DNA from: Spirochaetia bacterium
GTDB taxonomy: Bacteria; Spirochaetota; Spirochaetia; SZUA-6; Bin103
NCBI GenBank assembly: GCA_965208575.1
Contig: CBDBOV010000006.1
Location: 1,088,001-1,152,000 of the forward strand
Reading direction: 5' to 3'
Length of the DNA: 64,000 bases
The notes below the pieces were generated by a model. It searched no databases, was not told the origin of the DNA, and worked only from the letters and a program-made list of their open reading frames with translations. The translations under genes were made by a program, and so were the position numbers. Below, one piece after another: positions 1 through 64,000 of the stretch; positions within the stretch are counted from its first letter, which is position 1; every line of letters starts with the position of its first letter.

Positions 1-2
1 CG

Positions 3-566
3 ATCCTGTTCTCGCACCCCAAGGACTTCACGCCCGTGTGCACCACCGAGCTGGGCGCGGTGGCCGGCCTTACGGCCGAGTTCGCCAAGCGCAACTGCAA
101 GGTGCTGGGCATCAGCGTGGACGGCGTGAGCGACCACGAGGCGTGGTCGAAGGACATCGAGGCGTCGCAGGGGCACGCGGTCACCTACCCGCTCATCGGC
201 GACCCCGATCTGGCGATCGTCAAGGCGTACGACATGCTGCCCGCCGACGCCGGCGATACGTCCGAGGGCCGCACGCCGATGGACAACGCCACCGCGCGTA
301 GCGTGTTCGTGATCGGCCCCGACAAGAAGATCAAGGCCACCCTCACCTACCCGATGAGCACCGGGCGCAACTTCGCCGAGATCCTGCGGCTGGTCGACTC
401 CTGCCAGCTCACCGCGGGCAAGCAGGTGGCGACGCCGGCCAACTGGGCGCAGGGCGAGGACGTGATCATCCTGCCGTCGGTGTCGGACGAGGCGGCCAAG
501 GAGACCTATCCCGACGGCTGGGAGCAGCCGCTGCCCTACATCCGCATCGTCCCGCAGCCGAAATAG
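3..566 (+). CDS. 1-Cys peroxiredoxin (Prx6 family), 5' end outside the window
   Basis: Frame is open from nt 3: ILFSHPKDFTPVCTTELG (Prx6 PVCTTE active site), plus YPMSTGRNF and ATPANW of the Prx6 C-terminal domain. Confidence 0.93.
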   Translation: MLFSHPKDFTPVCTTELGAVAGLTAEFAKRNCKVLGISVDGVSDHEAWSKDIEASQGHAVTYPLIGDPDLAIVKAYDMLPADAGDTSEGRTPMDNATARSVFVIGPDKKIKATLTYPMSTGRNFAEILRLVDSCQLTAGKQVATPANWAQGEDVIILPSVSDEAAKETYPDGWEQPLPYIRIVPQPK

Positions 567-570
567 CGCA

Positions 571-2610
571 CTACTCGGCGTCGAATACCACCATGCCGTG
601 GCCGTCGAGCATGGTTACGGCGACGTGCGCGTAGCCGTTGCGGTAGTCGACCGGCAGGTCGACGCCGTGCGGCTCCAGGTGCGCGCGGCGCGGCGCCGCC
701 GGCAGCTTTACGGCCAGCGGCTGGTCGACCAGCGGGATGGCGTCTTCGACGATGTCCAGGCCGCTCGACTGCCCGGTGCGGTGGTCGAACGCGTCGGTGC
801 GCCGCTCGCGCGCGAAGCACAGCAGGTGCACGACCGTGCGCGGCCCCGAGCGCACCACCGTGGTCTCCAGCAGCGACGGGGCATCGGCGGCGCGTACCAG
901 CGGCTCCGGCAGCAGCAGGTCGATGCAGTTGCCGAGCAGGCGGCGGTGCGCCGGCACCGCGTGGCGCCCGTACAGGCCGAGGATCGGCAGCGCGAAGGTG
1001 ATCACGTTGCCGCTCTGCACCACCGCCGACCAGCGCGACAGCTCTGCCGGCGGCGTGTAGGAGTGGCCGGAGAAGCGCGCGAAGTGGCGCTCGAAGTAGG
1101 GCTCCACCACTCCGACCAGCGACTCGGCGCCGGCCGCCGGCTCGATCCGCACGCCCGGCTCGTAGGCGACGTGGTCGTACTCCGGGATGCCGGCGCTCAC
1201 CGCCGCACCCATGCGCAGGAAGGTGTGCGAGAATGGACTCGGCCCGGCGGCGGACACGCCCTGCTCGGCCAGCACCGGCTCGCCCTGCGCGGTGAATCCG
1301 GCCTGCCCTGACAGGATCAGGCCGCCCCCCGCGGCCACGAACGCGCGCAGCCTGGCCAGCAGCGCCTCGTCCACCGGGGTGGTCTCCGCCACCAGCACCA
1401 CCTCGTAACCGTCCAGGCCGGCATCGGGGCCGACCACGTCGAACTGCTGCTGCAACTGCTGCAGCGCGCGGGTGGCGCCGAGACCGGCGGCGCCCGGGGT
1501 GTCGCCCAGTTCCGGGTCCACCAGCAGCGCGATCTGGCTCTGCAGCACGCCGCCGGCCACGAACGGCTCGCACGCCTCGACGTGCGCGTACACGCCGCCG
1601 ATCAACTCGTACACCGCCGGCTGCGGGACGCCGCGCGGATGCAGCAGGTCGCCGATGCCGCCGGTCATGCCCTGGCTGAGCGCCTGGCAGCACTCGTACT
1701 TGAGCGCCGCCGCCGGCTTCAGGCCGGCGTTGTCCCCCCAGCTCTTGAAGAAGCGTCCGGTGTGGGTCAGGGTCGGCAGGCCGAACGGGCGCACGTAGCG
1801 CGCCACGTAGGGGAAGTAGGCGTACCCCCAGCCGCCGGTGGGCAGCGCCTCGATCTCCACCCGCCTGAGGTATTTCTTCTCCACGTGCAGGTTGGTCTTG
1901 GGGCGCGAGTTGTACCAGATGCCGAAGTGGTCGGCGCCCTTGCCGGCCTGCTCCACCAGGCCCGAGAACCGCTCCATGTAGGCCAGCGCCACCTCGCGCG
2001 CGTAGCGGTCGCGGTGCTCGGCGATGCGCGGGTCCAGGTTGCGCTTCGTCATCCCGGCCACCGCCCAGCGCGACACGCTCGGCTGGTCCCAGCACATGTC
2101 CAGGAAGATGCCGTCCACCGGCGCGTACAGCGCCAGCACCTCCTCGATCTGCTCGGCGAGGTACTCCTGGTAGGGACTGGACATGTCCAGCACCTGCCAG
2201 CCGGCGTGCAGCGCCTGCTCCTGGTCGGGTGAGAAATCGCGCGGCATCAGCTTGGCGTGGCGGCCGTCCGGCTGCACGGCCAGCCACTCGGGGTGGGTGT
2301 TGGCGGCGTACTCGTTGATCTGGCCGGTGATGTAGATCGGCGCGCGAATCCCGGCGCGGTGCAGGGCTTCGATCTGCGACCCGGTCAGGTCGAGGCCGGG
2401 CGCCAGGTTGGGGTGCCGGCAGGGGTGCTCGGTGCGGTAGTAGGCGTGGCCGTGATGGCAGGTGCCGAACACGGTGACGCTGTCGACGTGCGCCTCCTTG
2501 AATGTGCGCGCGAACTGCCCGGCGTCGAAGTCGGCGCCCACGCCGGGCACCTCCGGGCCGGTGTGGAAGTCGAGGTGGATGGTGCGCAGCGGAAAGGAGA
2601 ACTCAGGCAT
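571..2610 (-). CDS. Glycoside hydrolase, GH151/GHL6-like (putative alpha-L-fucosidase) with beta-galactosidase trimerisation-like domain
   Basis: N-terminal IHLDFHT...SVTVFGTCHHGHAYY, HPEW, DGIFLD, EIEALPTGGWGY and TGRFFKSWGD motifs; middle GATase-like segment; 679 aa; no signal peptide. Substrate is inferred. Confidence 0.75.
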   Translation of the reverse strand: MPEFSFPLRTIHLDFHTGPEVPGVGADFDAGQFARTFKEAHVDSVTVFGTCHHGHAYYRTEHPCRHPNLAPGLDLTGSQIEALHRAGIRAPIYITGQINEYAANTHPEWLAVQPDGRHAKLMPRDFSPDQEQALHAGWQVLDMSSPYQEYLAEQIEEVLALYAPVDGIFLDMCWDQPSVSRWAVAGMTKRNLDPRIAEHRDRYAREVALAYMERFSGLVEQAGKGADHFGIWYNSRPKTNLHVEKKYLRRVEIEALPTGGWGYAYFPYVARYVRPFGLPTLTHTGRFFKSWGDNAGLKPAAALKYECCQALSQGMTGGIGDLLHPRGVPQPAVYELIGGVYAHVEACEPFVAGGVLQSQIALLVDPELGDTPGAAGLGATRALQQLQQQFDVVGPDAGLDGYEVVLVAETTPVDEALLARLRAFVAAGGGLILSGQAGFTAQGEPVLAEQGVSAAGPSPFSHTFLRMGAAVSAGIPEYDHVAYEPGVRIEPAAGAESLVGVVEPYFERHFARFSGHSYTPPAELSRWSAVVQSGNVITFALPILGLYGRHAVPAHRRLLGNCIDLLLPEPLVRAADAPSLLETTVVRSGPRTVVHLLCFARERRTDAFDHRTGQSSGLDIVEDAIPLVDQPLAVKLPAAPRRAHLEPHGVDLPVDYRNGYAHVAVTMLDGHGMVVFDAE

Positions 2611-2879
2611 GGCGGGAGACTACCGGAGCCGGTCACTCAACGGCAACACGCACCGCCGCTCGACATTCTTCCCTGTTGACGCTTTCTCCGTCCCATCCCC
2701 CGCCCCACGTTGACTCAGCGTGTCTCATAGCTCGAAATATGGTTATACTTCTAAATCACATGCTTCACCAATGCGCTCGTTTGCGCGGACAACTCGCACA
2801 GCCTGATGACCGCTACAGTGTATAGCCTATTCTGGCTGCCATCCTCGCACCGACGGTGTGTATAGAAAGGAAGGGACTT

Positions 2880-3995
2880 ATGCCGACACCAGAGTCCAAA
2901 TCCACTCCGGACAACGATGTTGAAGAGCTGGAGGGCTTGGACAAGAGCGAGCCCTCCTGGGGTGACTATCCCTTGGAAGAGGTTCTTATCCGCAACGACA
3001 ATCGCACGATATATGACATAGTTCGCCGCATACGAGACGGCCGCTATGTCATGGATCCAGACTTCCAACGGGATTTCATATGGCGCGAGGACAAGCAGAG
3101 CAAGCTCATTGAATCCGTTGTAATGAGAATACCGCTGCCAGTGGTCTATCTCGCCGAGGACGATGAAGGCAGGATGGTAGTTGTCGACGGTCTACAGCGT
3201 CTCTCTACGTTCGACCGCTTCGTGAACGGCAGATTGAAACTTCAACTTTCCGATCGCCCCGAACTGCATGGCAAGACATTCATGGAGTTGTCTCCGAAGC
3301 TTCAGAACCGCATCGAAGACTGCAATCTGATCTGTTACATCATTGACTCGAAGGTCCCGGAGCGTGCTCGGCTCGACATTTTCGAACGCGTCAACGGTGG
3401 AGTCCCTCTGAGCCGCCAGCAAATGAGAAACAGCCTCTTCATGGGTCCGGCGACAAGGTTTCTCAAGGAAGCGGCGAGAACTGATCTGTTTCTGCAGGCA
3501 ACAGGTAGCAGCCTCAATACGAAAACCATGCGCGATCGCGAATTCGTCAATCGGTTCTGTGCGTTCCGAATTCTCGGCATCGACTCCTACCGCGGGAACG
3601 AAATGGATGAATTTCTAGCACAGTCCCTGCAGATCATGAATCGGATGAGTCAGAATGTGCTACAACAGTTGTCCGATGACCTACAGACGACACTGAACAA
3701 TAACTTCGTTTTGTTCAAACGCCACGCGTTCAGGAAGTATACGCCGGGTCAGACACGACGGAGCGTGCTGAACGCATCCCTGTGGGACGTGATGTCGACC
3801 GGCTTATCGTACTACACGAAGACGCAGGTAGAAGCGGCTGCCGACACTCTTCGAACAGCTTACTATCAGTTGCTCTCGGAAGAGGACTTCAATACAGCGA
3901 TTACCTACGGGACGAATGATAGGAAGAGGGTCTTACTTCGATTCGAGAGGGTAACGCACATGCTGGAGGAAACACTCGGTGCTCACCAGGATTGA
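2880..3995 (+). CDS. nsnA: DUF262 (ParB/Srx-like, GmrS-type) protein; Menshen NsnA-like
   Basis: DUF262 motifs PDFQRDFIW, LIESVVMRIPLP, VVDGLQRLST and IFERVNGG; ATG at 2880 after purine-rich GAAAGGAAGGG; first gene of a coupled trio. Confidence 0.8.
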   Translation: MPTPESKSTPDNDVEELEGLDKSEPSWGDYPLEEVLIRNDNRTIYDIVRRIRDGRYVMDPDFQRDFIWREDKQSKLIESVVMRIPLPVVYLAEDDEGRMVVVDGLQRLSTFDRFVNGRLKLQLSDRPELHGKTFMELSPKLQNRIEDCNLICYIIDSKVPERARLDIFERVNGGVPLSRQQMRNSLFMGPATRFLKEAARTDLFLQATGSSLNTKTMRDREFVNRFCAFRILGIDSYRGNEMDEFLAQSLQIMNRMSQNVLQQLSDDLQTTLNNNFVLFKRHAFRKYTPGQTRRSVLNASLWDVMSTGLSYYTKTQVEAAADTLRTAYYQLLSEEDFNTAITYGTNDRKRVLLRFERVTHMLEETLGAHQD

Positions 3996-5187
3996 ACTCG
4001 ACCACTTCAAGTGCTTTGAACTCCTAAAGCTGCCGCTCCGACCGTTGACTCTTCTTTCCGGTACCAACGCGTCCGGGAAGTCCTCGCTACTGCAAGCCCT
4101 GGTATTGCTGCACCAGACCATGCGCGATCATGAGTGGTCACAGCGGCTGATGCTCAACGGACAATCGATCAAGCTGGGAACTGTGGCCGATGTGGTAGAT
4201 CAGCACGCCCGGCGTTCCTGCGAAATCGCATTGGAAACCGATGAGTACACTTGTCGGTGGGGGTTCTTCGGTGAACCAGGAGAGATGTCGATGGCGGTGG
4301 CCCGTGTATCCGCCGAAGGACGGGACTTGGAGCGTGGGCGAAGTGGATGGTACCGGCCCAGTTCGTCTGATTCAGACAGCGAGAGACACTCACTGTATCA
4401 GCTCTACCCTTGGGGCGAATACAAATTGAACGACGCGATCAGTCTCGCACCGACCGGAGGCATGCTGCACGGACTTGCATATCTCTCGGCCGAGCGGGAA
4501 GGACCGCGCGAGACCTACCCGTTGGAGGCTGTGCATGCTCCCGGTGACGTGGGTGGGCGTGGCGAACATGCGGTGAGTATGCTTCACTTCGGCGGTGACA
4601 CACGAGTACTCGACAAGTTGGCCGTTGTCGGCATTCCACCTACCCTGCTACGTCAGGTCGAAGCAAGGATGAAGGAGTTCTTTGCCGGCTGCGAGTTGGA
4701 CCTCCAGAAGATTCCACAGGCAAACGCCGTGACGTTGGGGTTACGCACCTCACGAGATATGGATTTCCATCGCCCGCTTCACACCGGTTTCGGACTGACG
4801 CAAGTGTTGCCCATCGTAGTTGCGGCACTGTCGGCGCAATCGGATGGCGTTCTGCTCATCGAGAATCCGGAAGTACACCTGCATCCTGCCGGCCAGGCGG
4901 CGATGGGTCGGTTTCTGGCGGAAGTTGCGTCGGCCGGAATCCAGGTGATTCTGGAGACTCATAGCGATCACGTGCTGAACGGAGTGCGACGTGCCGTAAA
5001 GCAGCACACCCTGAACGCCGAGGATACCGCCGTGCACTTTTTCGCACCACGATCCCTTGCCGAAGGTGAGGGAATCGCCCAAGTTCAGAGTCCGCTGCTG
5101 GACAAAGACGGTAACGTCGACACTTGGCCGGATGGGTTCTTTGATCAGTTCGACAAGGACACCAACTACTTCGCTGGGTGGAGTTGA
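3979..5187 (+). CDS. nsnB: ABC/AAA_21-type ATPase with C-terminal DUF3696; Menshen NsnB-like
   Basis: Walker A GTNASGKSS, signature-like TGFGLTQVLP, Walker B LLIENPEVHLHP, H-loop ETHSDH, DUF3696 WPDGFFDQ; GTG start overlaps the upstream gene, GGAGG at 3965-3969. Confidence 0.85.
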   Translation: MLTRIELDHFKCFELLKLPLRPLTLLSGTNASGKSSLLQALVLLHQTMRDHEWSQRLMLNGQSIKLGTVADVVDQHARRSCEIALETDEYTCRWGFFGEPGEMSMAVARVSAEGRDLERGRSGWYRPSSSDSDSERHSLYQLYPWGEYKLNDAISLAPTGGMLHGLAYLSAEREGPRETYPLEAVHAPGDVGGRGEHAVSMLHFGGDTRVLDKLAVVGIPPTLLRQVEARMKEFFAGCELDLQKIPQANAVTLGLRTSRDMDFHRPLHTGFGLTQVLPIVVAALSAQSDGVLLIENPEVHLHPAGQAAMGRFLAEVASAGIQVILETHSDHVLNGVRRAVKQHTLNAEDTAVHFFAPRSLAEGEGIAQVQSPLLDKDGNVDTWPDGFFDQFDKDTNYFAGWS

Positions 5188-6147
5188 GTGGAACTCCTAG
5201 CGAACGATCTATCCTTTCACGGTCAGTTCGAGAACATACCGTCGTTTCGTACCGCGTTGGGAACACTCATGACGTTGCGTCGCACGGCGCAACGGTTTGG
5301 GCGCGAAGTCCATTGCAATCGTGACCTGCTGCAAGTTTCTCCGTTGCCCAACATGAGCATGCAACAAGCGCTCTCCCGTCTGAATCGAGACGAACAACGT
5401 GCGGTGCTACTCTGGTTTCTCAAAGCCGGCCCGTTCTGGGACGACCTACGTAGGCACGATGCGGCCGACTGGTTCGAGTGTCGGGGCTCTATCGTCACCG
5501 ACTGTGCGCTCGGCGAGGCCGCTTTCCGGTCACTTCACGGCATCGATTCAGCCCTGATTGGGGCTTCACCATCCGATTGGGACGCAACACCCTTGGAAGT
5601 AGAGTGGCGCCGTGAGGCTGAGAGCCTCAACGATCTAACTGTCTCTATCGCGAACTGGTGGGAAGTGGACTCGTTGACGAGACACCTCCAGCATGCTGCG
5701 GTTCCCGTGCGTACGTGGGGCGAACTTGCGATGCTGGCAGCGCAACGATTCGAGGCTCTGCAGATTGCGCGAGATGGTTTCGTACCGCTGTCGGGTGTCC
5801 CTTTCAACCGCAGTTCCTCCGATCGCATCCTCCACCTGCTCCATGTGCTGGATAGACTGGTTCAGGAAGTTGCTCCAGGAGACAACTTTACTCCAGAAGG
5901 TCAACGCATCTATCAACAATACTTCGTGGGGAGGAACGCGTTATTCTCTAATTCGTCGAATCAGGAGATACACGACTTTCGGCGCAGGCTCACGTTCCGC
6001 GATCCAGACGTTCCGGCCATTACTCGCTTCTGTCCTTGGCACGGGAAGGAGCGCCACATGACTCTCCGGCTGCACTTCTCTTGGCCGCCCCGGCACGGCG
6101 AGAGGGTTCATGTCGTGTATGTGGGCCCGAAGCTTACCAAGCGATGA
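5188..6147 (+). CDS. Hypothetical protein, putative Menshen NsnC-like effector with possible C-terminal RelE-like nuclease
   Basis: GTG directly follows the ATPase TGA; same lowered GC; C-terminus WHGK...LRLHFSW...VHVVYVGPKL resembles RelE/ParE-type folds (inference). Confidence 0.65.
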   Translation: MELLANDLSFHGQFENIPSFRTALGTLMTLRRTAQRFGREVHCNRDLLQVSPLPNMSMQQALSRLNRDEQRAVLLWFLKAGPFWDDLRRHDAADWFECRGSIVTDCALGEAAFRSLHGIDSALIGASPSDWDATPLEVEWRREAESLNDLTVSIANWWEVDSLTRHLQHAAVPVRTWGELAMLAAQRFEALQIARDGFVPLSGVPFNRSSSDRILHLLHVLDRLVQEVAPGDNFTPEGQRIYQQYFVGRNALFSNSSNQEIHDFRRRLTFRDPDVPAITRFCPWHGKERHMTLRLHFSWPPRHGERVHVVYVGPKLTKR

Positions 6148-6236
6148 GTATCAACCCCTGCACCCCCCGAATTCGTTTCCATCGATAGACGTTCAGACCA
6201 GCGGCTCCGCAGGTCGATCATCTGAAGTAGGCACTC

Positions 6237-7235
6237 ATGACAGCCCGCGTCCGCATTATCCTGGCGTGCTTGCTGCTCACCGGCGTGGCCCTCGCGGGCG
6301 CGGTGGGCTTCATGCTCGTCGAAGGCTGGTCCTTCGGGGAGAGCCTGTACATGGCGGTGATCACGGTGTCCACCGTCGGTTACGGCGAGGTGCAGCCGCT
6401 CAGCCGCGCCGGCCGCCTGCTCGCGGTCGCGGTGATCCTGGTGGCGGTGGGAGCGCTCGGCTTTTCCGCCACCAGCATCGGCGTCTACCTGGCGGATGGG
6501 CACCTGCTGCACGACCTGAGGAGGAAGCGTATGGAACGCGCGCTGCGCAGGCTGCACGGCCACTTCATCATCTGCGGCGGCGGCCGCTTCGGCCGCGAGG
6601 TGGCCGGCGAGTTCGCGCGCTCGCGGGCCAGCTACGCGGTGGTCGACCTGGATCCCGACCGGTGCGACCTGGCCGGCACGCCGGGGCTGCCGTTCGTCAC
6701 CGGCGACGCCGGCGACGACCAGGCGCTGCGGGAGGCGGGCGTGGAGCGCGCCAAGGGCCTGGTGGCGGCGCTGCCGGAGGACGACGCCAACCTGTACGTG
6801 GTGCTCACCGCCCGCCAGCTCAACCCCGGCCTGGTCATCATCACGCAGGCGGTGGAGCAGCGCTCGATCGACAAGCTGCGGCTGGCGGGCGCCGACCGGG
6901 TGGTGTCGCCCTACCTGATCGCCGGGCGGGCGATGGCATCGGCGCTGCTGCGCCCCTCGGTGGTGAACTTCCTCGACGAGGCGCTGTACCGCGAAACCAC
7001 GCCGCTGCAGATCGAACAGCTCCAGGTCCCGGAGCGCTCGCCGCTGGCCGGCCAATCGGTGCGCACCGCGGACGTCGGCCCCGCCACCGGCGCCACCGTG
7101 GTGGCGATCCACCGCGCCGACGGTGCCCTGGTGACCGCCGCCGAGGCCCTCACCGCCACCGTTCACGGCGGCGACATCCTGGTCGCGGTCGGCACCACCG
7201 AACAGCTTCAGGCACTGACCGACCTGGCCGGATAG
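6237..7235 (+). CDS. 2-TM potassium channel with RCK (TrkA-N/TrkA-C) domains
   Basis: Selectivity filter TVSTVGYGEV between two TM helices; Rossmann motif ICGGGRFG, GDA, DDANL, AGADRVVSP; C-terminal TrkA-C domain. Confidence 0.92.
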   Translation: MTARVRIILACLLLTGVALAGAVGFMLVEGWSFGESLYMAVITVSTVGYGEVQPLSRAGRLLAVAVILVAVGALGFSATSIGVYLADGHLLHDLRRKRMERALRRLHGHFIICGGGRFGREVAGEFARSRASYAVVDLDPDRCDLAGTPGLPFVTGDAGDDQALREAGVERAKGLVAALPEDDANLYVVLTARQLNPGLVIITQAVEQRSIDKLRLAGADRVVSPYLIAGRAMASALLRPSVVNFLDEALYRETTPLQIEQLQVPERSPLAGQSVRTADVGPATGATVVAIHRADGALVTAAEALTATVHGGDILVAVGTTEQLQALTDLAG

Positions 7236-7501
7236 CAGGTTCGAGACCAACGCCGTCCGCGACCGGCCGAGCCGCACCGATGCGGCCACCGCCCCGGCGG
7301 AAGAAAGCACCTGCCACCCGAACCGCCCGCCGGCGGCGCCGCTCGCGGCCCAAACGGGCCTGCTTTGGGAGCGTGCCGGAAGACGGGCACCCGCGCGCGG
7401 CGGCGGCGCGCGCGCGCGCGAAACGCGCGGGTAATCGCCAGCGCCCCGCCTAGCGCCCCGAAATCCCCGCCTGCGGCGGCGCTTCCGGCCCAACCGGCCT
7501 A

Positions 7502-7536
7502 CCTAGGAGCCTGCCGGAATCCGACAGGCTCCTAGG
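7502..7536. repeat. Near-perfect inverted repeat flanked by CTAG at the fdhA stop (terminator-like hairpin or IS-end footprint)
   Basis: CCTAGGAGCCTG-CCGGAATCCGA-CAGGCTCCTAGG: 12-bp perfect arms; CTAG at 7503-7506 and 7532-7535; no U-tract. Confidence 0.7.
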
Positions 7537-8722
7537 CGGCGATCATTCCGTGCGGGTCGATGATGAACTTCTTGGCCGCGCCGCGGTCGAAGTCCTGGTA
7601 GCCCTGCGGGCCGTCGTCGAGCGAGATCACCGTCGCGCCGACGTTCTTGGCCACCGACACCTTGTCGTACAGGATCGCCTGCATGAGCTGGCGGTTGTAG
7701 GTCATCACCGGGCACTGGCCGGTGGTGAAGTGGTGCGACTTGGCCCAGCCGAGGCCGATGCGGATGCCGAGGTTGCCGATCTTGGCGTTGTCGTCGACAC
7801 CGCCGGGATCGCCGGTCACGTACAGTCCCGGAATGCCGATGCCGCCGCCGGCGCGGGTCACTTCCATCACCGAGTTGAGCACCGTGGCGGGCTGCTCCAC
7901 GGCGGCTTCCTTGCCGTGGCCGCGCGCCTCGAAACCGACGCAGTCCACCGCCTGGTCCACCTCCGGCTCGCCCATGATCTGCTCAATCTGCTCGGCCAGG
8001 GTGGCCTCCTGGCGCAGGTCCACCGTTTCGCAGCCGAAGCTGCGCGCCTGCTCCAGGCGTTCGGGAATCATGTCGCCGACAATCACCACGGCGGCGCCGA
8101 GCAGTTGGCAGCCGGTGGCGCACGCCAGGCCGACCGGCCCGGCGCCGGCCACGTAGACGATCGAGCCGGGGCCGACGCCGGCGCTGTAGGCGCCGTGGAA
8201 GCCGGTGGGGAAGATGTCGGACAGCAGCGTCAGGTCCTGGATCTTGGCTAGGGTCACGTCGCGCTCCGGCAGCTTGAGCACGTTGAAGTCGGCATACGGC
8301 ACCATCACGTACTCGGCCTGGCCGCCGACCCAGCCGCCCATGTCGACGTAGCCGTAGGCGGCGCCGGGGCGGGCGGGATTGACGGTCAGGCAGATCCCGG
8401 TCTTGCGCTCCTTGCAGTTGCGGCAGCGCCCGCAGGCGATGTTGAACGGCACCGACACGATGTCGCCGACGTCGATGAACTCCACGTCGTGGCCCCTCTC
8501 AATCACCTCGCCGGTAATCTCGTGGCCCAGGATCAGCCCGGCCGGCGCGGTGGTGCGGCCGCGCACCATGTGCTGGTCGCTGCCGCAGATATTGGTCGAC
8601 ACGATCTTGAGAATGACCCCGTGGTCACACTTGCGGTCGCCGAGCGCGAGCGTGGGAAAGTCGATGTCCTGAATCTCCACGACACCGGGCTTGACGTAAG
8701 CGAGTCCTCTGTTTTCAGCCAT
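7532..8722 (-). CDS. fdhA: Glutathione-independent formaldehyde dehydrogenase (Zn-dependent MDR family)
   Basis: STNICGSDQHMVRGRT, GHEITGEV, structural Zn site CGRCRNC...C, LSDIFPTGFHG, GAGPVG, GLGWAKSH, GQCPV; AGGAGG RBS. Confidence 0.93.
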   Translation of the reverse strand: MAENRGLAYVKPGVVEIQDIDFPTLALGDRKCDHGVILKIVSTNICGSDQHMVRGRTTAPAGLILGHEITGEVIERGHDVEFIDVGDIVSVPFNIACGRCRNCKERKTGICLTVNPARPGAAYGYVDMGGWVGGQAEYVMVPYADFNVLKLPERDVTLAKIQDLTLLSDIFPTGFHGAYSAGVGPGSIVYVAGAGPVGLACATGCQLLGAAVVIVGDMIPERLEQARSFGCETVDLRQEATLAEQIEQIMGEPEVDQAVDCVGFEARGHGKEAAVEQPATVLNSVMEVTRAGGGIGIPGLYVTGDPGGVDDNAKIGNLGIRIGLGWAKSHHFTTGQCPVMTYNRQLMQAILYDKVSVAKNVGATVISLDDGPQGYQDFDRGAAKKFIIDPHGMIAA

Positions 8723-8802
8723 CCTTGAATCCTCCTGAACAGTTCAATTGCCCGAATCCTACACGGGAAAGCGGCAACGCAGCCAGACGGGCAGTGTCCG
8801 GA

Positions 8803-9021
8803 TCAGCGGGCCGCGCCGGCTTCCGCCTCCTCCTCTTCGCCCTCTTCGGTCGCCTCATCCTCCACGTCGCCGGGGAGGTTGAGGCCGCGGTATTCTGCGA
8901 TCAGCGTCTCCGCGTCGTGTTCGACCGGATTGGCGCGCCGCTCTCGCTTGCGCTGTTGCTTTTCTGCTCGCGCCAGTTCCCGGCGCCTCTTCTGTGCACT
9001 ATGTTTGGAGCGTCTTGCCAC
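8803..9021 (-). CDS. Small hypothetical protein (72 aa), basic N-terminal half and acidic C-terminal half
   Basis: 3' end of ORF 8803..9684; GTG at 9021 preceded by GGAGGA; MARRSKHSAQKRRRELARAEKQQRKRERR...DEATEEGEEEEAEAG reads as real coding sequence. Confidence 0.6.
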   Translation of the reverse strand: MARRSKHSAQKRRRELARAEKQQRKRERRANPVEHDAETLIAEYRGLNLPGDVEDEATEEGEEEEAEAGAAR

Positions 9022-9186
9022 GGGTCCTCCAACGGATCTATTCGGGCCGCCCGGTACGTATCCGGCGCCCCGGACATCCATTACGGAGCCGGCGGGCGGC
9101 CGGCGGCGCCTTGCTCTAAAATAACCTACGTCACGCTCGGCCTCAAGCCCATCGGGCGAACCACGAGCTCGGGAGAGGAGATTCAC

Positions 9187-9717
9187 ATGACCGACCTTCT
9201 GGCTACACGGGTGCGCGAAACGCTGCGGGCGGTACCCGACTTTCCCAAGCCCGGCATCCTGTTCCGCGACATCACCCCGCTGCTTACCTCCAGCGGCCTG
9301 CTGCCGCGCGTGGTGTCCTGGCTGGCCGAGCAGTGCACCGAGCGGCGCGCCGACCGGATCGCCTGCATCGAGAGCCGCGGCTTCCTGTTCGGCGCGCCGC
9401 TCGCCGAGCGGCTCGACCTGCCGCTGGCCCTGATCCGCAAGCCGGGCAAGCTGCCGTACCGGACCATCCGCCAGGACTATGCGCTGGAGTACGGCTCCGA
9501 CGCGCTGGAGATGCACGCCGACGCATGCCGGGCGGGCGACCGGGTGGTGCTGATCGACGACGTGCTGGCCACCGGCGGCACTGCCAACGCGGCCTGCGAA
9601 CTGATCGAGAAGCTGGGCGCCGAGGTCGCCGCCGTCCTGTTCGTGCTCGAACTCAGCGAACTGGACGGCCGCGCGCTCCTGCACGACCGCCCCTGCCTCA
9701 GCCTGACCGAGGTGTAG
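9187..9717 (+). CDS. apt: Adenine phosphoribosyltransferase
   Basis: PDFPKPGILFRDITPLL, ESRGF, RKPGKLP, YALEYG, PRPP-binding VLIDDVLATGGT; ATG at 9187 after GAGGAG. Confidence 0.96.
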   Translation: MTDLLATRVRETLRAVPDFPKPGILFRDITPLLTSSGLLPRVVSWLAEQCTERRADRIACIESRGFLFGAPLAERLDLPLALIRKPGKLPYRTIRQDYALEYGSDALEMHADACRAGDRVVLIDDVLATGGTANAACELIEKLGAEVAAVLFVLELSELDGRALLHDRPCLSLTEV

Positions 9718-9816
9718 GACGCGCGCGGTCCCTTACCCGACACCGTCGGGGCGCCGCCGCCGGTGGTCGCCGAGACCGTGCAAGGCGTGTCCATGTCCCT
9801 GTATTGCGCCTGCCCA

Positions 9817-12426
9817 CTAAGGGTTGCCTGCCGCGGCGCGCAGGGCTTCGAGGCCGGCGCGCGCGGTTTCCAGGTCGGGGTCGATCGCCACCGCGCGCTC
9901 GAAGTGGCGGAGTGCGTCATCGGCACGGCCGAGGTAGTACAGCGTAGCGCCGAGGTTGGAGTAGGTCTGCGCGCTGTCCGGGGTGAGCTCGAGCAGGTTG
10001 CGGTACAGGACGAGCGCCTCCTGGTACTGCTCCTGGCCGAACCGGACCATTGCGAGGCGGTCGAGCGATGAGCTGTCGCGCGGGTCGATCCGAACCGCTT
10101 CGGCGTAATGGCGCGCCGCTTCGTCGACGCGGCCCAGGTGCTGAGCGGCCTGCCCCGCGAGGCCGTGCAGCACGCCCGCCACCTTCTGGTCCGGTTGTGC
10201 GGCCAGGGCCCGTTGCATGGCGTCGAGCGCCTCTTCGAACCGCTCCAGGCGGAACAGCGTATCGCCCATGCCGGCATGCGCGAACGCGTAGTCGGGCGCG
10301 ACCGCCAGCACGTCCCGATAGGCGGCCAGCGCCTCTTCGTAGCGTTGCTCCTTGCGCAGCGCTTCGGCGATGTTCTGCAGGTGGGCCGGATCGTTCGGGC
10401 GCAGCTCGCGGGCGCGGCTCATCAACGCTTCGGCCTCGTCGCGGCGTCCCTGCGCGCGCAGCACGCCGGCCAGTTCCAGCAGCCCCGCGGCCTCGTTCGG
10501 TTCGGCCGCCAGTGCGTCGCGGAAAAACCCCTCGGCGCGGTCGAGCTGTCCCAGGGAGCGGGTCGCGCGGCCCATCAGAAGGGAGAGCTTGCCCGCGAAC
10601 GGCAACCCCGGATCGATCCGGAGGGCCGTGGCGAGAGCATCGACCGCCGCCTCGTAGCGTTGCAGTTGATACAGCGCATCCCCCAGGCCGGCGTACGCCA
10701 GCGCGTACCCGTCGTCGCGCCGCAACACCGCGCGGTAGGCATCGACCGCCGCCTCGTAGCGGCCCTGTTTCCTGAGCAGCTCGGCGCTGTTCTGCAGCGC
10801 ACTCTGGTGCGTCGGATCGAGCGCGCGCGCCCGGCTCAGCGCTTCGCCCGCCTCGTCGAACCGCCCCAGGTTCATCAGGGCGAGACCGAGGTTGGAGTAG
10901 GCGTCGGCGGAGTCGGGGCGCTGCTCGACGGCGATGCGGCTCGCGGCGACGCCGTCCTCGTTGCGTCCGGCTTCGATCAGCGCGTTGCCCAGGTTGAGGT
11001 GGGCATCGCGCGCCTGCGGGTTGAGCGCCACGACGTGGCTGAACAGGGTGACCTCGTCGCGGTAGACCCCGGCCTGCCGCCAGGTGAGCGCCGCGAGGCC
11101 CAGCACCAGCGCCACCGCCAGTCCCGCCGCCGCCATCCGTGCCGCCTCCGGCAGCCTGCGCATGCCGGACGGCAGCCTGCGCATGCCGTGCGCGGCGGCG
11201 CCGATCAGCACCGTCAGCACGCCGATGCAGGCCAGGTACTGGAAGCGGTCGGCGACGAACGAGAACTGCATGTACCCGTAGTCGATGAAGCCCAGCACCG
11301 GCGCCAGCGTCACCGCGAACAACAGCGCCCCCGCCAGCGGGCCGCGTCCGATCCGGCGCCGCGCCAGCCAGAGCGCCGCCGCCAGCGCCGCCGCACCCGC
11401 AAGGTAGGCCCAGGCCGGCAGGGCGCGGGCATCGATCTCCCACAGCGGGTAGATCACCGCCAGGTCGACCGGCCACACCAGCTTGCCGGCGTAGAACCAC
11501 AGCGCGCGCGCCGCGATCAGCGCCCGTTCGACCAGCGAGTAGCCCAGCTCCAGCGGTTCGCGCGAGGCGTAGAACGCCAGGTCGGCCAGCGTGATCCCCA
11601 CCCCCACCGCAACGAACGGCGCCAGGCGCAGCAGGTCGACCGGGGCGATCTTCTCGCGCCGCCACCAGTGCAGGATCAGCAGCGCGACCGGCAGCGTCAC
11701 CACCACCGACTTGCACAGCAGGCCGGCCGCGAACAGCACCAGGGCAAGCGCGTAGCGTCCCGGCCCCGGCGATTCGTCGAAGCGGACCCAGGTGTGCACC
11801 GCGGTCAGGTAGCACAAGGCGGACAGCAGGTCCTTGCGCTCGATGATCCAGGCCACCGACTCGACGTGCAGCGGGTGAACCGCGAACACCGCGGCGATCA
11901 GCACGGCTCCGGGAATGGCGAGGCGGGCGAGCAGGCGCCACAGCAGCAGGCAGTTGCCCAGGTGCAGGAGGATGTTGACGGCATGGTAGCCGACCGGGTT
12001 CAGGCCCCAGACCTTGTGCTCCAGCCAGAACGAGGTGTACACCAGCGGCCAGTAGTGGCCTTCGTTCCTGATGTCGGCCGGCGAGAACCAGATGCTGCGC
12101 AGGCCGGCCGGCGAGTGGATTACCGGCTCCTCGGAGAAGATCACGTCGTCCCACACGAAGCCGCCCTGCAGCGCCGGAAAGTAGCTCACCGCCACCAGCA
12201 GCGCGATCGCCAGCACGACCGGCGTTTCCTGAGCGGACCGGTCCGCGCTCCCCGGCGCCGGATCGTCCAACGCGGCGGCGGGCGCCGCGGCGGGGCCGTG
12301 GTCCGGTCGGATGACGGACGCCGCCGCCCGCCGGGACCGGCTGCCGGGCGTGGCCGGTGGTGAGTCGCCGCGGGCGGTTGTGCGAGCCGCCGGTCTGCGC
12401 CGGTCCTTGTTCTTGCGGCCTGCCAT
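9817..12426 (-). CDS. TMTC-like GT-C glycosyltransferase (protein O-mannosyltransferase-like) with C-terminal TPR array
   Basis: FVWDD acidic motif after the first TM, HPLHVESVAWI..RKDLL, ADRFQYL; about 10 TM segments followed by roughly 12 TPR-like repeats (AHLNLGNAL, AYSNLGLAL, AYAGLGDAL). Confidence 0.82.
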   Translation of the reverse strand: MAGRKNKDRRRPAARTTARGDSPPATPGSRSRRAAASVIRPDHGPAAAPAAALDDPAPGSADRSAQETPVVLAIALLVAVSYFPALQGGFVWDDVIFSEEPVIHSPAGLRSIWFSPADIRNEGHYWPLVYTSFWLEHKVWGLNPVGYHAVNILLHLGNCLLLWRLLARLAIPGAVLIAAVFAVHPLHVESVAWIIERKDLLSALCYLTAVHTWVRFDESPGPGRYALALVLFAAGLLCKSVVVTLPVALLILHWWRREKIAPVDLLRLAPFVAVGVGITLADLAFYASREPLELGYSLVERALIAARALWFYAGKLVWPVDLAVIYPLWEIDARALPAWAYLAGAAALAAALWLARRRIGRGPLAGALLFAVTLAPVLGFIDYGYMQFSFVADRFQYLACIGVLTVLIGAAAHGMRRLPSGMRRLPEAARMAAAGLAVALVLGLAALTWRQAGVYRDEVTLFSHVVALNPQARDAHLNLGNALIEAGRNEDGVAASRIAVEQRPDSADAYSNLGLALMNLGRFDEAGEALSRARALDPTHQSALQNSAELLRKQGRYEAAVDAYRAVLRRDDGYALAYAGLGDALYQLQRYEAAVDALATALRIDPGLPFAGKLSLLMGRATRSLGQLDRAEGFFRDALAAEPNEAAGLLELAGVLRAQGRRDEAEALMSRARELRPNDPAHLQNIAEALRKEQRYEEALAAYRDVLAVAPDYAFAHAGMGDTLFRLERFEEALDAMQRALAAQPDQKVAGVLHGLAGQAAQHLGRVDEAARHYAEAVRIDPRDSSSLDRLAMVRFGQEQYQEALVLYRNLLELTPDSAQTYSNLGATLYYLGRADDALRHFERAVAIDPDLETARAGLEALRAAAGNP

Positions 12427-12521
12427 GTCCTGTTCAATGTCTCCCTGATCGTTGCATGTCGCCGGATCGAGTTTCCGTGGCCGGCGGCCGCCTGCTCATC
12501 GTCGGTCGCCCGCGTGCGCGG

Positions 12522-14285
12522 TCACGGCCATGGCCGGGCGGCGAAGCGGATGCCGGCGTCCGGCGGCGGCTCGGGAGCGTCGGCGTCGATCTGCCGCATC
12601 GCGCGCCGCACGACGTGGAAGACGATCACCGGTGAGTACTCCCGCCACTCGCGCACCGGCGGTTCGGTGGCGTCGCGCCGCAGGATGCGCACGATGCGCG
12701 TGGTGCCGAACTCGCGCTCGGGCGAGTATCCCGGCACGGTCAGGCCCGGATCCGTGGACACGAGGTGGCTCACCGCCGCGGGAATCTTCGCCAGGTCCTG
12801 CCCGAGGATGTCGCGCCCGACGTAGGCATCGTACAGGGGTACCGCGCGGTGCAGGTAGTAGTAGCCGGGCGTGGAGGAGTATCCCCGGTCGACCTGCCAC
12901 ACCGCTCCGACGTCCTGTGCGCGGGCCAGGTAGCGGTAGGCGGCGAACAGCGGGTCGTGGTCGCGCACGAAGCCGAACAACGCGGCCTCGTCGGACCACT
13001 GCCGGTATGCCTGCGCCTGCGCGGGCAGCGACTTCAGGACCCCGGAAAAGGACACGCACGCGAACAACGCGCCCGCCGCCGCCAGCGCCCAGCGTTCCGC
13101 GGCCGCGCGCGACGCCCGCCGCGCTGCCCACGCCGCCGCCCGCGCGCCAAGGTCCGCTCCGATCAGCAGCCACACCGGGATGGCGGCGAATACGAACCGG
13201 TACTCCTTGTGCGCCGGCAACGAATGCGTCAACAGCACCAGGCCCGTCAGTCCGAGGAGCAGGCCGTAGCGTCGCGGCCACCGCAGCGCTGCCACGAGGC
13301 ACAGAGCGCCGAGCCCGCCGCCCGCGATCACGAACCACCAGAGCAGGTGATGCGCCGCATCGGCGCCGACGAATTCCTCGCCGGCCAACAGGTTGAAGCG
13401 CAGGTTCGTGACGTAGGAGTGAAACAGGTCGCCGCCCCACGTCAGACCATCGAAGATGCCCACCGCAAACAGCAGCGCCGTGCAGGCCGATGCCAGCAAC
13501 AGCTTCTGGCGCGTACGCACGAACACGATGGCCGCCAGCACCAGGGCAACCGGGGCGTAGTGCATGCGGAGCGCCGCGACCAGAACGGCGAGGCCGGCCG
13601 CGTGCCAGATTACCCGCGGCCGGTCGACTGCCGGTCGTACGCACAGCGCCAGCAACCCGATCAGCGGCGCCGTCGCGACCAGTTCCGTGAGCGGTTTGTG
13701 CGCGAACGCGGCCAGCTCGTACCAGAACGCGCCCGCGAGCAGCGCCAGCCGTGCCGAGGACTCGCCGAAGTGGCGGCGCGCGAAGCAGTACATTCCGGCC
13801 GGAACTGCCAGCGAGAGCGCGCACCACAGCAGCTTGACGCCGCCGACGTACCAGCCCGGCTCGCCGAGGCCAACCAGGTCGAACAGCTTGAGCACCGCCG
13901 CCACCGCACCCGGGACCAGCCAGGAGCGGGCGCCGTAGAAGTACTCCCAGTAGATCACCCCGTTGCCGAACACCAACCGGTGGGCCGGCTCCAGGTACTG
14001 CATGATCTCATCGGGATGCAGCACGAAGTCGCCGCTCAGGGCGACCGCGGCACGCGCCGCGAACGCCAGCGCCAGCACCACGGGAACGAGCCTCCAGCGC
14101 GGCTCATCCGGCGTGTGCGGGTGGATCAGTCCGTCGAACAGGGCGCGTGGAGTCGCCGCCGGCGGGCGGGCGCCGCTTGCCGCGGCCGCGGACCCGACAG
14201 GGAGATGCGGCTCCTGCGAAGCCCTCGCCCGGTGCGCGCGCCGGGCGCGCCGGCGCGGCGCAGGCCCGGTCGCGCGATGCCGCAC
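12522..14285 (-). CDS. GT-C glycosyltransferase, PIG-B/Alg9-like mannosyltransferase (GT22)
   Basis: HPDEIMQYLEPAH...YWEY and HKEYRF match PIG-B/Alg9 motifs; multi-TM; start placed at the GTG just after the upstream stop (uncertain). Confidence 0.78.
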   Translation of the reverse strand: MRHRATGPAPRRRARRAHRARASQEPHLPVGSAAAASGARPPAATPRALFDGLIHPHTPDEPRWRLVPVVLALAFAARAAVALSGDFVLHPDEIMQYLEPAHRLVFGNGVIYWEYFYGARSWLVPGAVAAVLKLFDLVGLGEPGWYVGGVKLLWCALSLAVPAGMYCFARRHFGESSARLALLAGAFWYELAAFAHKPLTELVATAPLIGLLALCVRPAVDRPRVIWHAAGLAVLVAALRMHYAPVALVLAAIVFVRTRQKLLLASACTALLFAVGIFDGLTWGGDLFHSYVTNLRFNLLAGEEFVGADAAHHLLWWFVIAGGGLGALCLVAALRWPRRYGLLLGLTGLVLLTHSLPAHKEYRFVFAAIPVWLLIGADLGARAAAWAARRASRAAAERWALAAAGALFACVSFSGVLKSLPAQAQAYRQWSDEAALFGFVRDHDPLFAAYRYLARAQDVGAVWQVDRGYSSTPGYYYLHRAVPLYDAYVGRDILGQDLAKIPAAVSHLVSTDPGLTVPGYSPEREFGTTRIVRILRRDATEPPVREWREYSPVIVFHVVRRAMRQIDADAPEPPPDAGIRFAARPWP

Positions 14286-14295
14286 CCCGGCGATG

Positions 14296-16074
14296 CTAGT
14301 CGGCGGTATGTCTTTGCAGAATGTGGACACCGAACCCTCTCGCCGGCAACGGGGTGAAGGCGTGCAGGTTGATCTCCGGGCGCTGCGTCGGATAGTGGAA
14401 CACGTCCAGTTGGGCGACCACCCCGAACCGGTCGGAGATCTTGTCCAGGTACTCGGGATCCGGCTCGCCGAACAGCACGATCCAGTCGGGTACGGTGCCC
14501 CGGACGGCAAGGTGCGAGCCCAGTCGCGCGATCGCCGCCGGCGGCAGGGGCGAGTCGTCGTGCAGGACGCAGCAATACAGCACGCGGTGGCCGGTGGTGA
14601 AGGTCAGCGCCTCGCGGTTGGAGAACCTCGGGACATAGACCAGGTCGTCCTGCTCTGCATGCTCGAGCAGATACTCGGAGACTACCTGAATGGAGTCGCG
14701 GTAGCGGCGGTGTATCTCCTGAACGAACAGTGGCAGGTGCAGCCCGAGCGTGCGCTCGCCGGTGTGAACCAGGGGCACGTTGAACGGCCACGCCCCGGCG
14801 CTGGACAGCAGCAGCACGGCCAGCGCCGCACCGCCGGCGATCCGCCATCGCCGCCACAGCCACTCGACGAACAGCCCCTTCATCGGCAGCAGCAGCGGCA
14901 GCGCGCCCATGTAGTAACGCAGGTCGGCTGCCCACACCGGTTGCGGGGAAAGTGCGGCGGAGAACAGCGCGAACAGCGCACCCGCGAGCACGATCCGCCC
15001 GACGGCCGCGGCCGGCACGTCGTCACGCCGCGCCGCGGGCGCCGCGCGGTCGCCGTGCTTCGCCGCCACGCGCGGCCGGGGGCCTCGCGCGCCTTTCGGC
15101 CGCCCGCCGCCGCGGGGGCGGGCCGCACGCGGGCGGCGCAGGTTGCCGATGAAGGGCCACGACAGCGTACCTGCGAACCATAGAAGCAGCGGCCACGAGA
15201 CCCAGTCCGCGGCAAACAGTGCGCGCGTGCCGTTGGCCAGGCGCAGGACAGGGGGCGGCACGGTTCCGCGGTACTCTTCCAGCCCGACCACCCCGGTATA
15301 GGCGGCAAAACCGCTGCGCTCGCCGCCCAGCAGCCCCACCCACCCGAGGTACGCGGCGCCGAGAACAACCACGATGCCTCCGCCCGCCGCCAGCGCCAGC
15401 CACTGCCGGGGCGTCGTCTCGCGCCCGCGGAACAGCAGGTGCCAGGCGGCGAGCGCCAGCATGGTGGCGGCGCCGCCGACGTAGTGGTTGAAGAACGCCA
15501 GCGCCGCCACCAGCGTCAGCCCGCCGAGCGCCCACGCGCGACCGCTTCGCCACCACGCTTCGTAGAGGCAGAACGCGGCGATCAGGGCAAGCGCCATGAA
15601 TGCGTAGTAGCGCGACTGCCGGAAGTACAGGAGCAGTTGCGGCGACCAGGCGGCGAACAGCACGCACAGGAGGATCAGCCTTGGATGGTGTCGCAGGTGC
15701 TGGCGGAGCAGCAGGTACAGCAGGACCAGCGACAGGACTCCGAACAGGGCGGGCGCGATGCGCGCGGAGGTCTCGTTGACGCCGAACAGGGCGAAGGACG
15801 CCGCGTTGACGGCGTACATCAGCGGCGGCAGCACGTCGCGCAGATCGTCGTTCAGGGTGCGCCCGTTGGTTCCGCCCACCAGGTTGCGGCCGTCCCAGCC
15901 GATGATGTCGCCCTGTTGCAGAAGGTTGCGCCCGATCAGCGCGGTCGGCGCCTCGTCATGCCACAGGGCGGCGTAGTCCAGGTTCGCGAGACAGAGGTAG
16001 GCGGCGACGGCCAGCACGGCCGCCGCCAGCACGGTGTGCGGCGCGTTGCGTGCGCGCGCAAGCAGGCCGGCCAT
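14296..16074 (-). CDS. GT-C glycosyltransferase, ArnT/PMT_2-like (GT83/GT39-like)
   Basis: LWHDEA acidic motif after TM1, PPLMY, ARIAPALFG, RQSRYY; multi-TM with a soluble C-terminal domain; ATG at 16074. Confidence 0.75.
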   Translation of the reverse strand: MAGLLARARNAPHTVLAAAVLAVAAYLCLANLDYAALWHDEAPTALIGRNLLQQGDIIGWDGRNLVGGTNGRTLNDDLRDVLPPLMYAVNAASFALFGVNETSARIAPALFGVLSLVLLYLLLRQHLRHHPRLILLCVLFAAWSPQLLLYFRQSRYYAFMALALIAAFCLYEAWWRSGRAWALGGLTLVAALAFFNHYVGGAATMLALAAWHLLFRGRETTPRQWLALAAGGGIVVVLGAAYLGWVGLLGGERSGFAAYTGVVGLEEYRGTVPPPVLRLANGTRALFAADWVSWPLLLWFAGTLSWPFIGNLRRPRAARPRGGGRPKGARGPRPRVAAKHGDRAAPAARRDDVPAAAVGRIVLAGALFALFSAALSPQPVWAADLRYYMGALPLLLPMKGLFVEWLWRRWRIAGGAALAVLLLSSAGAWPFNVPLVHTGERTLGLHLPLFVQEIHRRYRDSIQVVSEYLLEHAEQDDLVYVPRFSNREALTFTTGHRVLYCCVLHDDSPLPPAAIARLGSHLAVRGTVPDWIVLFGEPDPEYLDKISDRFGVVAQLDVFHYPTQRPEINLHAFTPLPARGFGVHILQRHTAD

Positions 16075-16264
16075 CACCGGCGGTCGTTCGCCGCCTCCCT
16101 GAACGTCTCCCTGAACGTTGGCACCACCGCCGACACCCCACGGTGCGCAGCGCCGGGCGGTTTCCTGTTCCCATTGCCTCGGTTCCGCCGGTTCCGCCCT
16201 GCCGCACGCGCCCGCATGCATGGAGGCACTATAGCCGATCTTGCGTGGATCGTGCTCGTATGCC

Positions 16265-16320
16265 GTTTGTGGATACTTATAAATTATGTAAAATCACTAT
16301 ATTTTTATGAAAAGTGAACG
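16265..16320. promoter_or_regulatory. AT-rich divergent promoter region between the GT-C operon and adhesin 1
   Basis: Abrupt AT-rich patch ATACTTATAAATTATGTAAAATCACTATATTTTTATGAAAAG; candidate TTGTGG-16-TAAAAT on + and TTCATA-17-CATAAT on -. Confidence 0.55.
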
Positions 16321-19300
16321 CTCGTTAGTGTACCGTTCGATTTCGTGCGTGCGGAGGTGGCAAGACACGCCGCGACCCGATGTGCGCCTTGGTGGCCGCC
16401 CCGTCGTGCGGACGGGCGGCCTCGTGCGCACGGGCGCCCTTGCGCGCACCCTGTTCGTGGTCCTCATCAGTCTCGCGGCCGCACCGAGCGCTGTGGCGCA
16501 GCAGGCCGGGATCACGGTGGGCTGGGGGGCGGCCCACTACATAGCGGAGGAGGGCGGCCAACGGGCGGCGCTGGAGCTGCGCATGAGTGCGGCCCCCGGC
16601 CGCCAGGTCACAGTACACTTCGTGGTGGATCGCCGCGGGGGCGCGACCGCCGCCGACCACGACTACATCCCGTCCAGCGTCGTGTTCGAGCCCACCGATA
16701 CCGTCCGATGGATCGTGGTGCGAGCGGTCGACGACGACGAGGACGACGACGGCACGGACCACCTGCGCGAGCGCCTGCAGGTACACTTCGTCATTCTACC
16801 CCCGGACAGTGCAAGCTTTGTTTACGGCCACAGAACCGCGACGGTGGAGTTGCGCGACAACGACGGCGTGCGGCCGCCGACCGTCCCGCGCTTGCGCGCC
16901 GCCACACCCCTCGACGGCGCGGTGGAACTGCAGTGGGACGAAGGGCTGCACGGCGGCGTCCCCGCGTCGTTCCAACTCTTCATACAGGATGAGGGCACTG
17001 GCGGACAACAATGGTTCGTCACCGGCATCGCGGGTACGGCGCGCAGCATCACGGTGGGCACGGACCTCGCGGACATCGGCCGGGCGCTGGTCAACGGCAA
17101 CCGCCACCGGTTCGAGCTGCGCGCGAGGAACGCGGCGGGAGCGAGCGGCTGGGTTCGGGCCTTTGCCACGCCGAGCGCCATGCCGCCGGCCGCCGTGGGC
17201 GTGCGCTGGACGGAAGAAGACTACACAGCGTTCGAAGGGGGGCGCCCAGCCGTGGCGAGAGTGCGCTTGGACACCGCGCTCGACGACGACGTGACCATAC
17301 CGCTGTGGCACGCCTTCGAGGACCTCACGTCGCCCGCCGACGTCGTGCTCCCGGATCCGCTCAACATCACCATCGCGGCCGGTCAGAGGGACGCGACCCT
17401 GACCATAGCCGCGGTCGACGACGGCTTCCGCGAGCCCGAGGAAGCGGTCCAACTCTGGTTCTCCCAATTGCCGGAAGGCATCGCTTTCGAAGCCTCGACG
17501 GCGCGTCCCAATACCCGCATCCTGCTGAGGGACAACGACATCCGCCTGCGGGCCCGCTTCAAGGAACGTACCTACGAAGTGCGCGAAGGCGGCAGCGTGG
17601 ACGTGACCCTGCTCCTGGACCGGACCAATCCCGGCGTCCTGGGCACGTTGCACCTGAGTCGCGAGGACCGCCGTGGCGCGTCGGGTGCGGACCTGGTCGG
17701 CGTCCCGCCGTCCGTGACCTTCCTGCCACACGCCTCCACGCTGACCTTTACCCTGGAGGCGACCGACGATGACGTCGATGACGAACACGAATCGGTCAAC
17801 CTCCACCTGGTCGGTCCGTTTTCGCCCGCGGTGGGCGCCGGCACCCCAAGCACCGCCACGATCCGGATCATCGACAACGACGGTCCCGCCAAGGCGTCGT
17901 TCGACAAGCCTGTCTACACGGTGGCGGAGGGCGGCAGCGCGACCGTGCGGGTGCGGCTGACCCGGGCGCCCGGCGTTGCCGCGGAGGTGCGCCTGTGGAG
18001 CGGGCCGGCGGGCGGCGCGAGCGCGGCGGACTACGGCGGGATCCCGAGGAGCTTGACCTTCGGGCCGCGGCAGACGGAGGCGGCGTTCGTGGTGACGGCG
18101 GCGGTGGACGAGGTCGACGAGACCGGCGAGCAGGTCCACATGCACCTCGTGCGGCTGCAGGTCAATCCGGTCATCCTCGCGGGGACGCCGCGGTCGGCCG
18201 TGGTGCACTTGACCGACGTGCCGGTGACCGGGGTGAAGGTGGCGTACGAACGGGACAGCTACAGCGCGACGGAGGGCGGCGCCTCGGTGACCGTGGCGGT
18301 CGTGCTCGACCGGGCGCCGGGACGCCGGGTGACGGTGCCGCTGACACACACGGCGCAGGGGGGCGCCACCGCCGCCGACTACAACAGCAGCGCCATCCCC
18401 GCCACGGTCACGTTCGCGGCCACCGAGGTGCGCAAGACCTTCACCGTCAGCGCGACCGCCGACAATGTGTCGGAAACCGGCGAGCGGGTGCGGTTCACCT
18501 TCGCGGAACCGCATCGGCTTCCGCCGGGGGTGCTGGTGGGCACGCCGCCGGCGGCCACCGTGCACCTGACCGAGACGCCCCCGGCGGCGGTGTCGTACGA
18601 GCAGGACAGCTACACGGTGCAGGAGGGCGGCCCCGCGGTGGCGGTGGCGGTCGTGCTCGACCGCACGCCGGGGCGGACGGTCACCGTGAACCTGACCCGC
18701 GCCAACCAGGGCGCCACGTCCGACGCCGACTACCGCGGCGTGCCCGCCGGCGTCACGTTCGCGGCCACCGAGACGCGCAGGACGTTTTCGGTGACCGCGA
18801 CCGAAGACCGCGTCTACGAGACCGGCGAGTCGGTGCTGCTCGGGTTCGCGACGCTGCCGGCAGGGCTCAACGCCGGCGCCAGGCCGGAGACGACGCTGCA
18901 CCTGAGCGAGAATCGGGCGCCGGCGGTGCAGGTGGGGTTCGAGTACAACAGCTATACCGCGCAGGAGCCGCCGCAGGAGGTGGCCGCGGAGGTGGCCGTG
19001 GTCCTCGACCGTGCGCCGGGGCGCCCGGTCACCGTCAGCCTGACCCGGACCAACCAGGGCGGCGCCTCGGACGCCGACTATGGCGGCGTGCCTGCGAGCG
19101 TCGCCTTCGGGCCGGCGGACACCCGCAGCACCTTCCGGGTGACCGCAACACGCGATCAGCCCGATCCGGGCGAGTCGGTGCTGCTCGGGTTCGCCGCCAA
19201 CCTGCCGGCGGGCGTATCGGTGGACACGTGGCCGACGGCGCGGGTGCACCTGCGCGATTTCGACAGACGCAGCGACCCGACGACGACGGTGCGCTTCGAA

Positions 19301-22300
19301 CGCAACCGCTACGCGGCGGCCGAGGGCGGGGCCAAGGCGGTCGTGAGCGTGCTGCTCTCCCCACGGGTCCAGAGTCGAGTCACGGTTCCGTTGGCGGCCA
19401 GAAACCAGGGCGACACGGCGAACGCCGACTACGCCGGCGTACCGGCGAGCGTCACGTTCGCGGCAGGCGCGACGCGCCGCAGCTTCACGGTGACCGCGAG
19501 CGTGGACACCGACAGCCCGGAACCCGGCGAGGCGGTGCGGCTGGTGTTCGACAACCTGCCGTCGGGGGTGAACGCGACCACGCCGGGGGCAGCCACCGTG
19601 CACCTGATCGACGCCGCAACCACCTTGGCCGCGGTGCGCTTCGAGCGCGACAGCTACACGGCGCAGGAGGGCGGCCCGCCGGCCGTGGTGGCGGTGCTGC
19701 TCGACCAGGCGCCGGGACGCACGGTGACCGTGCCGCTGACCGCCAGCCACCACGGCGCCTCCACCGCGGACTACGGCGGCGTGCCGGCGAGCGTCACGTT
19801 TGGGGCGGCCGAGACCCGCAAGACGTTCACGGTCAACGCGACCCGCGACCTGACGGCCGAAAGCGGGGAACGGGTGACCCTCGCCTTCGGCGAGCTGCCG
19901 GTCGGCGTGGTCAGCGAGCGCCCTCGCCAAACCGTGGTGCACCTGATCGACGCCGCGACGACCGCCGTACGGGCGCGCTTCGAGCGCGACAGCTATACGG
20001 CGCAGGAGGGCGAGCCCGCCACACCGGTGGCGGTCGTGCTCGACCGGGCGCCGGGCCGCGCGGTCCAGGTGCGGGTGACCGCCACGCCGGAGGGCGGCGC
20101 GGCCGGCGCGGACTACCATGTAACACCCTCGGGCGGAAGACTGAACTTCGGCGCGAACGACACGCGCGCTACCATCAGCGTGCGCGCCGCCACCGACGCC
20201 GAGATGGAGACCGGCGAGCGGGTGCGGCTGGGCTTCGTCAACCTGCCCGCCGGCGTGAGCCCGGGCACCCCGGAGCAGGCGACGGTGCACCTGACCGACG
20301 CCGGCCTGACGCCGGTGAAGGTGTCATTCGAGCACAACCGTTACAGCGCGCGCGAGGGGGAAACGGGGACGGTAGTCACGGCGCGGCTCGACCGGGCGGC
20401 GGGGCGCTCGGTCACGGTGAACCTGAGCCGCCAAAACCTGGGCACCACCTCCGACGCCGACTACCGCGGCGTACCGGCAAGCCTCACCTTCGCGGCGACC
20501 GGCACCCATGCCCGGCTCACCTTTCAGGCGGTTCGCGACACGATCCACGACCCGAACGAGTCGGTGCGGCTCGACTTGACGATGCTGCCGGCCGGGGTGT
20601 CGCCGGGCAGGTGGCCGGCTACCCTCCTGCAGCTCGTCGACGTGAATACCAGGCAGGTGTGGGTGTCGTTCGCGAGAGACCGGTACACCGCCACCGAGGG
20701 CGAACCGGGAGCGCAGGTCCAGGTGATGCTCAACGAGCCCGCCGCGCGCGAGGTAGTGGTGCCATTGCTGAGCACCAACCTCGGGGGCGCGACCGACGCC
20801 GACTACACCAAGACGCCGGTCACCGTACCCGACCGGGTGACGTTCGCGGCGACCGAGTCTCGGCAAACCTTCACGGTGAGTGCGCGCGACGACGCCGTCC
20901 TGGAGAGCGGCGAGGAGGTGCGCTACGACTTCGGCGCCCTGCCGGGCGGCGTCGGCTTCGGCTCCCGGACCCGGACCACGGTGCAGTTGGCCGAGCAGTC
21001 GACGGTGACGGTACGGTTTGCTCGCGACAGCGCCACCGCGCATGAGGGCGGCGCGGGGGCGGTGGTTACGGTGCAGCTCGACCGGCCGCCGGGACGCACG
21101 GTCAGCGTAGCCTTGACCAGAACCAACCAGGGCGGCGCGACCGACGCCGACTACAACCACGCGGCCCTGCCGAGTTCCGTGACCTTCGCGGCCGCGGACA
21201 CGGCCCGGAGCTTCACGGTCACCGCGACCGCCGACGACACCTCCGCCGAGAGCGGCGAGTCGGTGCGCTTTCGGATCGGCGCGGGCCTGCCGGAGGGCGT
21301 CGTCCTCGGCAGTCCGGCGGAGACCACCGTGCACCTGACCGACGCCGGCACGCAGTCGCTGAAGGTGTCGTTCGAGCGCGACCGCTACGCGGCCGCGGAA
21401 GGTGGCACGGCGGTGGTGGTGGCGCACCTCGACCAGACGCCGGACCGCACCGTGCAGGTGGCGTTGACGGTGACGCGGGGGGAAGGCGTGACCAGCGGCG
21501 ACTACTCGGGCATACCGGCGACCATCAGCTTCGCGGCGGCGGGCGCCACGCGGCGGAGCTTCACGGTGCGCGCGGTCGCCGACGAGCTGGACGAGGGCAT
21601 CGAGTCGTTGCGGCTCGGCCTCTCGATGCTGCCGGCGGGAGTGTCGCCGGGGTCCCATCCGGCGGCGACGGTGTACCTGACGGACACGGACACGCCCCCG
21701 GTGCGCGTGTCGTTCGAGCAGGACAGCTACACCGCGCGCTTCGGCGGGCCGAACGCCGTGGTGGCTGTCGTGCTCGATCGGGCGCCCGGCCGTACGGTAT
21801 CGGTGCCGCTGACCGAGACGGCGCAGGGCCCGACGAAGTGGGCCACCCCCAGGTACCGCGGCGTGCCGGACAGCGTGACGTTCGGACCGAGCGAGCGGCG
21901 CAAGACGTTCACGGTCGCGGCCACCGGCAGCCGGTTCGACCGCGGCGACGGCGTGCTGGTGGGGTTCGGGACCCTGCCGCCGGCGGTGGAATCGCAACGG
22001 CACGAACAGACCGTCGTGCACCTGGTTGGTCGCACCGCCCAGTTGAGGTCCGTGCGCTTCGAACGCGACAGCTATACGGCGCGTGAGGGCGGGCCGAACG
22101 CCGTGGTGGCGGTGCTGCTGAATCCGGCGTCGTCGCTGCCCGTGGACGTAAGGTTGACCCGGACCGAGCAGGGTGCGGCTCCGGCCGACTACAGCGGCAT
22201 TCCGGACACGGTCCGGTTCACCGGCGGCGCCGGCCGGGTGCAGTTCACGGTAACCGCAACACCGGACACCGTCGCCGAGGGCGACGAGGCGGTGCACCTG

Positions 22301-25300
22301 GAGTTCGTGTCGCCGCCGGCAGGGGTATCGCGCGGCTCCCCGCCGGACACCATCGTCCACTTCACCGACGCGGACACGACATTGGTCCAGGTGCGCTTCG
22401 CGCGCTACAGCTACACGGCGGTCGAGGGCGGCGACGGGGTCGAGGTGGCGGCATTGCTCGACCAGGCGCCGGGGCGGACGGTGACGGTGCCGCTGACCAC
22501 CGACCATCACGAACGCACCGGCGCCGACGACTACCGGGGGGTGCCGGACTCCGTTACCTTCGGCACCGGCGATACCCGTGCGACGTTCACGGTGACTGCC
22601 ATCGCGGACAGCAGTCACGAGACCGGCGAGTGGGTGCGCATCGGGTTCGGGAGAATGCCCGGCGGCGTGACCCGCGGAACCCCGCCGCGCACCCTCGTCC
22701 ACCTGACCGACACCACGCCGCCGGCCGTGCAGGTGTCGGTGGCGGACACCACCGTCGAGGAGGGCGACGCGGCGCCGTTCACGGTGAGCCTGTCGCAGGC
22801 GGTGCCGGCCGCCGGCGTTACCGTACGGCTGCGCACGGCGCCGGCGGCGGCAGACTCGGCCACCGCGGGGACCGACTACGAGGAGGCGACCACGGCGGCG
22901 ACCATCGCCCCCGGGGCGACTGCGTTGACGATTTCGGTCATGACGACCGAGGATTCGCTGCTGGAGCCGAGCGAGACCTTCTCCGTCGCCCTGCAGGACG
23001 GCGTCCTGCCGCCCGGCGTATCCCTGAGCACGACCGACGCCGAGGCCACCGCCACGATTACCGACGACGACGTGGCGGCGGCGACCGTCACCGGCCCCGA
23101 TCCGCCCACCGTGGCGGAGGGGGGCGCGGCCGTGTTCACGGTGACGCTGAGCGGAGGCACGGCCGCGGCCGACGTGGAGGTGACCTACGAGACCGGGGGC
23201 ACGGCCACCCGCGGCGATGACTACACCTCCCCGTACACCGGCGCGAACGGGACGCTGACGATCGCGATCGGAGCGACAACCGCGGCGCTGACCGTGACGA
23301 CGCAAACCGACACGATCCTCGATCCGGGCGAGACGCTGGCGGTGGCGCTCACCGGCGCGGAGACAGCGGTAGGCGCGGCGAGCGTGGGCGACCCCGGCCG
23401 GGCGGAGGTAAGGATCACCGATCCGAACGAGGTGACGGTGGGTGTGAGCGCGGCGGACGATGCGGCCACCGAGGGCGAGCCGGTGAAATTCGAGGTGAGC
23501 CTGTCGCACCAGGTGGCGGCCGAGGTGAGCCTGGTGTGGAAAACGGAAACGCGCGAGGGCGATACGGCGACGGTCGGGACCGACTACGCGGCGGTGAGCG
23601 AGACGGCGCTGACGTTCGCGGCGGGGACGACGGAATTGACGCAAACGGTGTCGGTGGCGACCACGGACGATGCGCTGCTGGAAGCGGACGAGACGTTCAC
23701 GGTGGTGCTCGGCGAGATGGCGAGCGGATTGCCGTCCGGGGTGGTGCTGGACACGGACGCTAGCGAGGCGCAGGGGACGGTCGCGGACAACGACACCGTC
23801 GCGGCGGCGATCGCCGCCGTTGCGACCGAGGTGGCGGAGGGCGCCGACGCCGCGTTCACGGTGAGCCTGACCGGCGCCACCACCACGGGCGCGGTGGCGG
23901 TGACCTACCAGACCGGCGGCACCGCGACTTCGGGGGACGACTACACGGCGCCCGGCGGGACGCTGACAGTCGCCGCGGCGGCGGCCTCCGCCTCGCTGAC
24001 CGTCACGACTCTTGCGGACACGATTTTCGATCCCGGCGAGACCCTGAAGGTCACGCTCACCGGGGCGGCGACGACCGGAACGGCGAACGTCGCCGATCCG
24101 CCCGGCGACAGCGCGCAGGTCACGATCACCGACGACGACGAGGTGACCGTGAGCGTCAGCGCTCCGGACGACGCGGTCACCGAGGGCACCGCGGCGGAGT
24201 TCGACGTGAGCCTGTCGCAGCAGGTGGCGGCCGCGGTGACCGTGAACTGGGCCACCACCACGGCGACCGGCGACACCGCCACCGCCGCCACCGACTACGC
24301 CACCCAGGCCGCCACCACGCTGACCTTTGCCGCGGGCACCGACGACCTGACGCAGGCCGTGTCCGTGGCGACCACCGACGACACGGCGCGCGAGGATGGC
24401 GAGACGTTCACCGTAGTGCTGACCGAGACCGCGGGCGGTCTGCCGGACGGCGTGGACTTGCACGAAGACGACTACCAGGCGCAGGCCACCATCGCGGACA
24501 ATGACCCGGTGACCGCGAGCATCGCCGCCGACGCGAAGACCGTCGCGGAGGGGAGCGCGGCCGCGTTCACGGTCACGCTGAGCGGCGACATGGCGCCGGC
24601 GGCGGTGACGGTGACCTACCAGACCGGCGGCACCGCGACCTCGGGCGCCGACTACACCGCGCCGTACGGCGGCGACAGCGGCACGCTGACCATCGCCGCC
24701 GGGGACACGACCGGCGCACTGACCGTGACGACGCTGACCGACACCATTCTCGATCGGAACGAGACGCTGACGCTGACGCTGACCGGGGCGAGCACCACGG
24801 TGGGCGCGGCGAACGTCGCCGCTGCGCCCGGCAACAGCGCGCAGGTCACGATCACCGACGACGACACGGCGACCGTGAGCGTCAGCGCGCCGGACGACGA
24901 AGTGGACGAGGGCGACGCGGCGGAGTTCGAGGTGAGCCTGTCGCAGCAGGTGGCGGCCGCGGTGACCGTGAACTGGGCCACCACCACCGCGACCGGCGAC
25001 ACCGCCACCGCCGGCACCGACTACGCCACCGCGGCGGCCACCACGCTGACCTTCGCCGCGGGCACCGACGACCTGACGCAGACCGTGTCCGTGGCAACCA
25101 CCGAGGACACCCTGCTCGAGGCCGCCGAGACCTTCACCGTGGTGCTCACCGCGACCGCCGGCGGCCTGCCGGACGGCGTGCAACTGCACGCCGTCAACGA
25201 CGAAGCGAAGGCCACCATCGCCGACGACGACACCGCGACCGCGAGCATCGCCGCCGCCGCGAAGACCGTCGCGGAGGGAGGCGCCGCCGCGTTCACGATC

Positions 25301-28300
25301 ACGCTGAGCGATGCGACGACCTCGGCCGCGGCGGTGATCACCTACGGCACCGGCGGCACCGCGACCGCCGGGACCGATTACACGGCGCCGAGCGGGTCGC
25401 TGACGCTTACCGCCGGGGCGAGCACCGCCCCGCTGAGCATCGCCACCGCCGACGACGCGATTCTCGATCCCGGCGAGACCCTGCAGGTCACGCTCACCGG
25501 GGCAAGCACCACGGTGGGCGCGGCGCGCGTGGCCGCTTCGCCCGGCGACCGCGCGCAGGTGACGATCACCGACGGCGACAAGGTGACCGTGAGGGTCAGC
25601 GCGCCCGACGACGAAGTGGACGAGGGCGACGCGGCGGAGTTCGAGGTGAGCCTGTCGCAGCAGGTGGCGGCCGCGGTGACCGTGAACTGGGCCACCACCA
25701 CGGCGACCGGCGACACCGCCACCGCCGGCACCGACTACGCCACCGCGGCGGCCACCACGCTGACCTTTGCCGCGGGCACCGACGACCTGACGCAGACCGT
25801 GTCCGTGGCGACCACCGAGGACACCCTGCTCGAGGCCGACGAGACCTTCACCGTGGTGCTCACCGCAACCGCCGGCGGCCTGCCGGACGGCGTGCAACTG
25901 CACGCCGACAACGACGAAGCGCAGGCCACCATCGCCGACGACGACACCGCGACCGCGAGCATCGCCGCCGTCGCGAAGACCGTCGCGGAGGGAGGCGCCG
26001 CCGCGTTCACGGTCACGCTGAGCGGCGCCACCACCACGGCCGCGGCGGTGATCACCTACGGCACCGGCGGCACCGCGACCTCGGGGGACGACTATACGGC
26101 GCCGAGCGGGTCGCTGACGCTCACCGCCGGGGCGAGCACCGCCACGCTGAGCATCGCCACCGCCGACGACGCGATTCTCGATCCCGGCGAGACCCTGAAG
26201 GTCACGCTCACCGGGGCGGCGACGACCGGAACGGCGAACGTCGCCGATCCGCCCGGCGACAGCGCGCAGGTCACGATCACCGACGACGACGAGGTGACCG
26301 TGAGCGTCAGCGCTCCGGACGACGCGGTCACCGAGGGCACGGCGGCGGAGTTCGAGGTGAGCCTGTCGCAGCAGGTGGCGGCCGCGGTGACCGTGAACTG
26401 GGCCACCACCACGGCGACCGGCGACACCGCCACCGCCGCCACCGACTACACCCCCCAGGCGGCCACCACGCTGACCTTTGCCGCGGGCACCGACGACCTG
26501 ACGCAGACCGTGTCCGTGGCGACCACCGACGACACGGCGCGCGAGGATGGCGAGACGTTCACGGTGGTGCTGACCGCGACCGCGGGCGGCCTGCCGGACG
26601 GCGTGCAACTGCACGCCGACAACGACGAAGCGCAGGCCACCATCGCGGACAATGACCCGGTGACCGCGAGCATCGCCGCCGACGCGAAGACCGTCGCGGA
26701 GGGGAGCGCGGCCGCGTTCACGGTCACGCTGAGCGGCGACATGGCGCCGGCGGCGGTGACGGTGACCTACCAGACCGGCGGCACCGCGACCTCGGGCGCC
26801 GACTACACCGCGCCGTACGGCGGCGACAGCGGCACGCTGACCATTGCCGCCGGGGACACGACCGGCGCACTGACCGTGACGACGCTGACCGACACCATTC
26901 TCGATCGGAACGAGACGCTGTCGCTGACGCTGACCGGGGCGAGCACCACGGTGGGCGCGGCGAACGTCGCCGCTGCGCCCGGCAACAGCGCGCAGGTCAC
27001 GATCACCGACGGCGCCGACGTGACCGTGAGCGTCAGCGCGCCGGACGACGAAGTGGACGAGGGCGACGCGGCGGAGTTCGAGGTGAGCCTGTCGCAGCAG
27101 GTGGCGGCCGCGGTGACCGTGAACTGGGCCACCACCACCGCGACCGGCGACACCGCCACCGCCGCCACCGACTACGCCACCCAGGCCGCCACCACGCTGA
27201 CCTTCGCCGCGGGCACCGACGACCTGACGCAGACCGTGTCCGTGGCGACCACCGAGGACACCCTGCTCGAGGCCGACGAGACCTTCACCGTGGTGCTCAC
27301 CGCGACCGCCGGCGGCCTGCCGGACGGCGTGCAACTGCACGCCGTCAACGACGAAGCGCAGGCCACCATCGCCGACGACGACACCGCGACCGCGAGCATC
27401 GCCGCCGCCGCGAAGACCGTCGCGGAGGGAGGCGCCGCCGCGTTCACGATCACGCTGAACGATGCGACGACCTCGGCCGCGGCGGTGATCACCTACGGCA
27501 CCGGCGGCACCGCGACCTCGGGGGACGACTACACCGCGCCGAGCGGGTCGCTGACGCTCACCGCCGGGGCGAGCACCGCCACGCTGAGCATCGCCACCGC
27601 CGACGACGCGATTCTCGATCCCGACGAGACCCTGCAGGTCACGCTCACCGGGGCGAGCACCACGGCGGGCGCGGCGCGCGTGGCCGCTGCGCCCGGCAAC
27701 CGCGCGCAGGTGACGATCACCGACGACGACACGGTGACCGTGAGGGTCAGCGCGCCCGACGACGAAGTGGACGAGGGCGACGCGGCGGAGTTCGAGGTGA
27801 GCCTGTCGCAGCAGGTGGCGGCCGCGGTGACCGTGAACTGGGCCACCACCACCGCGACCGGCGACACCGCCACCGCCGCCACCGACTACGCCACCCAGGC
27901 GGCCACCACGCTGACCTTCGCCGCGGGCACCGACGACCTGACGCAGACCGTGTCCGTGGCAACCACCGAGGACACCCTGCTCGAGGCCGCCGAGACCTTC
28001 ACCGTGGTGCTCACCGCGACCGCCGGCGGCCTGCCGGACGGCGTGCAACTGCACGCCGTCAACGACGAAGCGAAGGCCACCATCGCCGACGACGACACCG
28101 CGACCGCGAGCATCGCCGCCGCCGCGAAGACCGTCGCGGAGGGAGGCGCCGCCGCGTTCACGATCACGCTGAACGATGCGACGACCTCGGCCGCGGCGGT
28201 GATCACCTACGGCACCGGCGGCACCGCGACCTCGGGGACCGACTACACGGCGCCGAGCGGGTCGCTGACGCTCACCGCCGGGGCGAGCACCGCCCCGCTG

Positions 28301-31300
28301 AGCATCGCCACCGCCGACGACGCGATTCTCGATCCCGGCGAGACCCTGCAGGTCACGCTCACCGGGGCGAGCACCACGGTGGGCGCGGCGCGCGTGGCCG
28401 CTTCGCCCGGCGACCGCGCGCAGGTGACGATCACCGACGGCGACACGGTGACCGTGAGGGTCAGCGCGCCCGACGACGAAGTGGACGAGGGCGACGCGGC
28501 GGAGTTCGAGGTGAGCCTGTCGCAGCAGGTGGCGGCCGCGGTGACCGTGAACTGGGCCACCACCACGGCGACCGGCGACACCGCCACCGCCGGCACCGAC
28601 TACGCCACCGCGGCGGCCACCACGCTGACCTTTGCCGCGGGCACCGACGACCTGACGCAGACCGTGTCCGTGGCGACCACCGAGGACACCCTGCTCGAGG
28701 CCGACGAGACCTTCACCGTGGTGCTCACCGAGCCGGCGGGCGGGTTCCCCGACGGGGTGGAGCTGCACGCCGTCAACGACGAAGCGCAGGCCACCATCGC
28801 CGACGACGACACCGCGACCGCGAGCATCGCCGCCGACGACGCGAAGGTGGACGAGGGCGACGATGCGGTGTTCACGATTACCCTGAGCGGCGCTACCACC
28901 ACCGCGGCGGCGGCGGTGACCTACCAGACCGGCGGCACCGCGACCTCGGGGGACGACTATACGGCGCCGAGCGGGTCGCTGACGCTCACCGCCGGGGCGA
29001 GCACCGGTGCGCTGAGCATCGCCATCGCCGACGACGCGATTCTCGATCCCGGCGAGACCCTGCAGGTAACGCTCACCGGGGCGAGCACCACGGCGGGCGC
29101 GGCGAACGTCGCCGCTGCGCCCGGCGACAGCGCGCAGGTCACGATCACCGACGACGACACGGTGACCGTGAGCGTCAGCGCGCCCGACGACGAAGTGGAC
29201 GAGGGCGACGCGGCGGAGTTCGAGGTGAGCCTGTCGCAGCAGGTGGCGGCCGCGGTGACCGTGAACTGGGCCACCACCACCGCGACCGGCGACACCGCCA
29301 CCGCCGCCACCGACTACGCCACCGCGGCGGCCACCACGCTGACCTTTGCCGCGGGCACCGACGACCTGACGCAGACCGTGTCCGTGGCAACCACCGAGGA
29401 CACCCTGCTCGAGGCCGACGAGACCTTCACCGTGGTGCTCACCGCAACCGCCGGCGGCCTGCCGGACGGCGTGCAACTGCACGCCGTCAACGACGAAGCG
29501 AAGGCCACCATCGCCGACGACGACACCGCGACCGCGAGCATCGCCGCCGCCGCGAAGACCGTCGCGGAGGGAGGCGCCGCCGCGTTCACGGTCACGCTGA
29601 GCGGCGCCACCACCACGGCCGCGGCGGTGATCACCTACGGCACCGGCGGCACCGCGACCTCCGGGACCGACTACACGGCGCCGAGCGGGTCGCTGACGCT
29701 CACCGCCGGGGCGAGCACCGCCACGCTGAGCATCGCCACCGTGGACGATACGGTCGCCGACCCGGGCGAGACGCTTTCGGTGACCCTTGCCGCCGCGAAT
29801 ACGACGGCGGGCCGGGCCGCCGTGGCCGACCCGCCCGACAACCGCGCGCAGGTCACGATCACCGACGACGACACGGTGACGGTGAGCGTGAGCGCGCCGG
29901 ACGACGCGGTGAACGAGGGCGACGACGCGACGTTCAAGGTGAGCCTGGCGCAGACGTTCGCGGCGGCGGTGACCGTGAATTGGGCGACCACCACCGCGAC
30001 CGGCGACACCGCCACCGCCGGCACCGACTACACCGCCCACGCCGCGACCGCGCTGACCTTCGCGGCCGGCACCACCGACCTGACGCGGACGGTGACCGTG
30101 GCGACCACCGAGGACACGCTGCTGGAGGCCGACGAGACCTTCACCGTGGTGCTCACCGAGCCGGCGGGCGGGTTCCCCGACGGGGTGGAGCTGCACGCCG
30201 CCGCCGACGAAGCGCAGGCCACCATCGCCGACGACGACACCGCGACCGCGAGCATCGGCGCCGCCGCGGAGACGGTGGCCGAGGGGGACGACGCGGCGTT
30301 CACGATAACCCTGAGCGGCGCTACCACCACCGCGCCGGCGGTGGTGACCTACCAGACCGGCGGCACCGCGACCTCCGGGACCGACTACACCGCACCCTAC
30401 TCCGGGTCGAACGGCATGCTGACGATCGCCACCGGGGCGGCCACCGGCGCGCTCACCATCGCGACGCTGACCGACTCGATTCTCGATCCCGGCGAGACCC
30501 TGCAGGTAACGCTCACCGGGGCGAGCACCACGGCGGGCGCGGCAAGCGTCGCCAACCCGCCCGGCGACAGCGCGCAGGTCACGCTCGCCGACGACGACGC
30601 GGTGACGGTAAGCGTGACCGCGCCCGACGCGGCGGTGGACGAGGGCGACCCGGCGCAGTTCGCGGTACGTCTGTCGCAGCAGGTGGCGGCAGCCGTGGCG
30701 GTGAACTGGGCGACGAAGACGGCGGCCGGCGACACCGCCACCGCGAACACCGACTACACCGCGCAGGCGGCGACCGCGCTGACGTTCGCGGCCGGCACCA
30801 CCGACCTGACGCGGAACGTGACCGTGGCGACTACCGAGGACACGCTGCTGGAGGCCGCCGAGACCTTCACCGTGGTGCTCACCGCAACCGCAAGCGGCCT
30901 GCCGGACAGCGTGCAACTGCACGCCGACAACGACCAAGCGCAGGCCACCATCGCCGACGACGACACCGCGACCGCGAGCATCGCCGCCGCCGCGGCGACG
31001 GTGGCCGAGGGCGACGACGCGGTGTTCACGATAACCCTGAGCGGCGCTACCACCACCGCGGCGGCGGCGGTGACCTACCAGACCGGCGGCACCGCGACCG
31101 CCGGGACCGACTACACGGTGCCGACCGGGTCGCTGACGCTCACCGCCGGGGCGGCCACCGCTACCCTGAGCATCGCGACGCTGACCGATCCGATTCTCGA
31201 TCCCGGCGAGATGCTGTCGGTGACGCTCACCGGGGCGGCGACCGCGGGCACGGCCACCGTGGCCGATCCGCCCGGCAACAGCGCAGCAGTGACCATCACC

Positions 31301-34300
31301 GACAACGACCGCGTGATGGTGAGCGTGAGCGCGCCGGACGACGCGGTGACCGAGGGCGACCCGGCGGCGTTCGCGGTGCGCCTGTCGCGACCGGTGGCAG
31401 CGCCTGTGACCGTGAACTGGGCGACGGGAGCGGACCCGAGCGATTCGGCGACGCCCGGCGAAGACTACACGCAGCACGCGGCAACGGCGCTGACGTTCGC
31501 GGCCGGCACGGCCACGCTGACGCAGACGGTGACGGTGGCGACCGACGACGACGATCTGCTGGAGCCGGACGAGACGTTTTCCGTGTTGTTGACCGATCCG
31601 GCCGACGCCGGCGTGCAACCCGCGGCGGAGAGCGGCCTGCCGCCCGGAGTGGAACTGCACCCGGACCACAGCAAGGCGGTGGCGACCATCGCGGACAACG
31701 ACGCGGTAACCGCGACCGTGGCCGCCGCGGCGCCGACCGTGATGGAGGGCGGCGACGCCACGTTCACGGTCAGCCTCGGCGGCGCCGCGCCGCGGGCGCC
31801 GGTGACCGTCGAGTACCAGGCCGGCGGCACGGCCACGCCGGGGGAGGACTTCACCCCCCCGTACGCAGATACCGGCGGCACGCTGACCATCGCGCAGCCG
31901 GCCACCAGCGTCGACGTCGTCGTCACCACGCTCGCCGACGACGTGTTCGACGGTGGCGAGACGCTGGCGCTGACCCTGACCGGCGCGGCCACCGGCGTCG
32001 GCGTGGCGCGCGTGGCCGCGCCGGACAGCGCCACGGTCACCATCACCGACGACGAAACGGTTACGGCGACCATCACCGCCAACGCGGCCACGGTGGCGGA
32101 GGGCGGCGTCGCCGGCTTCACCGTACACCTGAGCGGCAGCGTTACCGGCGTACCGGTGACGCTCGGCTGGCACACCGCCGCCAGCTCGGCGACCGCGGGC
32201 ACCGACTACCGGCTCACGCCGCCCGCGGCGGGAACGCGCGGAACGGTGACCATCGCTGCCGGCGACACGACCGGTGCGATCGCCATCGCCACCCTGGAGG
32301 ACGGCATCCTCGATCCCGGCGAGACGCTGACGGTCACTCTGGACGCTGCCTCGACCACCCCCGGCGTGGCCATCGGCTCGCCCCGCGGCGCCTCGACCGT
32401 TATCGCCGACACCGGCAGCGCGACGGTGGACATCGCCGGTCCCGAACCGGTCACCGAGGGCGACCCGGCGGTGTTCACCGTGACCCTGTCGTTCCCGGTG
32501 GCGGCGCCGGTCACCGTGCTCTGCTCGACGCGCGACGGGACCGCGACCGCCGGCAGCGACTACCTGCCGCTGGCGGAGACGCTGACGTTCCCGCCCACGG
32601 AAACCAGCCTGACGGTCACCGTGACCACCCTCGGCGACTACCTGCTGGAGGGGGAGGAACACTTCGACGCGCTCCTCTCCGCCCCCGCCGGCCTGCCGGC
32701 CGGGGTATCGATCGGCACGCCGGCGGCGACGGTCGTGCTGCTGGACGTGATCGTGCCGGTGGAGGTGTCGTTCGAACGGGAACGCTACGCCGCGCACGAA
32801 GGCGGCGCGGACGCCGTCGTGGCCGTGCTGCTCGACCAGGCGCCGGGGCGGCCGGTGCGTGTGCCGCTGACCACCGCCGGGCGCGGCGGCGCGACCGGCG
32901 ACGACTACACCGGGGTGCCGGCGGCGGTGACCTTCGGCGAGCATGAGACGCTGCGCACCTTCACCGTGACGGCGGTCGACGACAGCGTGGTGGACCCGGG
33001 CGAGTCGGTACTGATCGGCTTCGGGGCGCTGCCGCCGGCGGTGAACGCCGGCACGCCTCGGGAAACCGTCGTCGACCTGGTCGACGACGACGAAGCACGC
33101 GAGGAAGTGCTGGAAGAGACCCTGGCGACGTTCGGCCGCGGCATCCTGGGGAGCACCGCCCGGCTCTGGACCCACAACCCGCCCTGCGCCCTGGCCGCAA
33201 CCGCCGCCATCGGCGGCCACGAGATCCGCCTCACCCCCGACGACCTCAACGCACCCGGCGAACTGCACGCTCCGATCGCCGCCGACGACGAACCTCGGGC
33301 CATGAGCGTCGACGACCTGCTGCGCGACAGCGCCTTCGCCACGTCGCCGCAGCGCGGCTCGCGCCCCGCCGACCCGTGCTGGACGCTGTGGGGCCGCGGC
33401 GACGTTCAGGCGTTCCGCTCCGGCGACCCCGGCGACGACACCTACCATGAAGGAACCCTCAAGGCGGCGTGGCTGGGCGCCGACGTGGCGCTGCACGACA
33501 CGCCCGTGCTGGTCGGTTTCGCCGTGTCGCGCAACGTCGGCAGCGCGCACTACGCCTACGCCTACGACGACGGCATCCGACAGCTCAGAGAAGGAACGCT
33601 GGACATCGGCACCACCGCCGTGCATGCCTATCTGCGCCGCCCGGTGACCGCCGACCACGCCGGCTACTGGGGCATCGCGGGCTTCGGCGGCGGCACGGCG
33701 GCCGACACGCCCGCCGGCCGGCGCGCGGAGGCCAGCGACCTCACCCTGCTCATGGGCGCGGTCGGGCTGCGCGGCGTGCTGGCGTCGACGACGGCACCGC
33801 TGCCGGCCGCGGCCGGCGCCGCGCCGGACACGGCGGGCGGGCTCCGGCGCGGCGAGCTGGCGCTGTACGCCGACCTGGGCGCCCTGGTCCTCACCACCGG
33901 TAGCGGCGAGCGGGCCATCGACGGCCTGCACGTCCCGGTGGCGCGGGTGCGCGCCGGCACCGAGATCTCGGAGACCAGGCCCGCCGGCAGCGCCGGCGCG
34001 CTGACCGCCTCGCTGGAGTTGTGGGGCGGGTGGGACGGCGGCGCCGGAGCTCGCGGCTCGGGGCTCGGATCGTCACTGGCGCTGCGCTACGCCGGGGCAC
34101 GCTTCTCGGCGGAAGCGCGCGGCCAGGTGCTGCTGGCCTCCCACTACCTGGAGTACGGCGCCGGTCTCACCGGCCGCTACGGTCCGCGGCAGGACGGCAG
34201 CGGCCTGTCGCTGTCGTTGTCGCCGAGCTGGGGCTCGTCCACCGGCGCTCCGTACGACGTTTGGCCGGATGACCTGCTCGCCTCCACCGCCGTCACCACC

Positions 34301-34540
34301 GGCGCGGCGCTGGCCGCCGGCGTCGGCTACGGCCTCTCCGTTCCCGGCGGCATCGTGACCCCGTTCGCCGAGGCAACCCTGAGCGCCGACGCCACCCGCG
34401 TGCGGGTCGGCGCCCGCTGGAACCTGCTTGCCACCGGTTCCGCCGGCAGCCTCGACCTGGAACTCGCCGGCGAACGCCGCACCCGCTCCGGCGCCGCCCC
34501 CGAACACGCGCTCCACGTCGAAATCGGTCTCACCTACTGA
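16307..34540 (+). CDS. Giant surface adhesin (~6,000 aa): signal peptide, FN3 domain, ~46 Calx-beta-like domains, C-terminal autotransporter-like beta-barrel
   Basis: Uninterrupted ORF; signal-like TLFVVLISLAAAPSAVA-QQ; FN3 at ~16870-17180; Calx-beta motifs (V.EG, TAT.G.DY, D...E..ET, ATI.DDD); barrel region WTLWGRG...LSPSWG...TPFAE ending in LTY. True start is probably downstream, e.g. GTG 16382. Confidence 0.88.
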   Translation: MKSERSLVYRSISCVRRWQDTPRPDVRLGGRPVVRTGGLVRTGALARTLFVVLISLAAAPSAVAQQAGITVGWGAAHYIAEEGGQRAALELRMSAAPGRQVTVHFVVDRRGGATAADHDYIPSSVVFEPTDTVRWIVVRAVDDDEDDDGTDHLRERLQVHFVILPPDSASFVYGHRTATVELRDNDGVRPPTVPRLRAATPLDGAVELQWDEGLHGGVPASFQLFIQDEGTGGQQWFVTGIAGTARSITVGTDLADIGRALVNGNRHRFELRARNAAGASGWVRAFATPSAMPPAAVGVRWTEEDYTAFEGGRPAVARVRLDTALDDDVTIPLWHAFEDLTSPADVVLPDPLNITIAAGQRDATLTIAAVDDGFREPEEAVQLWFSQLPEGIAFEASTARPNTRILLRDNDIRLRARFKERTYEVREGGSVDVTLLLDRTNPGVLGTLHLSREDRRGASGADLVGVPPSVTFLPHASTLTFTLEATDDDVDDEHESVNLHLVGPFSPAVGAGTPSTATIRIIDNDGPAKASFDKPVYTVAEGGSATVRVRLTRAPGVAAEVRLWSGPAGGASAADYGGIPRSLTFGPRQTEAAFVVTAAVDEVDETGEQVHMHLVRLQVNPVILAGTPRSAVVHLTDVPVTGVKVAYERDSYSATEGGASVTVAVVLDRAPGRRVTVPLTHTAQGGATAADYNSSAIPATVTFAATEVRKTFTVSATADNVSETGERVRFTFAEPHRLPPGVLVGTPPAATVHLTETPPAAVSYEQDSYTVQEGGPAVAVAVVLDRTPGRTVTVNLTRANQGATSDADYRGVPAGVTFAATETRRTFSVTATEDRVYETGESVLLGFATLPAGLNAGARPETTLHLSENRAPAVQVGFEYNSYTAQEPPQEVAAEVAVVLDRAPGRPVTVSLTRTNQGGASDADYGGVPASVAFGPADTRSTFRVTATRDQPDPGESVLLGFAANLPAGVSVDTWPTARVHLRDFDRRSDPTTTVRFERNRYAAAEGGAKAVVSVLLSPRVQSRVTVPLAARNQGDTANADYAGVPASVTFAAGATRRSFTVTASVDTDSPEPGEAVRLVFDNLPSGVNATTPGAATVHLIDAATTLAAVRFERDSYTAQEGGPPAVVAVLLDQAPGRTVTVPLTASHHGASTADYGGVPASVTFGAAETRKTFTVNATRDLTAESGERVTLAFGELPVGVVSERPRQTVVHLIDAATTAVRARFERDSYTAQEGEPATPVAVVLDRAPGRAVQVRVTATPEGGAAGADYHVTPSGGRLNFGANDTRATISVRAATDAEMETGERVRLGFVNLPAGVSPGTPEQATVHLTDAGLTPVKVSFEHNRYSAREGETGTVVTARLDRAAGRSVTVNLSRQNLGTTSDADYRGVPASLTFAATGTHARLTFQAVRDTIHDPNESVRLDLTMLPAGVSPGRWPATLLQLVDVNTRQVWVSFARDRYTATEGEPGAQVQVMLNEPAAREVVVPLLSTNLGGATDADYTKTPVTVPDRVTFAATESRQTFTVSARDDAVLESGEEVRYDFGALPGGVGFGSRTRTTVQLAEQSTVTVRFARDSATAHEGGAGAVVTVQLDRPPGRTVSVALTRTNQGGATDADYNHAALPSSVTFAAADTARSFTVTATADDTSAESGESVRFRIGAGLPEGVVLGSPAETTVHLTDAGTQSLKVSFERDRYAAAEGGTAVVVAHLDQTPDRTVQVALTVTRGEGVTSGDYSGIPATISFAAAGATRRSFTVRAVADELDEGIESLRLGLSMLPAGVSPGSHPAATVYLTDTDTPPVRVSFEQDSYTARFGGPNAVVAVVLDRAPGRTVSVPLTETAQGPTKWATPRYRGVPDSVTFGPSERRKTFTVAATGSRFDRGDGVLVGFGTLPPAVESQRHEQTVVHLVGRTAQLRSVRFERDSYTAREGGPNAVVAVLLNPASSLPVDVRLTRTEQGAAPADYSGIPDTVRFTGGAGRVQFTVTATPDTVAEGDEAVHLEFVSPPAGVSRGSPPDTIVHFTDADTTLVQVRFARYSYTAVEGGDGVEVAALLDQAPGRTVTVPLTTDHHERTGADDYRGVPDSVTFGTGDTRATFTVTAIADSSHETGEWVRIGFGRMPGGVTRGTPPRTLVHLTDTTPPAVQVSVADTTVEEGDAAPFTVSLSQAVPAAGVTVRLRTAPAAADSATAGTDYEEATTAATIAPGATALTISVMTTEDSLLEPSETFSVALQDGVLPPGVSLSTTDAEATATITDDDVAAATVTGPDPPTVAEGGAAVFTVTLSGGTAAADVEVTYETGGTATRGDDYTSPYTGANGTLTIAIGATTAALTVTTQTDTILDPGETLAVALTGAETAVGAASVGDPGRAEVRITDPNEVTVGVSAADDAATEGEPVKFEVSLSHQVAAEVSLVWKTETREGDTATVGTDYAAVSETALTFAAGTTELTQTVSVATTDDALLEADETFTVVLGEMASGLPSGVVLDTDASEAQGTVADNDTVAAAIAAVATEVAEGADAAFTVSLTGATTTGAVAVTYQTGGTATSGDDYTAPGGTLTVAAAAASASLTVTTLADTIFDPGETLKVTLTGAATTGTANVADPPGDSAQVTITDDDEVTVSVSAPDDAVTEGTAAEFDVSLSQQVAAAVTVNWATTTATGDTATAATDYATQAATTLTFAAGTDDLTQAVSVATTDDTAREDGETFTVVLTETAGGLPDGVDLHEDDYQAQATIADNDPVTASIAADAKTVAEGSAAAFTVTLSGDMAPAAVTVTYQTGGTATSGADYTAPYGGDSGTLTIAAGDTTGALTVTTLTDTILDRNETLTLTLTGASTTVGAANVAAAPGNSAQVTITDDDTATVSVSAPDDEVDEGDAAEFEVSLSQQVAAAVTVNWATTTATGDTATAGTDYATAAATTLTFAAGTDDLTQTVSVATTEDTLLEAAETFTVVLTATAGGLPDGVQLHAVNDEAKATIADDDTATASIAAAAKTVAEGGAAAFTITLSDATTSAAAVITYGTGGTATAGTDYTAPSGSLTLTAGASTAPLSIATADDAILDPGETLQVTLTGASTTVGAARVAASPGDRAQVTITDGDKVTVRVSAPDDEVDEGDAAEFEVSLSQQVAAAVTVNWATTTATGDTATAGTDYATAAATTLTFAAGTDDLTQTVSVATTEDTLLEADETFTVVLTATAGGLPDGVQLHADNDEAQATIADDDTATASIAAVAKTVAEGGAAAFTVTLSGATTTAAAVITYGTGGTATSGDDYTAPSGSLTLTAGASTATLSIATADDAILDPGETLKVTLTGAATTGTANVADPPGDSAQVTITDDDEVTVSVSAPDDAVTEGTAAEFEVSLSQQVAAAVTVNWATTTATGDTATAATDYTPQAATTLTFAAGTDDLTQTVSVATTDDTAREDGETFTVVLTATAGGLPDGVQLHADNDEAQATIADNDPVTASIAADAKTVAEGSAAAFTVTLSGDMAPAAVTVTYQTGGTATSGADYTAPYGGDSGTLTIAAGDTTGALTVTTLTDTILDRNETLSLTLTGASTTVGAANVAAAPGNSAQVTITDGADVTVSVSAPDDEVDEGDAAEFEVSLSQQVAAAVTVNWATTTATGDTATAATDYATQAATTLTFAAGTDDLTQTVSVATTEDTLLEADETFTVVLTATAGGLPDGVQLHAVNDEAQATIADDDTATASIAAAAKTVAEGGAAAFTITLNDATTSAAAVITYGTGGTATSGDDYTAPSGSLTLTAGASTATLSIATADDAILDPDETLQVTLTGASTTAGAARVAAAPGNRAQVTITDDDTVTVRVSAPDDEVDEGDAAEFEVSLSQQVAAAVTVNWATTTATGDTATAATDYATQAATTLTFAAGTDDLTQTVSVATTEDTLLEAAETFTVVLTATAGGLPDGVQLHAVNDEAKATIADDDTATASIAAAAKTVAEGGAAAFTITLNDATTSAAAVITYGTGGTATSGTDYTAPSGSLTLTAGASTAPLSIATADDAILDPGETLQVTLTGASTTVGAARVAASPGDRAQVTITDGDTVTVRVSAPDDEVDEGDAAEFEVSLSQQVAAAVTVNWATTTATGDTATAGTDYATAAATTLTFAAGTDDLTQTVSVATTEDTLLEADETFTVVLTEPAGGFPDGVELHAVNDEAQATIADDDTATASIAADDAKVDEGDDAVFTITLSGATTTAAAAVTYQTGGTATSGDDYTAPSGSLTLTAGASTGALSIAIADDAILDPGETLQVTLTGASTTAGAANVAAAPGDSAQVTITDDDTVTVSVSAPDDEVDEGDAAEFEVSLSQQVAAAVTVNWATTTATGDTATAATDYATAAATTLTFAAGTDDLTQTVSVATTEDTLLEADETFTVVLTATAGGLPDGVQLHAVNDEAKATIADDDTATASIAAAAKTVAEGGAAAFTVTLSGATTTAAAVITYGTGGTATSGTDYTAPSGSLTLTAGASTATLSIATVDDTVADPGETLSVTLAAANTTAGRAAVADPPDNRAQVTITDDDTVTVSVSAPDDAVNEGDDATFKVSLAQTFAAAVTVNWATTTATGDTATAGTDYTAHAATALTFAAGTTDLTRTVTVATTEDTLLEADETFTVVLTEPAGGFPDGVELHAAADEAQATIADDDTATASIGAAAETVAEGDDAAFTITLSGATTTAPAVVTYQTGGTATSGTDYTAPYSGSNGMLTIATGAATGALTIATLTDSILDPGETLQVTLTGASTTAGAASVANPPGDSAQVTLADDDAVTVSVTAPDAAVDEGDPAQFAVRLSQQVAAAVAVNWATKTAAGDTATANTDYTAQAATALTFAAGTTDLTRNVTVATTEDTLLEAAETFTVVLTATASGLPDSVQLHADNDQAQATIADDDTATASIAAAAATVAEGDDAVFTITLSGATTTAAAAVTYQTGGTATAGTDYTVPTGSLTLTAGAATATLSIATLTDPILDPGEMLSVTLTGAATAGTATVADPPGNSAAVTITDNDRVMVSVSAPDDAVTEGDPAAFAVRLSRPVAAPVTVNWATGADPSDSATPGEDYTQHAATALTFAAGTATLTQTVTVATDDDDLLEPDETFSVLLTDPADAGVQPAAESGLPPGVELHPDHSKAVATIADNDAVTATVAAAAPTVMEGGDATFTVSLGGAAPRAPVTVEYQAGGTATPGEDFTPPYADTGGTLTIAQPATSVDVVVTTLADDVFDGGETLALTLTGAATGVGVARVAAPDSATVTITDDETVTATITANAATVAEGGVAGFTVHLSGSVTGVPVTLGWHTAASSATAGTDYRLTPPAAGTRGTVTIAAGDTTGAIAIATLEDGILDPGETLTVTLDAASTTPGVAIGSPRGASTVIADTGSATVDIAGPEPVTEGDPAVFTVTLSFPVAAPVTVLCSTRDGTATAGSDYLPLAETLTFPPTETSLTVTVTTLGDYLLEGEEHFDALLSAPAGLPAGVSIGTPAATVVLLDVIVPVEVSFERERYAAHEGGADAVVAVLLDQAPGRPVRVPLTTAGRGGATGDDYTGVPAAVTFGEHETLRTFTVTAVDDSVVDPGESVLIGFGALPPAVNAGTPRETVVDLVDDDEAREEVLEETLATFGRGILGSTARLWTHNPPCALAATAAIGGHEIRLTPDDLNAPGELHAPIAADDEPRAMSVDDLLRDSAFATSPQRGSRPADPCWTLWGRGDVQAFRSGDPGDDTYHEGTLKAAWLGADVALHDTPVLVGFAVSRNVGSAHYAYAYDDGIRQLREGTLDIGTTAVHAYLRRPVTADHAGYWGIAGFGGGTAADTPAGRRAEASDLTLLMGAVGLRGVLASTTAPLPAAAGAAPDTAGGLRRGELALYADLGALVLTTGSGERAIDGLHVPVARVRAGTEISETRPAGSAGALTASLELWGGWDGGAGARGSGLGSSLALRYAGARFSAEARGQVLLASHYLEYGAGLTGRYGPRQDGSGLSLSLSPSWGSSTGAPYDVWPDDLLASTAVTTGAALAAGVGYGLSVPGGIVTPFAEATLSADATRVRVGARWNLLATGSAGSLDLELAGERRTRSGAAPEHALHVEIGLTY
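16510..22710 (+). repeat. About 17 diverged Arg-rich Calx-beta-like repeats (~113 aa) in adhesin 1
   Basis: Consensus V.FERDSYTA.EGG..A.VAV.LDRAPGR.VTV.LT...ADY.GVPASVTF...E.GE.V.LGF..LP.GV....P....VHL.D; one more copy at ~32755-33090. Confidence 0.85.
22720..32750 (+). repeat. About 14 two-domain acidic, Thr-rich Calx-beta modules (~714 bp) in adhesin 1; core near-identical
   Basis: Shadow ORFs recur every 714 bp (27172, 27886, 28600, 29314, 30028) and with a 2151-bp superperiod (23941/26092, 24652/26803, 25021/27172). Confidence 0.9.
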
Positions 34541-34661
34541 AACCGCGACCGCGCGCGATTCGAACGCTGCCGGCGGCGGTCATCCAGGGGCGGCCTCAGG
34601 TGGGCGCCGGTGCGGGCCGGGAATGCGCCGCACGTGCCGGATGCGACCGCGCCGGCTGCGG

Positions 34662-35444
34662 TCAGTCGAAGAAGCCCTTGGGTTGGGCGGCGGCCTCCAC
34701 GGCGGCGGCCTGCTCGGCCATCCAGGCGTCGTAGCCGGCCTGGTCGTGCACGGTAAAGAAGCCGCGCATCCGGTAGTGGCCGAGTCCGCAGAGCTGGGCG
34801 CACGCTATCTCCCACTCGCCGGTGGCGGTGGCGGTGAAGCTGAGCGGTATGGTCATGCCGGGGATGGCGTCCTGCTTGACGCGCATCTCCGGCAGATAGA
34901 AGCTGTGCACCACGTCGAAGGCGGACAGTTCGATGCGAATCGGCGTGTCGACCGGGATGTGGAGCTGGTTCACCGTGACGATGTCGTCCTTGGCCATGAC
35001 GTCGTCGCGGTCCACGCCCACGGGGTTGTTCTCGGCATCGACCAGGTCGACGCTGGTGGCGCCGAACACGCCGTCGGCGCCGGGATAGTGGATGTTCCAG
35101 GCGAACTGCTGGCCCACCACGCGGATGGTGAGCGCCTCCTCGGCGGGCACCGGATTGGCGATGACGCGCGCCCACACCGGTACCGAGAGGCCGAACAGCA
35201 GCGCGATCTCGATCACCGCCACCGCGCCTTCGACGTAGCGGGAAAAGTGGCTGTGCGTGCCCTCGTAGTTGGCCTTGGGATTGCGCCGCTTGCGGAACCG
35301 CACCAGGATGAAGAAGAAGAAGATTCCCCAGCCGACGAACAGCACCAGCATCAGCAGGTGCACCCACCCGATCAGGCCGTCGACCTGGCCGGCGTGGGTG
35401 GACGCCGCCTGCGGCATCCACATGGAACGGGCAAACTCTATCAC
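34662..35444 (-). CDS. coxB: Cytochrome c oxidase subunit II (CuA), no fused cytochrome c
   Basis: Two TM helices, GQQFAW, DVVHSF, KQDAIPG, CuA motif CAQLCGLGHYRM; GTG abuts the upstream TAA. Confidence 0.93.
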   Translation of the reverse strand: MIEFARSMWMPQAASTHAGQVDGLIGWVHLLMLVLFVGWGIFFFFILVRFRKRRNPKANYEGTHSHFSRYVEGAVAVIEIALLFGLSVPVWARVIANPVPAEEALTIRVVGQQFAWNIHYPGADGVFGATSVDLVDAENNPVGVDRDDVMAKDDIVTVNQLHIPVDTPIRIELSAFDVVHSFYLPEMRVKQDAIPGMTIPLSFTATATGEWEIACAQLCGLGHYRMRGFFTVHDQAGYDAWMAEQAAAVEAAAQPKGFFD

Positions 35445-35789
35445 TTAGGTGGCCTCCGGAGAGTGCGCCGCCAGCCGGCGGATACGCCGCCGCGCGGCGA
35501 GCAGAAACGCGCCAAAGCCGGCGAACACCAGCGCCACCATGCCGAGCAGCAGCAGGATGCCCGCCTGCAGGCCCTGCACCGCCTCCTCCTGCGCGGCACC
35601 GAAGCACACCGCGCACGCGGCGGCGGTGTCGGGGATGATCGCACCGAGCAGCAGCAACCCGGCGGCGCACTGCATGACCGGCAGGCCGCGGCGCGAACGG
35701 GAAGCAGCCCGTGGTGGAACCCGGCGCCGCACCGAGAGCGGCGCGGCGCACGGCCGGCAAGGCGCGCTGAACGAGCGGACTCGCGCCAT
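35445..35789 (-). CDS. Small membrane protein with AAACAVCFG (CxxC) motif inside the cox operon
   Basis: Abuts both neighbours (TAG-ATG upstream, TAA-GTG downstream); signal-like hydrophobic stretch, CxxC, then one TM; alternative start at ATG 35675. Confidence 0.6.
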   Translation of the reverse strand: MARVRSFSAPCRPCAAPLSVRRRVPPRAASRSRRGLPVMQCAAGLLLLGAIIPDTAAACAVCFGAAQEEAVQGLQAGILLLLGMVALVFAGFGAFLLAARRRIRRLAAHSPEAT

Positions 35790-35999
35790 CTAGCCGGCGT
35801 CCTTTACCGCGGCAACCGCGGCCAGCACGCGCCGCTCCACCAGCAACAGCACCAGCAGCGCCAGCGCCGCGCCGCAGCCGCCGGCCACCGCCAGCACCGG
35901 GTTGCGGTTGGCGAACCAGGTGAAGCACCAGATGGAGAAGAACGCCAGGCCGGCACTGGCGCAGGAGATGAACACGACGTGGATCACCTTGAGCGACAT
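35790..35999 (-). CDS. Small 2-TM membrane protein (69 aa) inside the cox operon
   Basis: MSLKVIHVVFI...; start overlaps the subunit IV stop (TGATG); two hydrophobic helices. Confidence 0.7.
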   Translation of the reverse strand: MSLKVIHVVFISCASAGLAFFSIWCFTWFANRNPVLAVAGGCGAALALLVLLLVERRVLAAVAAVKDAG

Positions 36000-36349
36000 C
36001 AGTGGTGCTCCTCCAGCGCCGGCGCCTCCAGGATCGCCCGCTCGCTGGCGAAGGTATCGAAGTAGCCGAACATGAACAGCGCGATCATGACGATGAAGAA
36101 GATCGCCGAGAAGATCAGCACCTTGAAGATGAACGGGAACTTGTCGTGGAACAGGTGCATGAAGATGCCCGCCACCAGGGTGCCCTTGACGCTTGCCACC
36201 ACCAGGGCCACGGCAATGCCGGCCCCCACCGGCAGGTGCAGCCGGCTCACCGCGACGGTCACCACGGTCAGCACCATCAGCGAAATGAACACGATGAAGT
36301 AGACCCGCACCTGCTGCTGCAGGTGCTCGACGGAATGCTCAGCGCTCAT
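35999..36349 (-). CDS. coxD: Cytochrome c oxidase subunit IV (prokaryotic COX4_pro family)
   Basis: Three TM; Y..VF..L.VLT..TV and VA.VK..LV...FMHL signature; ATG at 36349 after GGGAG. Confidence 0.85.
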   Translation of the reverse strand: MSAEHSVEHLQQQVRVYFIVFISLMVLTVVTVAVSRLHLPVGAGIAVALVVASVKGTLVAGIFMHLFHDKFPFIFKVLIFSAIFFIVMIALFMFGYFDTFASERAILEAPALEEHH

Positions 36350-36377
36350 CGGCAACTCCCACGGACAACGCCATCGG

Positions 36378-36980
<603 letters not shown>

Positions 36981-36986
36981 GCGCCG

Positions 36987-38771
36987 CTAGATTCTCTTCA
37001 GGTGCTGGGGCGAGAAGTCGCGCTTCGACCTCGGCACGCTGTACTCGTACGCTCCGCGGTACACGGTGATCGGCTGTGCGAAATTGCCGTGCCCGAGCGG
37101 CGGCGACGTGGTGGCCCACTCCAGGGTGGTGCCCTGCCACGGGTTGTCCTTTACCTTCTCGCCGTTCTTGAGGCTGACGAAGAAGTTGACGATGAAGAAC
37201 ACCTGCGCCAGCGCCAGCCCCCAGGAGGAGAAGGTGATGAGCTGGTTGATCCACAGGTAGTCCTGGGCGTGCGCGTAGGTGGCGCCGCCGTCGTACAGGC
37301 GCCGCGACACGCCGGCCATGCCGAGCACGAACATCGGCATGAACGTGCCGATCATGAACACCAGCGATGGCCAGAAGTGCCAGCGCCCCAGGGTGTCGTT
37401 CATGCGCCGCCCGGTCACCTTGGGATACCAGTAGTAGATGCCGGCGAACAGCGCCAGCAGCGTTCCCGGCGCCACCACGAAGTGAAAGTGGCCGATCACG
37501 TAGTAGGTGTCGTGCAGGTGGATGTCCGCCACCGACAGCCCGAGCGGCAGGCCGGTGAGCCCGCCGATGCCGAACATCGGAATGAACGCCAGCGCGAACA
37601 GCATCGGCGTGGTGAAGCGGATCGATCCGCCCCACAACGACAGGATCATCACCGTCAGGATGATGATCGACGGCACCGAGATGATCATGGTGGTGAGCTG
37701 GAAGAAGGTGCTGATCGCGGTGCCCATGCCGGTCAGGAACATGTGGTGCGCCCACACGACGAAGCTCATGAAGCCGAGAAAGATCACCGAGTACACCAGC
37801 GCCTTGTAGCCGTACAGCGGCTTGCGCGAGTTGTTGGCCAGAACCTCGCACACGATGCCCATGGCCGGCAGGATGAGCACGTACACCTCCGGGTGGGCAA
37901 GGAACCAGAACAGGTGCTGCCACAGCAGCGCATTGCCGCCGCCGCTGCCGGTGTACGCCTCGCCGCTGATCACCAGGCCGGAGGGCATGAAGAAGCTGGT
38001 GCCGGCGACGCGGTCGAGAAGCTGCATGAAGCCGGCCACCTCCAGCGGCGGGAACGCCAGCACCAGCAGCAGGCTGGTCACGAACTGCGCCCAGATGAAG
38101 AACGGCAGCCGCATGAACTTCAGCCCCGGCGCGCGCAACTGCACGATGGTGGTGATGATGTTGATCGAGCCGAGCAGCGAGGAGTTGATCAGGAACACCA
38201 TGCCCAGCAGCCACCAGGTCTGGCCGGCGGTCTCGATCACCGCCAGCGGCGGGTAGGAGGTCCAGCCACTCTTGGCGGCGCCGCCGGGGATGAAGAAGCT
38301 GACCAGCATGATCACGCCGCCGACGAAGTACAGCCAGTAGCTGGCGGCGTTGAGCTTCGGGAACGCCATGTCGGGGGCGCCCACCTGCAGCGGCACCAGG
38401 TAGTTGCCGAATGCGCCCACGGCCAGCGGCACCACGCCCAGGAACACCATGATGGTGCCGTGCATGGCGCCGAGCTGGTTGTAGAACTCCGGCAGCATGA
38501 CCCCCTCGGGCATGCGGGTGACGCCGAACAGGCGTCCGATCACCGGCAGCGCCTGCTCCGGATAGGCGAGCTGCCAGCGCATCAGCAGAATGAAGCAGAA
38601 GCCCAGAAACAGGAACACCAGGGCGGTGATCCCGTACTGGATGCCGATCACCTTGTGATCTACGGAGAAGACGTACTTGCGGATGAAACTCTCGGGCGCG
38701 CCGTGGCCGTGATCGCCGTGGCCATGGCCGTGGTCGTGCCCGTCGGCGTGTGCGTGTCCGTTGTTGTGCAC
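36987..38771 (-). CDS. coxA: Heme-copper oxidase subunit I (A-family-like, K-channel Lys absent)
   Basis: DHKVIG, MHGTIM, PDMAFP, GWTSYPPL, HPEVY, VWAHHMF, HDTYYVIGHFH, SRRLY; His-rich N-terminus. Confidence 0.95.
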   Translation of the reverse strand: MHNNGHAHADGHDHGHGHGDHGHGAPESFIRKYVFSVDHKVIGIQYGITALVFLFLGFCFILLMRWQLAYPEQALPVIGRLFGVTRMPEGVMLPEFYNQLGAMHGTIMVFLGVVPLAVGAFGNYLVPLQVGAPDMAFPKLNAASYWLYFVGGVIMLVSFFIPGGAAKSGWTSYPPLAVIETAGQTWWLLGMVFLINSSLLGSINIITTIVQLRAPGLKFMRLPFFIWAQFVTSLLLVLAFPPLEVAGFMQLLDRVAGTSFFMPSGLVISGEAYTGSGGGNALLWQHLFWFLAHPEVYVLILPAMGIVCEVLANNSRKPLYGYKALVYSVIFLGFMSFVVWAHHMFLTGMGTAISTFFQLTTMIISVPSIIILTVMILSLWGGSIRFTTPMLFALAFIPMFGIGGLTGLPLGLSVADIHLHDTYYVIGHFHFVVAPGTLLALFAGIYYWYPKVTGRRMNDTLGRWHFWPSLVFMIGTFMPMFVLGMAGVSRRLYDGGATYAHAQDYLWINQLITFSSWGLALAQVFFIVNFFVSLKNGEKVKDNPWQGTTLEWATTSPPLGHGNFAQPITVYRGAYEYSVPRSKRDFSPQHLKRI

Positions 38772-38786
38772 GTCAGTTCCCCCGTG

Positions 38787-39638
38787 CTAGCTTGACGGGA
38801 CCTCCATCACGGCATCCACGGTGGCCTGCTCGCCGATGCCGACCGTAACGCTCACGGTCTGCGCCGGCAGCCGCTCGTGCCAGATCTCCACCTCGTAGGT
38901 GCCGGCCGGCAACCCGCTGATCGTGAACGTGCCGTCCTCGCCGGTAACCGCGAAATAGGGGTGGTCGAACACCGCCGCCCAGGCGTTCATCCAGGGGTGC
39001 ACGTCGCACTTGATCGCGAACGGCGCCGGCTCCGCCTTGTCGAACACCTTTTCCAGCTCGGTGCGGAACTGCGGCATCGCCTCGTTGAACTCGGCGTTCA
39101 CCTTGGAAAACGCATGCACGTTGTGCAGCGTGCCGTCCGGATTGAGAATCTTCAGCGTCTGTCCGACGCGCAGGCCGAACACGTGCGGCGCGTACTGGCA
39201 GCCGCCCTGGTCGAACTCGACCACCGCGTCGGGCGTGTCGTGATCCATGTCCGGCAGCGAGGCGCTCGTGATCTGCACCATCACGTTGGCAATGGCCTGC
39301 CCCTCGCCGAGCACCAGCACCTGGCGGCGCCGCGGATTCTCCTGGTTCTTCTCGTCGCAGATCGGATCGGCGGCCATGTCGAGCACCGCCATCTCCGGAG
39401 CGTCGCCATTGAAGGTCACGGTGCCGCTGATGGATGCGTTGTTGGTATCGGTTTCGGTCGCCGCCGCGGGCGCTTCGGCACTCGTCGATGCTCCGGACCC
39501 GGATGCGGAGGCGCCGCCGCCTTCGTCGTCGTCGCCGCAGCCGGCGAGCAGCAGTGCCAGCGCGAGGACCGGGAGGAACCGGAGATGGGAGGTGAACGAG
39601 AGTTTCGGCGCGGCGTAGCGCAGGAACCTGGTGCGCAT
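38787..39638 (-). CDS. Lipoprotein with cupredoxin-like copper site and carboxypeptidase-regulatory-like domain
   Basis: Lipobox LLAG-C; HNVH and CDVHPWM (His/Cys/His/Met type-1 Cu ligand pattern); DGTFTISGLPAGTYEV; 15 bp upstream of coxA. Confidence 0.8.
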   Translation of the reverse strand: MRTRFLRYAAPKLSFTSHLRFLPVLALALLLAGCGDDDEGGGASASGSGASTSAEAPAAATETDTNNASISGTVTFNGDAPEMAVLDMAADPICDEKNQENPRRRQVLVLGEGQAIANVMVQITSASLPDMDHDTPDAVVEFDQGGCQYAPHVFGLRVGQTLKILNPDGTLHNVHAFSKVNAEFNEAMPQFRTELEKVFDKAEPAPFAIKCDVHPWMNAWAAVFDHPYFAVTGEDGTFTISGLPAGTYEVEIWHERLPAQTVSVTVGIGEQATVDAVMEVPSS

Positions 39639-39900
39639 GTTCGGTAGGGCCTCCTCGGGGGATGACGGGTCGGATATGCGGATCGGCGGACGCAATTGCC
39701 CTCCGATCCGGCGTCCTTCGGGTTGCGGCGCGCAAAGCAAGACCGGCTGCCCGAGTTCTGCAAGAAGCTACGTCAGCGCCCGGCGGACTGTCAACCGCAA
39801 GTGGCCCGCCCCGGCCCGCGTTGCGGCCTCCCTCGGGCAGCCGGCGGCGGCATCTTCGGCGTGCGGCGCGGGGCCGCACGCGACGGGCCGAAAACCGGCG

Positions 39901-40404
39901 CTACGGCTGCGGTTCACGGCGCGGGCGCTGCCGGTCGCGCCGGTCGCGCCGGTCGCGCCGTTTCTCGTAGCCCTCGGCCATGTGGTGGCGGAACGGCAGG
40001 ATGCGGTCCGGGACCGGTACGCCGCGAAATTCGGCGCGGCACAGGTAGCACACCGCCATCATCGGCACGCCGCGATAGATCAGCAGGTCGACCAGCGCCA
40101 GCACCATCAGGCTGATCCCGTACGTGAACGGCACCAGGATCGCGCCCACCACCACGAGCCCGATGCCCAGTACGCGCGGAAACGCCTTCTGGCGGAAAAA
40201 GCGGCGGCAGCCGCAGATCGGACACTCCTCGAAGTCGGCGGCCGCCGTCACGTCGTAGCTGCGCCGGCAGGTGCCGCACGCCAACTCGCCGGCCTGCCCG
40301 CCGACGGCCAGCGGCGCGCCGCAGCCGTCGCACTCGGCGCGCACCTGCAGCCGTCCCTCGCCGCCGCCCGTGCCGCCCGCGCCGGAGCGGCGCGCCGCCG
40401 TCAC
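39901..40404 (-). CDS. Cys-rich (four CxxC) zinc-ribbon membrane protein
   Basis: 3' part of ORF 39901..41160; GTG overlaps the upstream TGA (GTGA); CDGC, CGTC, CPIC, two TM, CYLC. Confidence 0.7.
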   Translation of the reverse strand: MTAARRSGAGGTGGGEGRLQVRAECDGCGAPLAVGGQAGELACGTCRRSYDVTAAADFEECPICGCRRFFRQKAFPRVLGIGLVVVGAILVPFTYGISLMVLALVDLLIYRGVPMMAVCYLCRAEFRGVPVPDRILPFRHHMAEGYEKRRDRRDRRDRQRPRREPQP

Positions 40405-41216
40405 AGCACCACCCCGTAGCGCAGCAGGAAGAACCGGTAGGAGAAGTCGCCGATGATCGCCGCCACCACCACCACGTACAGGATGCCGGTGGCGGCCTGC
40501 GTGGACTTGGCGCGCAGGGTGCGCTGCACCAGCACGTTGGCGGCGAGCGGAAACAGCACGCCGAAGAACACCGCCACCGCCACCAGGAAGCCGTCCAGGG
40601 TGGCCACGAACGCGTGCAGCGGCAGCGGATAGCCCTGGTACGGAACACCCGCGGTGGCCAGCGCCACCGCGTCCCACACCAGGCGCAGCGCCAGCAGCGC
40701 CGTGTACACGGTGACCGCGCGCGCCAGGATGGCGATCGGCAGCCGCTCCACGTTCAGGTACCAGTGGCCGAGCACCATGCAGTACAGCGCCATGCCCAGC
40801 GTGAGCCCGCCGAGCAGGGTCAGCGCGGCGGCCCCGGCCGGCGCGGCCGCCGGCGGCGTGCGCGCCACCGCCGCGGCCGCGGTCACCAGCGCGCCCAGCA
40901 GCGAGGGCAGCGCCACCAGCGGCAGGTTGGGCCGCGGGCGCTCCCATTGGCTCCAGGTCACCGCCAGCAGGCCCACCAGCCACACGCCGGCCAGCACCGG
41001 CAGCGCGGCCGGCGGCAGCCACGGCGCGCGGCCGGCGGCGGCCGGCGGCCCCGCGAACAGCAGCGCGAACAGCCCCAGGCTGAGCAGGAAGCAGGCGACG
41101 CCCAGGTTGAACCGGTAGAAGCCGCGGTCGATGGCGGCGCCGGCATTGGCCAGGAAGCACAGCGGGTACGCCATCGCAAAGGCCAGGAAGCCGCTCAGCG
41201 ACAGTTCGGTCAGCAC
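40401..41216 (-). CDS. Multi-pass membrane protein of unknown function (MVLGHWYL motif)
   Basis: About 8 hydrophobic segments; conserved-looking GHWYL and STQAATGILYV; coupled to both neighbours. Confidence 0.75.
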   Translation of the reverse strand: MLTELSLSGFLAFAMAYPLCFLANAGAAIDRGFYRFNLGVACFLLSLGLFALLFAGPPAAAGRAPWLPPAALPVLAGVWLVGLLAVTWSQWERPRPNLPLVALPSLLGALVTAAAAVARTPPAAAPAGAAALTLLGGLTLGMALYCMVLGHWYLNVERLPIAILARAVTVYTALLALRLVWDAVALATAGVPYQGYPLPLHAFVATLDGFLVAVAVFFGVLFPLAANVLVQRTLRAKSTQAATGILYVVVVAAIIGDFSYRFFLLRYGVVL

Positions 41217-41229
41217 CCCGTGATGCGCC

Positions 41230-43704
41230 TCACAGCGACTTCACCGCGGCCTCGATCTGCCGCGTGGCGTCAATGTAGGAGGTGCCCGGCGGAAACGTGA
41301 GCGGCGCCCCGAAACGCACCGCAACCCGGGTCCGGAAACGGCGCCGGCGCGGTTCGCTGACCAGGTGCACGGGCACCACCGGGGTGTGCGACTCGACCGC
41401 CAGCATGCCGGTGCCGCTCTGGAACGGCAGCATCGGCCGCCCGACGCGCTGTTCGCCCTCCGGAAAGATCACCACGCTCCAGCCGGAGTCCATCAGCCGG
41501 CCCATGTGCTCCAGGCTGGCGCGAATCGCGTTCTCGCGCGACAGCGGAAACGCGTTGGCGACCAGCGCCGCGAAGATGCCGGTCAGCCGTTTGCCGAAGG
41601 TGATCTCCGCGGCCGCCGCGAACGACAGGTGGCGCCGCCACGCCGGCGGCGTGGCCTTGGCCAGCACCATGCTGTCGCCGCGCACCGCGTTGTGGTTGGC
41701 GGCGAACAGCAGCGGGCCGCCGGTGCCGGCGGGCAGGTGCTCCAGGCCGCTGGCCCGCACGCGGTAGCGGACGCTGAACAGGGGAAACACCACCACCCGG
41801 TGGAGCACCTCGCGCAGCAGCGAGAACCACACGCTCAGCGGCCAGGTGTAGAACGGCGGCAGCGCCGCCCTGGCCTGCGCCTGGGAGTCGAGCAACTTCT
41901 GCAGCTCCGCGAACGTGGTCTGCGAGCCCACCAGCGACTCGTCGATGTAGACGCCCATCTCCTGCTCGATGATCGACAGCATCTCCACCCGCTTCAGCGA
42001 GTCGAGGTCCAGGTCGCCGCCGACGGTGTGCTCCGGCAGCACCTGCTCCTGCGCCACGCCGCTCACCTCCGAGACCAGCCGCACCAGGCGCTCCCTGGGG
42101 TCGCCGGCGGCCGCGGCCGGCGCGCGCGGCCCGGCCGCGGGAGCGGCGCTCGGCAGTCCCGCGCTCAGGGCGTCGACCAGGACCGCCTTCTTCACCTTCA
42201 GCGTGTGGGTGCGCGGAAAGTCCGCCTCCGGCCACACGGTGTGGCCGCGGATCTGCTGATGCTCGGCCAGCGCGCGGTTCGCTTCGGCCACGATGTGCGG
42301 CGCCCGCGCGGGCTCCTCCAGCAGGAACACGGCGTGCACCTGGGTGTCCTGGCCCTGCTTCAGCCCCACCACCGTGGCGTCGGTCACCGCCGGGATGCGA
42401 TGCAATACCGCCTCGATGTCCTCCGGAAACACGTTCTGGCCGTTGGCGAGCACGATCATCTCCTTGACCCGCCCGCGAATGTGCAGGTGCCCGGCATCGT
42501 CGATGTACCCGATGTCGCCGGTCCGGTACCAGTCGCCGTCGAACGCGGCGGCGGTCTGCTCCGGCGCCTGCCAGTAGCCGGGGGTTATGTTGGGGCCGCG
42601 CACCTGGATCTCGCCGCCGGCGGCGATGCGCACGTCGACGCCGGGCACCGGCGGGCCGACCGAGTCGAAGCGCGCCTCGGTCAGCGAGTGGCAACTGATC
42701 ACCGGCGACGCCTCGGTGGCGCCGTAGCCCTGCAGCACGCTGACCCCGAGCAGGTGCCACTTCTCGCCGAGCGCCTGGTCGAGCGCCGCGCCGCCGGAGA
42801 CCACGATGCGCAGGTGGCCGCCGAAGCGCGCGTGCACCTGGCGAAACAGCAGCCGGCGCAGCGCCACCGGCAGCCGGCGCGCCAGCTTCATCAGCAGATC
42901 CCAGGCGTGCTGCTTGCCGCGGTTGGCCACTTCGCGCTCGATGCTCTTCATGAACAGGTCGAGCGCCTGCGGCACCAGCAGCATCATGTTGACGCGCCGC
43001 TCCTGCATCGTCTTGAGCAGGATCGCCGGCTGCCGGCTGGTCACGAAGGTGATGCTCGCGCCGCAGCCGAGGCCGGCGAACAGCGAGCCCATCTGCTCGA
43101 ACATGTGGCTCAGCGGCAGCAGGCTCAGCATCCGGAACGAGGCATCACCGGGAATCACCTGCTGCACCGACGCGAGGTTGGCCATCAGGTTGCCGTGCGT
43201 CAGCAGCACTCCCTTGGCGTCGCCGGTGGTGCCCGAGGTGAACATGATCTCGGCCAGGTCGTCGCCGGCGAGCGAAGCGGGCTCGGCCGCCGGCCGGTCG
43301 TAGATCAGGCCTTCCAGGTCCTCGAACAGGATCGCCGGCAGGCCGAGAGCGGCATCACCCCCGGTAGCGTGCGCGGTGATCGCCAGCGACGGCGCCGTCC
43401 GGGCAATCACCTGCCGCACGAAGTCGGCCGTGGAGCGCATGTCCAGCGGCACCAGGACCGCGCCGATGCGCAGGCATCCGAAGAAGGCGAACACCCAATG
43501 CGGTGCGTTGGGGCCCCACAGGATGACCCGGTCGCCCTTGCCCACGCCGCGCTCGCGCAGCAGCGCGGCCACTTGCGCACAGGCGTGGCGCAATGCCCGG
43601 TAGCTCCACACGCGGTAGCGGAACCCCGGCTTGAACAGGAGCGCCGGGCGGTCGCCGAACCGGCGCACGATGTCGTCCAGGAAGTCGTTGACCGTCAGAT
43701 GCAT
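41230..43704 (-). CDS. Long-chain acyl-AMP/CoA ligase-acyl carrier protein-lysophospholipid acyltransferase fusion (Aas-like)
   Basis: AMP-binding FTSGTTGDAKG, QGYGATE, YRTGD, T.TLKVKK; ACP DLDSL; acyltransferase ANH.....D and IFPEG; start taken at ATG 43704. Confidence 0.88.
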   Translation of the reverse strand: MHLTVNDFLDDIVRRFGDRPALLFKPGFRYRVWSYRALRHACAQVAALLRERGVGKGDRVILWGPNAPHWVFAFFGCLRIGAVLVPLDMRSTADFVRQVIARTAPSLAITAHATGGDAALGLPAILFEDLEGLIYDRPAAEPASLAGDDLAEIMFTSGTTGDAKGVLLTHGNLMANLASVQQVIPGDASFRMLSLLPLSHMFEQMGSLFAGLGCGASITFVTSRQPAILLKTMQERRVNMMLLVPQALDLFMKSIEREVANRGKQHAWDLLMKLARRLPVALRRLLFRQVHARFGGHLRIVVSGGAALDQALGEKWHLLGVSVLQGYGATEASPVISCHSLTEARFDSVGPPVPGVDVRIAAGGEIQVRGPNITPGYWQAPEQTAAAFDGDWYRTGDIGYIDDAGHLHIRGRVKEMIVLANGQNVFPEDIEAVLHRIPAVTDATVVGLKQGQDTQVHAVFLLEEPARAPHIVAEANRALAEHQQIRGHTVWPEADFPRTHTLKVKKAVLVDALSAGLPSAAPAAGPRAPAAAAGDPRERLVRLVSEVSGVAQEQVLPEHTVGGDLDLDSLKRVEMLSIIEQEMGVYIDESLVGSQTTFAELQKLLDSQAQARAALPPFYTWPLSVWFSLLREVLHRVVVFPLFSVRYRVRASGLEHLPAGTGGPLLFAANHNAVRGDSMVLAKATPPAWRRHLSFAAAAEITFGKRLTGIFAALVANAFPLSRENAIRASLEHMGRLMDSGWSVVIFPEGEQRVGRPMLPFQSGTGMLAVESHTPVVPVHLVSEPRRRRFRTRVAVRFGAPLTFPPGTSYIDATRQIEAAVKSL

Positions 43705-43956
43705 GGTGCACCACCGCCGCCATCGACGCCCCGCACTGCGCCGGCACACCCCTCGATCGCGACCGGATCGACACCAGTTCTCACCTGCAGCATGGCCCAT
43801 GCTACCACGCCCGCCGGTGCATGGTGGCGTGCCGCGCCGCGCCCGGTCTCCTTCAGGACGCGGCCGGCGATCGCGCGGGGGGCCGTGCAGGCGGAAGCGG
43901 TCCTCTCATGATGCCCGGGAGCATGTTCCCGCCGCGTTCGAGTCAGTCGCCACCGA

Positions 43957-45168
43957 TCAGTCGTTGTCGATCAGCGTCAGCGTCCTCACGCCCGTCGCAG
44001 GGTGGCGCTCGTAGCCGGTGCCCGGCATCACCACGCCGCCGACATACATTTTCCCGGTACCGGTTTGTTTCGTACTGTCGTCCGGGGCTGTTACGGAAAA
44101 GCTTGTCGTGCCGGACGACGCGGAGATCGTGACCTGCCGCGGCGTACCCGGCCAATCGGAGGAGGTGACCTGAGGCTCGCCCGGCAGGGGGTTGACGACG
44201 GGGCGCTGCACAAACCACTTCAAAGTGACCACCAGGTCGGACGGCGGCGTCGGAGCCGCGGTCAGCGTGAACGATATGGTGGCGCCCTCAACCACTTGCG
44301 ATCGGTCTGCCAGGATGCTCACGTCCGACCTCGGCACGTGAGGTACCGGTCGTGAGGGCGGAGGCGAGGGCGGGGCGCCCACGGGAGCGGCTCGGTCGTT
44401 GTCGGTGACGGCGACGGTCGCCGTGCTCTGCGAGCCGACCGTGTAGCCGCTGCCGGCTGCGACGGTGACCGTCACCGAGCCGTCCGACTCCTCCGCACTG
44501 TCGTCGGGGATGGTCAACGACAGTGCGGCCGTTCCGGTCGTCGGGATGGTGAACGTCTCCGGCCGACTCGCGGGCAGGAACGAGCCCTGCTCCGACCAAC
44601 TCACGGTCACGGTCAAGTCGGACACGGGCGCCGGCGTCGCGGTCAGCATGAACGAAACCTCGCCGCCCTCGGTGACGGTCGATGCGCTCGCCTCGACCGT
44701 CACCACCGGCTGCACGGGCTGTTCCGGCTGTTCCGGCTGTTCCGGTGTCAGCGTGGCGCTCGCCGACACGGCGGCCGCCCCGCCGGTCCGGTAGCCCCCG
44801 CCTTCAGCGAGCGCGGCGGTCACCTCGCACCCCGCTTCTCCCACCCGGGCGCCGGTCGTCGGCACCGTCAGCGTGGCCTGCGACGTGCCGGCGGCGATCG
44901 TCACCGTCTCCGGCGCATCGATCAGCGCGCAGCCGGAGGAAGTGATCCTGACGCCGACGGCCAGGTCCGCCGGCGGCGCCGGTGCCGCCCGCACCACGAA
45001 CTGCATTGGGGCACCCGCCGCCACCGAATCCGTCACCCGTGCAATGGAGACCACGGGGGTTTGCGAAACCGAACCCATACCCTGCTGACACGCGGCGAGT
45101 GCCAGGAGCAGGAGCGGCGCCAGTGCGGCGGGAATCCAAGCCGGACGGCAGAAATACGACTCTCTCAC
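43957..45168 (-). CDS. Calx-beta domain lipoprotein
   Basis: Lipobox LALAA-C; three beta-sandwich repeats (VTEGGEVSF, PDDSAEESDG, TVAVTDND; ends LIDND); Pro-rich linkers. Confidence 0.78.
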   Translation of the reverse strand: MRESYFCRPAWIPAALAPLLLLALAACQQGMGSVSQTPVVSIARVTDSVAAGAPMQFVVRAAPAPPADLAVGVRITSSGCALIDAPETVTIAAGTSQATLTVPTTGARVGEAGCEVTAALAEGGGYRTGGAAAVSASATLTPEQPEQPEQPVQPVVTVEASASTVTEGGEVSFMLTATPAPVSDLTVTVSWSEQGSFLPASRPETFTIPTTGTAALSLTIPDDSAEESDGSVTVTVAAGSGYTVGSQSTATVAVTDNDRAAPVGAPPSPPPSRPVPHVPRSDVSILADRSQVVEGATISFTLTAAPTPPSDLVVTLKWFVQRPVVNPLPGEPQVTSSDWPGTPRQVTISASSGTTSFSVTAPDDSTKQTGTGKMYVGGVVMPGTGYERHPATGVRTLTLIDND

Positions 45169-45194
45169 AGTGACGACAGGGTACTGCCATTGGA

Positions 45195-45245
45195 ACGTTC
45201 ATTCCATCATAAAAAGATAAATTCTTGGTAAACATAACGTACATT
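45195..45245 (-). promoter_or_regulatory. AT-rich putative promoter upstream of the Calx-beta lipoprotein
   Basis: AT-rich patch ~30-75 bp upstream of the GTG; contains TATCTTTTTATGA on the minus strand. Confidence 0.5.
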
Positions 45246-45360
45246 CCATCAGCACCTGCGGAGTGCCGTCGCCGGACGGCATTCGGGTGCGGCCACGACC
45301 AGCCCGGGCAGCGGGCGGGCGGAACACCACCGGGAACCGGGAGCAACTCCTGGAGGTGCG

Positions 45361-46050
45361 CTACGCGAGCCCGACCACCGTGACGACGATGCCCAGGACG
45401 ACGAACGCCACGGCGCCCATCCATTGGAGCGCGGCGAAGCGCTTGTTCATGTCCTCGAAGCGCCTGTTGACGTCCTCGAACCGCTTGTTGACGTCCTCGA
45501 AGCGCTTGTTCACGTCGTCGAACCGCTTGTTCACGTCGTCGAAGCGCTTGTTCACGTCGTCGAAGCGCTTGTTCACGTCGTCGAACCGTTTGTCCACCGC
45601 CGCGAACCGCCGGTCGAGGTTGGCGTTCATGTCCTCGAACCGCTTGTCCACCGCCGCGAACCGCCGGTCGAGGTTGGCGTTCATTTCCTCGAACCGCTTG
45701 TCCGCCGCCGCGAACCGCCGGTCGAGGTTGGCGTTCATGTCCTCGAACCGCTTGTCCGCCGCCGCGAACCGCCGGTCGAGGTTGGCGTTCATGTCCTCGA
45801 ACCGCTTGTCCACCGCCGCGAAGCCGGCCTGCATCAACTCGCGCTGCGCCTTGAACTCCTGCTCCCAGCGCTCCTCGGACCGCGCCAGGTGCGATTCGAC
45901 CCGGACCAGGTTGTCTTCCACGCGGGCGACGAGGCGGTCGGCAAAGGCGCGCGACTCGGCGAAGCCGGGTGTGGCCTCCATCATCAATTCCGGGAGCATG
46001 CCGCGGACGTGTTCGACGATGTCCCGAAGGTCGGTGTCGGTGAGCGCCAT
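45361..46050 (-). CDS. Coiled-coil repeat protein with C-terminal membrane anchor (DUF1640/CCDC90-like architecture)
   Basis: Head, then 4x DKRFEDMNANLDRRFAA(A/V), ~7x F(D/E)DVNKR, then a C-terminal TM WMGAVAFVVLGIVVTVVG. Confidence 0.8.
   Translation of the reverse strand: MALTDTDLRDIVEHVRGMLPELMMEATPGFAESRAFADRLVARVEDNLVRVESHLARSEERWEQEFKAQRELMQAGFAAVDKRFEDMNANLDRRFAAADKRFEDMNANLDRRFAAADKRFEEMNANLDRRFAAVDKRFEDMNANLDRRFAAVDKRFDDVNKRFDDVNKRFDDVNKRFDDVNKRFEDVNKRFEDVNRRFEDMNKRFAALQWMGAVAFVVLGIVVTVVGLA
45436..45822 (-). repeat. Intragenic tandem repeats: ~7x 21 bp and 4x 54 bp
   Basis: gcttgttcacgtcgtcgaa(g/c)c units, followed by 54-bp units cgcgaaccgccggtcgaggttggcgttcat...cttgtcc(a/g)ccgc. 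Confidence 0.9.
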
Positions 46051-46164
46051 GGTGGTGTCGGTGTCGACAGCATAGCCGAGGAACGGTGCACTGGCAATGC
46101 GCCGGCGCGTTCGAAGTACGTTCGAGGCCGGGACCGGGCCGCCGGGAACGCTTGCGGACCGCCG

Positions 46165-47217
46165 TCACTCGCGCCGGCTGCCGGGAGCCGACCGGTGCGG
46201 CGCGCGCAGGGCGGCGCGCACGGCGGGGAGGTACGGGCGGCTGATCGGCAGGTGCGCGCCGCCGCTGAGGCGCAGCATGGTGCGACCCTCGCGGCGTACC
46301 GTGGCGAGCATGTGGCGGTGAGCGGCCCAGTAGGAGCGGTGCACCTGCATGCCCAGGTCGCCGAGATCGGCGACCGCGTCCGCGAAGCGCATCAGAACGA
46401 GGCAGGATCCGCCGCTGGTATGAACGTGGATGTAGTGATCGTCCACCTTCAGGTAGATGATGTCACGGCTTACCGCTTGCGACAGCCGGGAATAGAACCG
46501 TGCCTGCCGCGCGGTGGGGCGCTCCCGCGCGGTGGTTCGCGCATCGGGCGGGGGCGTGGCCGGCGCAGATCCGGCCGCGGCGACGTGCGGCGGGTGGTCC
46601 GGGACGGTGCCGCCGGACCTGGTGCCGGCATCGGGCCGCGCCGAGTCGCCGGGAGTGGTGGCGCCGGCGGAGCCGGCCGGCTCTGCCGGCGGGCCGGTCG
46701 CCGCGCCATGCGCCGCGTCGTGCGCAGGACGCTCCGCAATGGCGGCGGCGGCCCTGATCCGCTGGAACATCACGAAGTGGACGAAGAACGTGCACACGGC
46801 AACCACGATCGTGACGGTCAGGTAGGTGTTCACCAGCGAGCGGGGACCCTCGTGCGCGGGGCGAAAGAGGATGTCGGCGGTTGCCACCACCGACGTGCAG
46901 ACCAGGCCCTCGAACAGCACGGCCGCCGCGACTGCCGGCAGCATCTCGACCAGCGACCCGCGCCTGGTCAGGTAGAGCACCACCGCCGCGAGGGCGTAGC
47001 AGAGGGGAAACGTCACGGCGGCGCACAACGCCCAATACGCGGCACGCCGCAGCGGCCGGAGGGTCTCCAACGTGCCGAGCGGACCGAAGATCGTCATCGC
47101 CACGACAAACAGCGCCACGCTGGCGATCGCGATCGCGACCGTCCGCGGCGCGAGCAGTTCACGGTACGCGGCACGCCACAACCCGCGCTCGGTCGCCCAA
47201 CCTGCAATTCGCGGCAT
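46165..47217 (-). CDS. Membrane-anchored LytTR-family DNA-binding regulator (no receiver domain)
   Basis: Four N-terminal TM helices, Pro/Ala linker, LytTR domain DIIYLKVDDHY...QVHRSYW...ISRPY; ATG 47217 after GAGGA. Confidence 0.85.
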   Translation of the reverse strand: MPRIAGWATERGLWRAAYRELLAPRTVAIAIASVALFVVAMTIFGPLGTLETLRPLRRAAYWALCAAVTFPLCYALAAVVLYLTRRGSLVEMLPAVAAAVLFEGLVCTSVVATADILFRPAHEGPRSLVNTYLTVTIVVAVCTFFVHFVMFQRIRAAAAIAERPAHDAAHGAATGPPAEPAGSAGATTPGDSARPDAGTRSGGTVPDHPPHVAAAGSAPATPPPDARTTARERPTARQARFYSRLSQAVSRDIIYLKVDDHYIHVHTSGGSCLVLMRFADAVADLGDLGMQVHRSYWAAHRHMLATVRREGRTMLRLSGGAHLPISRPYLPAVRAALRAPHRSAPGSRRE

Positions 47218-47252
47218 CGATTCCTCTATCGCCGGCCCTTGGCGGGAAAACC

Positions 47253-47297
47253 GGCCCAACTGGCCCAACTGGCCCAACTGGCCCAACTGGCCCAACC
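47253..47297. repeat. 9-bp tandem repeat (GGCCCAACT) x5 upstream of the LytTR gene
   Basis: Four exact units plus a fifth ending in C, directly visible at 47253-47297. Confidence 0.92.
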
Positions 47298-47502
47298 GGC
47301 ACTGTGGCCCCGCTGACCGCATGACGATGCGCATCCGGGACCGGCGCAATACATGAATCGCGCACGCCGAGGGTGCTGTTCACGAACACGACCGCGGTGA
47401 TTCGCCCCACTCACGAATCTTTCATCACAATCGCGAATCTATTGCGCAAAGCACGTATCGATAGCGCGCAGGGAGGCCGCTAGTCAAGTAGGATTCCCGG
47501 CC

Positions 47503-48555
47503 ATGTGTCGATCATGTCGCACTGGACTCGATCAGGACGAGGCGCAAGCACGCGCTCGAAGGCGGCTGGACGCGATGAATGAGACCGTGCACGACATCGG
47601 TAATGCCATCAACAGCGTGGCGATCGGGGTGGGCACGCTGCACGCCGAGTTGCGGGAGAACGCGGTGGTGCGCCGGTTCAGCGCCCTTGCGGACGCCTTG
47701 GAGACGCATCGCGGAGACTGGCTCGGCTACCTGGAGCGGGACCCGCAGGGCCAACAGGTGATCCCGTTCGTGCTGGAGCTGGCGGCGGACCTCAAGGCTC
47801 GGAACGAGCGGCTGAGCAACACCGTCGACCGGGTCAGGCGCGGCGTGGAGCACATCACGGGAATCGTTCGTTCGCAAGAGCCGGTCAAGATGGAAGCTCC
47901 GGCGCCCAGGACGGTCGATCTGCGCCAATCGATAGCGGATGCCGCGGCGATGCTGGCCGATTCGGTCGCCGCGAGAGGCATCGATCTGCAGGTCGACTGT
48001 GTACGCGCACCGGCTCGGGTTTCGATCCACGAGTGCCGGTTCCACCAGATGCTGGTCAACCTGGTCACCAACGCCATCGAGGCAATCGACGAACTCCGGC
48101 GGAAGGAGGGAATGCGGGAGCCGCGCATTCGCATCGTCGCCGGTCGCCGGCACGAGTTCCTGGTGATCGACGTGGTGGACAACGGCGTCGGGATCGCACC
48201 GGAGTGCCGCGGGCTCATCTTTGCTCCCTCCTACACGACGAAGCAGGACGGACGCGGATTGGGGCTGCACTCGGTGGCGAACTACGTGGTGGCGTCCGGC
48301 GGCCGAATAGAAGCGCTCAGCGCCGGCGCCGGAAAGGGAACGACCATGCGCGTGCTGCTGCCGCAGGCGTCCCCGGCTTCGGAGGCGGGCCCTGCCGGCT
48401 CGCGGCCGGCGCAGCAGGGCGCCGCACTCGGGGACGGCGCGGCGCGCCTGGCGGCTCGCGAAGGCGGTTCGTGGTTCCAGGGCGTCCTGGGGGATTCGAG
48501 CGCCATCGCCGACGCGCACGCTGCGGGCCACGCGCGAATCAGTATCGGAGCCTGA
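47503..48555 (+). CDS. Soluble histidine kinase (HisKA + HATPase_c) without sensor domain
   Basis: H-box TVHDIGNAINS, N-box NLVTNAIEA, G1 DNGVG, F-box IFAPSYTTK, G2 GRGLGL; 3' end overlaps the adhesin 2 stop by 17 bp. Confidence 0.82.
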   Translation: MCRSCRTGLDQDEAQARARRRLDAMNETVHDIGNAINSVAIGVGTLHAELRENAVVRRFSALADALETHRGDWLGYLERDPQGQQVIPFVLELAADLKARNERLSNTVDRVRRGVEHITGIVRSQEPVKMEAPAPRTVDLRQSIADAAAMLADSVAARGIDLQVDCVRAPARVSIHECRFHQMLVNLVTNAIEAIDELRRKEGMREPRIRIVAGRRHEFLVIDVVDNGVGIAPECRGLIFAPSYTTKQDGRGLGLHSVANYVVASGGRIEALSAGAGKGTTMRVLLPQASPASEAGPAGSRPAQQGAALGDGAARLAAREGGSWFQGVLGDSSAIADAHAAGHARISIGA

Positions 48556-51500
48556 TCTCGAGGATCATCTGGTAGTCGGGGGCGTCCGCGGTGTCGCGGC
48601 GCTCGCCGCTGAGCTCGACGGCGAGGCCCCGGCCGGCGGTGCGATCGAGGTTGAATCGGGCCCCGACGCGCACGCGCTGCGCCTCGCCATCGCTCAGCCC
48701 CACTTCCGCGAACGGGGTCAGCACGCCGCCGCTGCCCGGCAGCGCCACACCGTAGCCCACCCGGCCGTCGAGCGACGCCGGCTGCTCGGCGGCGCCGGCC
48801 GCGGGCGCCGGCAGGTAGTCCTGCCACAGCACGTCGCCGGCGGCGGCGGGGGCACCCCAGCGCGGGCTCAACTCCGCCGACAGCCCGTGCCCGTTGCTGT
48901 CCGCGGTGAGCCGCGCCGTCACCGAGGCTCCGTGCTCCCGATGCCCGGCGGCCGTGTGCACGGCCAGCACCCGTCCACGCGCCTCCAGTTCGACCCGCTC
49001 GGCCGCAAGGCGCACCCCGCCGGCCACCTCCGCGCCGAAGCCGGTGACGTCGTCGCCGTCGTCGTAGCGGCCTGCCACCTCCAGGAACGGGCGCAGTTGT
49101 GCGCTGCCGAGCGGCAGCGGCACCGCCGCTTCCACCCCGATCCGCATGTTGACGGCGTTGGCGGTGAGTTCGTCCAGCGCCTGGTCGCCGTTCCCGGTCC
49201 GCAGGTGCGCGAATCCGGCGTCGCCGCGCAGCGCCACCTCCAACCGCCCGTCGAGTGCGTGCAGCCCGTGGCGCGCGCCGACCGAGCCGAGCAGCAGGGT
49301 CACGGCGCTGGTCTCGCTCGGCGCGCCGTCGCGTTCGTGCACCGCCTCTCCCTGACCGCCGCCGAGCACCACCGAGTATTCGGCTCCGGCGGACGGCCGG
49401 TACCAGCCATACGAATACATCCCGGTCACCGCCACCCCGACACGGCCTCGTTCGCCGGGCTCGTCGCCGCCCTCCACCGCGTACTCGGCGCTGCCGTGCA
49501 GGGTGCGCGCCACTGCCACGCCCGCCAGCCACGTGGTGTCGGCGGCAGCCGCCTCCAGGCCGACCCAGGCGGTATTCAGGTCGCCCTCGTAGCTGGCGCC
49601 GGGCTCCGGCTCGCCGCTGAACCCGTGCCGGTGGGCGCGGCCCCACAGCGTCCAGTACGGCACCGTATCGGACGCGCCGGGCGCCGCCGCGCTGTCCACC
49701 TCAGGCCTGGCCGGCGCCGTGAGCGGCACCTCGAAGGCGCTGTCGCTCAACAGCTCGGCGACGGTCGAGGGGCTGCTGACCGGTCCCACCTCGCGCTCCC
49801 AGTCCGCCACGCGCCACGCCCCGGGGGCCGCCTCGGCCGGCTGCGCCCCGTCCGAAGCCGGCCGCGCGGCCGCGCCCAGCGCCGCCTGCCGGCCCGCCAC
49901 GGTCAGTGAGCCCGCGTCCCGGCCTGCCGGTGCCGGCTTGAAGCGGCTGCCGATGACCGCGCGCGCCTCGTACAGGGTCGCACGTCCGATTGCCGCCAGC
50001 ACCGGCCGCAGGATGCGCCGGTAGGGCGCGTCCCGCACCGTCACCTCGAAGGTCAGCACCGCCGCGTCGCTCAGCTCGCGGTTGTCGTCGGCGTCGTGCG
50101 CCACGTACGTGAACGTCAGCCGCCCGCCCCGCTCCGGCGTGCCCGACAGGACCCGCGTCGCCGGGTCGAACTGCAGTCCGGCCAGGCCCGCCGGCTTCGA
50201 GCTCAGCTCATAGCTCAGCGGCCCGTTGCCGCCGGTCGCCGCCGGCAGCGTGACCGGCTCGATCTTCTGCTCCGCCGTGAACGTCTGGTCGGCCACCGTC
50301 TCCAGGAAGCGCGGCGCGACGTCGCGCACGGTGACGGTCACCTCGTCCGGCAGGCTGTCCAGTCCGCCGGCGTGGACCACCAGCTCGAATGTCAATTCGC
50401 CCGGCAGCTCCGGGGCGGTGAACGTGGGCGCGGCGCTGCTCGCGTCGTCGAGCGCCACCTCGATGCCCGCGGTCTGCGCCCAGGCGTAGCTGGTGATCGG
50501 ATCGTCGTCGGGGTCGTGGCTGGAGGTGCCGTCGAGCGTCACCACGGCGCCGGGGTCCACCTCCTGGTCGGGGCCCGCGTCCGCCACCGGCCGCCGGTTG
50601 TCCTCGATCGCCGCGGTCACCCGCGTCCTGCCCAGCACCACCCCGTCCGGCAGCGGCCGCGGCGCGCTGAGGCTGAGCAGGAAGGTCTCCGTGCCTTCCT
50701 CCAGGTAATCGGCGTAGGTCTCAACCCGCACGGTGCGATGGGTGGCTCCCGCCGTGAAGGTGACCGCCGCCGCGCGCCGCTGGTAGTCGCCGCCGACCGC
50801 GCTCGCGGTGCCGTCGGCGGTCGCCCAGCGCACGGTGAACGCGTGCGCCACCGGACGCGAGAGGACAATCGCGATCACGGAAGTCTCTCCCTCACGCACC
50901 GTCGCCGGCGTGACCAGGCTCACCCTCGGCGTGCGGTCGTCCTGCGAGTCGTACGGTGTGGACCGCGGCGGCGATCCCGGCGTCCCCGGCGGGGATCCCG
51001 GCGCCGGCGAAGATCCCGGCGCCGACGGGGACTTCGGCGCCGGCGCGGGCGGGGCGTTCGCGATGGTGGCGGCGGCGCTGCTCGTGCCCAGCTCGACGCC
51101 GGCCGGCAGGCCGCCGGCGGCCGCGCTGAGCTGGACGCTGAAGGTCTCGGCGTCCTCGTCTTCGCCGTCGGTCAGGGTCGCCACCGACACGACGCGCTCG
51201 GTCTGGCCCTCCGCGATCGTCACGTCGGTCGCCGCCTGCGCCGTGTAGTCGCTGCCGGCCGTCGCGGCATCGTCGCCGGTGCCGTCCGCGGTAGCCCAGC
51301 GCACCGTGACGTCGGCGGGGGCGGCGCGGGACAACGCCACCGTGAAGAGCGCGGCGGAGCCCTCGGCGACCGGCGCCGCCGGTCCGCTCACGCTCACCTG
51401 CACCGGCGGCAGGACGTTCAGGTTGAACTCGGCATAGGCGAACGCGCCTTCCGGATCGGTGGCGGTCACGCGAATCCGGGTGATCCCGACGTCGGTCGCC

Positions 51501-54500
51501 GCCGGGATGCCGTCGAAGGTGTGCAAGGTCCCGCTGAAGGTGAGCCAGCCGGGCAGGGCGCCGCTGTCGCTGTCGCTGTCGGCGCCGCCGTCGCCCCCGG
51601 CGCCGCTGCCGCCGTCGCTGCGGCTGTACGCCCTGAGCAGGCCGTTGGCGCGCGGGAGGTCGCCCCCGGGCTCCTCGATTCCCTGACCGCCCACGTTGCG
51701 CACGACGGCACTCCAGACGAGGGGGTCGCCGTCCGGGTCGGTGAACAGGTCGGAGGGCGCCTTGTAGCGGTACGCCACGCCCTGCGTCGCCCACTGCTCC
51801 GGAATCTGGCCGGGCGCGACCGGGACGTCGTTGGGATCGGTCGCGGTGATGGTGGCGGTGGCGGTGGCGGATGCGGCCGAACTCTGGTCGAGCACCTGGA
51901 AGGTGAACGTGGCACTGCTCGTGAAGGCGACCGCCGGCGTGAACTTCAACGACCCCAGGTCGCCGTGCGCGATCACCTGGCTGGCCGTCACCGCGGTCGC
52001 GCTCAGCGCCAGCGTTCCCTGCGCCGCCGCCGGCAGCGTCACCACCTTCACCGACTTCAGGCTGTCACCGGTGTCGACGTCGCTGAACACCCCCTCGAAG
52101 TTGCTCGCGGAGAAGGTCAGCGTCACGTGCGGCGCGGTGCTCAGGCGCAGTGCCGTGGCCGTCGGCGCATCGTTCACGGCGGTCACCGTGATCGTTGCCG
52201 CCGCCGCACCCGACGCCGCGTCGGACTGATCCACCAGCTTGAACGTGAACGCCGCATCTCCGTGCCAATTGGCCACCGGCGTGAACGTCAGGCTTCCCAG
52301 GTCGGCGTGCGCGACGCTCTGATTCGCCGTCACCGCCGTCCCGTTCAGCGCCAGCGCGCCGTGCGCGGCCGACGGCAGCGTCACCACCCGCACCGCCTTC
52401 AGGCGGTCGTTCTCGTCCGGGTCGCTGAACAACGCCTCGAACTGCGCCGCCGTGAACGTCAGCGCCGTGTCCTCCGCCGTGCTCACCGTCAACAGCGCCG
52501 CGTCGGGATCCGCCGGGGTCGGGGGATCCCCGGGATCCTCCTCCTTGAGTTGCGGAGGCCGCACACCCGGCCGGTCGGCCATCGCCGTCACCGTCACCGT
52601 CGCCGTCGCCGCGGCCGACGCCGCGTCGGACTGGTCCACCAGCTTGAAGGTGAACGCCGCTTTCCCGTTCCAGTCCGCCGCCGGCGTGAACGTCAGTGTC
52701 CCCAGGTCGGCGTGCGCGACGCTCTGATTCGCCGTCACCGCCGTCCCGTTCAGCGCCAGCGCGCCGTGGCCGGCGTCCGGCAGACTCACCACCTGCACCG
52801 CCTTCAGGCGGTCGCCGGGGTCCGCGTCGCTGAACACACCCTCGAAGTGCGCCGCCGTGAACGTCAGCGCCGTGTCCTCCGCCGTGCTCACCCCAAGCGC
52901 TGCCGCTGCCGGCGCGTCGGCCACCGCGCTCACCGTCACCGTCGCCGTCGCCGCACCCGACGCCGCGTCGGACTGATCGACCACCTTGAAGGTGAAGCTC
53001 GCATCGCCGTTCCAGTCCGCCGCCGGCGTGAAGGTCAGCTTCCCCAGGTCGGCGTGCGCCACGTTCCGGTTCGCGCTCACCGCCGTCCCGCTCACCGCGA
53101 GCGCGCCGTGCGCCGCCGCCGGCAGGGTGACGACCTGCACCGCCTTCAGGCTGTCGCCGGGGTCCGCGTCGCTGAACACACCCGTGAACTGCGCCGCCGT
53201 GAACGTCAGCGCCGTGTCCTCCGCCGTGCTCACGTTCAGCGCTCCCGCCGCCGGCGCGTCGGCCACCGCACTCACCGTGATCGTGGCCGTCGCCGTCCCG
53301 GACAGCCGGTCGGTCCCGTCGCTCACCTGGAAGCCGAACGTCGCCGTGCCCGCGTAGTTCGCCGCCGGCGCGAACTTCAGGCTTCCCAGGTCGGCGTTGG
53401 CTATCACCTGGTTGGCGCCCACCCCGGTACCGGCCAGCGTCAGCGTGCCCTGCGTCGCCGCCGGCAGGGTGACGACCTTCACCGCCTTCAGGCTGTCGCC
53501 GGGGTCCGCGTCGCTGAACACACCCGTGAACTGCGCCGCCGTGAACGTCAGCGCCGTGTCCTCCGCCGTGCTCACGTTCAGCGCTCCCGCCGCCGGCGCA
53601 TCGGCCACCGCACTCACCGTGATGGTGGCCGTCGCCGCCGCCGACTCCGCGTCCGACTGGTCGGCCACCTTGAACGTGAAGGTCGCCTGCCCGTTCCAGT
53701 TCCCCACGGGCGTGAACGTCAGGCTCCCCAGGTCGCCCTTCACGATCTTCCGGTTCGCCGTCACCGCCGTCCCGCTCAGCGCCAGCGTGCCCGCGGTGGC
53801 CGCCGGCAGGGTGACGACCTTCACTTCCTTCAGGCTGTCGCCGGTGTCCGGGTCGCTGAACACGCCCTCGAAGTGCGCCGCCGTGAACGTCAGCGCGGTG
53901 TCCTCCGCCGTGCTCACGTTCAGCGCACTCGCCGCCGGCGCGTCGTTCGCCGCGCCCACCGTGACGGTCGCCGTCGCCGCGGCGGCAGACTCCGCGTCCG
54001 ACTGATCCACCACCTTGAACGTGAAGGCCGCATCTCCCGCGTAGTTCGCCACCGGCGTGAACGTCAGGCTGCCCAGGTCGGTCTTCACGATCTTCCGGTT
54101 CGCCGTCACCGCCGTCCCGTTCAGCGCCAGCGCGCCCGCCGCCGCCGCCGGCAGCGTCACCACGCGCACCGCCTTCAGGCTGTCGCCGGTGTCCGCGTCC
54201 GTGAACACCCCCGCGAACTGCGCCGCCGTGAACGTCAGCGCCGTGTCCTCCGCCGTGCTCACCCCCAGCGCCGCCGCTGTCGGCGCGTCGGCCACCGCGC
54301 TCACCGTCACCGTCGCCGTCGCCGCCGCCGACTCGGCGTCCGACTGGTCGGCCATCTTGAACGTGAAGGTCGCCTGCCCGTGCCAGTTCGCCACCGGCGT
54401 GAACGTCAACGTCCCGAGGTCGGCCTTCGCGAGCTTCCGGTTCGCCGTTACCGCCGTCCCGCTCAGCGCCAGCGCCCCGTGCGCCGCCGCCGGCAGCGTC

Positions 54501-57500
54501 ACCACCTTCACCGACTTCAGGCTGTCGCCCGCATCCGGGTCGCTGAACACCCCCGTGAAGTGCGCCGCCGTGAACGTCAGCGCCGTGTCCTCCGCCGTGC
54601 TCACCCGCAGCGCACCCGCCGCCGGCGCATCGGCCACCGCACTCACGGTCACCGTCGCGGTCGCCGCCGCCGACTCCGCGTCCGACTGGTCGGCCACCTT
54701 GAACGTGAAGCTCGCCTGCCCCGCGTAGTTCGCCACCGGCGTGAACGTCAACGTCCCGAGGTCGGCCTGCGCGATCGTCCGGTTCGCCGCCACCGCCGTC
54801 CCGTTCAACGCCAGCGCCCCGTGCGCCGCCGCCGGCAGCGTCACCACCCGCACCGCCTTCAGGCTGTCGCCGGTGTCCCCGTCCGTGAACACGCCCTCGA
54901 AGTGCGCCGCCGTGAACGTCAGCGCCGTGTCCTCCGCCGTGCTCACCCGCAGCGCACCCGCCGCCGGCGCATCGGCCACCGCACTCACGGTCACCGTCGC
55001 CGTGGCCGCCGCCGACTCCGCGTCCGACCGGTCGGCCACCTTGAACGTGAAGCTCGCGGCTCCGTGCCAGTTCGCCGCCGGCGTGAACGTCAATTTCCCG
55101 AGGTCGGCCTTCGCGATCGTCCGGTTCGCCGTCACCGCCGTCCCGTTCAACGCCAGCGCGCCCGCCGCCGCCGCCGGCAGCGTCACCACCCGCACCGCCT
55201 TCAGGCTGTCGCCGGTGTCCCCGTCCGTGAACACGCCCTCGAAGTGCGCCGCCTGGAACGTCAGCGCCGTGTCCTCCGCCGTGCTCACCCGCAGCGCGCC
55301 CGCCGCCGGCGCATCGGCCACCGCGGTCACGGTCACCGTCGCCGTGGCCACCGCCGACTCCGCGTCCGACCGGTCGGCCACCTTGAACGTGAAGCTCGCG
55401 GCTCCGTGCCAGTTCGCTGCCGGCGCGAACTTCAGCGTCCCCAGCGAACCGCGCGCGATCACCTGGTTCGCCGCCACCGCGCCGCCGCCGAGCGTGAGCG
55501 CGCCTGCCGTGCTCGCCGGCAGCGTCACCACCTTCACCGACTTCAAGCGGTCACCCGCGTCGGTGTCCGTGAACACGCCGTCGAAGTGCGCCGCCGTGAA
55601 CGTCAGCGCCGTGTCCTCCGCCGTGCTCACGTGCAGCGCGCTCGCCGCCGGTGCGTCGTTCGCAGCGCTTACCGTTACCGTCGCCGCGGCCGCCGCCGAC
55701 TCGGTGTCCGACTGGTCCACCACCTTGAACGTGAAGCTCGCCTGCCCCGCGTAGTTCGCCACCGGCGTGAACTTCAACGACCCCAGGTCGGCCTTCGCGA
55801 TCTTCCGGTTCGCCGTCACCGCCGTCCCGCTCAACGAAAGCGCGCCCGCCGTCGCCGCCGGCAGCGTCACCACGCGCACCGCCTTCAGGCTGTCGCCGGG
55901 GTCCGCGTCCGTGAACACCCCGGCGAACTGCGCCGCCGTGAACGTTAACGCCGTGTCCTCCGCCGTGCTCACGTGCAGCGCACCGGCCGCCGGCGCATCG
56001 GCTACCGCCGTCACGGTCACCGTCGCGGTCGCCGTCGCAGACTCGGCGTCCGACTGGTCCGCCACCTTGAACGTGAAGCTCGCATCTCCGTGCCAGTTCG
56101 CCGCCGGCGTGAACGTCAGGTTCCCCAGGCCGGCCTTCGCGATCTTCCGGTTCGCCGTCACCGCCGTCCCGTTCAGCGCCAGCGCCCCATGCGCCGCGGC
56201 CGGCAGCGTCACCACCCGCACCGCCTTCAGGCTGTCGCCGGGGTCCGCGTCCGTGAACACCCCCGCGAACTGCGCCGCCGTGAACGTCAGCGCCGTGTCC
56301 TCCGCCGTCCTCACCCTCAGCGCTCCCGCCGCCGGGGCATCGGCGACCGCGCTCACGGTGATCGTCGCCGTCGCGGTCGCAGAGTCGGCGTCCGACTGGT
56401 CGGCAACCTTGAACGTGAAGCTCGCCGCTCCGTGCCAGTTCGCCACCGGCGTGAACGTCAGGTTCCCCAGGTCACCCTTCACCACTTTCCGGTTCGCCGT
56501 CACCGCCGTCCCGTTCAGCGCCAGCACCCCGTGCGCCGCCGCCGGCAGCGTCACCACCCGCACCGCCTTCAGGCTGTCGCCCGCATCCGGGTCGCTGAAC
56601 ACCCCGGTGAAGTTCGCCGCCGTGAACGAAAGCGCCGTGTCCTCCGCCGTGCTCACCCCCAGCGTTCCCGCCGCCGGGGCATCGGCGACCGCCGTCACGG
56701 TGACCCTCGCGCTCGCCGCGGCCGACTCGGCGCCCGACTGGTCCACCACCTTGAACGTGAAGCTCGCAGCTCCGTGCCAGTTCGCCACCGGCGTGAACGT
56801 CAGGCTCCCCAGGTCGCCCTTCACGATCTTCCGATTCGCCGTCACCGCCGTCCCGTTCAGCGCCAGCGCGCCCGCCGTCGCCGCCGGGAGCGTCACCACC
56901 CGCACCGCCTTCAGGCTGTCCCCGGTGTCCGCGTCCGTGAACACCCCTGCGAACTGCGCCGCCGTGAACGTCAGCGCCGTGTCCTCCGCCGTGCTCACCC
57001 CCAGCGCACCCGCCGCCGGCGCGTCGTTCACCGCGCTTACCGTCACCGTCGCCTCCGCCGCCGCCGACTCGGCGTCCGACTGGTCGGCCACCTTGAATGT
57101 GAAGCTCGCAGCTCCGTGCCAGTTCGCCACCGGCGTGAACGTCAAGCTCCCCAGGTCACCCTTCACGATCTTCCGGTTCGCGGTGACCGCCGTCCCGCTC
57201 AGCGCCAGCACCCCGTGCGCCGCCGCCGGCAGCGTCACCACCTTTACCGACTTCAGGCTGTCGTCCGCGTCCGGATCGCTGAACACTCCCGCGAACTGCG
57301 CCGCCGTGAACGTCAGCGCCGTGTCCTCCGCCGTGCTCACCCCCAGCGCACCCGCCGCCGGCGCGTCGCCCGCCGCGCTTACCGTCACCGTCGCCGTCGT
57401 CGCCGCCGCCGACTCGGCGTCCGACTGGTCCACCACCTTGAACGTGAAGCTCGCCGCTCCCGCGTAGTTGGCCGCCGGCGTGAACGTCAGCGTCCCCAGC

Positions 57501-60500
57501 GAGCCGTGCGCCATCTTCTGATTCGCCGTCACCGCCGTCCCGTTCAGCGCCAGCGCGCCCGCCGTCGCCGCGGGCAGCGTCACCACCCGCACCGCCTTCA
57601 GGCTGTCCCCGGTATCCGCGTCGCTGAACACCCCCGCGAAGTGCGCCGCCGTGAACTCCAGCGCCGTGTCCTCCGTCGTGCTCACCTCCAGCGCACCCGC
57701 CACCGGTGCGTCGTTCGCCGCGCTCACCGTCACCGTCGCCGTGGCTGACGCCGACTCCGCATTCGACTGGTCCGCCACCTTGAACGTGAAGCTCGCCGCT
57801 CCGTTCCAGTTCCCCACCGGCGTGAACGTCAGGCTCCCCAGGTCGCCCTTCACGATCCTCCGGTTCGCCCTCACCGCCGTCCCGTTCAGCGCCAGCGCGC
57901 CCGCCGTCGCCGCAGGCAGCGTCACCACCCGCACCGCCTTCAGGCTGTCCCCGGTATCCGCGTCGCTGAACACTCCCGCGAACTGCGCCGCCGTGAACGT
58001 CAGCGCCGTGTCCTCCGTCGTGCTCACCTCCAGCGCACCCGCCACCGGTGCGTCGTTCACGGCGCTCACCGTCACCGTCGCCGTGGCCGCCGCCGACTCC
58101 GCATTCGACTGGTCCGCCACCTTGAACGTGAAGCTCGCCGCTCCGTTCCAGTTCCCCACCGGCGTGAACGTCAGGCTCCCCAGGTCGCCCTTCACGATCC
58201 TCCGGTTCGCCGTCACCGCCGTCCCGTTCAGCGCCAGCGCGCCCGCCGTCGCCGCAGGCAGCGTCGCCACCCGCACCGCCTTCAGGCTGTCCCCGGTGTC
58301 CGCGTCGCTGAACACTCCCGCGAACTGCGCCGCCGTGAACGTCAGCGCCGTGTCCTCCGTCGTGCTCACCTCCAGCGCACCCGCCACCGGTGCGTCGTTC
58401 ACGGCGCTCACCGTCACCGTCGCCGTGGCCGCCGCCGACTCCGCATTCGACTGGTCCGCCACCTTGAACGTGAAGCTCGCCGCTCCGTTCCAGTTCCCCA
58501 CCGGCGTGAACGTCAGGCTCCCCAGGTCGCCCTTCACGATCCTCCGGTTCGCCGTCACCGCCGTCCCGTTCAGCGCCAGCGCGCCCGCCGTCGCCGCAGG
58601 CAGCGTCGCCACCCGCACCGCCTTCAGGCTGTCCCCGGTGTCCGCGTCGCTGAACACCCCCGCGAACTGCGCCGCCGTGAACGTCAGCGCCGTGTCCTCG
58701 CTCGTGCTCACCTCCAGCGCACCCGCCACCGGTGCGTCGTTCGCCGCGCTCACGGTAATCGTCGCCGTGGCTGACGCCGACTCCGCATTCGACTGGTCCG
58801 CCACCTTGAACATGAAGCTCGCCGCTCCGTTCCAGTTCCCCACCGGCGTGAACGTCAGGCTCCCCAGGTCGCCCCGCGCGATCTTCTGGTTCGCCGTCAC
58901 CGCGCTTCCGTTCAGCGCCAGCGCGCCCGCCGTGCCGGCAGGCAGGGTCACCACGCGCACCGCCTTCAGGCTGTCGCTCGCGTCCGGGTCCGTGAACACC
59001 CCGTCGAACTGCGCCGCCGCGAACGTCAGCGCCGTGTCCTCCGCCGTGCTCACCTCCAGCGCACCCGCCGCCGGCGCGTCGTTCGCCGCGCTCACCGTGA
59101 TCGTCGCCGTCGCCGCCGCCGACTCGGCGTCCGACTGGTCCGCCACCTTGAACGTGAAGCTCGCCGCTCCGTTCCAGTGTTCCACCGGGGTGAACTTCAG
59201 CGTTCCCAGCGAGCCGCGCGCGATCTTCCGGTTCGCCGTTACCGCGCTGTCGCCGAGCGTCAGCGCACCCGCCGTGCTCGCCGGCAGCGTCACCACGCGC
59301 ACCGCTTTCAGGCTGTCATTCGCATCCGCGTCCGTGAACACCCCGTCGAACTGCGCCGCCGCGAACGTCAGCGCCGTGTCCTCCGCCGTGCTCACCTCCA
59401 GCGCACCCGCCGCCGGTGCGTCGTTCGCCGCGCTCACCGTCACCGTCGCCGCCGCCGCCGCCGACTCCGCGCCCGACTGGTCCGCCACCTTGAACGTGAA
59501 GCTTGCCTGTCCGTTCCAGCTCTCCACCGGCGTGAACGTCAGCGTCCCGAGCGAGCCGCGCGCGATCAGGTCGTTCGCCGTCACCGCGCTGTCACCGAGC
59601 GTCAGCGCGCCCGCCGTGGCCGCCGGCAGCGTCACCACCCGCACCGCCTGCAGGCGGTCGCCGGTGTCCGGGTCACTGAACACCCCATCGAACTGCGCCG
59701 CCGCGAACGTCAGCACCGCGTCCTCCGCCGTGCTCACCCCCAGCGCACCCGCCGCCGGCGCGTCGTTCACGGCGCTCACCGTCACCGTGGCCGTCGCAAT
59801 CGCCGACTCCGCGTCCGACTTGTCCACCACCTTGAACGTGAAGCTCGCTTTTCCGTGCCAGTTCCCCACCGGCGTGAACGTCAGCCTCCCCAGGGATCCA
59901 TGCGCGACTACCTGGTTCGTGGTCACCGCGTTCCCGTCCAGCGCCAGCGCCCCTGCCGTGCCTGCCGGCAGGGTCACCACCTTCACCGACTTCAGGCTGT
60001 CGCCCGAGTCCTTGTCCGTGAACACCCCCTCGAAGTTCGCCGCCGTGAACGTCAGCGCCGTATCCTCCGCCGTGCTCACCTTCAGCGCACCCGCCTCCGG
60101 CGCGTCGTTGGTCGAACCGACCGTGACGGTCGCCGTCGCCGTGCCCGACAGCAGGCCGCTCTCGTCTCTCACCTGGAAGTTGAAGGTGGCCGCCCCCGTG
60201 AATTTCTCCGCCGGCGCGAACTTCAGCGTCCCCAGGTTGCCGCGTGCGATCAGGTCGCCGGCGCCGACCGCGGCTCCATTCAACGTCAGCGCGCCGCGCG
60301 CCGCCGCCGGCAGGTTGACCACCTTCACCGCCTTCAGGCTGTCGCCGACGTCCGGGTCGCTGAACACGCCGTCGAAGTCGCTCGCCGTGAACGTCAGCGC
60401 CTTGTCCTCCGCCGTGCTCACCCGTAGCGCGCCCGCCACCGGCGCGTCGGCCACCGCCGTCACGGTCACCGTCGCCGTCGCCGCCGCCGACTCCGCGTCC

Positions 60501-63500
60501 GACTGGTCGGCCACCTTGAACGCGAAGCTCGCTCGTCCGTTCCAGTTCGCCACCGGCGTGAACGTCAGCGTCCCCAGGTTGCCGCGCGCGATCAGGTCGT
60601 TCGCCGTCACCGCGCTGCCGTTCAGCGCCAGCGCGCCTGCCGTGCCCGCCGGCAGCGTCACCACCCGCACCGCCTTCAGGCGGTCACCGGTGTCCGGGTC
60701 GCTGAACACTCCCGCGAATTGCGCCGCCGTGAACGCCAGCGCCGTGTCCTCCGCCGTGCTCACGTGCAGCGCACCCGCTGCCGGCGCGTCGACCACCGCC
60801 GTCACGGTCACCGTCGCCGTGGCCGCCGCCGACTCCGCGTCCGACTGGTCGGCCACCTTGAACGTGAAGCTCGCAGCTCCCGCGTAGTTGGCCGCCGGCG
60901 TGAACGTCAGCGCCCCCAGCGAGCCGTGCACGATCAGGTCGTTCGCCGTCACCGCCGTCCCGCTCAGCGCCAGCGCCCCGTGCCCGGCCGCCGGCAGCGT
61001 CACCACCTTCACGGCCTTCAGGCTGTCCCCGGTGTCCGCGTCCGTGAACACCCCCTCGAACGGCGCCGCCGTGAACGCCAGCGCCGTGTCCTCCGCCGTG
61101 CTCACCCCCAGCGCACTTGCCACCGGCGCATCGGCCACCGCCGTAACGGTCACCGTCGCGGTGGCCGCGGCAGACTCGGCGTCCGCCCGATCCACCACCT
61201 TGAAGGTGAAGGTCGCAGCTCCGTGCCAGTTCGCCACCGGCGTGAACGTCAACGTCCCGAGGTCGGCTTGCGCGATCTTCCGGTTCACCGTCACCGCCGT
61301 CCCGTTCAGCGCCAGCGCGCCCGCCGCGCCCGCCGGCAGGGTCACCACCCGCACCGCCTTCAGGCGGTCGCCGGTGTCCGCGTCCGTGAACACGCCCTCG
61401 AACTGCGCCGCCGTGAACGTCAGCGCCGTGTCCTCCGCCGTGCTCACCCCCAGCACACCCGCCGCCGGTGCGTCGTTCGCCGCGCTCACCGTAATCGTCG
61501 CCGTGGCCGCCGCCGACTCGGCGTCCGACTGGTCGGCCACCTTGAACGTGAAACTCGCCGCTCCGTGCCAGTTCGCCACCGGCGTGAACGTCAGGCTCCC
61601 CAGATCCGCCTTCACCACCTTCCCGTTCGCGGTAACCGCCGTCCCGTTCAGCGCCAGCATCCCGTGCGCCGCCGCCGGCAGGGTCACCACCCGCACCGCC
61701 TTCAGGCGGTCGCCGGTGTCCGCGTCCGTGAACACGCCCTCGAACTGCGCCGCCGTGAACGTCAACGCCGTGTCCTCCGCCGTGCTCACCCCCAGCGCAC
61801 CCGCCGCCGGCGTGTCGTTCGCCGCGCTCACCGTAATCGTCGCCGTGGCCGCCGCCGACTCGGCGTCCGACTGGTCGGTCACCTTGAACGTGAAGCTCGC
61901 CTGTCCGCTCCAATGCGCCGCCGGCGTGAACGTCAGCGTCCCCAGGTCACCGCGCGCGATCACCGTGCCGGCCGTCACCGCGGTGCCGTTCAGCGCCAGT
62001 TCGCCCGCGCTCGCCGCCGGCAGGGTCACCACCCGTACCGCCTGCAGGCGGTCGCCGGTATCCTGATCGCTGAACACGCCGTCGAAGTCGGCCGCCGTGA
62101 ACGTCAGCGCCGTGTCCTCGCTCGTGCTCACCCTCAGCGCCGCCGCCGTCGGCGCGTCGTTGGCCGAACCCACCGTGACGGTCGCCTTCGCCGTGGCCGA
62201 AAAGCGGTCGCTCTGGTCGCGCACCTGGAACGTGAAGGTCGCCGCGCCCGTGAAGTGCGCCACCGGCGTGAACGCCAGCGTCTCCAGGTCACCGCGCGCG
62301 ATCACCTCGCCGGCCTTCACCGCGGTTCCGTTCAGCGCCAGCGCGCCCTCCGCCGCCGCCGGCAGGCTGACCACCTTCACCGCCTTCAGGCTGTCGCCGG
62401 CGTCGGGGTCGCTGAACACGCCGTCGAAGTCGGCCGCCGTGAACGTCAGCGCCGTGTCCTCCGCCGTGCTCATGCCGAGCGCGCTCGCGACCGGCGGGTC
62501 GGCCACGGCGGTCACCGTCACGGTCGCGGTCGCCGTCTGCGACTCCTCGTGCTGCTGGTCCACCACCGCGAAGTCGAACCTCGCCGCGCCCGCGAAGTTC
62601 GCCGCCGGCGTGAGCGTCAGCGTCCCCAGGTCACCGCGTGCGATCACCTCGCCGGCCGTCACCGCGGTTCCGTTCAGCGCCAGCGCGCCCTCCGCCGCCG
62701 CCGGCAGGCTGATGACCTTCACCGACTTCAGGCTGTCGCCGGCGTCGGGGTCGCTGAACACGCCGTCGAAGTCGGCCGCCGTGAACGTCAGCGCAGTATC
62801 CTCCGCCGTGCTCCTGGCGAGCGGACTCGCCGCCGGCGCGTCATTGGCCGACTCGATCGTGATGGTGGCGGTCGCGGTGGCCGAGAAGCGGCCGCCCGGG
62901 TCGCTCACCTGGAAGCCGAACGTCGCCTTGCCCGCGTAGTCGGCCGCCGGCGTGAACGTCAGGTCGTCGAATTTCGTCTCGATCACGTCGCCGGCCGTCA
63001 CGGCGGTGCCGTCCAGCGCCAGCGCGCCCTGCGCCGCCGCCGGCAGCGTGACCACCTTCACCGACTTCAGCACGTCGCCGGCGTCCGCGTCCGTGAACAC
63101 CCCCGTGAAGTCGCTCGCCGCGAACCTCAGCACCGTGTCCTCCGCCGTGCTCTTGCGCAGCGCCGCGGCCACGGGCGCGTCGGCCACCGCGGTCACCGTG
63201 ACCGCCGCGGACGCGGCCCACGACTCCGAGTCCGCCTGGTCCACCACCTTGAACGTGAACGTCGCCTGCCCGTTCCAGTTCGCCGCCGGCGTGAACGTCA
63301 GGCTTCCCAGGTCCGCGTGCGCGATGTTCCGGTCCGCCGTCACCGCGCTCCCGCTCACCGCCAGCGCGCCGTGCGTGCCGTCCGGCAGGGTGACCACCTT
63401 CACCGCCTTCAGGCTGTCCCCGGCGTCCGCGTCCGTGAACACGCCTTCGAAGTCGCTCGCCGCGAACGTCAACGCCGTGTCCTCCGCCGTGCTCTTGCGC

Positions 63501-64000
63501 AGCGCCGCGGCCACGGGTGCGTCGTTCACGGCGGTCACGGTGATGGTGGCGCCGGCCGTGGCGGACGCCGTGGCGCTCTGGTCCAGTACCTGGAAGGTGA
63601 ACGGGACGGCGCCCGTGACGTTGGCCTCCGGCTCGAACGTCAGCGTCCCCAGCTTGCTCAGCGCAATCACCTGGTTGGCGCTCACGCCGGCTCCGTTCAG
63701 CTTCAGCGCGCCCTGCGCCGCCGCCGGCAGGCTCACCACCATCACCGCCTTCAGGCTGTCCCCGGCGTCCGCGTCCGTGAACACCCCCGTGAAGTCGCTC
63801 GCCGCGAACGCCAGCGCCGTGTCCTCCGCCGTGCTCACGTTCAGCGCTCCCGCCACCGGCGCGTCGGCCACCGCCGTCACCGTGATCGTGGCCGTCGCCG
63901 CAGCCGACTCCGCGTCCGTCCGGTCCACCACCTTGAACGTGAAGCTCGCCTCCCCGTTCCAGTCCGCCGCCGGCGTGAACACCAGCGACCCCAGGTCACC
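48539..64000 (-). CDS. Giant adhesin (>5,150 aa, 5' end outside the window): cadherin-like tandem repeats, putative Ig, Calx-beta and PKD-like domains, C-terminal autotransporter-like beta-barrel
   Basis: Frame open to the window end; repeats with VNDAP/ADAP, STAEDT, F.D.D.GD, FTP..NW.G.ASFTF; LPGWLTF/GIP Ig domain; PVADAGPDQ...YAWAQ; barrel WTLWGR...LSPRWG...TPFAEVG ending in LRY. Confidence 0.88.
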   Translation of the reverse strand, partial: GDLGSLVFTPAADWNGEASFTFKVVDRTDAESAAATATITVTAVADAPVAGALNVSTAEDTALAFAASDFTGVFTDADAGDSLKAVMVVSLPAAAQGALKLNGAGVSANQVIALSKLGTLTFEPEANVTGAVPFTFQVLDQSATASATAGATITVTAVNDAPVAAALRKSTAEDTALTFAASDFEGVFTDADAGDSLKAVKVVTLPDGTHGALAVSGSAVTADRNIAHADLGSLTFTPAANWNGQATFTFKVVDQADSESWAASAAVTVTAVADAPVAAALRKSTAEDTVLRFAASDFTGVFTDADAGDVLKSVKVVTLPAAAQGALALDGTAVTAGDVIETKFDDLTFTPAADYAGKATFGFQVSDPGGRFSATATATITIESANDAPAASPLARSTAEDTALTFTAADFDGVFSDPDAGDSLKSVKVISLPAAAEGALALNGTAVTAGEVIARGDLGTLTLTPAANFAGAARFDFAVVDQQHEESQTATATVTVTAVADPPVASALGMSTAEDTALTFTAADFDGVFSDPDAGDSLKAVKVVSLPAAAEGALALNGTAVKAGEVIARGDLETLAFTPVAHFTGAATFTFQVRDQSDRFSATAKATVTVGSANDAPTAAALRVSTSEDTALTFTAADFDGVFSDQDTGDRLQAVRVVTLPAASAGELALNGTAVTAGTVIARGDLGTLTFTPAAHWSGQASFTFKVTDQSDAESAAATATITVSAANDTPAAGALGVSTAEDTALTFTAAQFEGVFTDADTGDRLKAVRVVTLPAAAHGMLALNGTAVTANGKVVKADLGSLTFTPVANWHGAASFTFKVADQSDAESAAATATITVSAANDAPAAGVLGVSTAEDTALTFTAAQFEGVFTDADTGDRLKAVRVVTLPAGAAGALALNGTAVTVNRKIAQADLGTLTFTPVANWHGAATFTFKVVDRADAESAAATATVTVTAVADAPVASALGVSTAEDTALAFTAAPFEGVFTDADTGDSLKAVKVVTLPAAGHGALALSGTAVTANDLIVHGSLGALTFTPAANYAGAASFTFKVADQSDAESAAATATVTVTAVVDAPAAGALHVSTAEDTALAFTAAQFAGVFSDPDTGDRLKAVRVVTLPAGTAGALALNGSAVTANDLIARGNLGTLTFTPVANWNGRASFAFKVADQSDAESAAATATVTVTAVADAPVAGALRVSTAEDKALTFTASDFDGVFSDPDVGDSLKAVKVVNLPAAARGALTLNGAAVGAGDLIARGNLGTLKFAPAEKFTGAATFNFQVRDESGLLSGTATATVTVGSTNDAPEAGALKVSTAEDTALTFTAANFEGVFTDKDSGDSLKSVKVVTLPAGTAGALALDGNAVTTNQVVAHGSLGRLTFTPVGNWHGKASFTFKVVDKSDAESAIATATVTVSAVNDAPAAGALGVSTAEDAVLTFAAAQFDGVFSDPDTGDRLQAVRVVTLPAATAGALTLGDSAVTANDLIARGSLGTLTFTPVESWNGQASFTFKVADQSGAESAAAAATVTVSAANDAPAAGALEVSTAEDTALTFAAAQFDGVFTDADANDSLKAVRVVTLPASTAGALTLGDSAVTANRKIARGSLGTLKFTPVEHWNGAASFTFKVADQSDAESAAATATITVSAANDAPAAGALEVSTAEDTALTFAAAQFDGVFTDPDASDSLKAVRVVTLPAGTAGALALNGSAVTANQKIARGDLGSLTFTPVGNWNGAASFMFKVADQSNAESASATATITVSAANDAPVAGALEVSTSEDTALTFTAAQFAGVFSDADTGDSLKAVRVATLPAATAGALALNGTAVTANRRIVKGDLGSLTFTPVGNWNGAASFTFKVADQSNAESAAATATVTVSAVNDAPVAGALEVSTTEDTALTFTAAQFAGVFSDADTGDSLKAVRVATLPAATAGALALNGTAVTANRRIVKGDLGSLTFTPVGNWNGAASFTFKVADQSNAESAAATATVTVSAVNDAPVAGALEVSTTEDTALTFTAAQFAGVFSDADTGDSLKAVRVVTLPAATAGALALNGTAVRANRRIVKGDLGSLTFTPVGNWNGAASFTFKVADQSNAESASATATVTVSAANDAPVAGALEVSTTEDTALEFTAAHFAGVFSDADTGDSLKAVRVVTLPAATAGALALNGTAVTANQKMAHGSLGTLTFTPAANYAGAASFTFKVVDQSDAESAAATTATVTVSAAGDAPAAGALGVSTAEDTALTFTAAQFAGVFSDPDADDSLKSVKVVTLPAAAHGVLALSGTAVTANRKIVKGDLGSLTFTPVANWHGAASFTFKVADQSDAESAAAEATVTVSAVNDAPAAGALGVSTAEDTALTFTAAQFAGVFTDADTGDSLKAVRVVTLPAATAGALALNGTAVTANRKIVKGDLGSLTFTPVANWHGAASFTFKVVDQSGAESAAASARVTVTAVADAPAAGTLGVSTAEDTALSFTAANFTGVFSDPDAGDSLKAVRVVTLPAAAHGVLALNGTAVTANRKVVKGDLGNLTFTPVANWHGAASFTFKVADQSDADSATATATITVSAVADAPAAGALRVRTAEDTALTFTAAQFAGVFTDADPGDSLKAVRVVTLPAAAHGALALNGTAVTANRKIAKAGLGNLTFTPAANWHGDASFTFKVADQSDAESATATATVTVTAVADAPAAGALHVSTAEDTALTFTAAQFAGVFTDADPGDSLKAVRVVTLPAATAGALSLSGTAVTANRKIAKADLGSLKFTPVANYAGQASFTFKVVDQSDTESAAAAATVTVSAANDAPAASALHVSTAEDTALTFTAAHFDGVFTDTDAGDRLKSVKVVTLPASTAGALTLGGGAVAANQVIARGSLGTLKFAPAANWHGAASFTFKVADRSDAESAVATATVTVTAVADAPAAGALRVSTAEDTALTFQAAHFEGVFTDGDTGDSLKAVRVVTLPAAAAGALALNGTAVTANRTIAKADLGKLTFTPAANWHGAASFTFKVADRSDAESAAATATVTVSAVADAPAAGALRVSTAEDTALTFTAAHFEGVFTDGDTGDSLKAVRVVTLPAAAHGALALNGTAVAANRTIAQADLGTLTFTPVANYAGQASFTFKVADQSDAESAAATATVTVSAVADAPAAGALRVSTAEDTALTFTAAHFTGVFSDPDAGDSLKSVKVVTLPAAAHGALALSGTAVTANRKLAKADLGTLTFTPVANWHGQATFTFKMADQSDAESAAATATVTVSAVADAPTAAALGVSTAEDTALTFTAAQFAGVFTDADTGDSLKAVRVVTLPAAAAGALALNGTAVTANRKIVKTDLGSLTFTPVANYAGDAAFTFKVVDQSDAESAAAATATVTVGAANDAPAASALNVSTAEDTALTFTAAHFEGVFSDPDTGDSLKEVKVVTLPAATAGTLALSGTAVTANRKIVKGDLGSLTFTPVGNWNGQATFTFKVADQSDAESAAATATITVSAVADAPAAGALNVSTAEDTALTFTAAQFTGVFSDADPGDSLKAVKVVTLPAATQGTLTLAGTGVGANQVIANADLGSLKFAPAANYAGTATFGFQVSDGTDRLSGTATATITVSAVADAPAAGALNVSTAEDTALTFTAAQFTGVFSDADPGDSLKAVQVVTLPAAAHGALAVSGTAVSANRNVAHADLGKLTFTPAADWNGDASFTFKVVDQSDAASGAATATVTVSAVADAPAAAALGVSTAEDTALTFTAAHFEGVFSDADPGDRLKAVQVVSLPDAGHGALALNGTAVTANQSVAHADLGTLTFTPAADWNGKAAFTFKLVDQSDAASAAATATVTVTAMADRPGVRPPQLKEEDPGDPPTPADPDAALLTVSTAEDTALTFTAAQFEALFSDPDENDRLKAVRVVTLPSAAHGALALNGTAVTANQSVAHADLGSLTFTPVANWHGDAAFTFKLVDQSDAASGAAAATITVTAVNDAPTATALRLSTAPHVTLTFSASNFEGVFSDVDTGDSLKSVKVVTLPAAAQGTLALSATAVTASQVIAHGDLGSLKFTPAVAFTSSATFTFQVLDQSSAASATATATITATDPNDVPVAPGQIPEQWATQGVAYRYKAPSDLFTDPDGDPLVWSAVVRNVGGQGIEEPGGDLPRANGLLRAYSRSDGGSGAGGDGGADSDSDSGALPGWLTFSGTLHTFDGIPAATDVGITRIRVTATDPEGAFAYAEFNLNVLPPVQVSVSGPAAPVAEGSAALFTVALSRAAPADVTVRWATADGTGDDAATAGSDYTAQAATDVTIAEGQTERVVSVATLTDGEDEDAETFSVQLSAAAGGLPAGVELGTSSAAATIANAPPAPAPKSPSAPGSSPAPGSPPGTPGSPPRSTPYDSQDDRTPRVSLVTPATVREGETSVIAIVLSRPVAHAFTVRWATADGTASAVGGDYQRRAAAVTFTAGATHRTVRVETYADYLEEGTETFLLSLSAPRPLPDGVVLGRTRVTAAIEDNRRPVADAGPDQEVDPGAVVTLDGTSSHDPDDDPITSYAWAQTAGIEVALDDASSAAPTFTAPELPGELTFELVVHAGGLDSLPDEVTVTVRDVAPRFLETVADQTFTAEQKIEPVTLPAATGGNGPLSYELSSKPAGLAGLQFDPATRVLSGTPERGGRLTFTYVAHDADDNRELSDAAVLTFEVTVRDAPYRRILRPVLAAIGRATLYEARAVIGSRFKPAPAGRDAGSLTVAGRQAALGAAARPASDGAQPAEAAPGAWRVADWEREVGPVSSPSTVAELLSDSAFEVPLTAPARPEVDSAAAPGASDTVPYWTLWGRAHRHGFSGEPEPGASYEGDLNTAWVGLEAAAADTTWLAGVAVARTLHGSAEYAVEGGDEPGERGRVGVAVTGMYSYGWYRPSAGAEYSVVLGGGQGEAVHERDGAPSETSAVTLLLGSVGARHGLHALDGRLEVALRGDAGFAHLRTGNGDQALDELTANAVNMRIGVEAAVPLPLGSAQLRPFLEVAGRYDDGDDVTGFGAEVAGGVRLAAERVELEARGRVLAVHTAAGHREHGASVTARLTADSNGHGLSAELSPRWGAPAAAGDVLWQDYLPAPAAGAAEQPASLDGRVGYGVALPGSGGVLTPFAEVGLSDGEAQRVRVGARFNLDRTAGRGLAVELSGERRDTADAPDYQMILEIRLRY
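51850..64000 (-). repeat. About 35 tandem ~342-bp (114-aa) cadherin-like repeats in adhesin 2
   Basis: 342-bp period (e.g. ttgaacgtgaagctcgccgctccgttcc at 57780 and 58122); three nearly identical units at ~57720-58740. Confidence 0.9.

Follow-up and report, generated by a model that had tools for sequence, protein, structure and literature searches.

A lysine-less A1-type heme-copper oxidase from a Spirochaetia bacterium and a candidate glutamate substitute in its subunit II

Introduction

Textbooks count the K-pathway lysine among the essential residues of mitochondrial-type oxidases. The 64,000-nucleotide stretch of DNA from a Spirochaetia bacterium analysed here (the window; coordinates are positions within it and all features lie on its minus strand) encodes an oxidase subunit I in which an isoleucine occupies that position. 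How could such an enzyme work, if it works at all? The first-pass annotation favoured an enzyme fed by the D-channel alone, an alternative proton path or a different chemistry (peroxide or NO reduction) over decay. We therefore ask which of these readings is best borne out by the gene, its relatives and its genomic setting.

Results

CoxI is a predicted A1-type subunit I without the K-channel lysine

CoxI (36987..38771, 594 aa) matched Pfam COX1 in a profile search (E 5e-133). Its nearest solved structure is subunit I of the P. denitrificans aa3 oxidase (1ar1_A, E 5.7e-113); R. sphaeroides 1M56 matched at E 5.8e-112 and the chains of B-family ba3 oxidases at about 1e-5 to 1e-6. The HMMER alignment of CoxI with 1ar1_A has no gaps across helices VI-VIII and places Ile371 at the lysine (K354/K362 in P. 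denitrificans/R. sphaeroides numbering), Ser368 at T351/T359, Val374 at S357/S365 and Cys308 at S291/S299. A MAFFT alignment with E. coli CyoB added gave the same equivalences, so that the four substitutions read in the first-pass annotation stand. The Ile371 codon lies at 37659..37661, within a helix VIII stretch (37653..37679) that also encodes Ser365 (E. coli A356), Ser368 and Thr373 (E. coli F364), while the lower part of helix VI, together with the VI-VII loop (37830..37850), contributes Cys308, Glu309, Asn313 and Asn314. The K-channel residues listed for P. denitrificans in Table 2 of PMC3084760 are Lys354, Thr351 and Ser291; at these positions CoxI has Ile371, Ser368 and Cys308, and judged by sequence the change of Thr to Ser is alone among the K-channel changes in being conservative.

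The remainder of the catalytic machinery is in place, as had been claimed. The heme and CuB histidines H104, H293, H342, H343, H428 and H430 correspond in the alignment to E. coli H106, H284, H333, H334, H419 and H421, and each of these six ligands (heme a, heme a3, CuB) is found in 164/164 members of the clade described below. Glu295, which lies at the D-channel's end and is the A1 signature, and the cross-link Tyr297, both within the HPEVY motif, are equally invariant (164/164). Mg-site His420 is present, as are the D-channel residues N123, D134, N141, S197, S198 and N204 (each at least 98% conserved), and over this whole set conservation among the 164 members is 98-100%. The intact D-channel sets CoxI apart from the B family, and the features of NOR-type enzymes (a missing cross-link Tyr, changed CuB/FeB ligands) are absent, the Tyr and three His being intact. 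Because the helix VI Glu is kept, the clade is assigned to the A1 type, and CoxI reads as the intact subunit I of an A1-type heme-copper oxidase, without the K-channel lysine. It scores 575.8 bits against the NCBIfam CtaD_CoxA equivalog (TIGR02891) and is thus missed at the cut-off of 670.75, which accounts for the generic and wrong 'cbb3-type' names carried by its homologues.

The lysine is missing across a multi-phylum clade

An I, V or L occupies the lysine column in 120/120 of the closest database homologues and in 45 of 80 species-level genomic loci. A homologue at 71% identity comes from Rhodocaloribacter litoris, a cultured member. Within the clade of 164 members the column reads I 147, L 9 and V 8, against K in 35/35 Lys-bearing neighbours. 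The S299 position behaves similarly, with A in 105, G in 21 and C in 19 of the 164 members versus S in 35/35 of the Lys-bearing group. In trees built with the helix VIII columns excluded, this clade, CoxI of the window included, forms one side of a single branch, with a support of 100 in FastTree (60/179 rows) and an SH-aLRT of 100 in IQ-TREE (26/68 rows). The clade turned up in genomes carrying the labels Acidobacteriota, Verrucomicrobiota, Planctomycetota, Neomarinimicrobiota, Bacteroidota, Elusimicrobia and Hydrogenedentota. K362 had been called essentially invariant in the A family, which was an overstatement: among the nearest representatives of 50%-identity clusters, 133 have a residue at this column and 56 of these are without Lys. 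Besides the present clade, other lysine-less lineages were seen, for example a Gln-type clade, the P0182/P0185 pair and the P0203 group. Given this overstatement, and since A-family oxidases without the lysine have already been published for other lineages, the sequence is less surprising than it first appeared.

Against nine same-genus orthologues, CoxI gave dN/dS values of 0.08-0.25. The loss of the lysine is not a private mutation, nor is it decay; it is fixed in a large multi-phylum clade. We found nothing in favour of a decaying gene, a private mutation or an assembly error, and the clade-wide conservation, low dN/dS, intact operon and status as sole oxidase (see below) make the probability of such an explanation negligible. 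The earlier judgement that the gene is not decaying is upheld, since the substitutions are clade-fixed under purifying selection and the enzyme is the only terminal oxidase.

The lysine-less enzyme is the sole heme-copper oxidase

The organism's own genome (95% complete) contains one PF00115 match, one heme A synthase (CtaA) and one COX2, and a search of it for cytochrome bd found none. Exactly one PF00115 match was likewise present in 12/12 other genomes of the same family; 11 of these were readable at the lysine position and all 11 are lysine-less. In 13/13 genomes of the family this enzyme is the sole heme-copper oxidase. The genome has one cytochrome b gene, about 535 kb away. ACIII was considered as the electron source and rejected, there being no NrfD-family match in the genome.

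These findings bear on the suggestion that the enzyme mainly reduces NO or H2O2 and not O2. K362 mutants of canonical oxidases retain peroxide-driven partial reactions, which speaks for such a chemistry, as does the slow reduction of NO of which heme-copper oxidases are capable (PMC11214002). However, NOR families are described as having the Tyr missing or the ligands altered (PMC11214002), whereas the O2-type site of this clade, with three CuB His and the cross-link Tyr, is invariant. Since, in addition, a heme A synthase is present and no other O2 reductase was seen, the enzyme being the only terminal oxidase in all 13 family genomes, a switch to peroxide or NO is very improbable. We predict, with considerable confidence, that the enzyme is a working O2 reductase.

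A tightly packed operon with a cupredoxin lipoprotein

The seven ORFs of the operon are separated by 15, 6, 22, -1, 0 and 0 bases, in agreement with the intact, tightly coupled operon reported at first. Downstream of coxI lie a short-form CoxIII (36378..36980, 200 aa), CoxIV, the prokaryotic subunit IV (35999..36355, Pfam COX4_pro; NCBIfam caa3_sub_IV at 41.9 bits, cut-off 37.25), two small ORFs and coxII. Because the Pfam COX3 match of CoxIII covers profile positions 74-255 of 258, its first two helices are probably missing. The first small ORF (35790..35999) is hydrophobic, encodes 69 aa, matches no family and was recovered by tblastn in two loci only. The second (35445..35789) encodes a small conserved membrane protein with a signal peptide, a Cys-x-x-Cys-Phe/Tyr-Gly motif and one TM helix, whose true start may be Met39 at 35675. 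In 18 lysine-less loci a homologue is found between coxIV and coxII, and L063, a Lys-bearing locus, has one too. Pfam and NCBIfam searches of the 69-aa, 114-aa and 271-aa ORFs returned no family match. The order coxI-coxIII-coxIV-(small ORFs)-coxII is that of the clade: among 43 clade loci it is seen in 30, coxII lies upstream in 5 and the other 8 are truncated, as opposed to coxII upstream in 35/35 Lys-bearing loci.

Directly upstream of coxI, a 317-aa lipoprotein (38787..39740) carries an amicyanin-like type-1 copper (cupredoxin) domain followed by a C-terminal beta-sandwich. The latter is Pfam CarboxypepD_reg (residues 263-313), and residues 189-253 gave a weak match to NCBIfam amicyanin. 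His206, Cys245, His248 and Met251 (trimmed positions 107, 146, 149 and 152) are invariant in 31 homologues; reference L006, which contained a stop codon, was left out of the alignment. AF2 modelled the protein at pLDDT 94.7 with the 31-row alignment and at 40.9 from the single sequence, and the best Foldseek matches of the model were amicyanin, pseudoazurin and plastocyanin (E 1.7e-6, prob 1.00). The lipoprotein is the probable electron donor to CuA.

A second glutamate in helix 2 of subunit II

CoxII (34662..35444, Pfam COX2) has a CuA site, with the motif C-x3-C-x3-H-x2-M, and no cytochrome c domain. Its TM helix 2 carries two glutamates. Glu72 was assigned as the K-entrance Glu (R. sphaeroides E101-II) on a comparison of alignments to 1ar1_B, 1m56_B and 2yev_B with the clade alignment. 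Pairwise phmmer alignments with 1ar1_B and 1m56_B offered Arg69 as the counterpart; this was rejected in favour of Glu72 because of a conserved His-x5-Glu spacing, found also in Lys-bearing CoxII of the same phyla and in the 2yev_B alignment. Glu79 (codon 35208..35210), the candidate replacement for the lysine, stands where canonical enzymes have a Pro (R. sphaeroides P108-II). It lies two turns above the entrance Glu on the same helix.

The motif E-x6-E-x9-P of this helix is present in 120/120 top homologues, and the CuA-loop Glu is replaced by Gln in 119 of the 120. An acid at the entrance Glu +7 was found in 37/38 lysine-less sequences (37 loci and the window's own CoxII) and in 0/32 informative Lys-bearing loci, which nearly always have Pro or Thr there and in one case Val. 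Glu89 of E. coli CyoA was rejected as a +7 counterpart, being the entrance Glu displaced by one residue. The equivalent of Glu72 itself is missing in 5/38 clade sequences. The +7 acid is also absent from L061, which alone among the independent lysine-less lineages has genomic context. Judged from these sequences, the association of Glu79 with lysine loss is essentially one evolutionary event.

Subunit I shows gains alongside the losses. Ser365 is found in 164/164 clade members, where the Lys-bearing group has Gly or Ala, and Thr/Ser373 in 161/164 versus Phe in 35/35. Asn314 is present in 163/164 versus Phe in 26/35, and Asn313 in 150/164. Ser368 (163/164; also Ser in the Lys-bearing group) and Glu309 (164/164) are conserved too. 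A check of the clade CoxI alignment for a compensating basic residue revealed no new conserved Lys, Arg or His, and an ionisable subunit I residue at the depth of 371 was likewise not found in the alignment. The novelty here, as read from the alignments, is that lysine loss is coupled to gains, namely Glu79 of CoxII, Thr/Ser373, Ser365 and Asn313-Asn314. These residues, which had escaped the first-pass annotation, lend support to its suggestion of an alternative proton path.

The predicted CoxI-CoxII complex

An ESMFold2 model of CoxI 30-570 together with CoxII scored 0.87, a mark reached by 51/78 solved complexes and 2/108 mismatched pairs; the best of three controls scored 0.00. The runs concur in at least 98% of contacts, with a partner pLDDT of at least 84. 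The model supports binding of CoxI and CoxII, short of demonstrating it, and its pass may come from resemblance to solved aa3 complexes. In the model, CoxII contributes an interface stripe of residues 68, 71-72, 75-76, 79-80 and 82-83, and helix VIII of CoxI contributes 365-366, 369-370, 372-373 and 376-377; residue 371 is absent from the interface list. Glu79 is modelled on the CoxI-facing side of CoxII and, by depth matching via the listed pair of 376 with 43, would be level with residues 371-373.

Discussion

We propose that this aa3-type A1 oxidase, with its intact D-channel and active site, works as the organism's sole terminal O2 reductase, and that a membrane-anchored amicyanin-like blue copper protein, encoded directly upstream, would pass electrons to CuA of subunit II. 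Across the multi-phylum lineage the canonical K-pathway would have been remodelled and not simply lost. The side chains given up are Lys362, Ser299, Ser/Asn365, Thr363 and Trp366. In their place, protons would enter at Asn313/Asn314 of the N-side loop and at subunit II's usual entrance Glu, Glu72. From there they would pass to Glu79, the new buried acid in helix 2 of subunit II, which would be hydrogen-bonded to Thr/Ser373, and continue via Ser368 and Ser365 of helix VIII to the cross-linked Tyr297. Glu79 would act as a protonatable relay and as a charge compensator for the lysine, much as Glu286 does in the D-channel. Proton travel along this path is inferred from the alignments and the model. 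That Glu79 took over the role of the lysine, so that the K-pathway where subunits I and II meet is carboxylate-based, has slightly less than an even chance in our estimation; alternatively, the buried residue could have a part in packing or in contacts with lipid or small subunits. The proposal as a whole, a working sole O2 reductase with a glutamate-based K-pathway substitute and an amicyanin-like donor, we consider evenly balanced.

Two other routes for the protons have to be weighed. All eight protons per O2 might travel through the D-channel, with the K region sealed and Glu79 structural or unrelated. The full conservation of the D-channel and Glu295 fits this, as do the uniformly hydrophobic or small residues at the Lys, S299 and S365 positions, and a preprint puts forward the same for acidophilic iron oxidisers and their lysine-less oxidases (10.1101/2020.03.01.968255). 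However, it leaves unexplained why an ionisable Glu should be fixed within a TM helix (120/120), and why new hydroxyls at 365 and 373 and Asn313/314 appear on the same side of the enzyme. Moreover, in canonical oxidases a blocked K-pathway nearly abolishes turnover despite an intact D-channel. Mutation of the residues with which these channels start and end is likewise stated, in one review, to abolish activity. We regard exclusive use of the D-channel as unlikely. Less likely again is a K-like path made of subunit I residues alone (Glu309, Asn313/314, Ser365, Ser368 and Thr373) with Glu79 off the path. Such a path could draw on residues that are close to invariant in the clade (Glu309 164/164, Asn314 163/164, Ser365 and Ser368 about 100%), but Glu309 is not clade-specific, because Lys-bearing oxidases such as E. 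coli CyoB carry Glu there too, and subunit I offers no ionisable residue at the depth of 371.

A widespread lineage thus lives without the K-pathway lysine, with the lysine-less enzyme as its only oxidase, and forms a natural test of whether the lysine is a proton relay, a charge compensator or a gate. If Glu79 does replace it, the reductive half of the oxidase cycle would have no chemical need of the lysine, an A1 proton pump that is in other respects the textbook one with two channels would have a carboxylate-based K-pathway, and the lineage would be a natural experiment separating the roles of the two channels. The paired gain of Glu79 is a concrete hypothesis and open to mutagenesis. On a practical level, CtaD scores below the cut-off and the frequent 'cbb3-type' names mislead metabolic reconstructions. 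Our search of the literature found no description of the clade's missing lysine or subunit II Glu and no assay of any clade member; it returned only the acidophile and archaeal cases discussed below and a mention of the K^C-channel, whose typical residues are common to family A and family C oxidases (PMC8239418).

With the canonical aa3 enzymes (P. denitrificans 1AR1/1QLE, R. sphaeroides 1M56) the present oxidase has in common the metal ligands, cross-link Tyr, D-channel and Glu286 equivalent, a subunit II that carries CuA and the entrance Glu, and both subunit III and subunit IV. It differs in that the clade has Ile, Cys/Ala and Val/Ala for the K-pathway Lys, Ser299 and Ser365, a Glu for the canonical Pro at entrance +7 of subunit II helix 2, and Gln for the CuA-loop Glu (119/120). 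Moreover, the genes run coxI-III-IV-x-x-II here and II-I in the canonical case, subunit III is of the short form and a cupredoxin lipoprotein is the probable donor.

Other lineages with lysine-less A-family oxidases are already known from published work. In acidophilic Fe(II) oxidisers, and in some archaea too, COX1 proteins have an Ile-like residue for the Lys and retain the D-channel, and Degli Esposti et al. propose that they have no functional K-channel (10.1101/2020.03.01.968255, PMC8239418). These proteins are like the present clade in being A-family enzymes with these two features. However, they are described as deep-branching, of A2 type and also without the entrance Glu of subunit II (10.1101/2020.03.01.968255), whereas the present clade is of A1 type, has mostly kept the entrance Glu and has added a second. 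The phyla of the present clade go unmentioned in the main text of that preprint, where six phylum names have no occurrences (10.1101/2020.03.01.968255).

Lastly, the B-family enzymes are without the D-channel that is intact in the present CoxI, but the K-channel analogue of ba3 is, as in the present clade, without a Lys. The entrance of that channel is a Glu on a TM helix of subunit II. Thr, Ser and Tyr make up the path itself (PMC3084760, Table 2 legend). An accessory-subunit carboxylate that feeds a lysine-free path, as we propose for Glu72 and Glu79, therefore has a precedent.

The oxidase operon and its surroundings

The oxidase genes of the window form a tightly packed minus-strand operon in which ORF calling recognised seven ORFs: a lipoprotein (38787-39740, 317 aa), CoxI (36987-38771, 594 aa; Pfam COX1, E 5e-133), CoxIII (36378-36980, 200 aa; Pfam COX3), CoxIV (35999-36355, 118 aa; Pfam COX4_pro), a hydrophobic 69-aa ORF (35790-35999), a small membrane protein (35445-35789) and CoxII (34662-35444, 260 aa; Pfam COX2), the last with CuA present and without a cytochrome c domain. 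The host genome is 6.5 Mb in size, 95% complete and ~72% G+C. The lipoprotein, a cupredoxin and the probable route of electron entry to CuA, has a His-Cys-His-Met set that is invariant in 31 homologues, and a model based on their alignment (pLDDT 94.7) gave amicyanin, pseudoazurin and plastocyanin as the best fold matches (E 1.7e-6, prob 1.00). Homologues of this lipoprotein were found in the fetched flanks of oxidase operons at 16/43 lysine-less and 14/35 Lys-bearing loci. The small protein between coxIV and coxII has a signal peptide, a Cys-x-x-Cys-Phe/Tyr-Gly motif, one transmembrane helix and a basic tail, with no family match in Pfam or NCBIfam; its homologues occur at 18 lysine-less loci and one Lys-bearing locus (L063). 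A role as an additional subunit or in copper handling is conceivable, and translation may start further downstream than annotated, at Met39 (35675).

Upstream of the cupredoxin gene, also on the minus strand, is an 856-aa acyl-CoA ligase-like protein (41230-43800), whose C-terminal part seems, judging by its sequence, to be carrier-protein and acyltransferase-like. The adjoining gene (40401-41216, minus strand) encodes a polytopic membrane protein of 271 aa with no family match in Pfam or NCBIfam. Giant surface-protein genes flank the operon on both sides: one at 16307-34540 (plus strand; 6077 aa, Calx-beta repeats and, close to the end, a LapA-like domain), the other at 48539-64000 (minus strand; >5147 aa, extending past the window edge, with cadherin-like, Big_9, PKD and Calx-beta domains). 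A low-G+C island at 2001-6147 (about 58% versus about 71% in its surroundings) encodes a GmrSD-type endonuclease N-domain and an AAA_15/AAA_21/DUF3696 ATPase, and looks like an acquired defence island.

Loss of the K-channel lysine

When all PDB chains were searched with phmmer, the best relative of CoxI was P. denitrificans aa3 subunit I (1ar1_A, E 5.7e-113), which aligns without gaps across helices VI-VIII. Ile371 (codon 37659-37661) aligns with Lys354 of that protein (R. sphaeroides K362), Ser368 with Thr351 (T359), Val374 with Ser357 (S365) and Cys308 with Ser291 (S299). An independent MAFFT alignment (202 sequences, CyoB from E. coli K-12 among them) gave the same four equivalences and shows D135, H284, E286, Y288, H333, H334, H419 and H421 (E. 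coli numbering) to be kept. The observation of the first-pass annotation, namely these four substitutions in a protein with intact metal ligands, cross-link Tyr and D-channel, stands in every detail. The N-terminal tail of CoxI (38700-38771; ~24 residues) is His/Gly/Asp-rich, and part of it aligns with the N-terminus of the P. denitrificans subunit, which is similarly rich in His.

The loss is clade-wide, and the window CoxI belongs to a large lysine-less lineage. Among the best 120 of at least 8000 database homologues (70-94% identity), the lysine column holds I, V or L in 120/120. Lysine is absent from 45 and present in 35 of 80 loci from species-representative genomes, and this split follows identity: 43/43 loci of 58-74% identity lack it, and those of 43-50% have it, L061 and L070 excepted. 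Genome labels of the lysine-less loci include Acidobacteriota/Vicinamibacteria, Thermoanaerobaculia, Verrucomicrobiota, Planctomycetota, Neomarinimicrobiota, Hydrogenedentota and Elusimicrobia, and the names of database homologues extend the range to Rhodothermales, Ignavibacteria and Bacteroidota. In trees built without the columns of helix VIII, the clade formed one side of a single branch both in FastTree (support 100, 60/179 rows, branch length 0.27) and in IQ-TREE (SH-aLRT 100, 26/68 rows). L070 was placed inside it; L061 and the database homologue P0136 are separate lysine-less offshoots of a Lys-bearing group. The clade also has its own gene order, with coxII downstream of coxI-III-IV at 30 of 43 loci (upstream at 5, locus cut short at 8); coxII is directly upstream in 35/35 Lys-bearing loci. 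Many clade members (P0028, P0033, P0084, P0086 and others) carry the NCBI name 'cbb3-type cytochrome c oxidase subunit I', though aa3/A1-type, and score under the CtaD equivalog cut-off.

That K362 is essentially invariant in the A family, as had initially been assumed, is too strong a statement. The column is occupied in 133 of the best 150 representatives of 50%-identity clusters, a sample biased toward relatives of the query, with Lys in 77 and another residue in 56 (I 19, Q 12, L 11, V 5, then E, A, M, T, H and F). On the FastTree and IQ-TREE trees, Lys and hydrophobic residues must have replaced each other at least four to five times. A separate clade of long subunit I (about 800-860 aa; among representatives P0170-P0269) has Gln (11 cases) or His (1 case) at this position, and P0162 and P0221 have Glu.

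A sole oxidase

The host genome contains one PF00115 match, which is the window coxI, one COX2, one heme A synthase and one cytochrome b gene; neither a cytochrome bd subunit I nor an NrfD/ACIII-type subunit was found in this 95% complete genome. Each of the 12 further genomes from this family has exactly one PF00115 match; six of these genomes are single contigs of 95-98% completeness. Those readable at helix VIII are lysine-less (11/11), the twelfth match being a fragment. Between the window coxI and nine same-genus orthologues, dN/dS is 0.08-0.25 (Nei-Gojobori). A relic gene in decay is very unlikely given this constraint, the clade-wide loss and an invariant active site in the sole recognisable O2 reductase; in this the first-pass annotation was right. 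Its suggestion of a different chemistry, peroxide or NO reduction, is likewise very unlikely, since the O2-type site is invariant, heme A synthesis is encoded and no other O2 reductase is recognisable. The lysine-less A1 oxidase looks ordinary and must work.

Coupled changes in subunits I and II

Subunit I was compared column by column between 164 clade members and 35 Lys-bearing neighbours (E. coli numbering in brackets). Position 371 (K362) is I in 147, L in 9 and V in 8 clade members versus K in 35/35 neighbours; 308 (S299) is A 105, G 21 and C 19 versus S 35/35; 374 (365) is A 116, V 23 and S 12 versus N 35/35; 372 (363) is L in 155/164 versus T in 28/35; and 375 (366) is L 112, M 27 and F 25 versus W 32/35. 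Position 365 (A356) is S in 164/164 versus G 19 and A 16; 373 (F364) is T 114 and S 47 versus F 35/35; 314 is N in 163/164 versus F in 26/35; 313 is N in 150/164 versus T in 21/35; and 309 (E300) is E in 164/164 versus D 11, H 10 and Q 9. The comparison showed no basic residue that is newly conserved in the clade, so the objection that a compensating Lys replaces K362 does not apply.

Helix 2 of Lys-bearing CoxII has the K-entrance Glu (R. sphaeroides E101-II) followed at +7 by Pro or Thr nearly always, and Val in one. In the window CoxII these positions are Glu72 (codon 35229-35231) and Glu79 (35208-35210). The +7 residue is Glu in 36/38 and Asp in 1/38 clade CoxII (37 loci plus that of the window), and acidic in 0/32 informative Lys-bearing loci; E-x6-E-x9-P is present in 120/120 best CoxII homologues (50-95% identity). 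The entrance Glu is missing in 5/38 clade CoxII, the +7 acid thus being the better conserved. Between the two Cys of the CuA loop, 26/35 Lys-bearing neighbours have Glu, and the window CoxII, 119/120 top homologues and 35/37 lysine-less loci have Gln. In canonical enzymes this Glu is in addition a ligand of the Mg/Mn site, so the metal site between subunits I and II may be altered too.

An ESMFold2 model of CoxI (30-570) with CoxII favours their binding, scoring 0.87 where the best of 3 controls scored 0.00 (0.87 is reached by 51/78 solved complexes and 2/108 mismatched pairs), although this may reflect likeness to aa3 complexes already solved. Runs agreed in at least 98% of contacts, with partner pLDDT of at least 84. 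The modelled interface comprises CoxI helix VIII (362, 365-366, 369-370, 372-373, 376-377, 379-386) and N-side loop 315-318, and a one-sided stripe of CoxII helix 2 (68, 71-72, 75-76, 79-80, 82-83, 86-88), so that both Glu72 and Glu79 would face CoxI. Matching depth by the listed pair CoxI 376-CoxII 43 and the basic residues at the N-side ends of the two CoxII helices, Glu79 would be about level with CoxI 371-373. The model and the Phe to Thr/Ser change at 373 are compatible with a polar line from Glu79 through Thr373, Ser368 and Ser365 to Tyr297, which protons might enter at Glu72 and Asn313/314. An oxidase using only its D-channel is possible but less likely. The alternative proton path, also among the initial suggestions, is favoured, and the K-pathway of this lineage has been remodelled, probably with the subunit II glutamate at its centre.

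Comparison with published oxidases

Lysine-less A-family oxidases are already known in print from other lineages. A2-type oxidases of acidophilic iron oxidisers are reported to combine Lys to Ile-type changes with a subunit II that has lost its entrance Glu, and are termed a rare A-family case without a functional K-channel in a preprint whose main text leaves the phyla of the present clade unnamed (Degli Esposti et al., 10.1101/2020.03.01.968255). For archaeal family A oxidases, Degli Esposti and co-workers infer that the K-channel was lost about seven times, and they mention a 'K^C-channel' that certain enzymes of families A and C have in common (PMC8239418).
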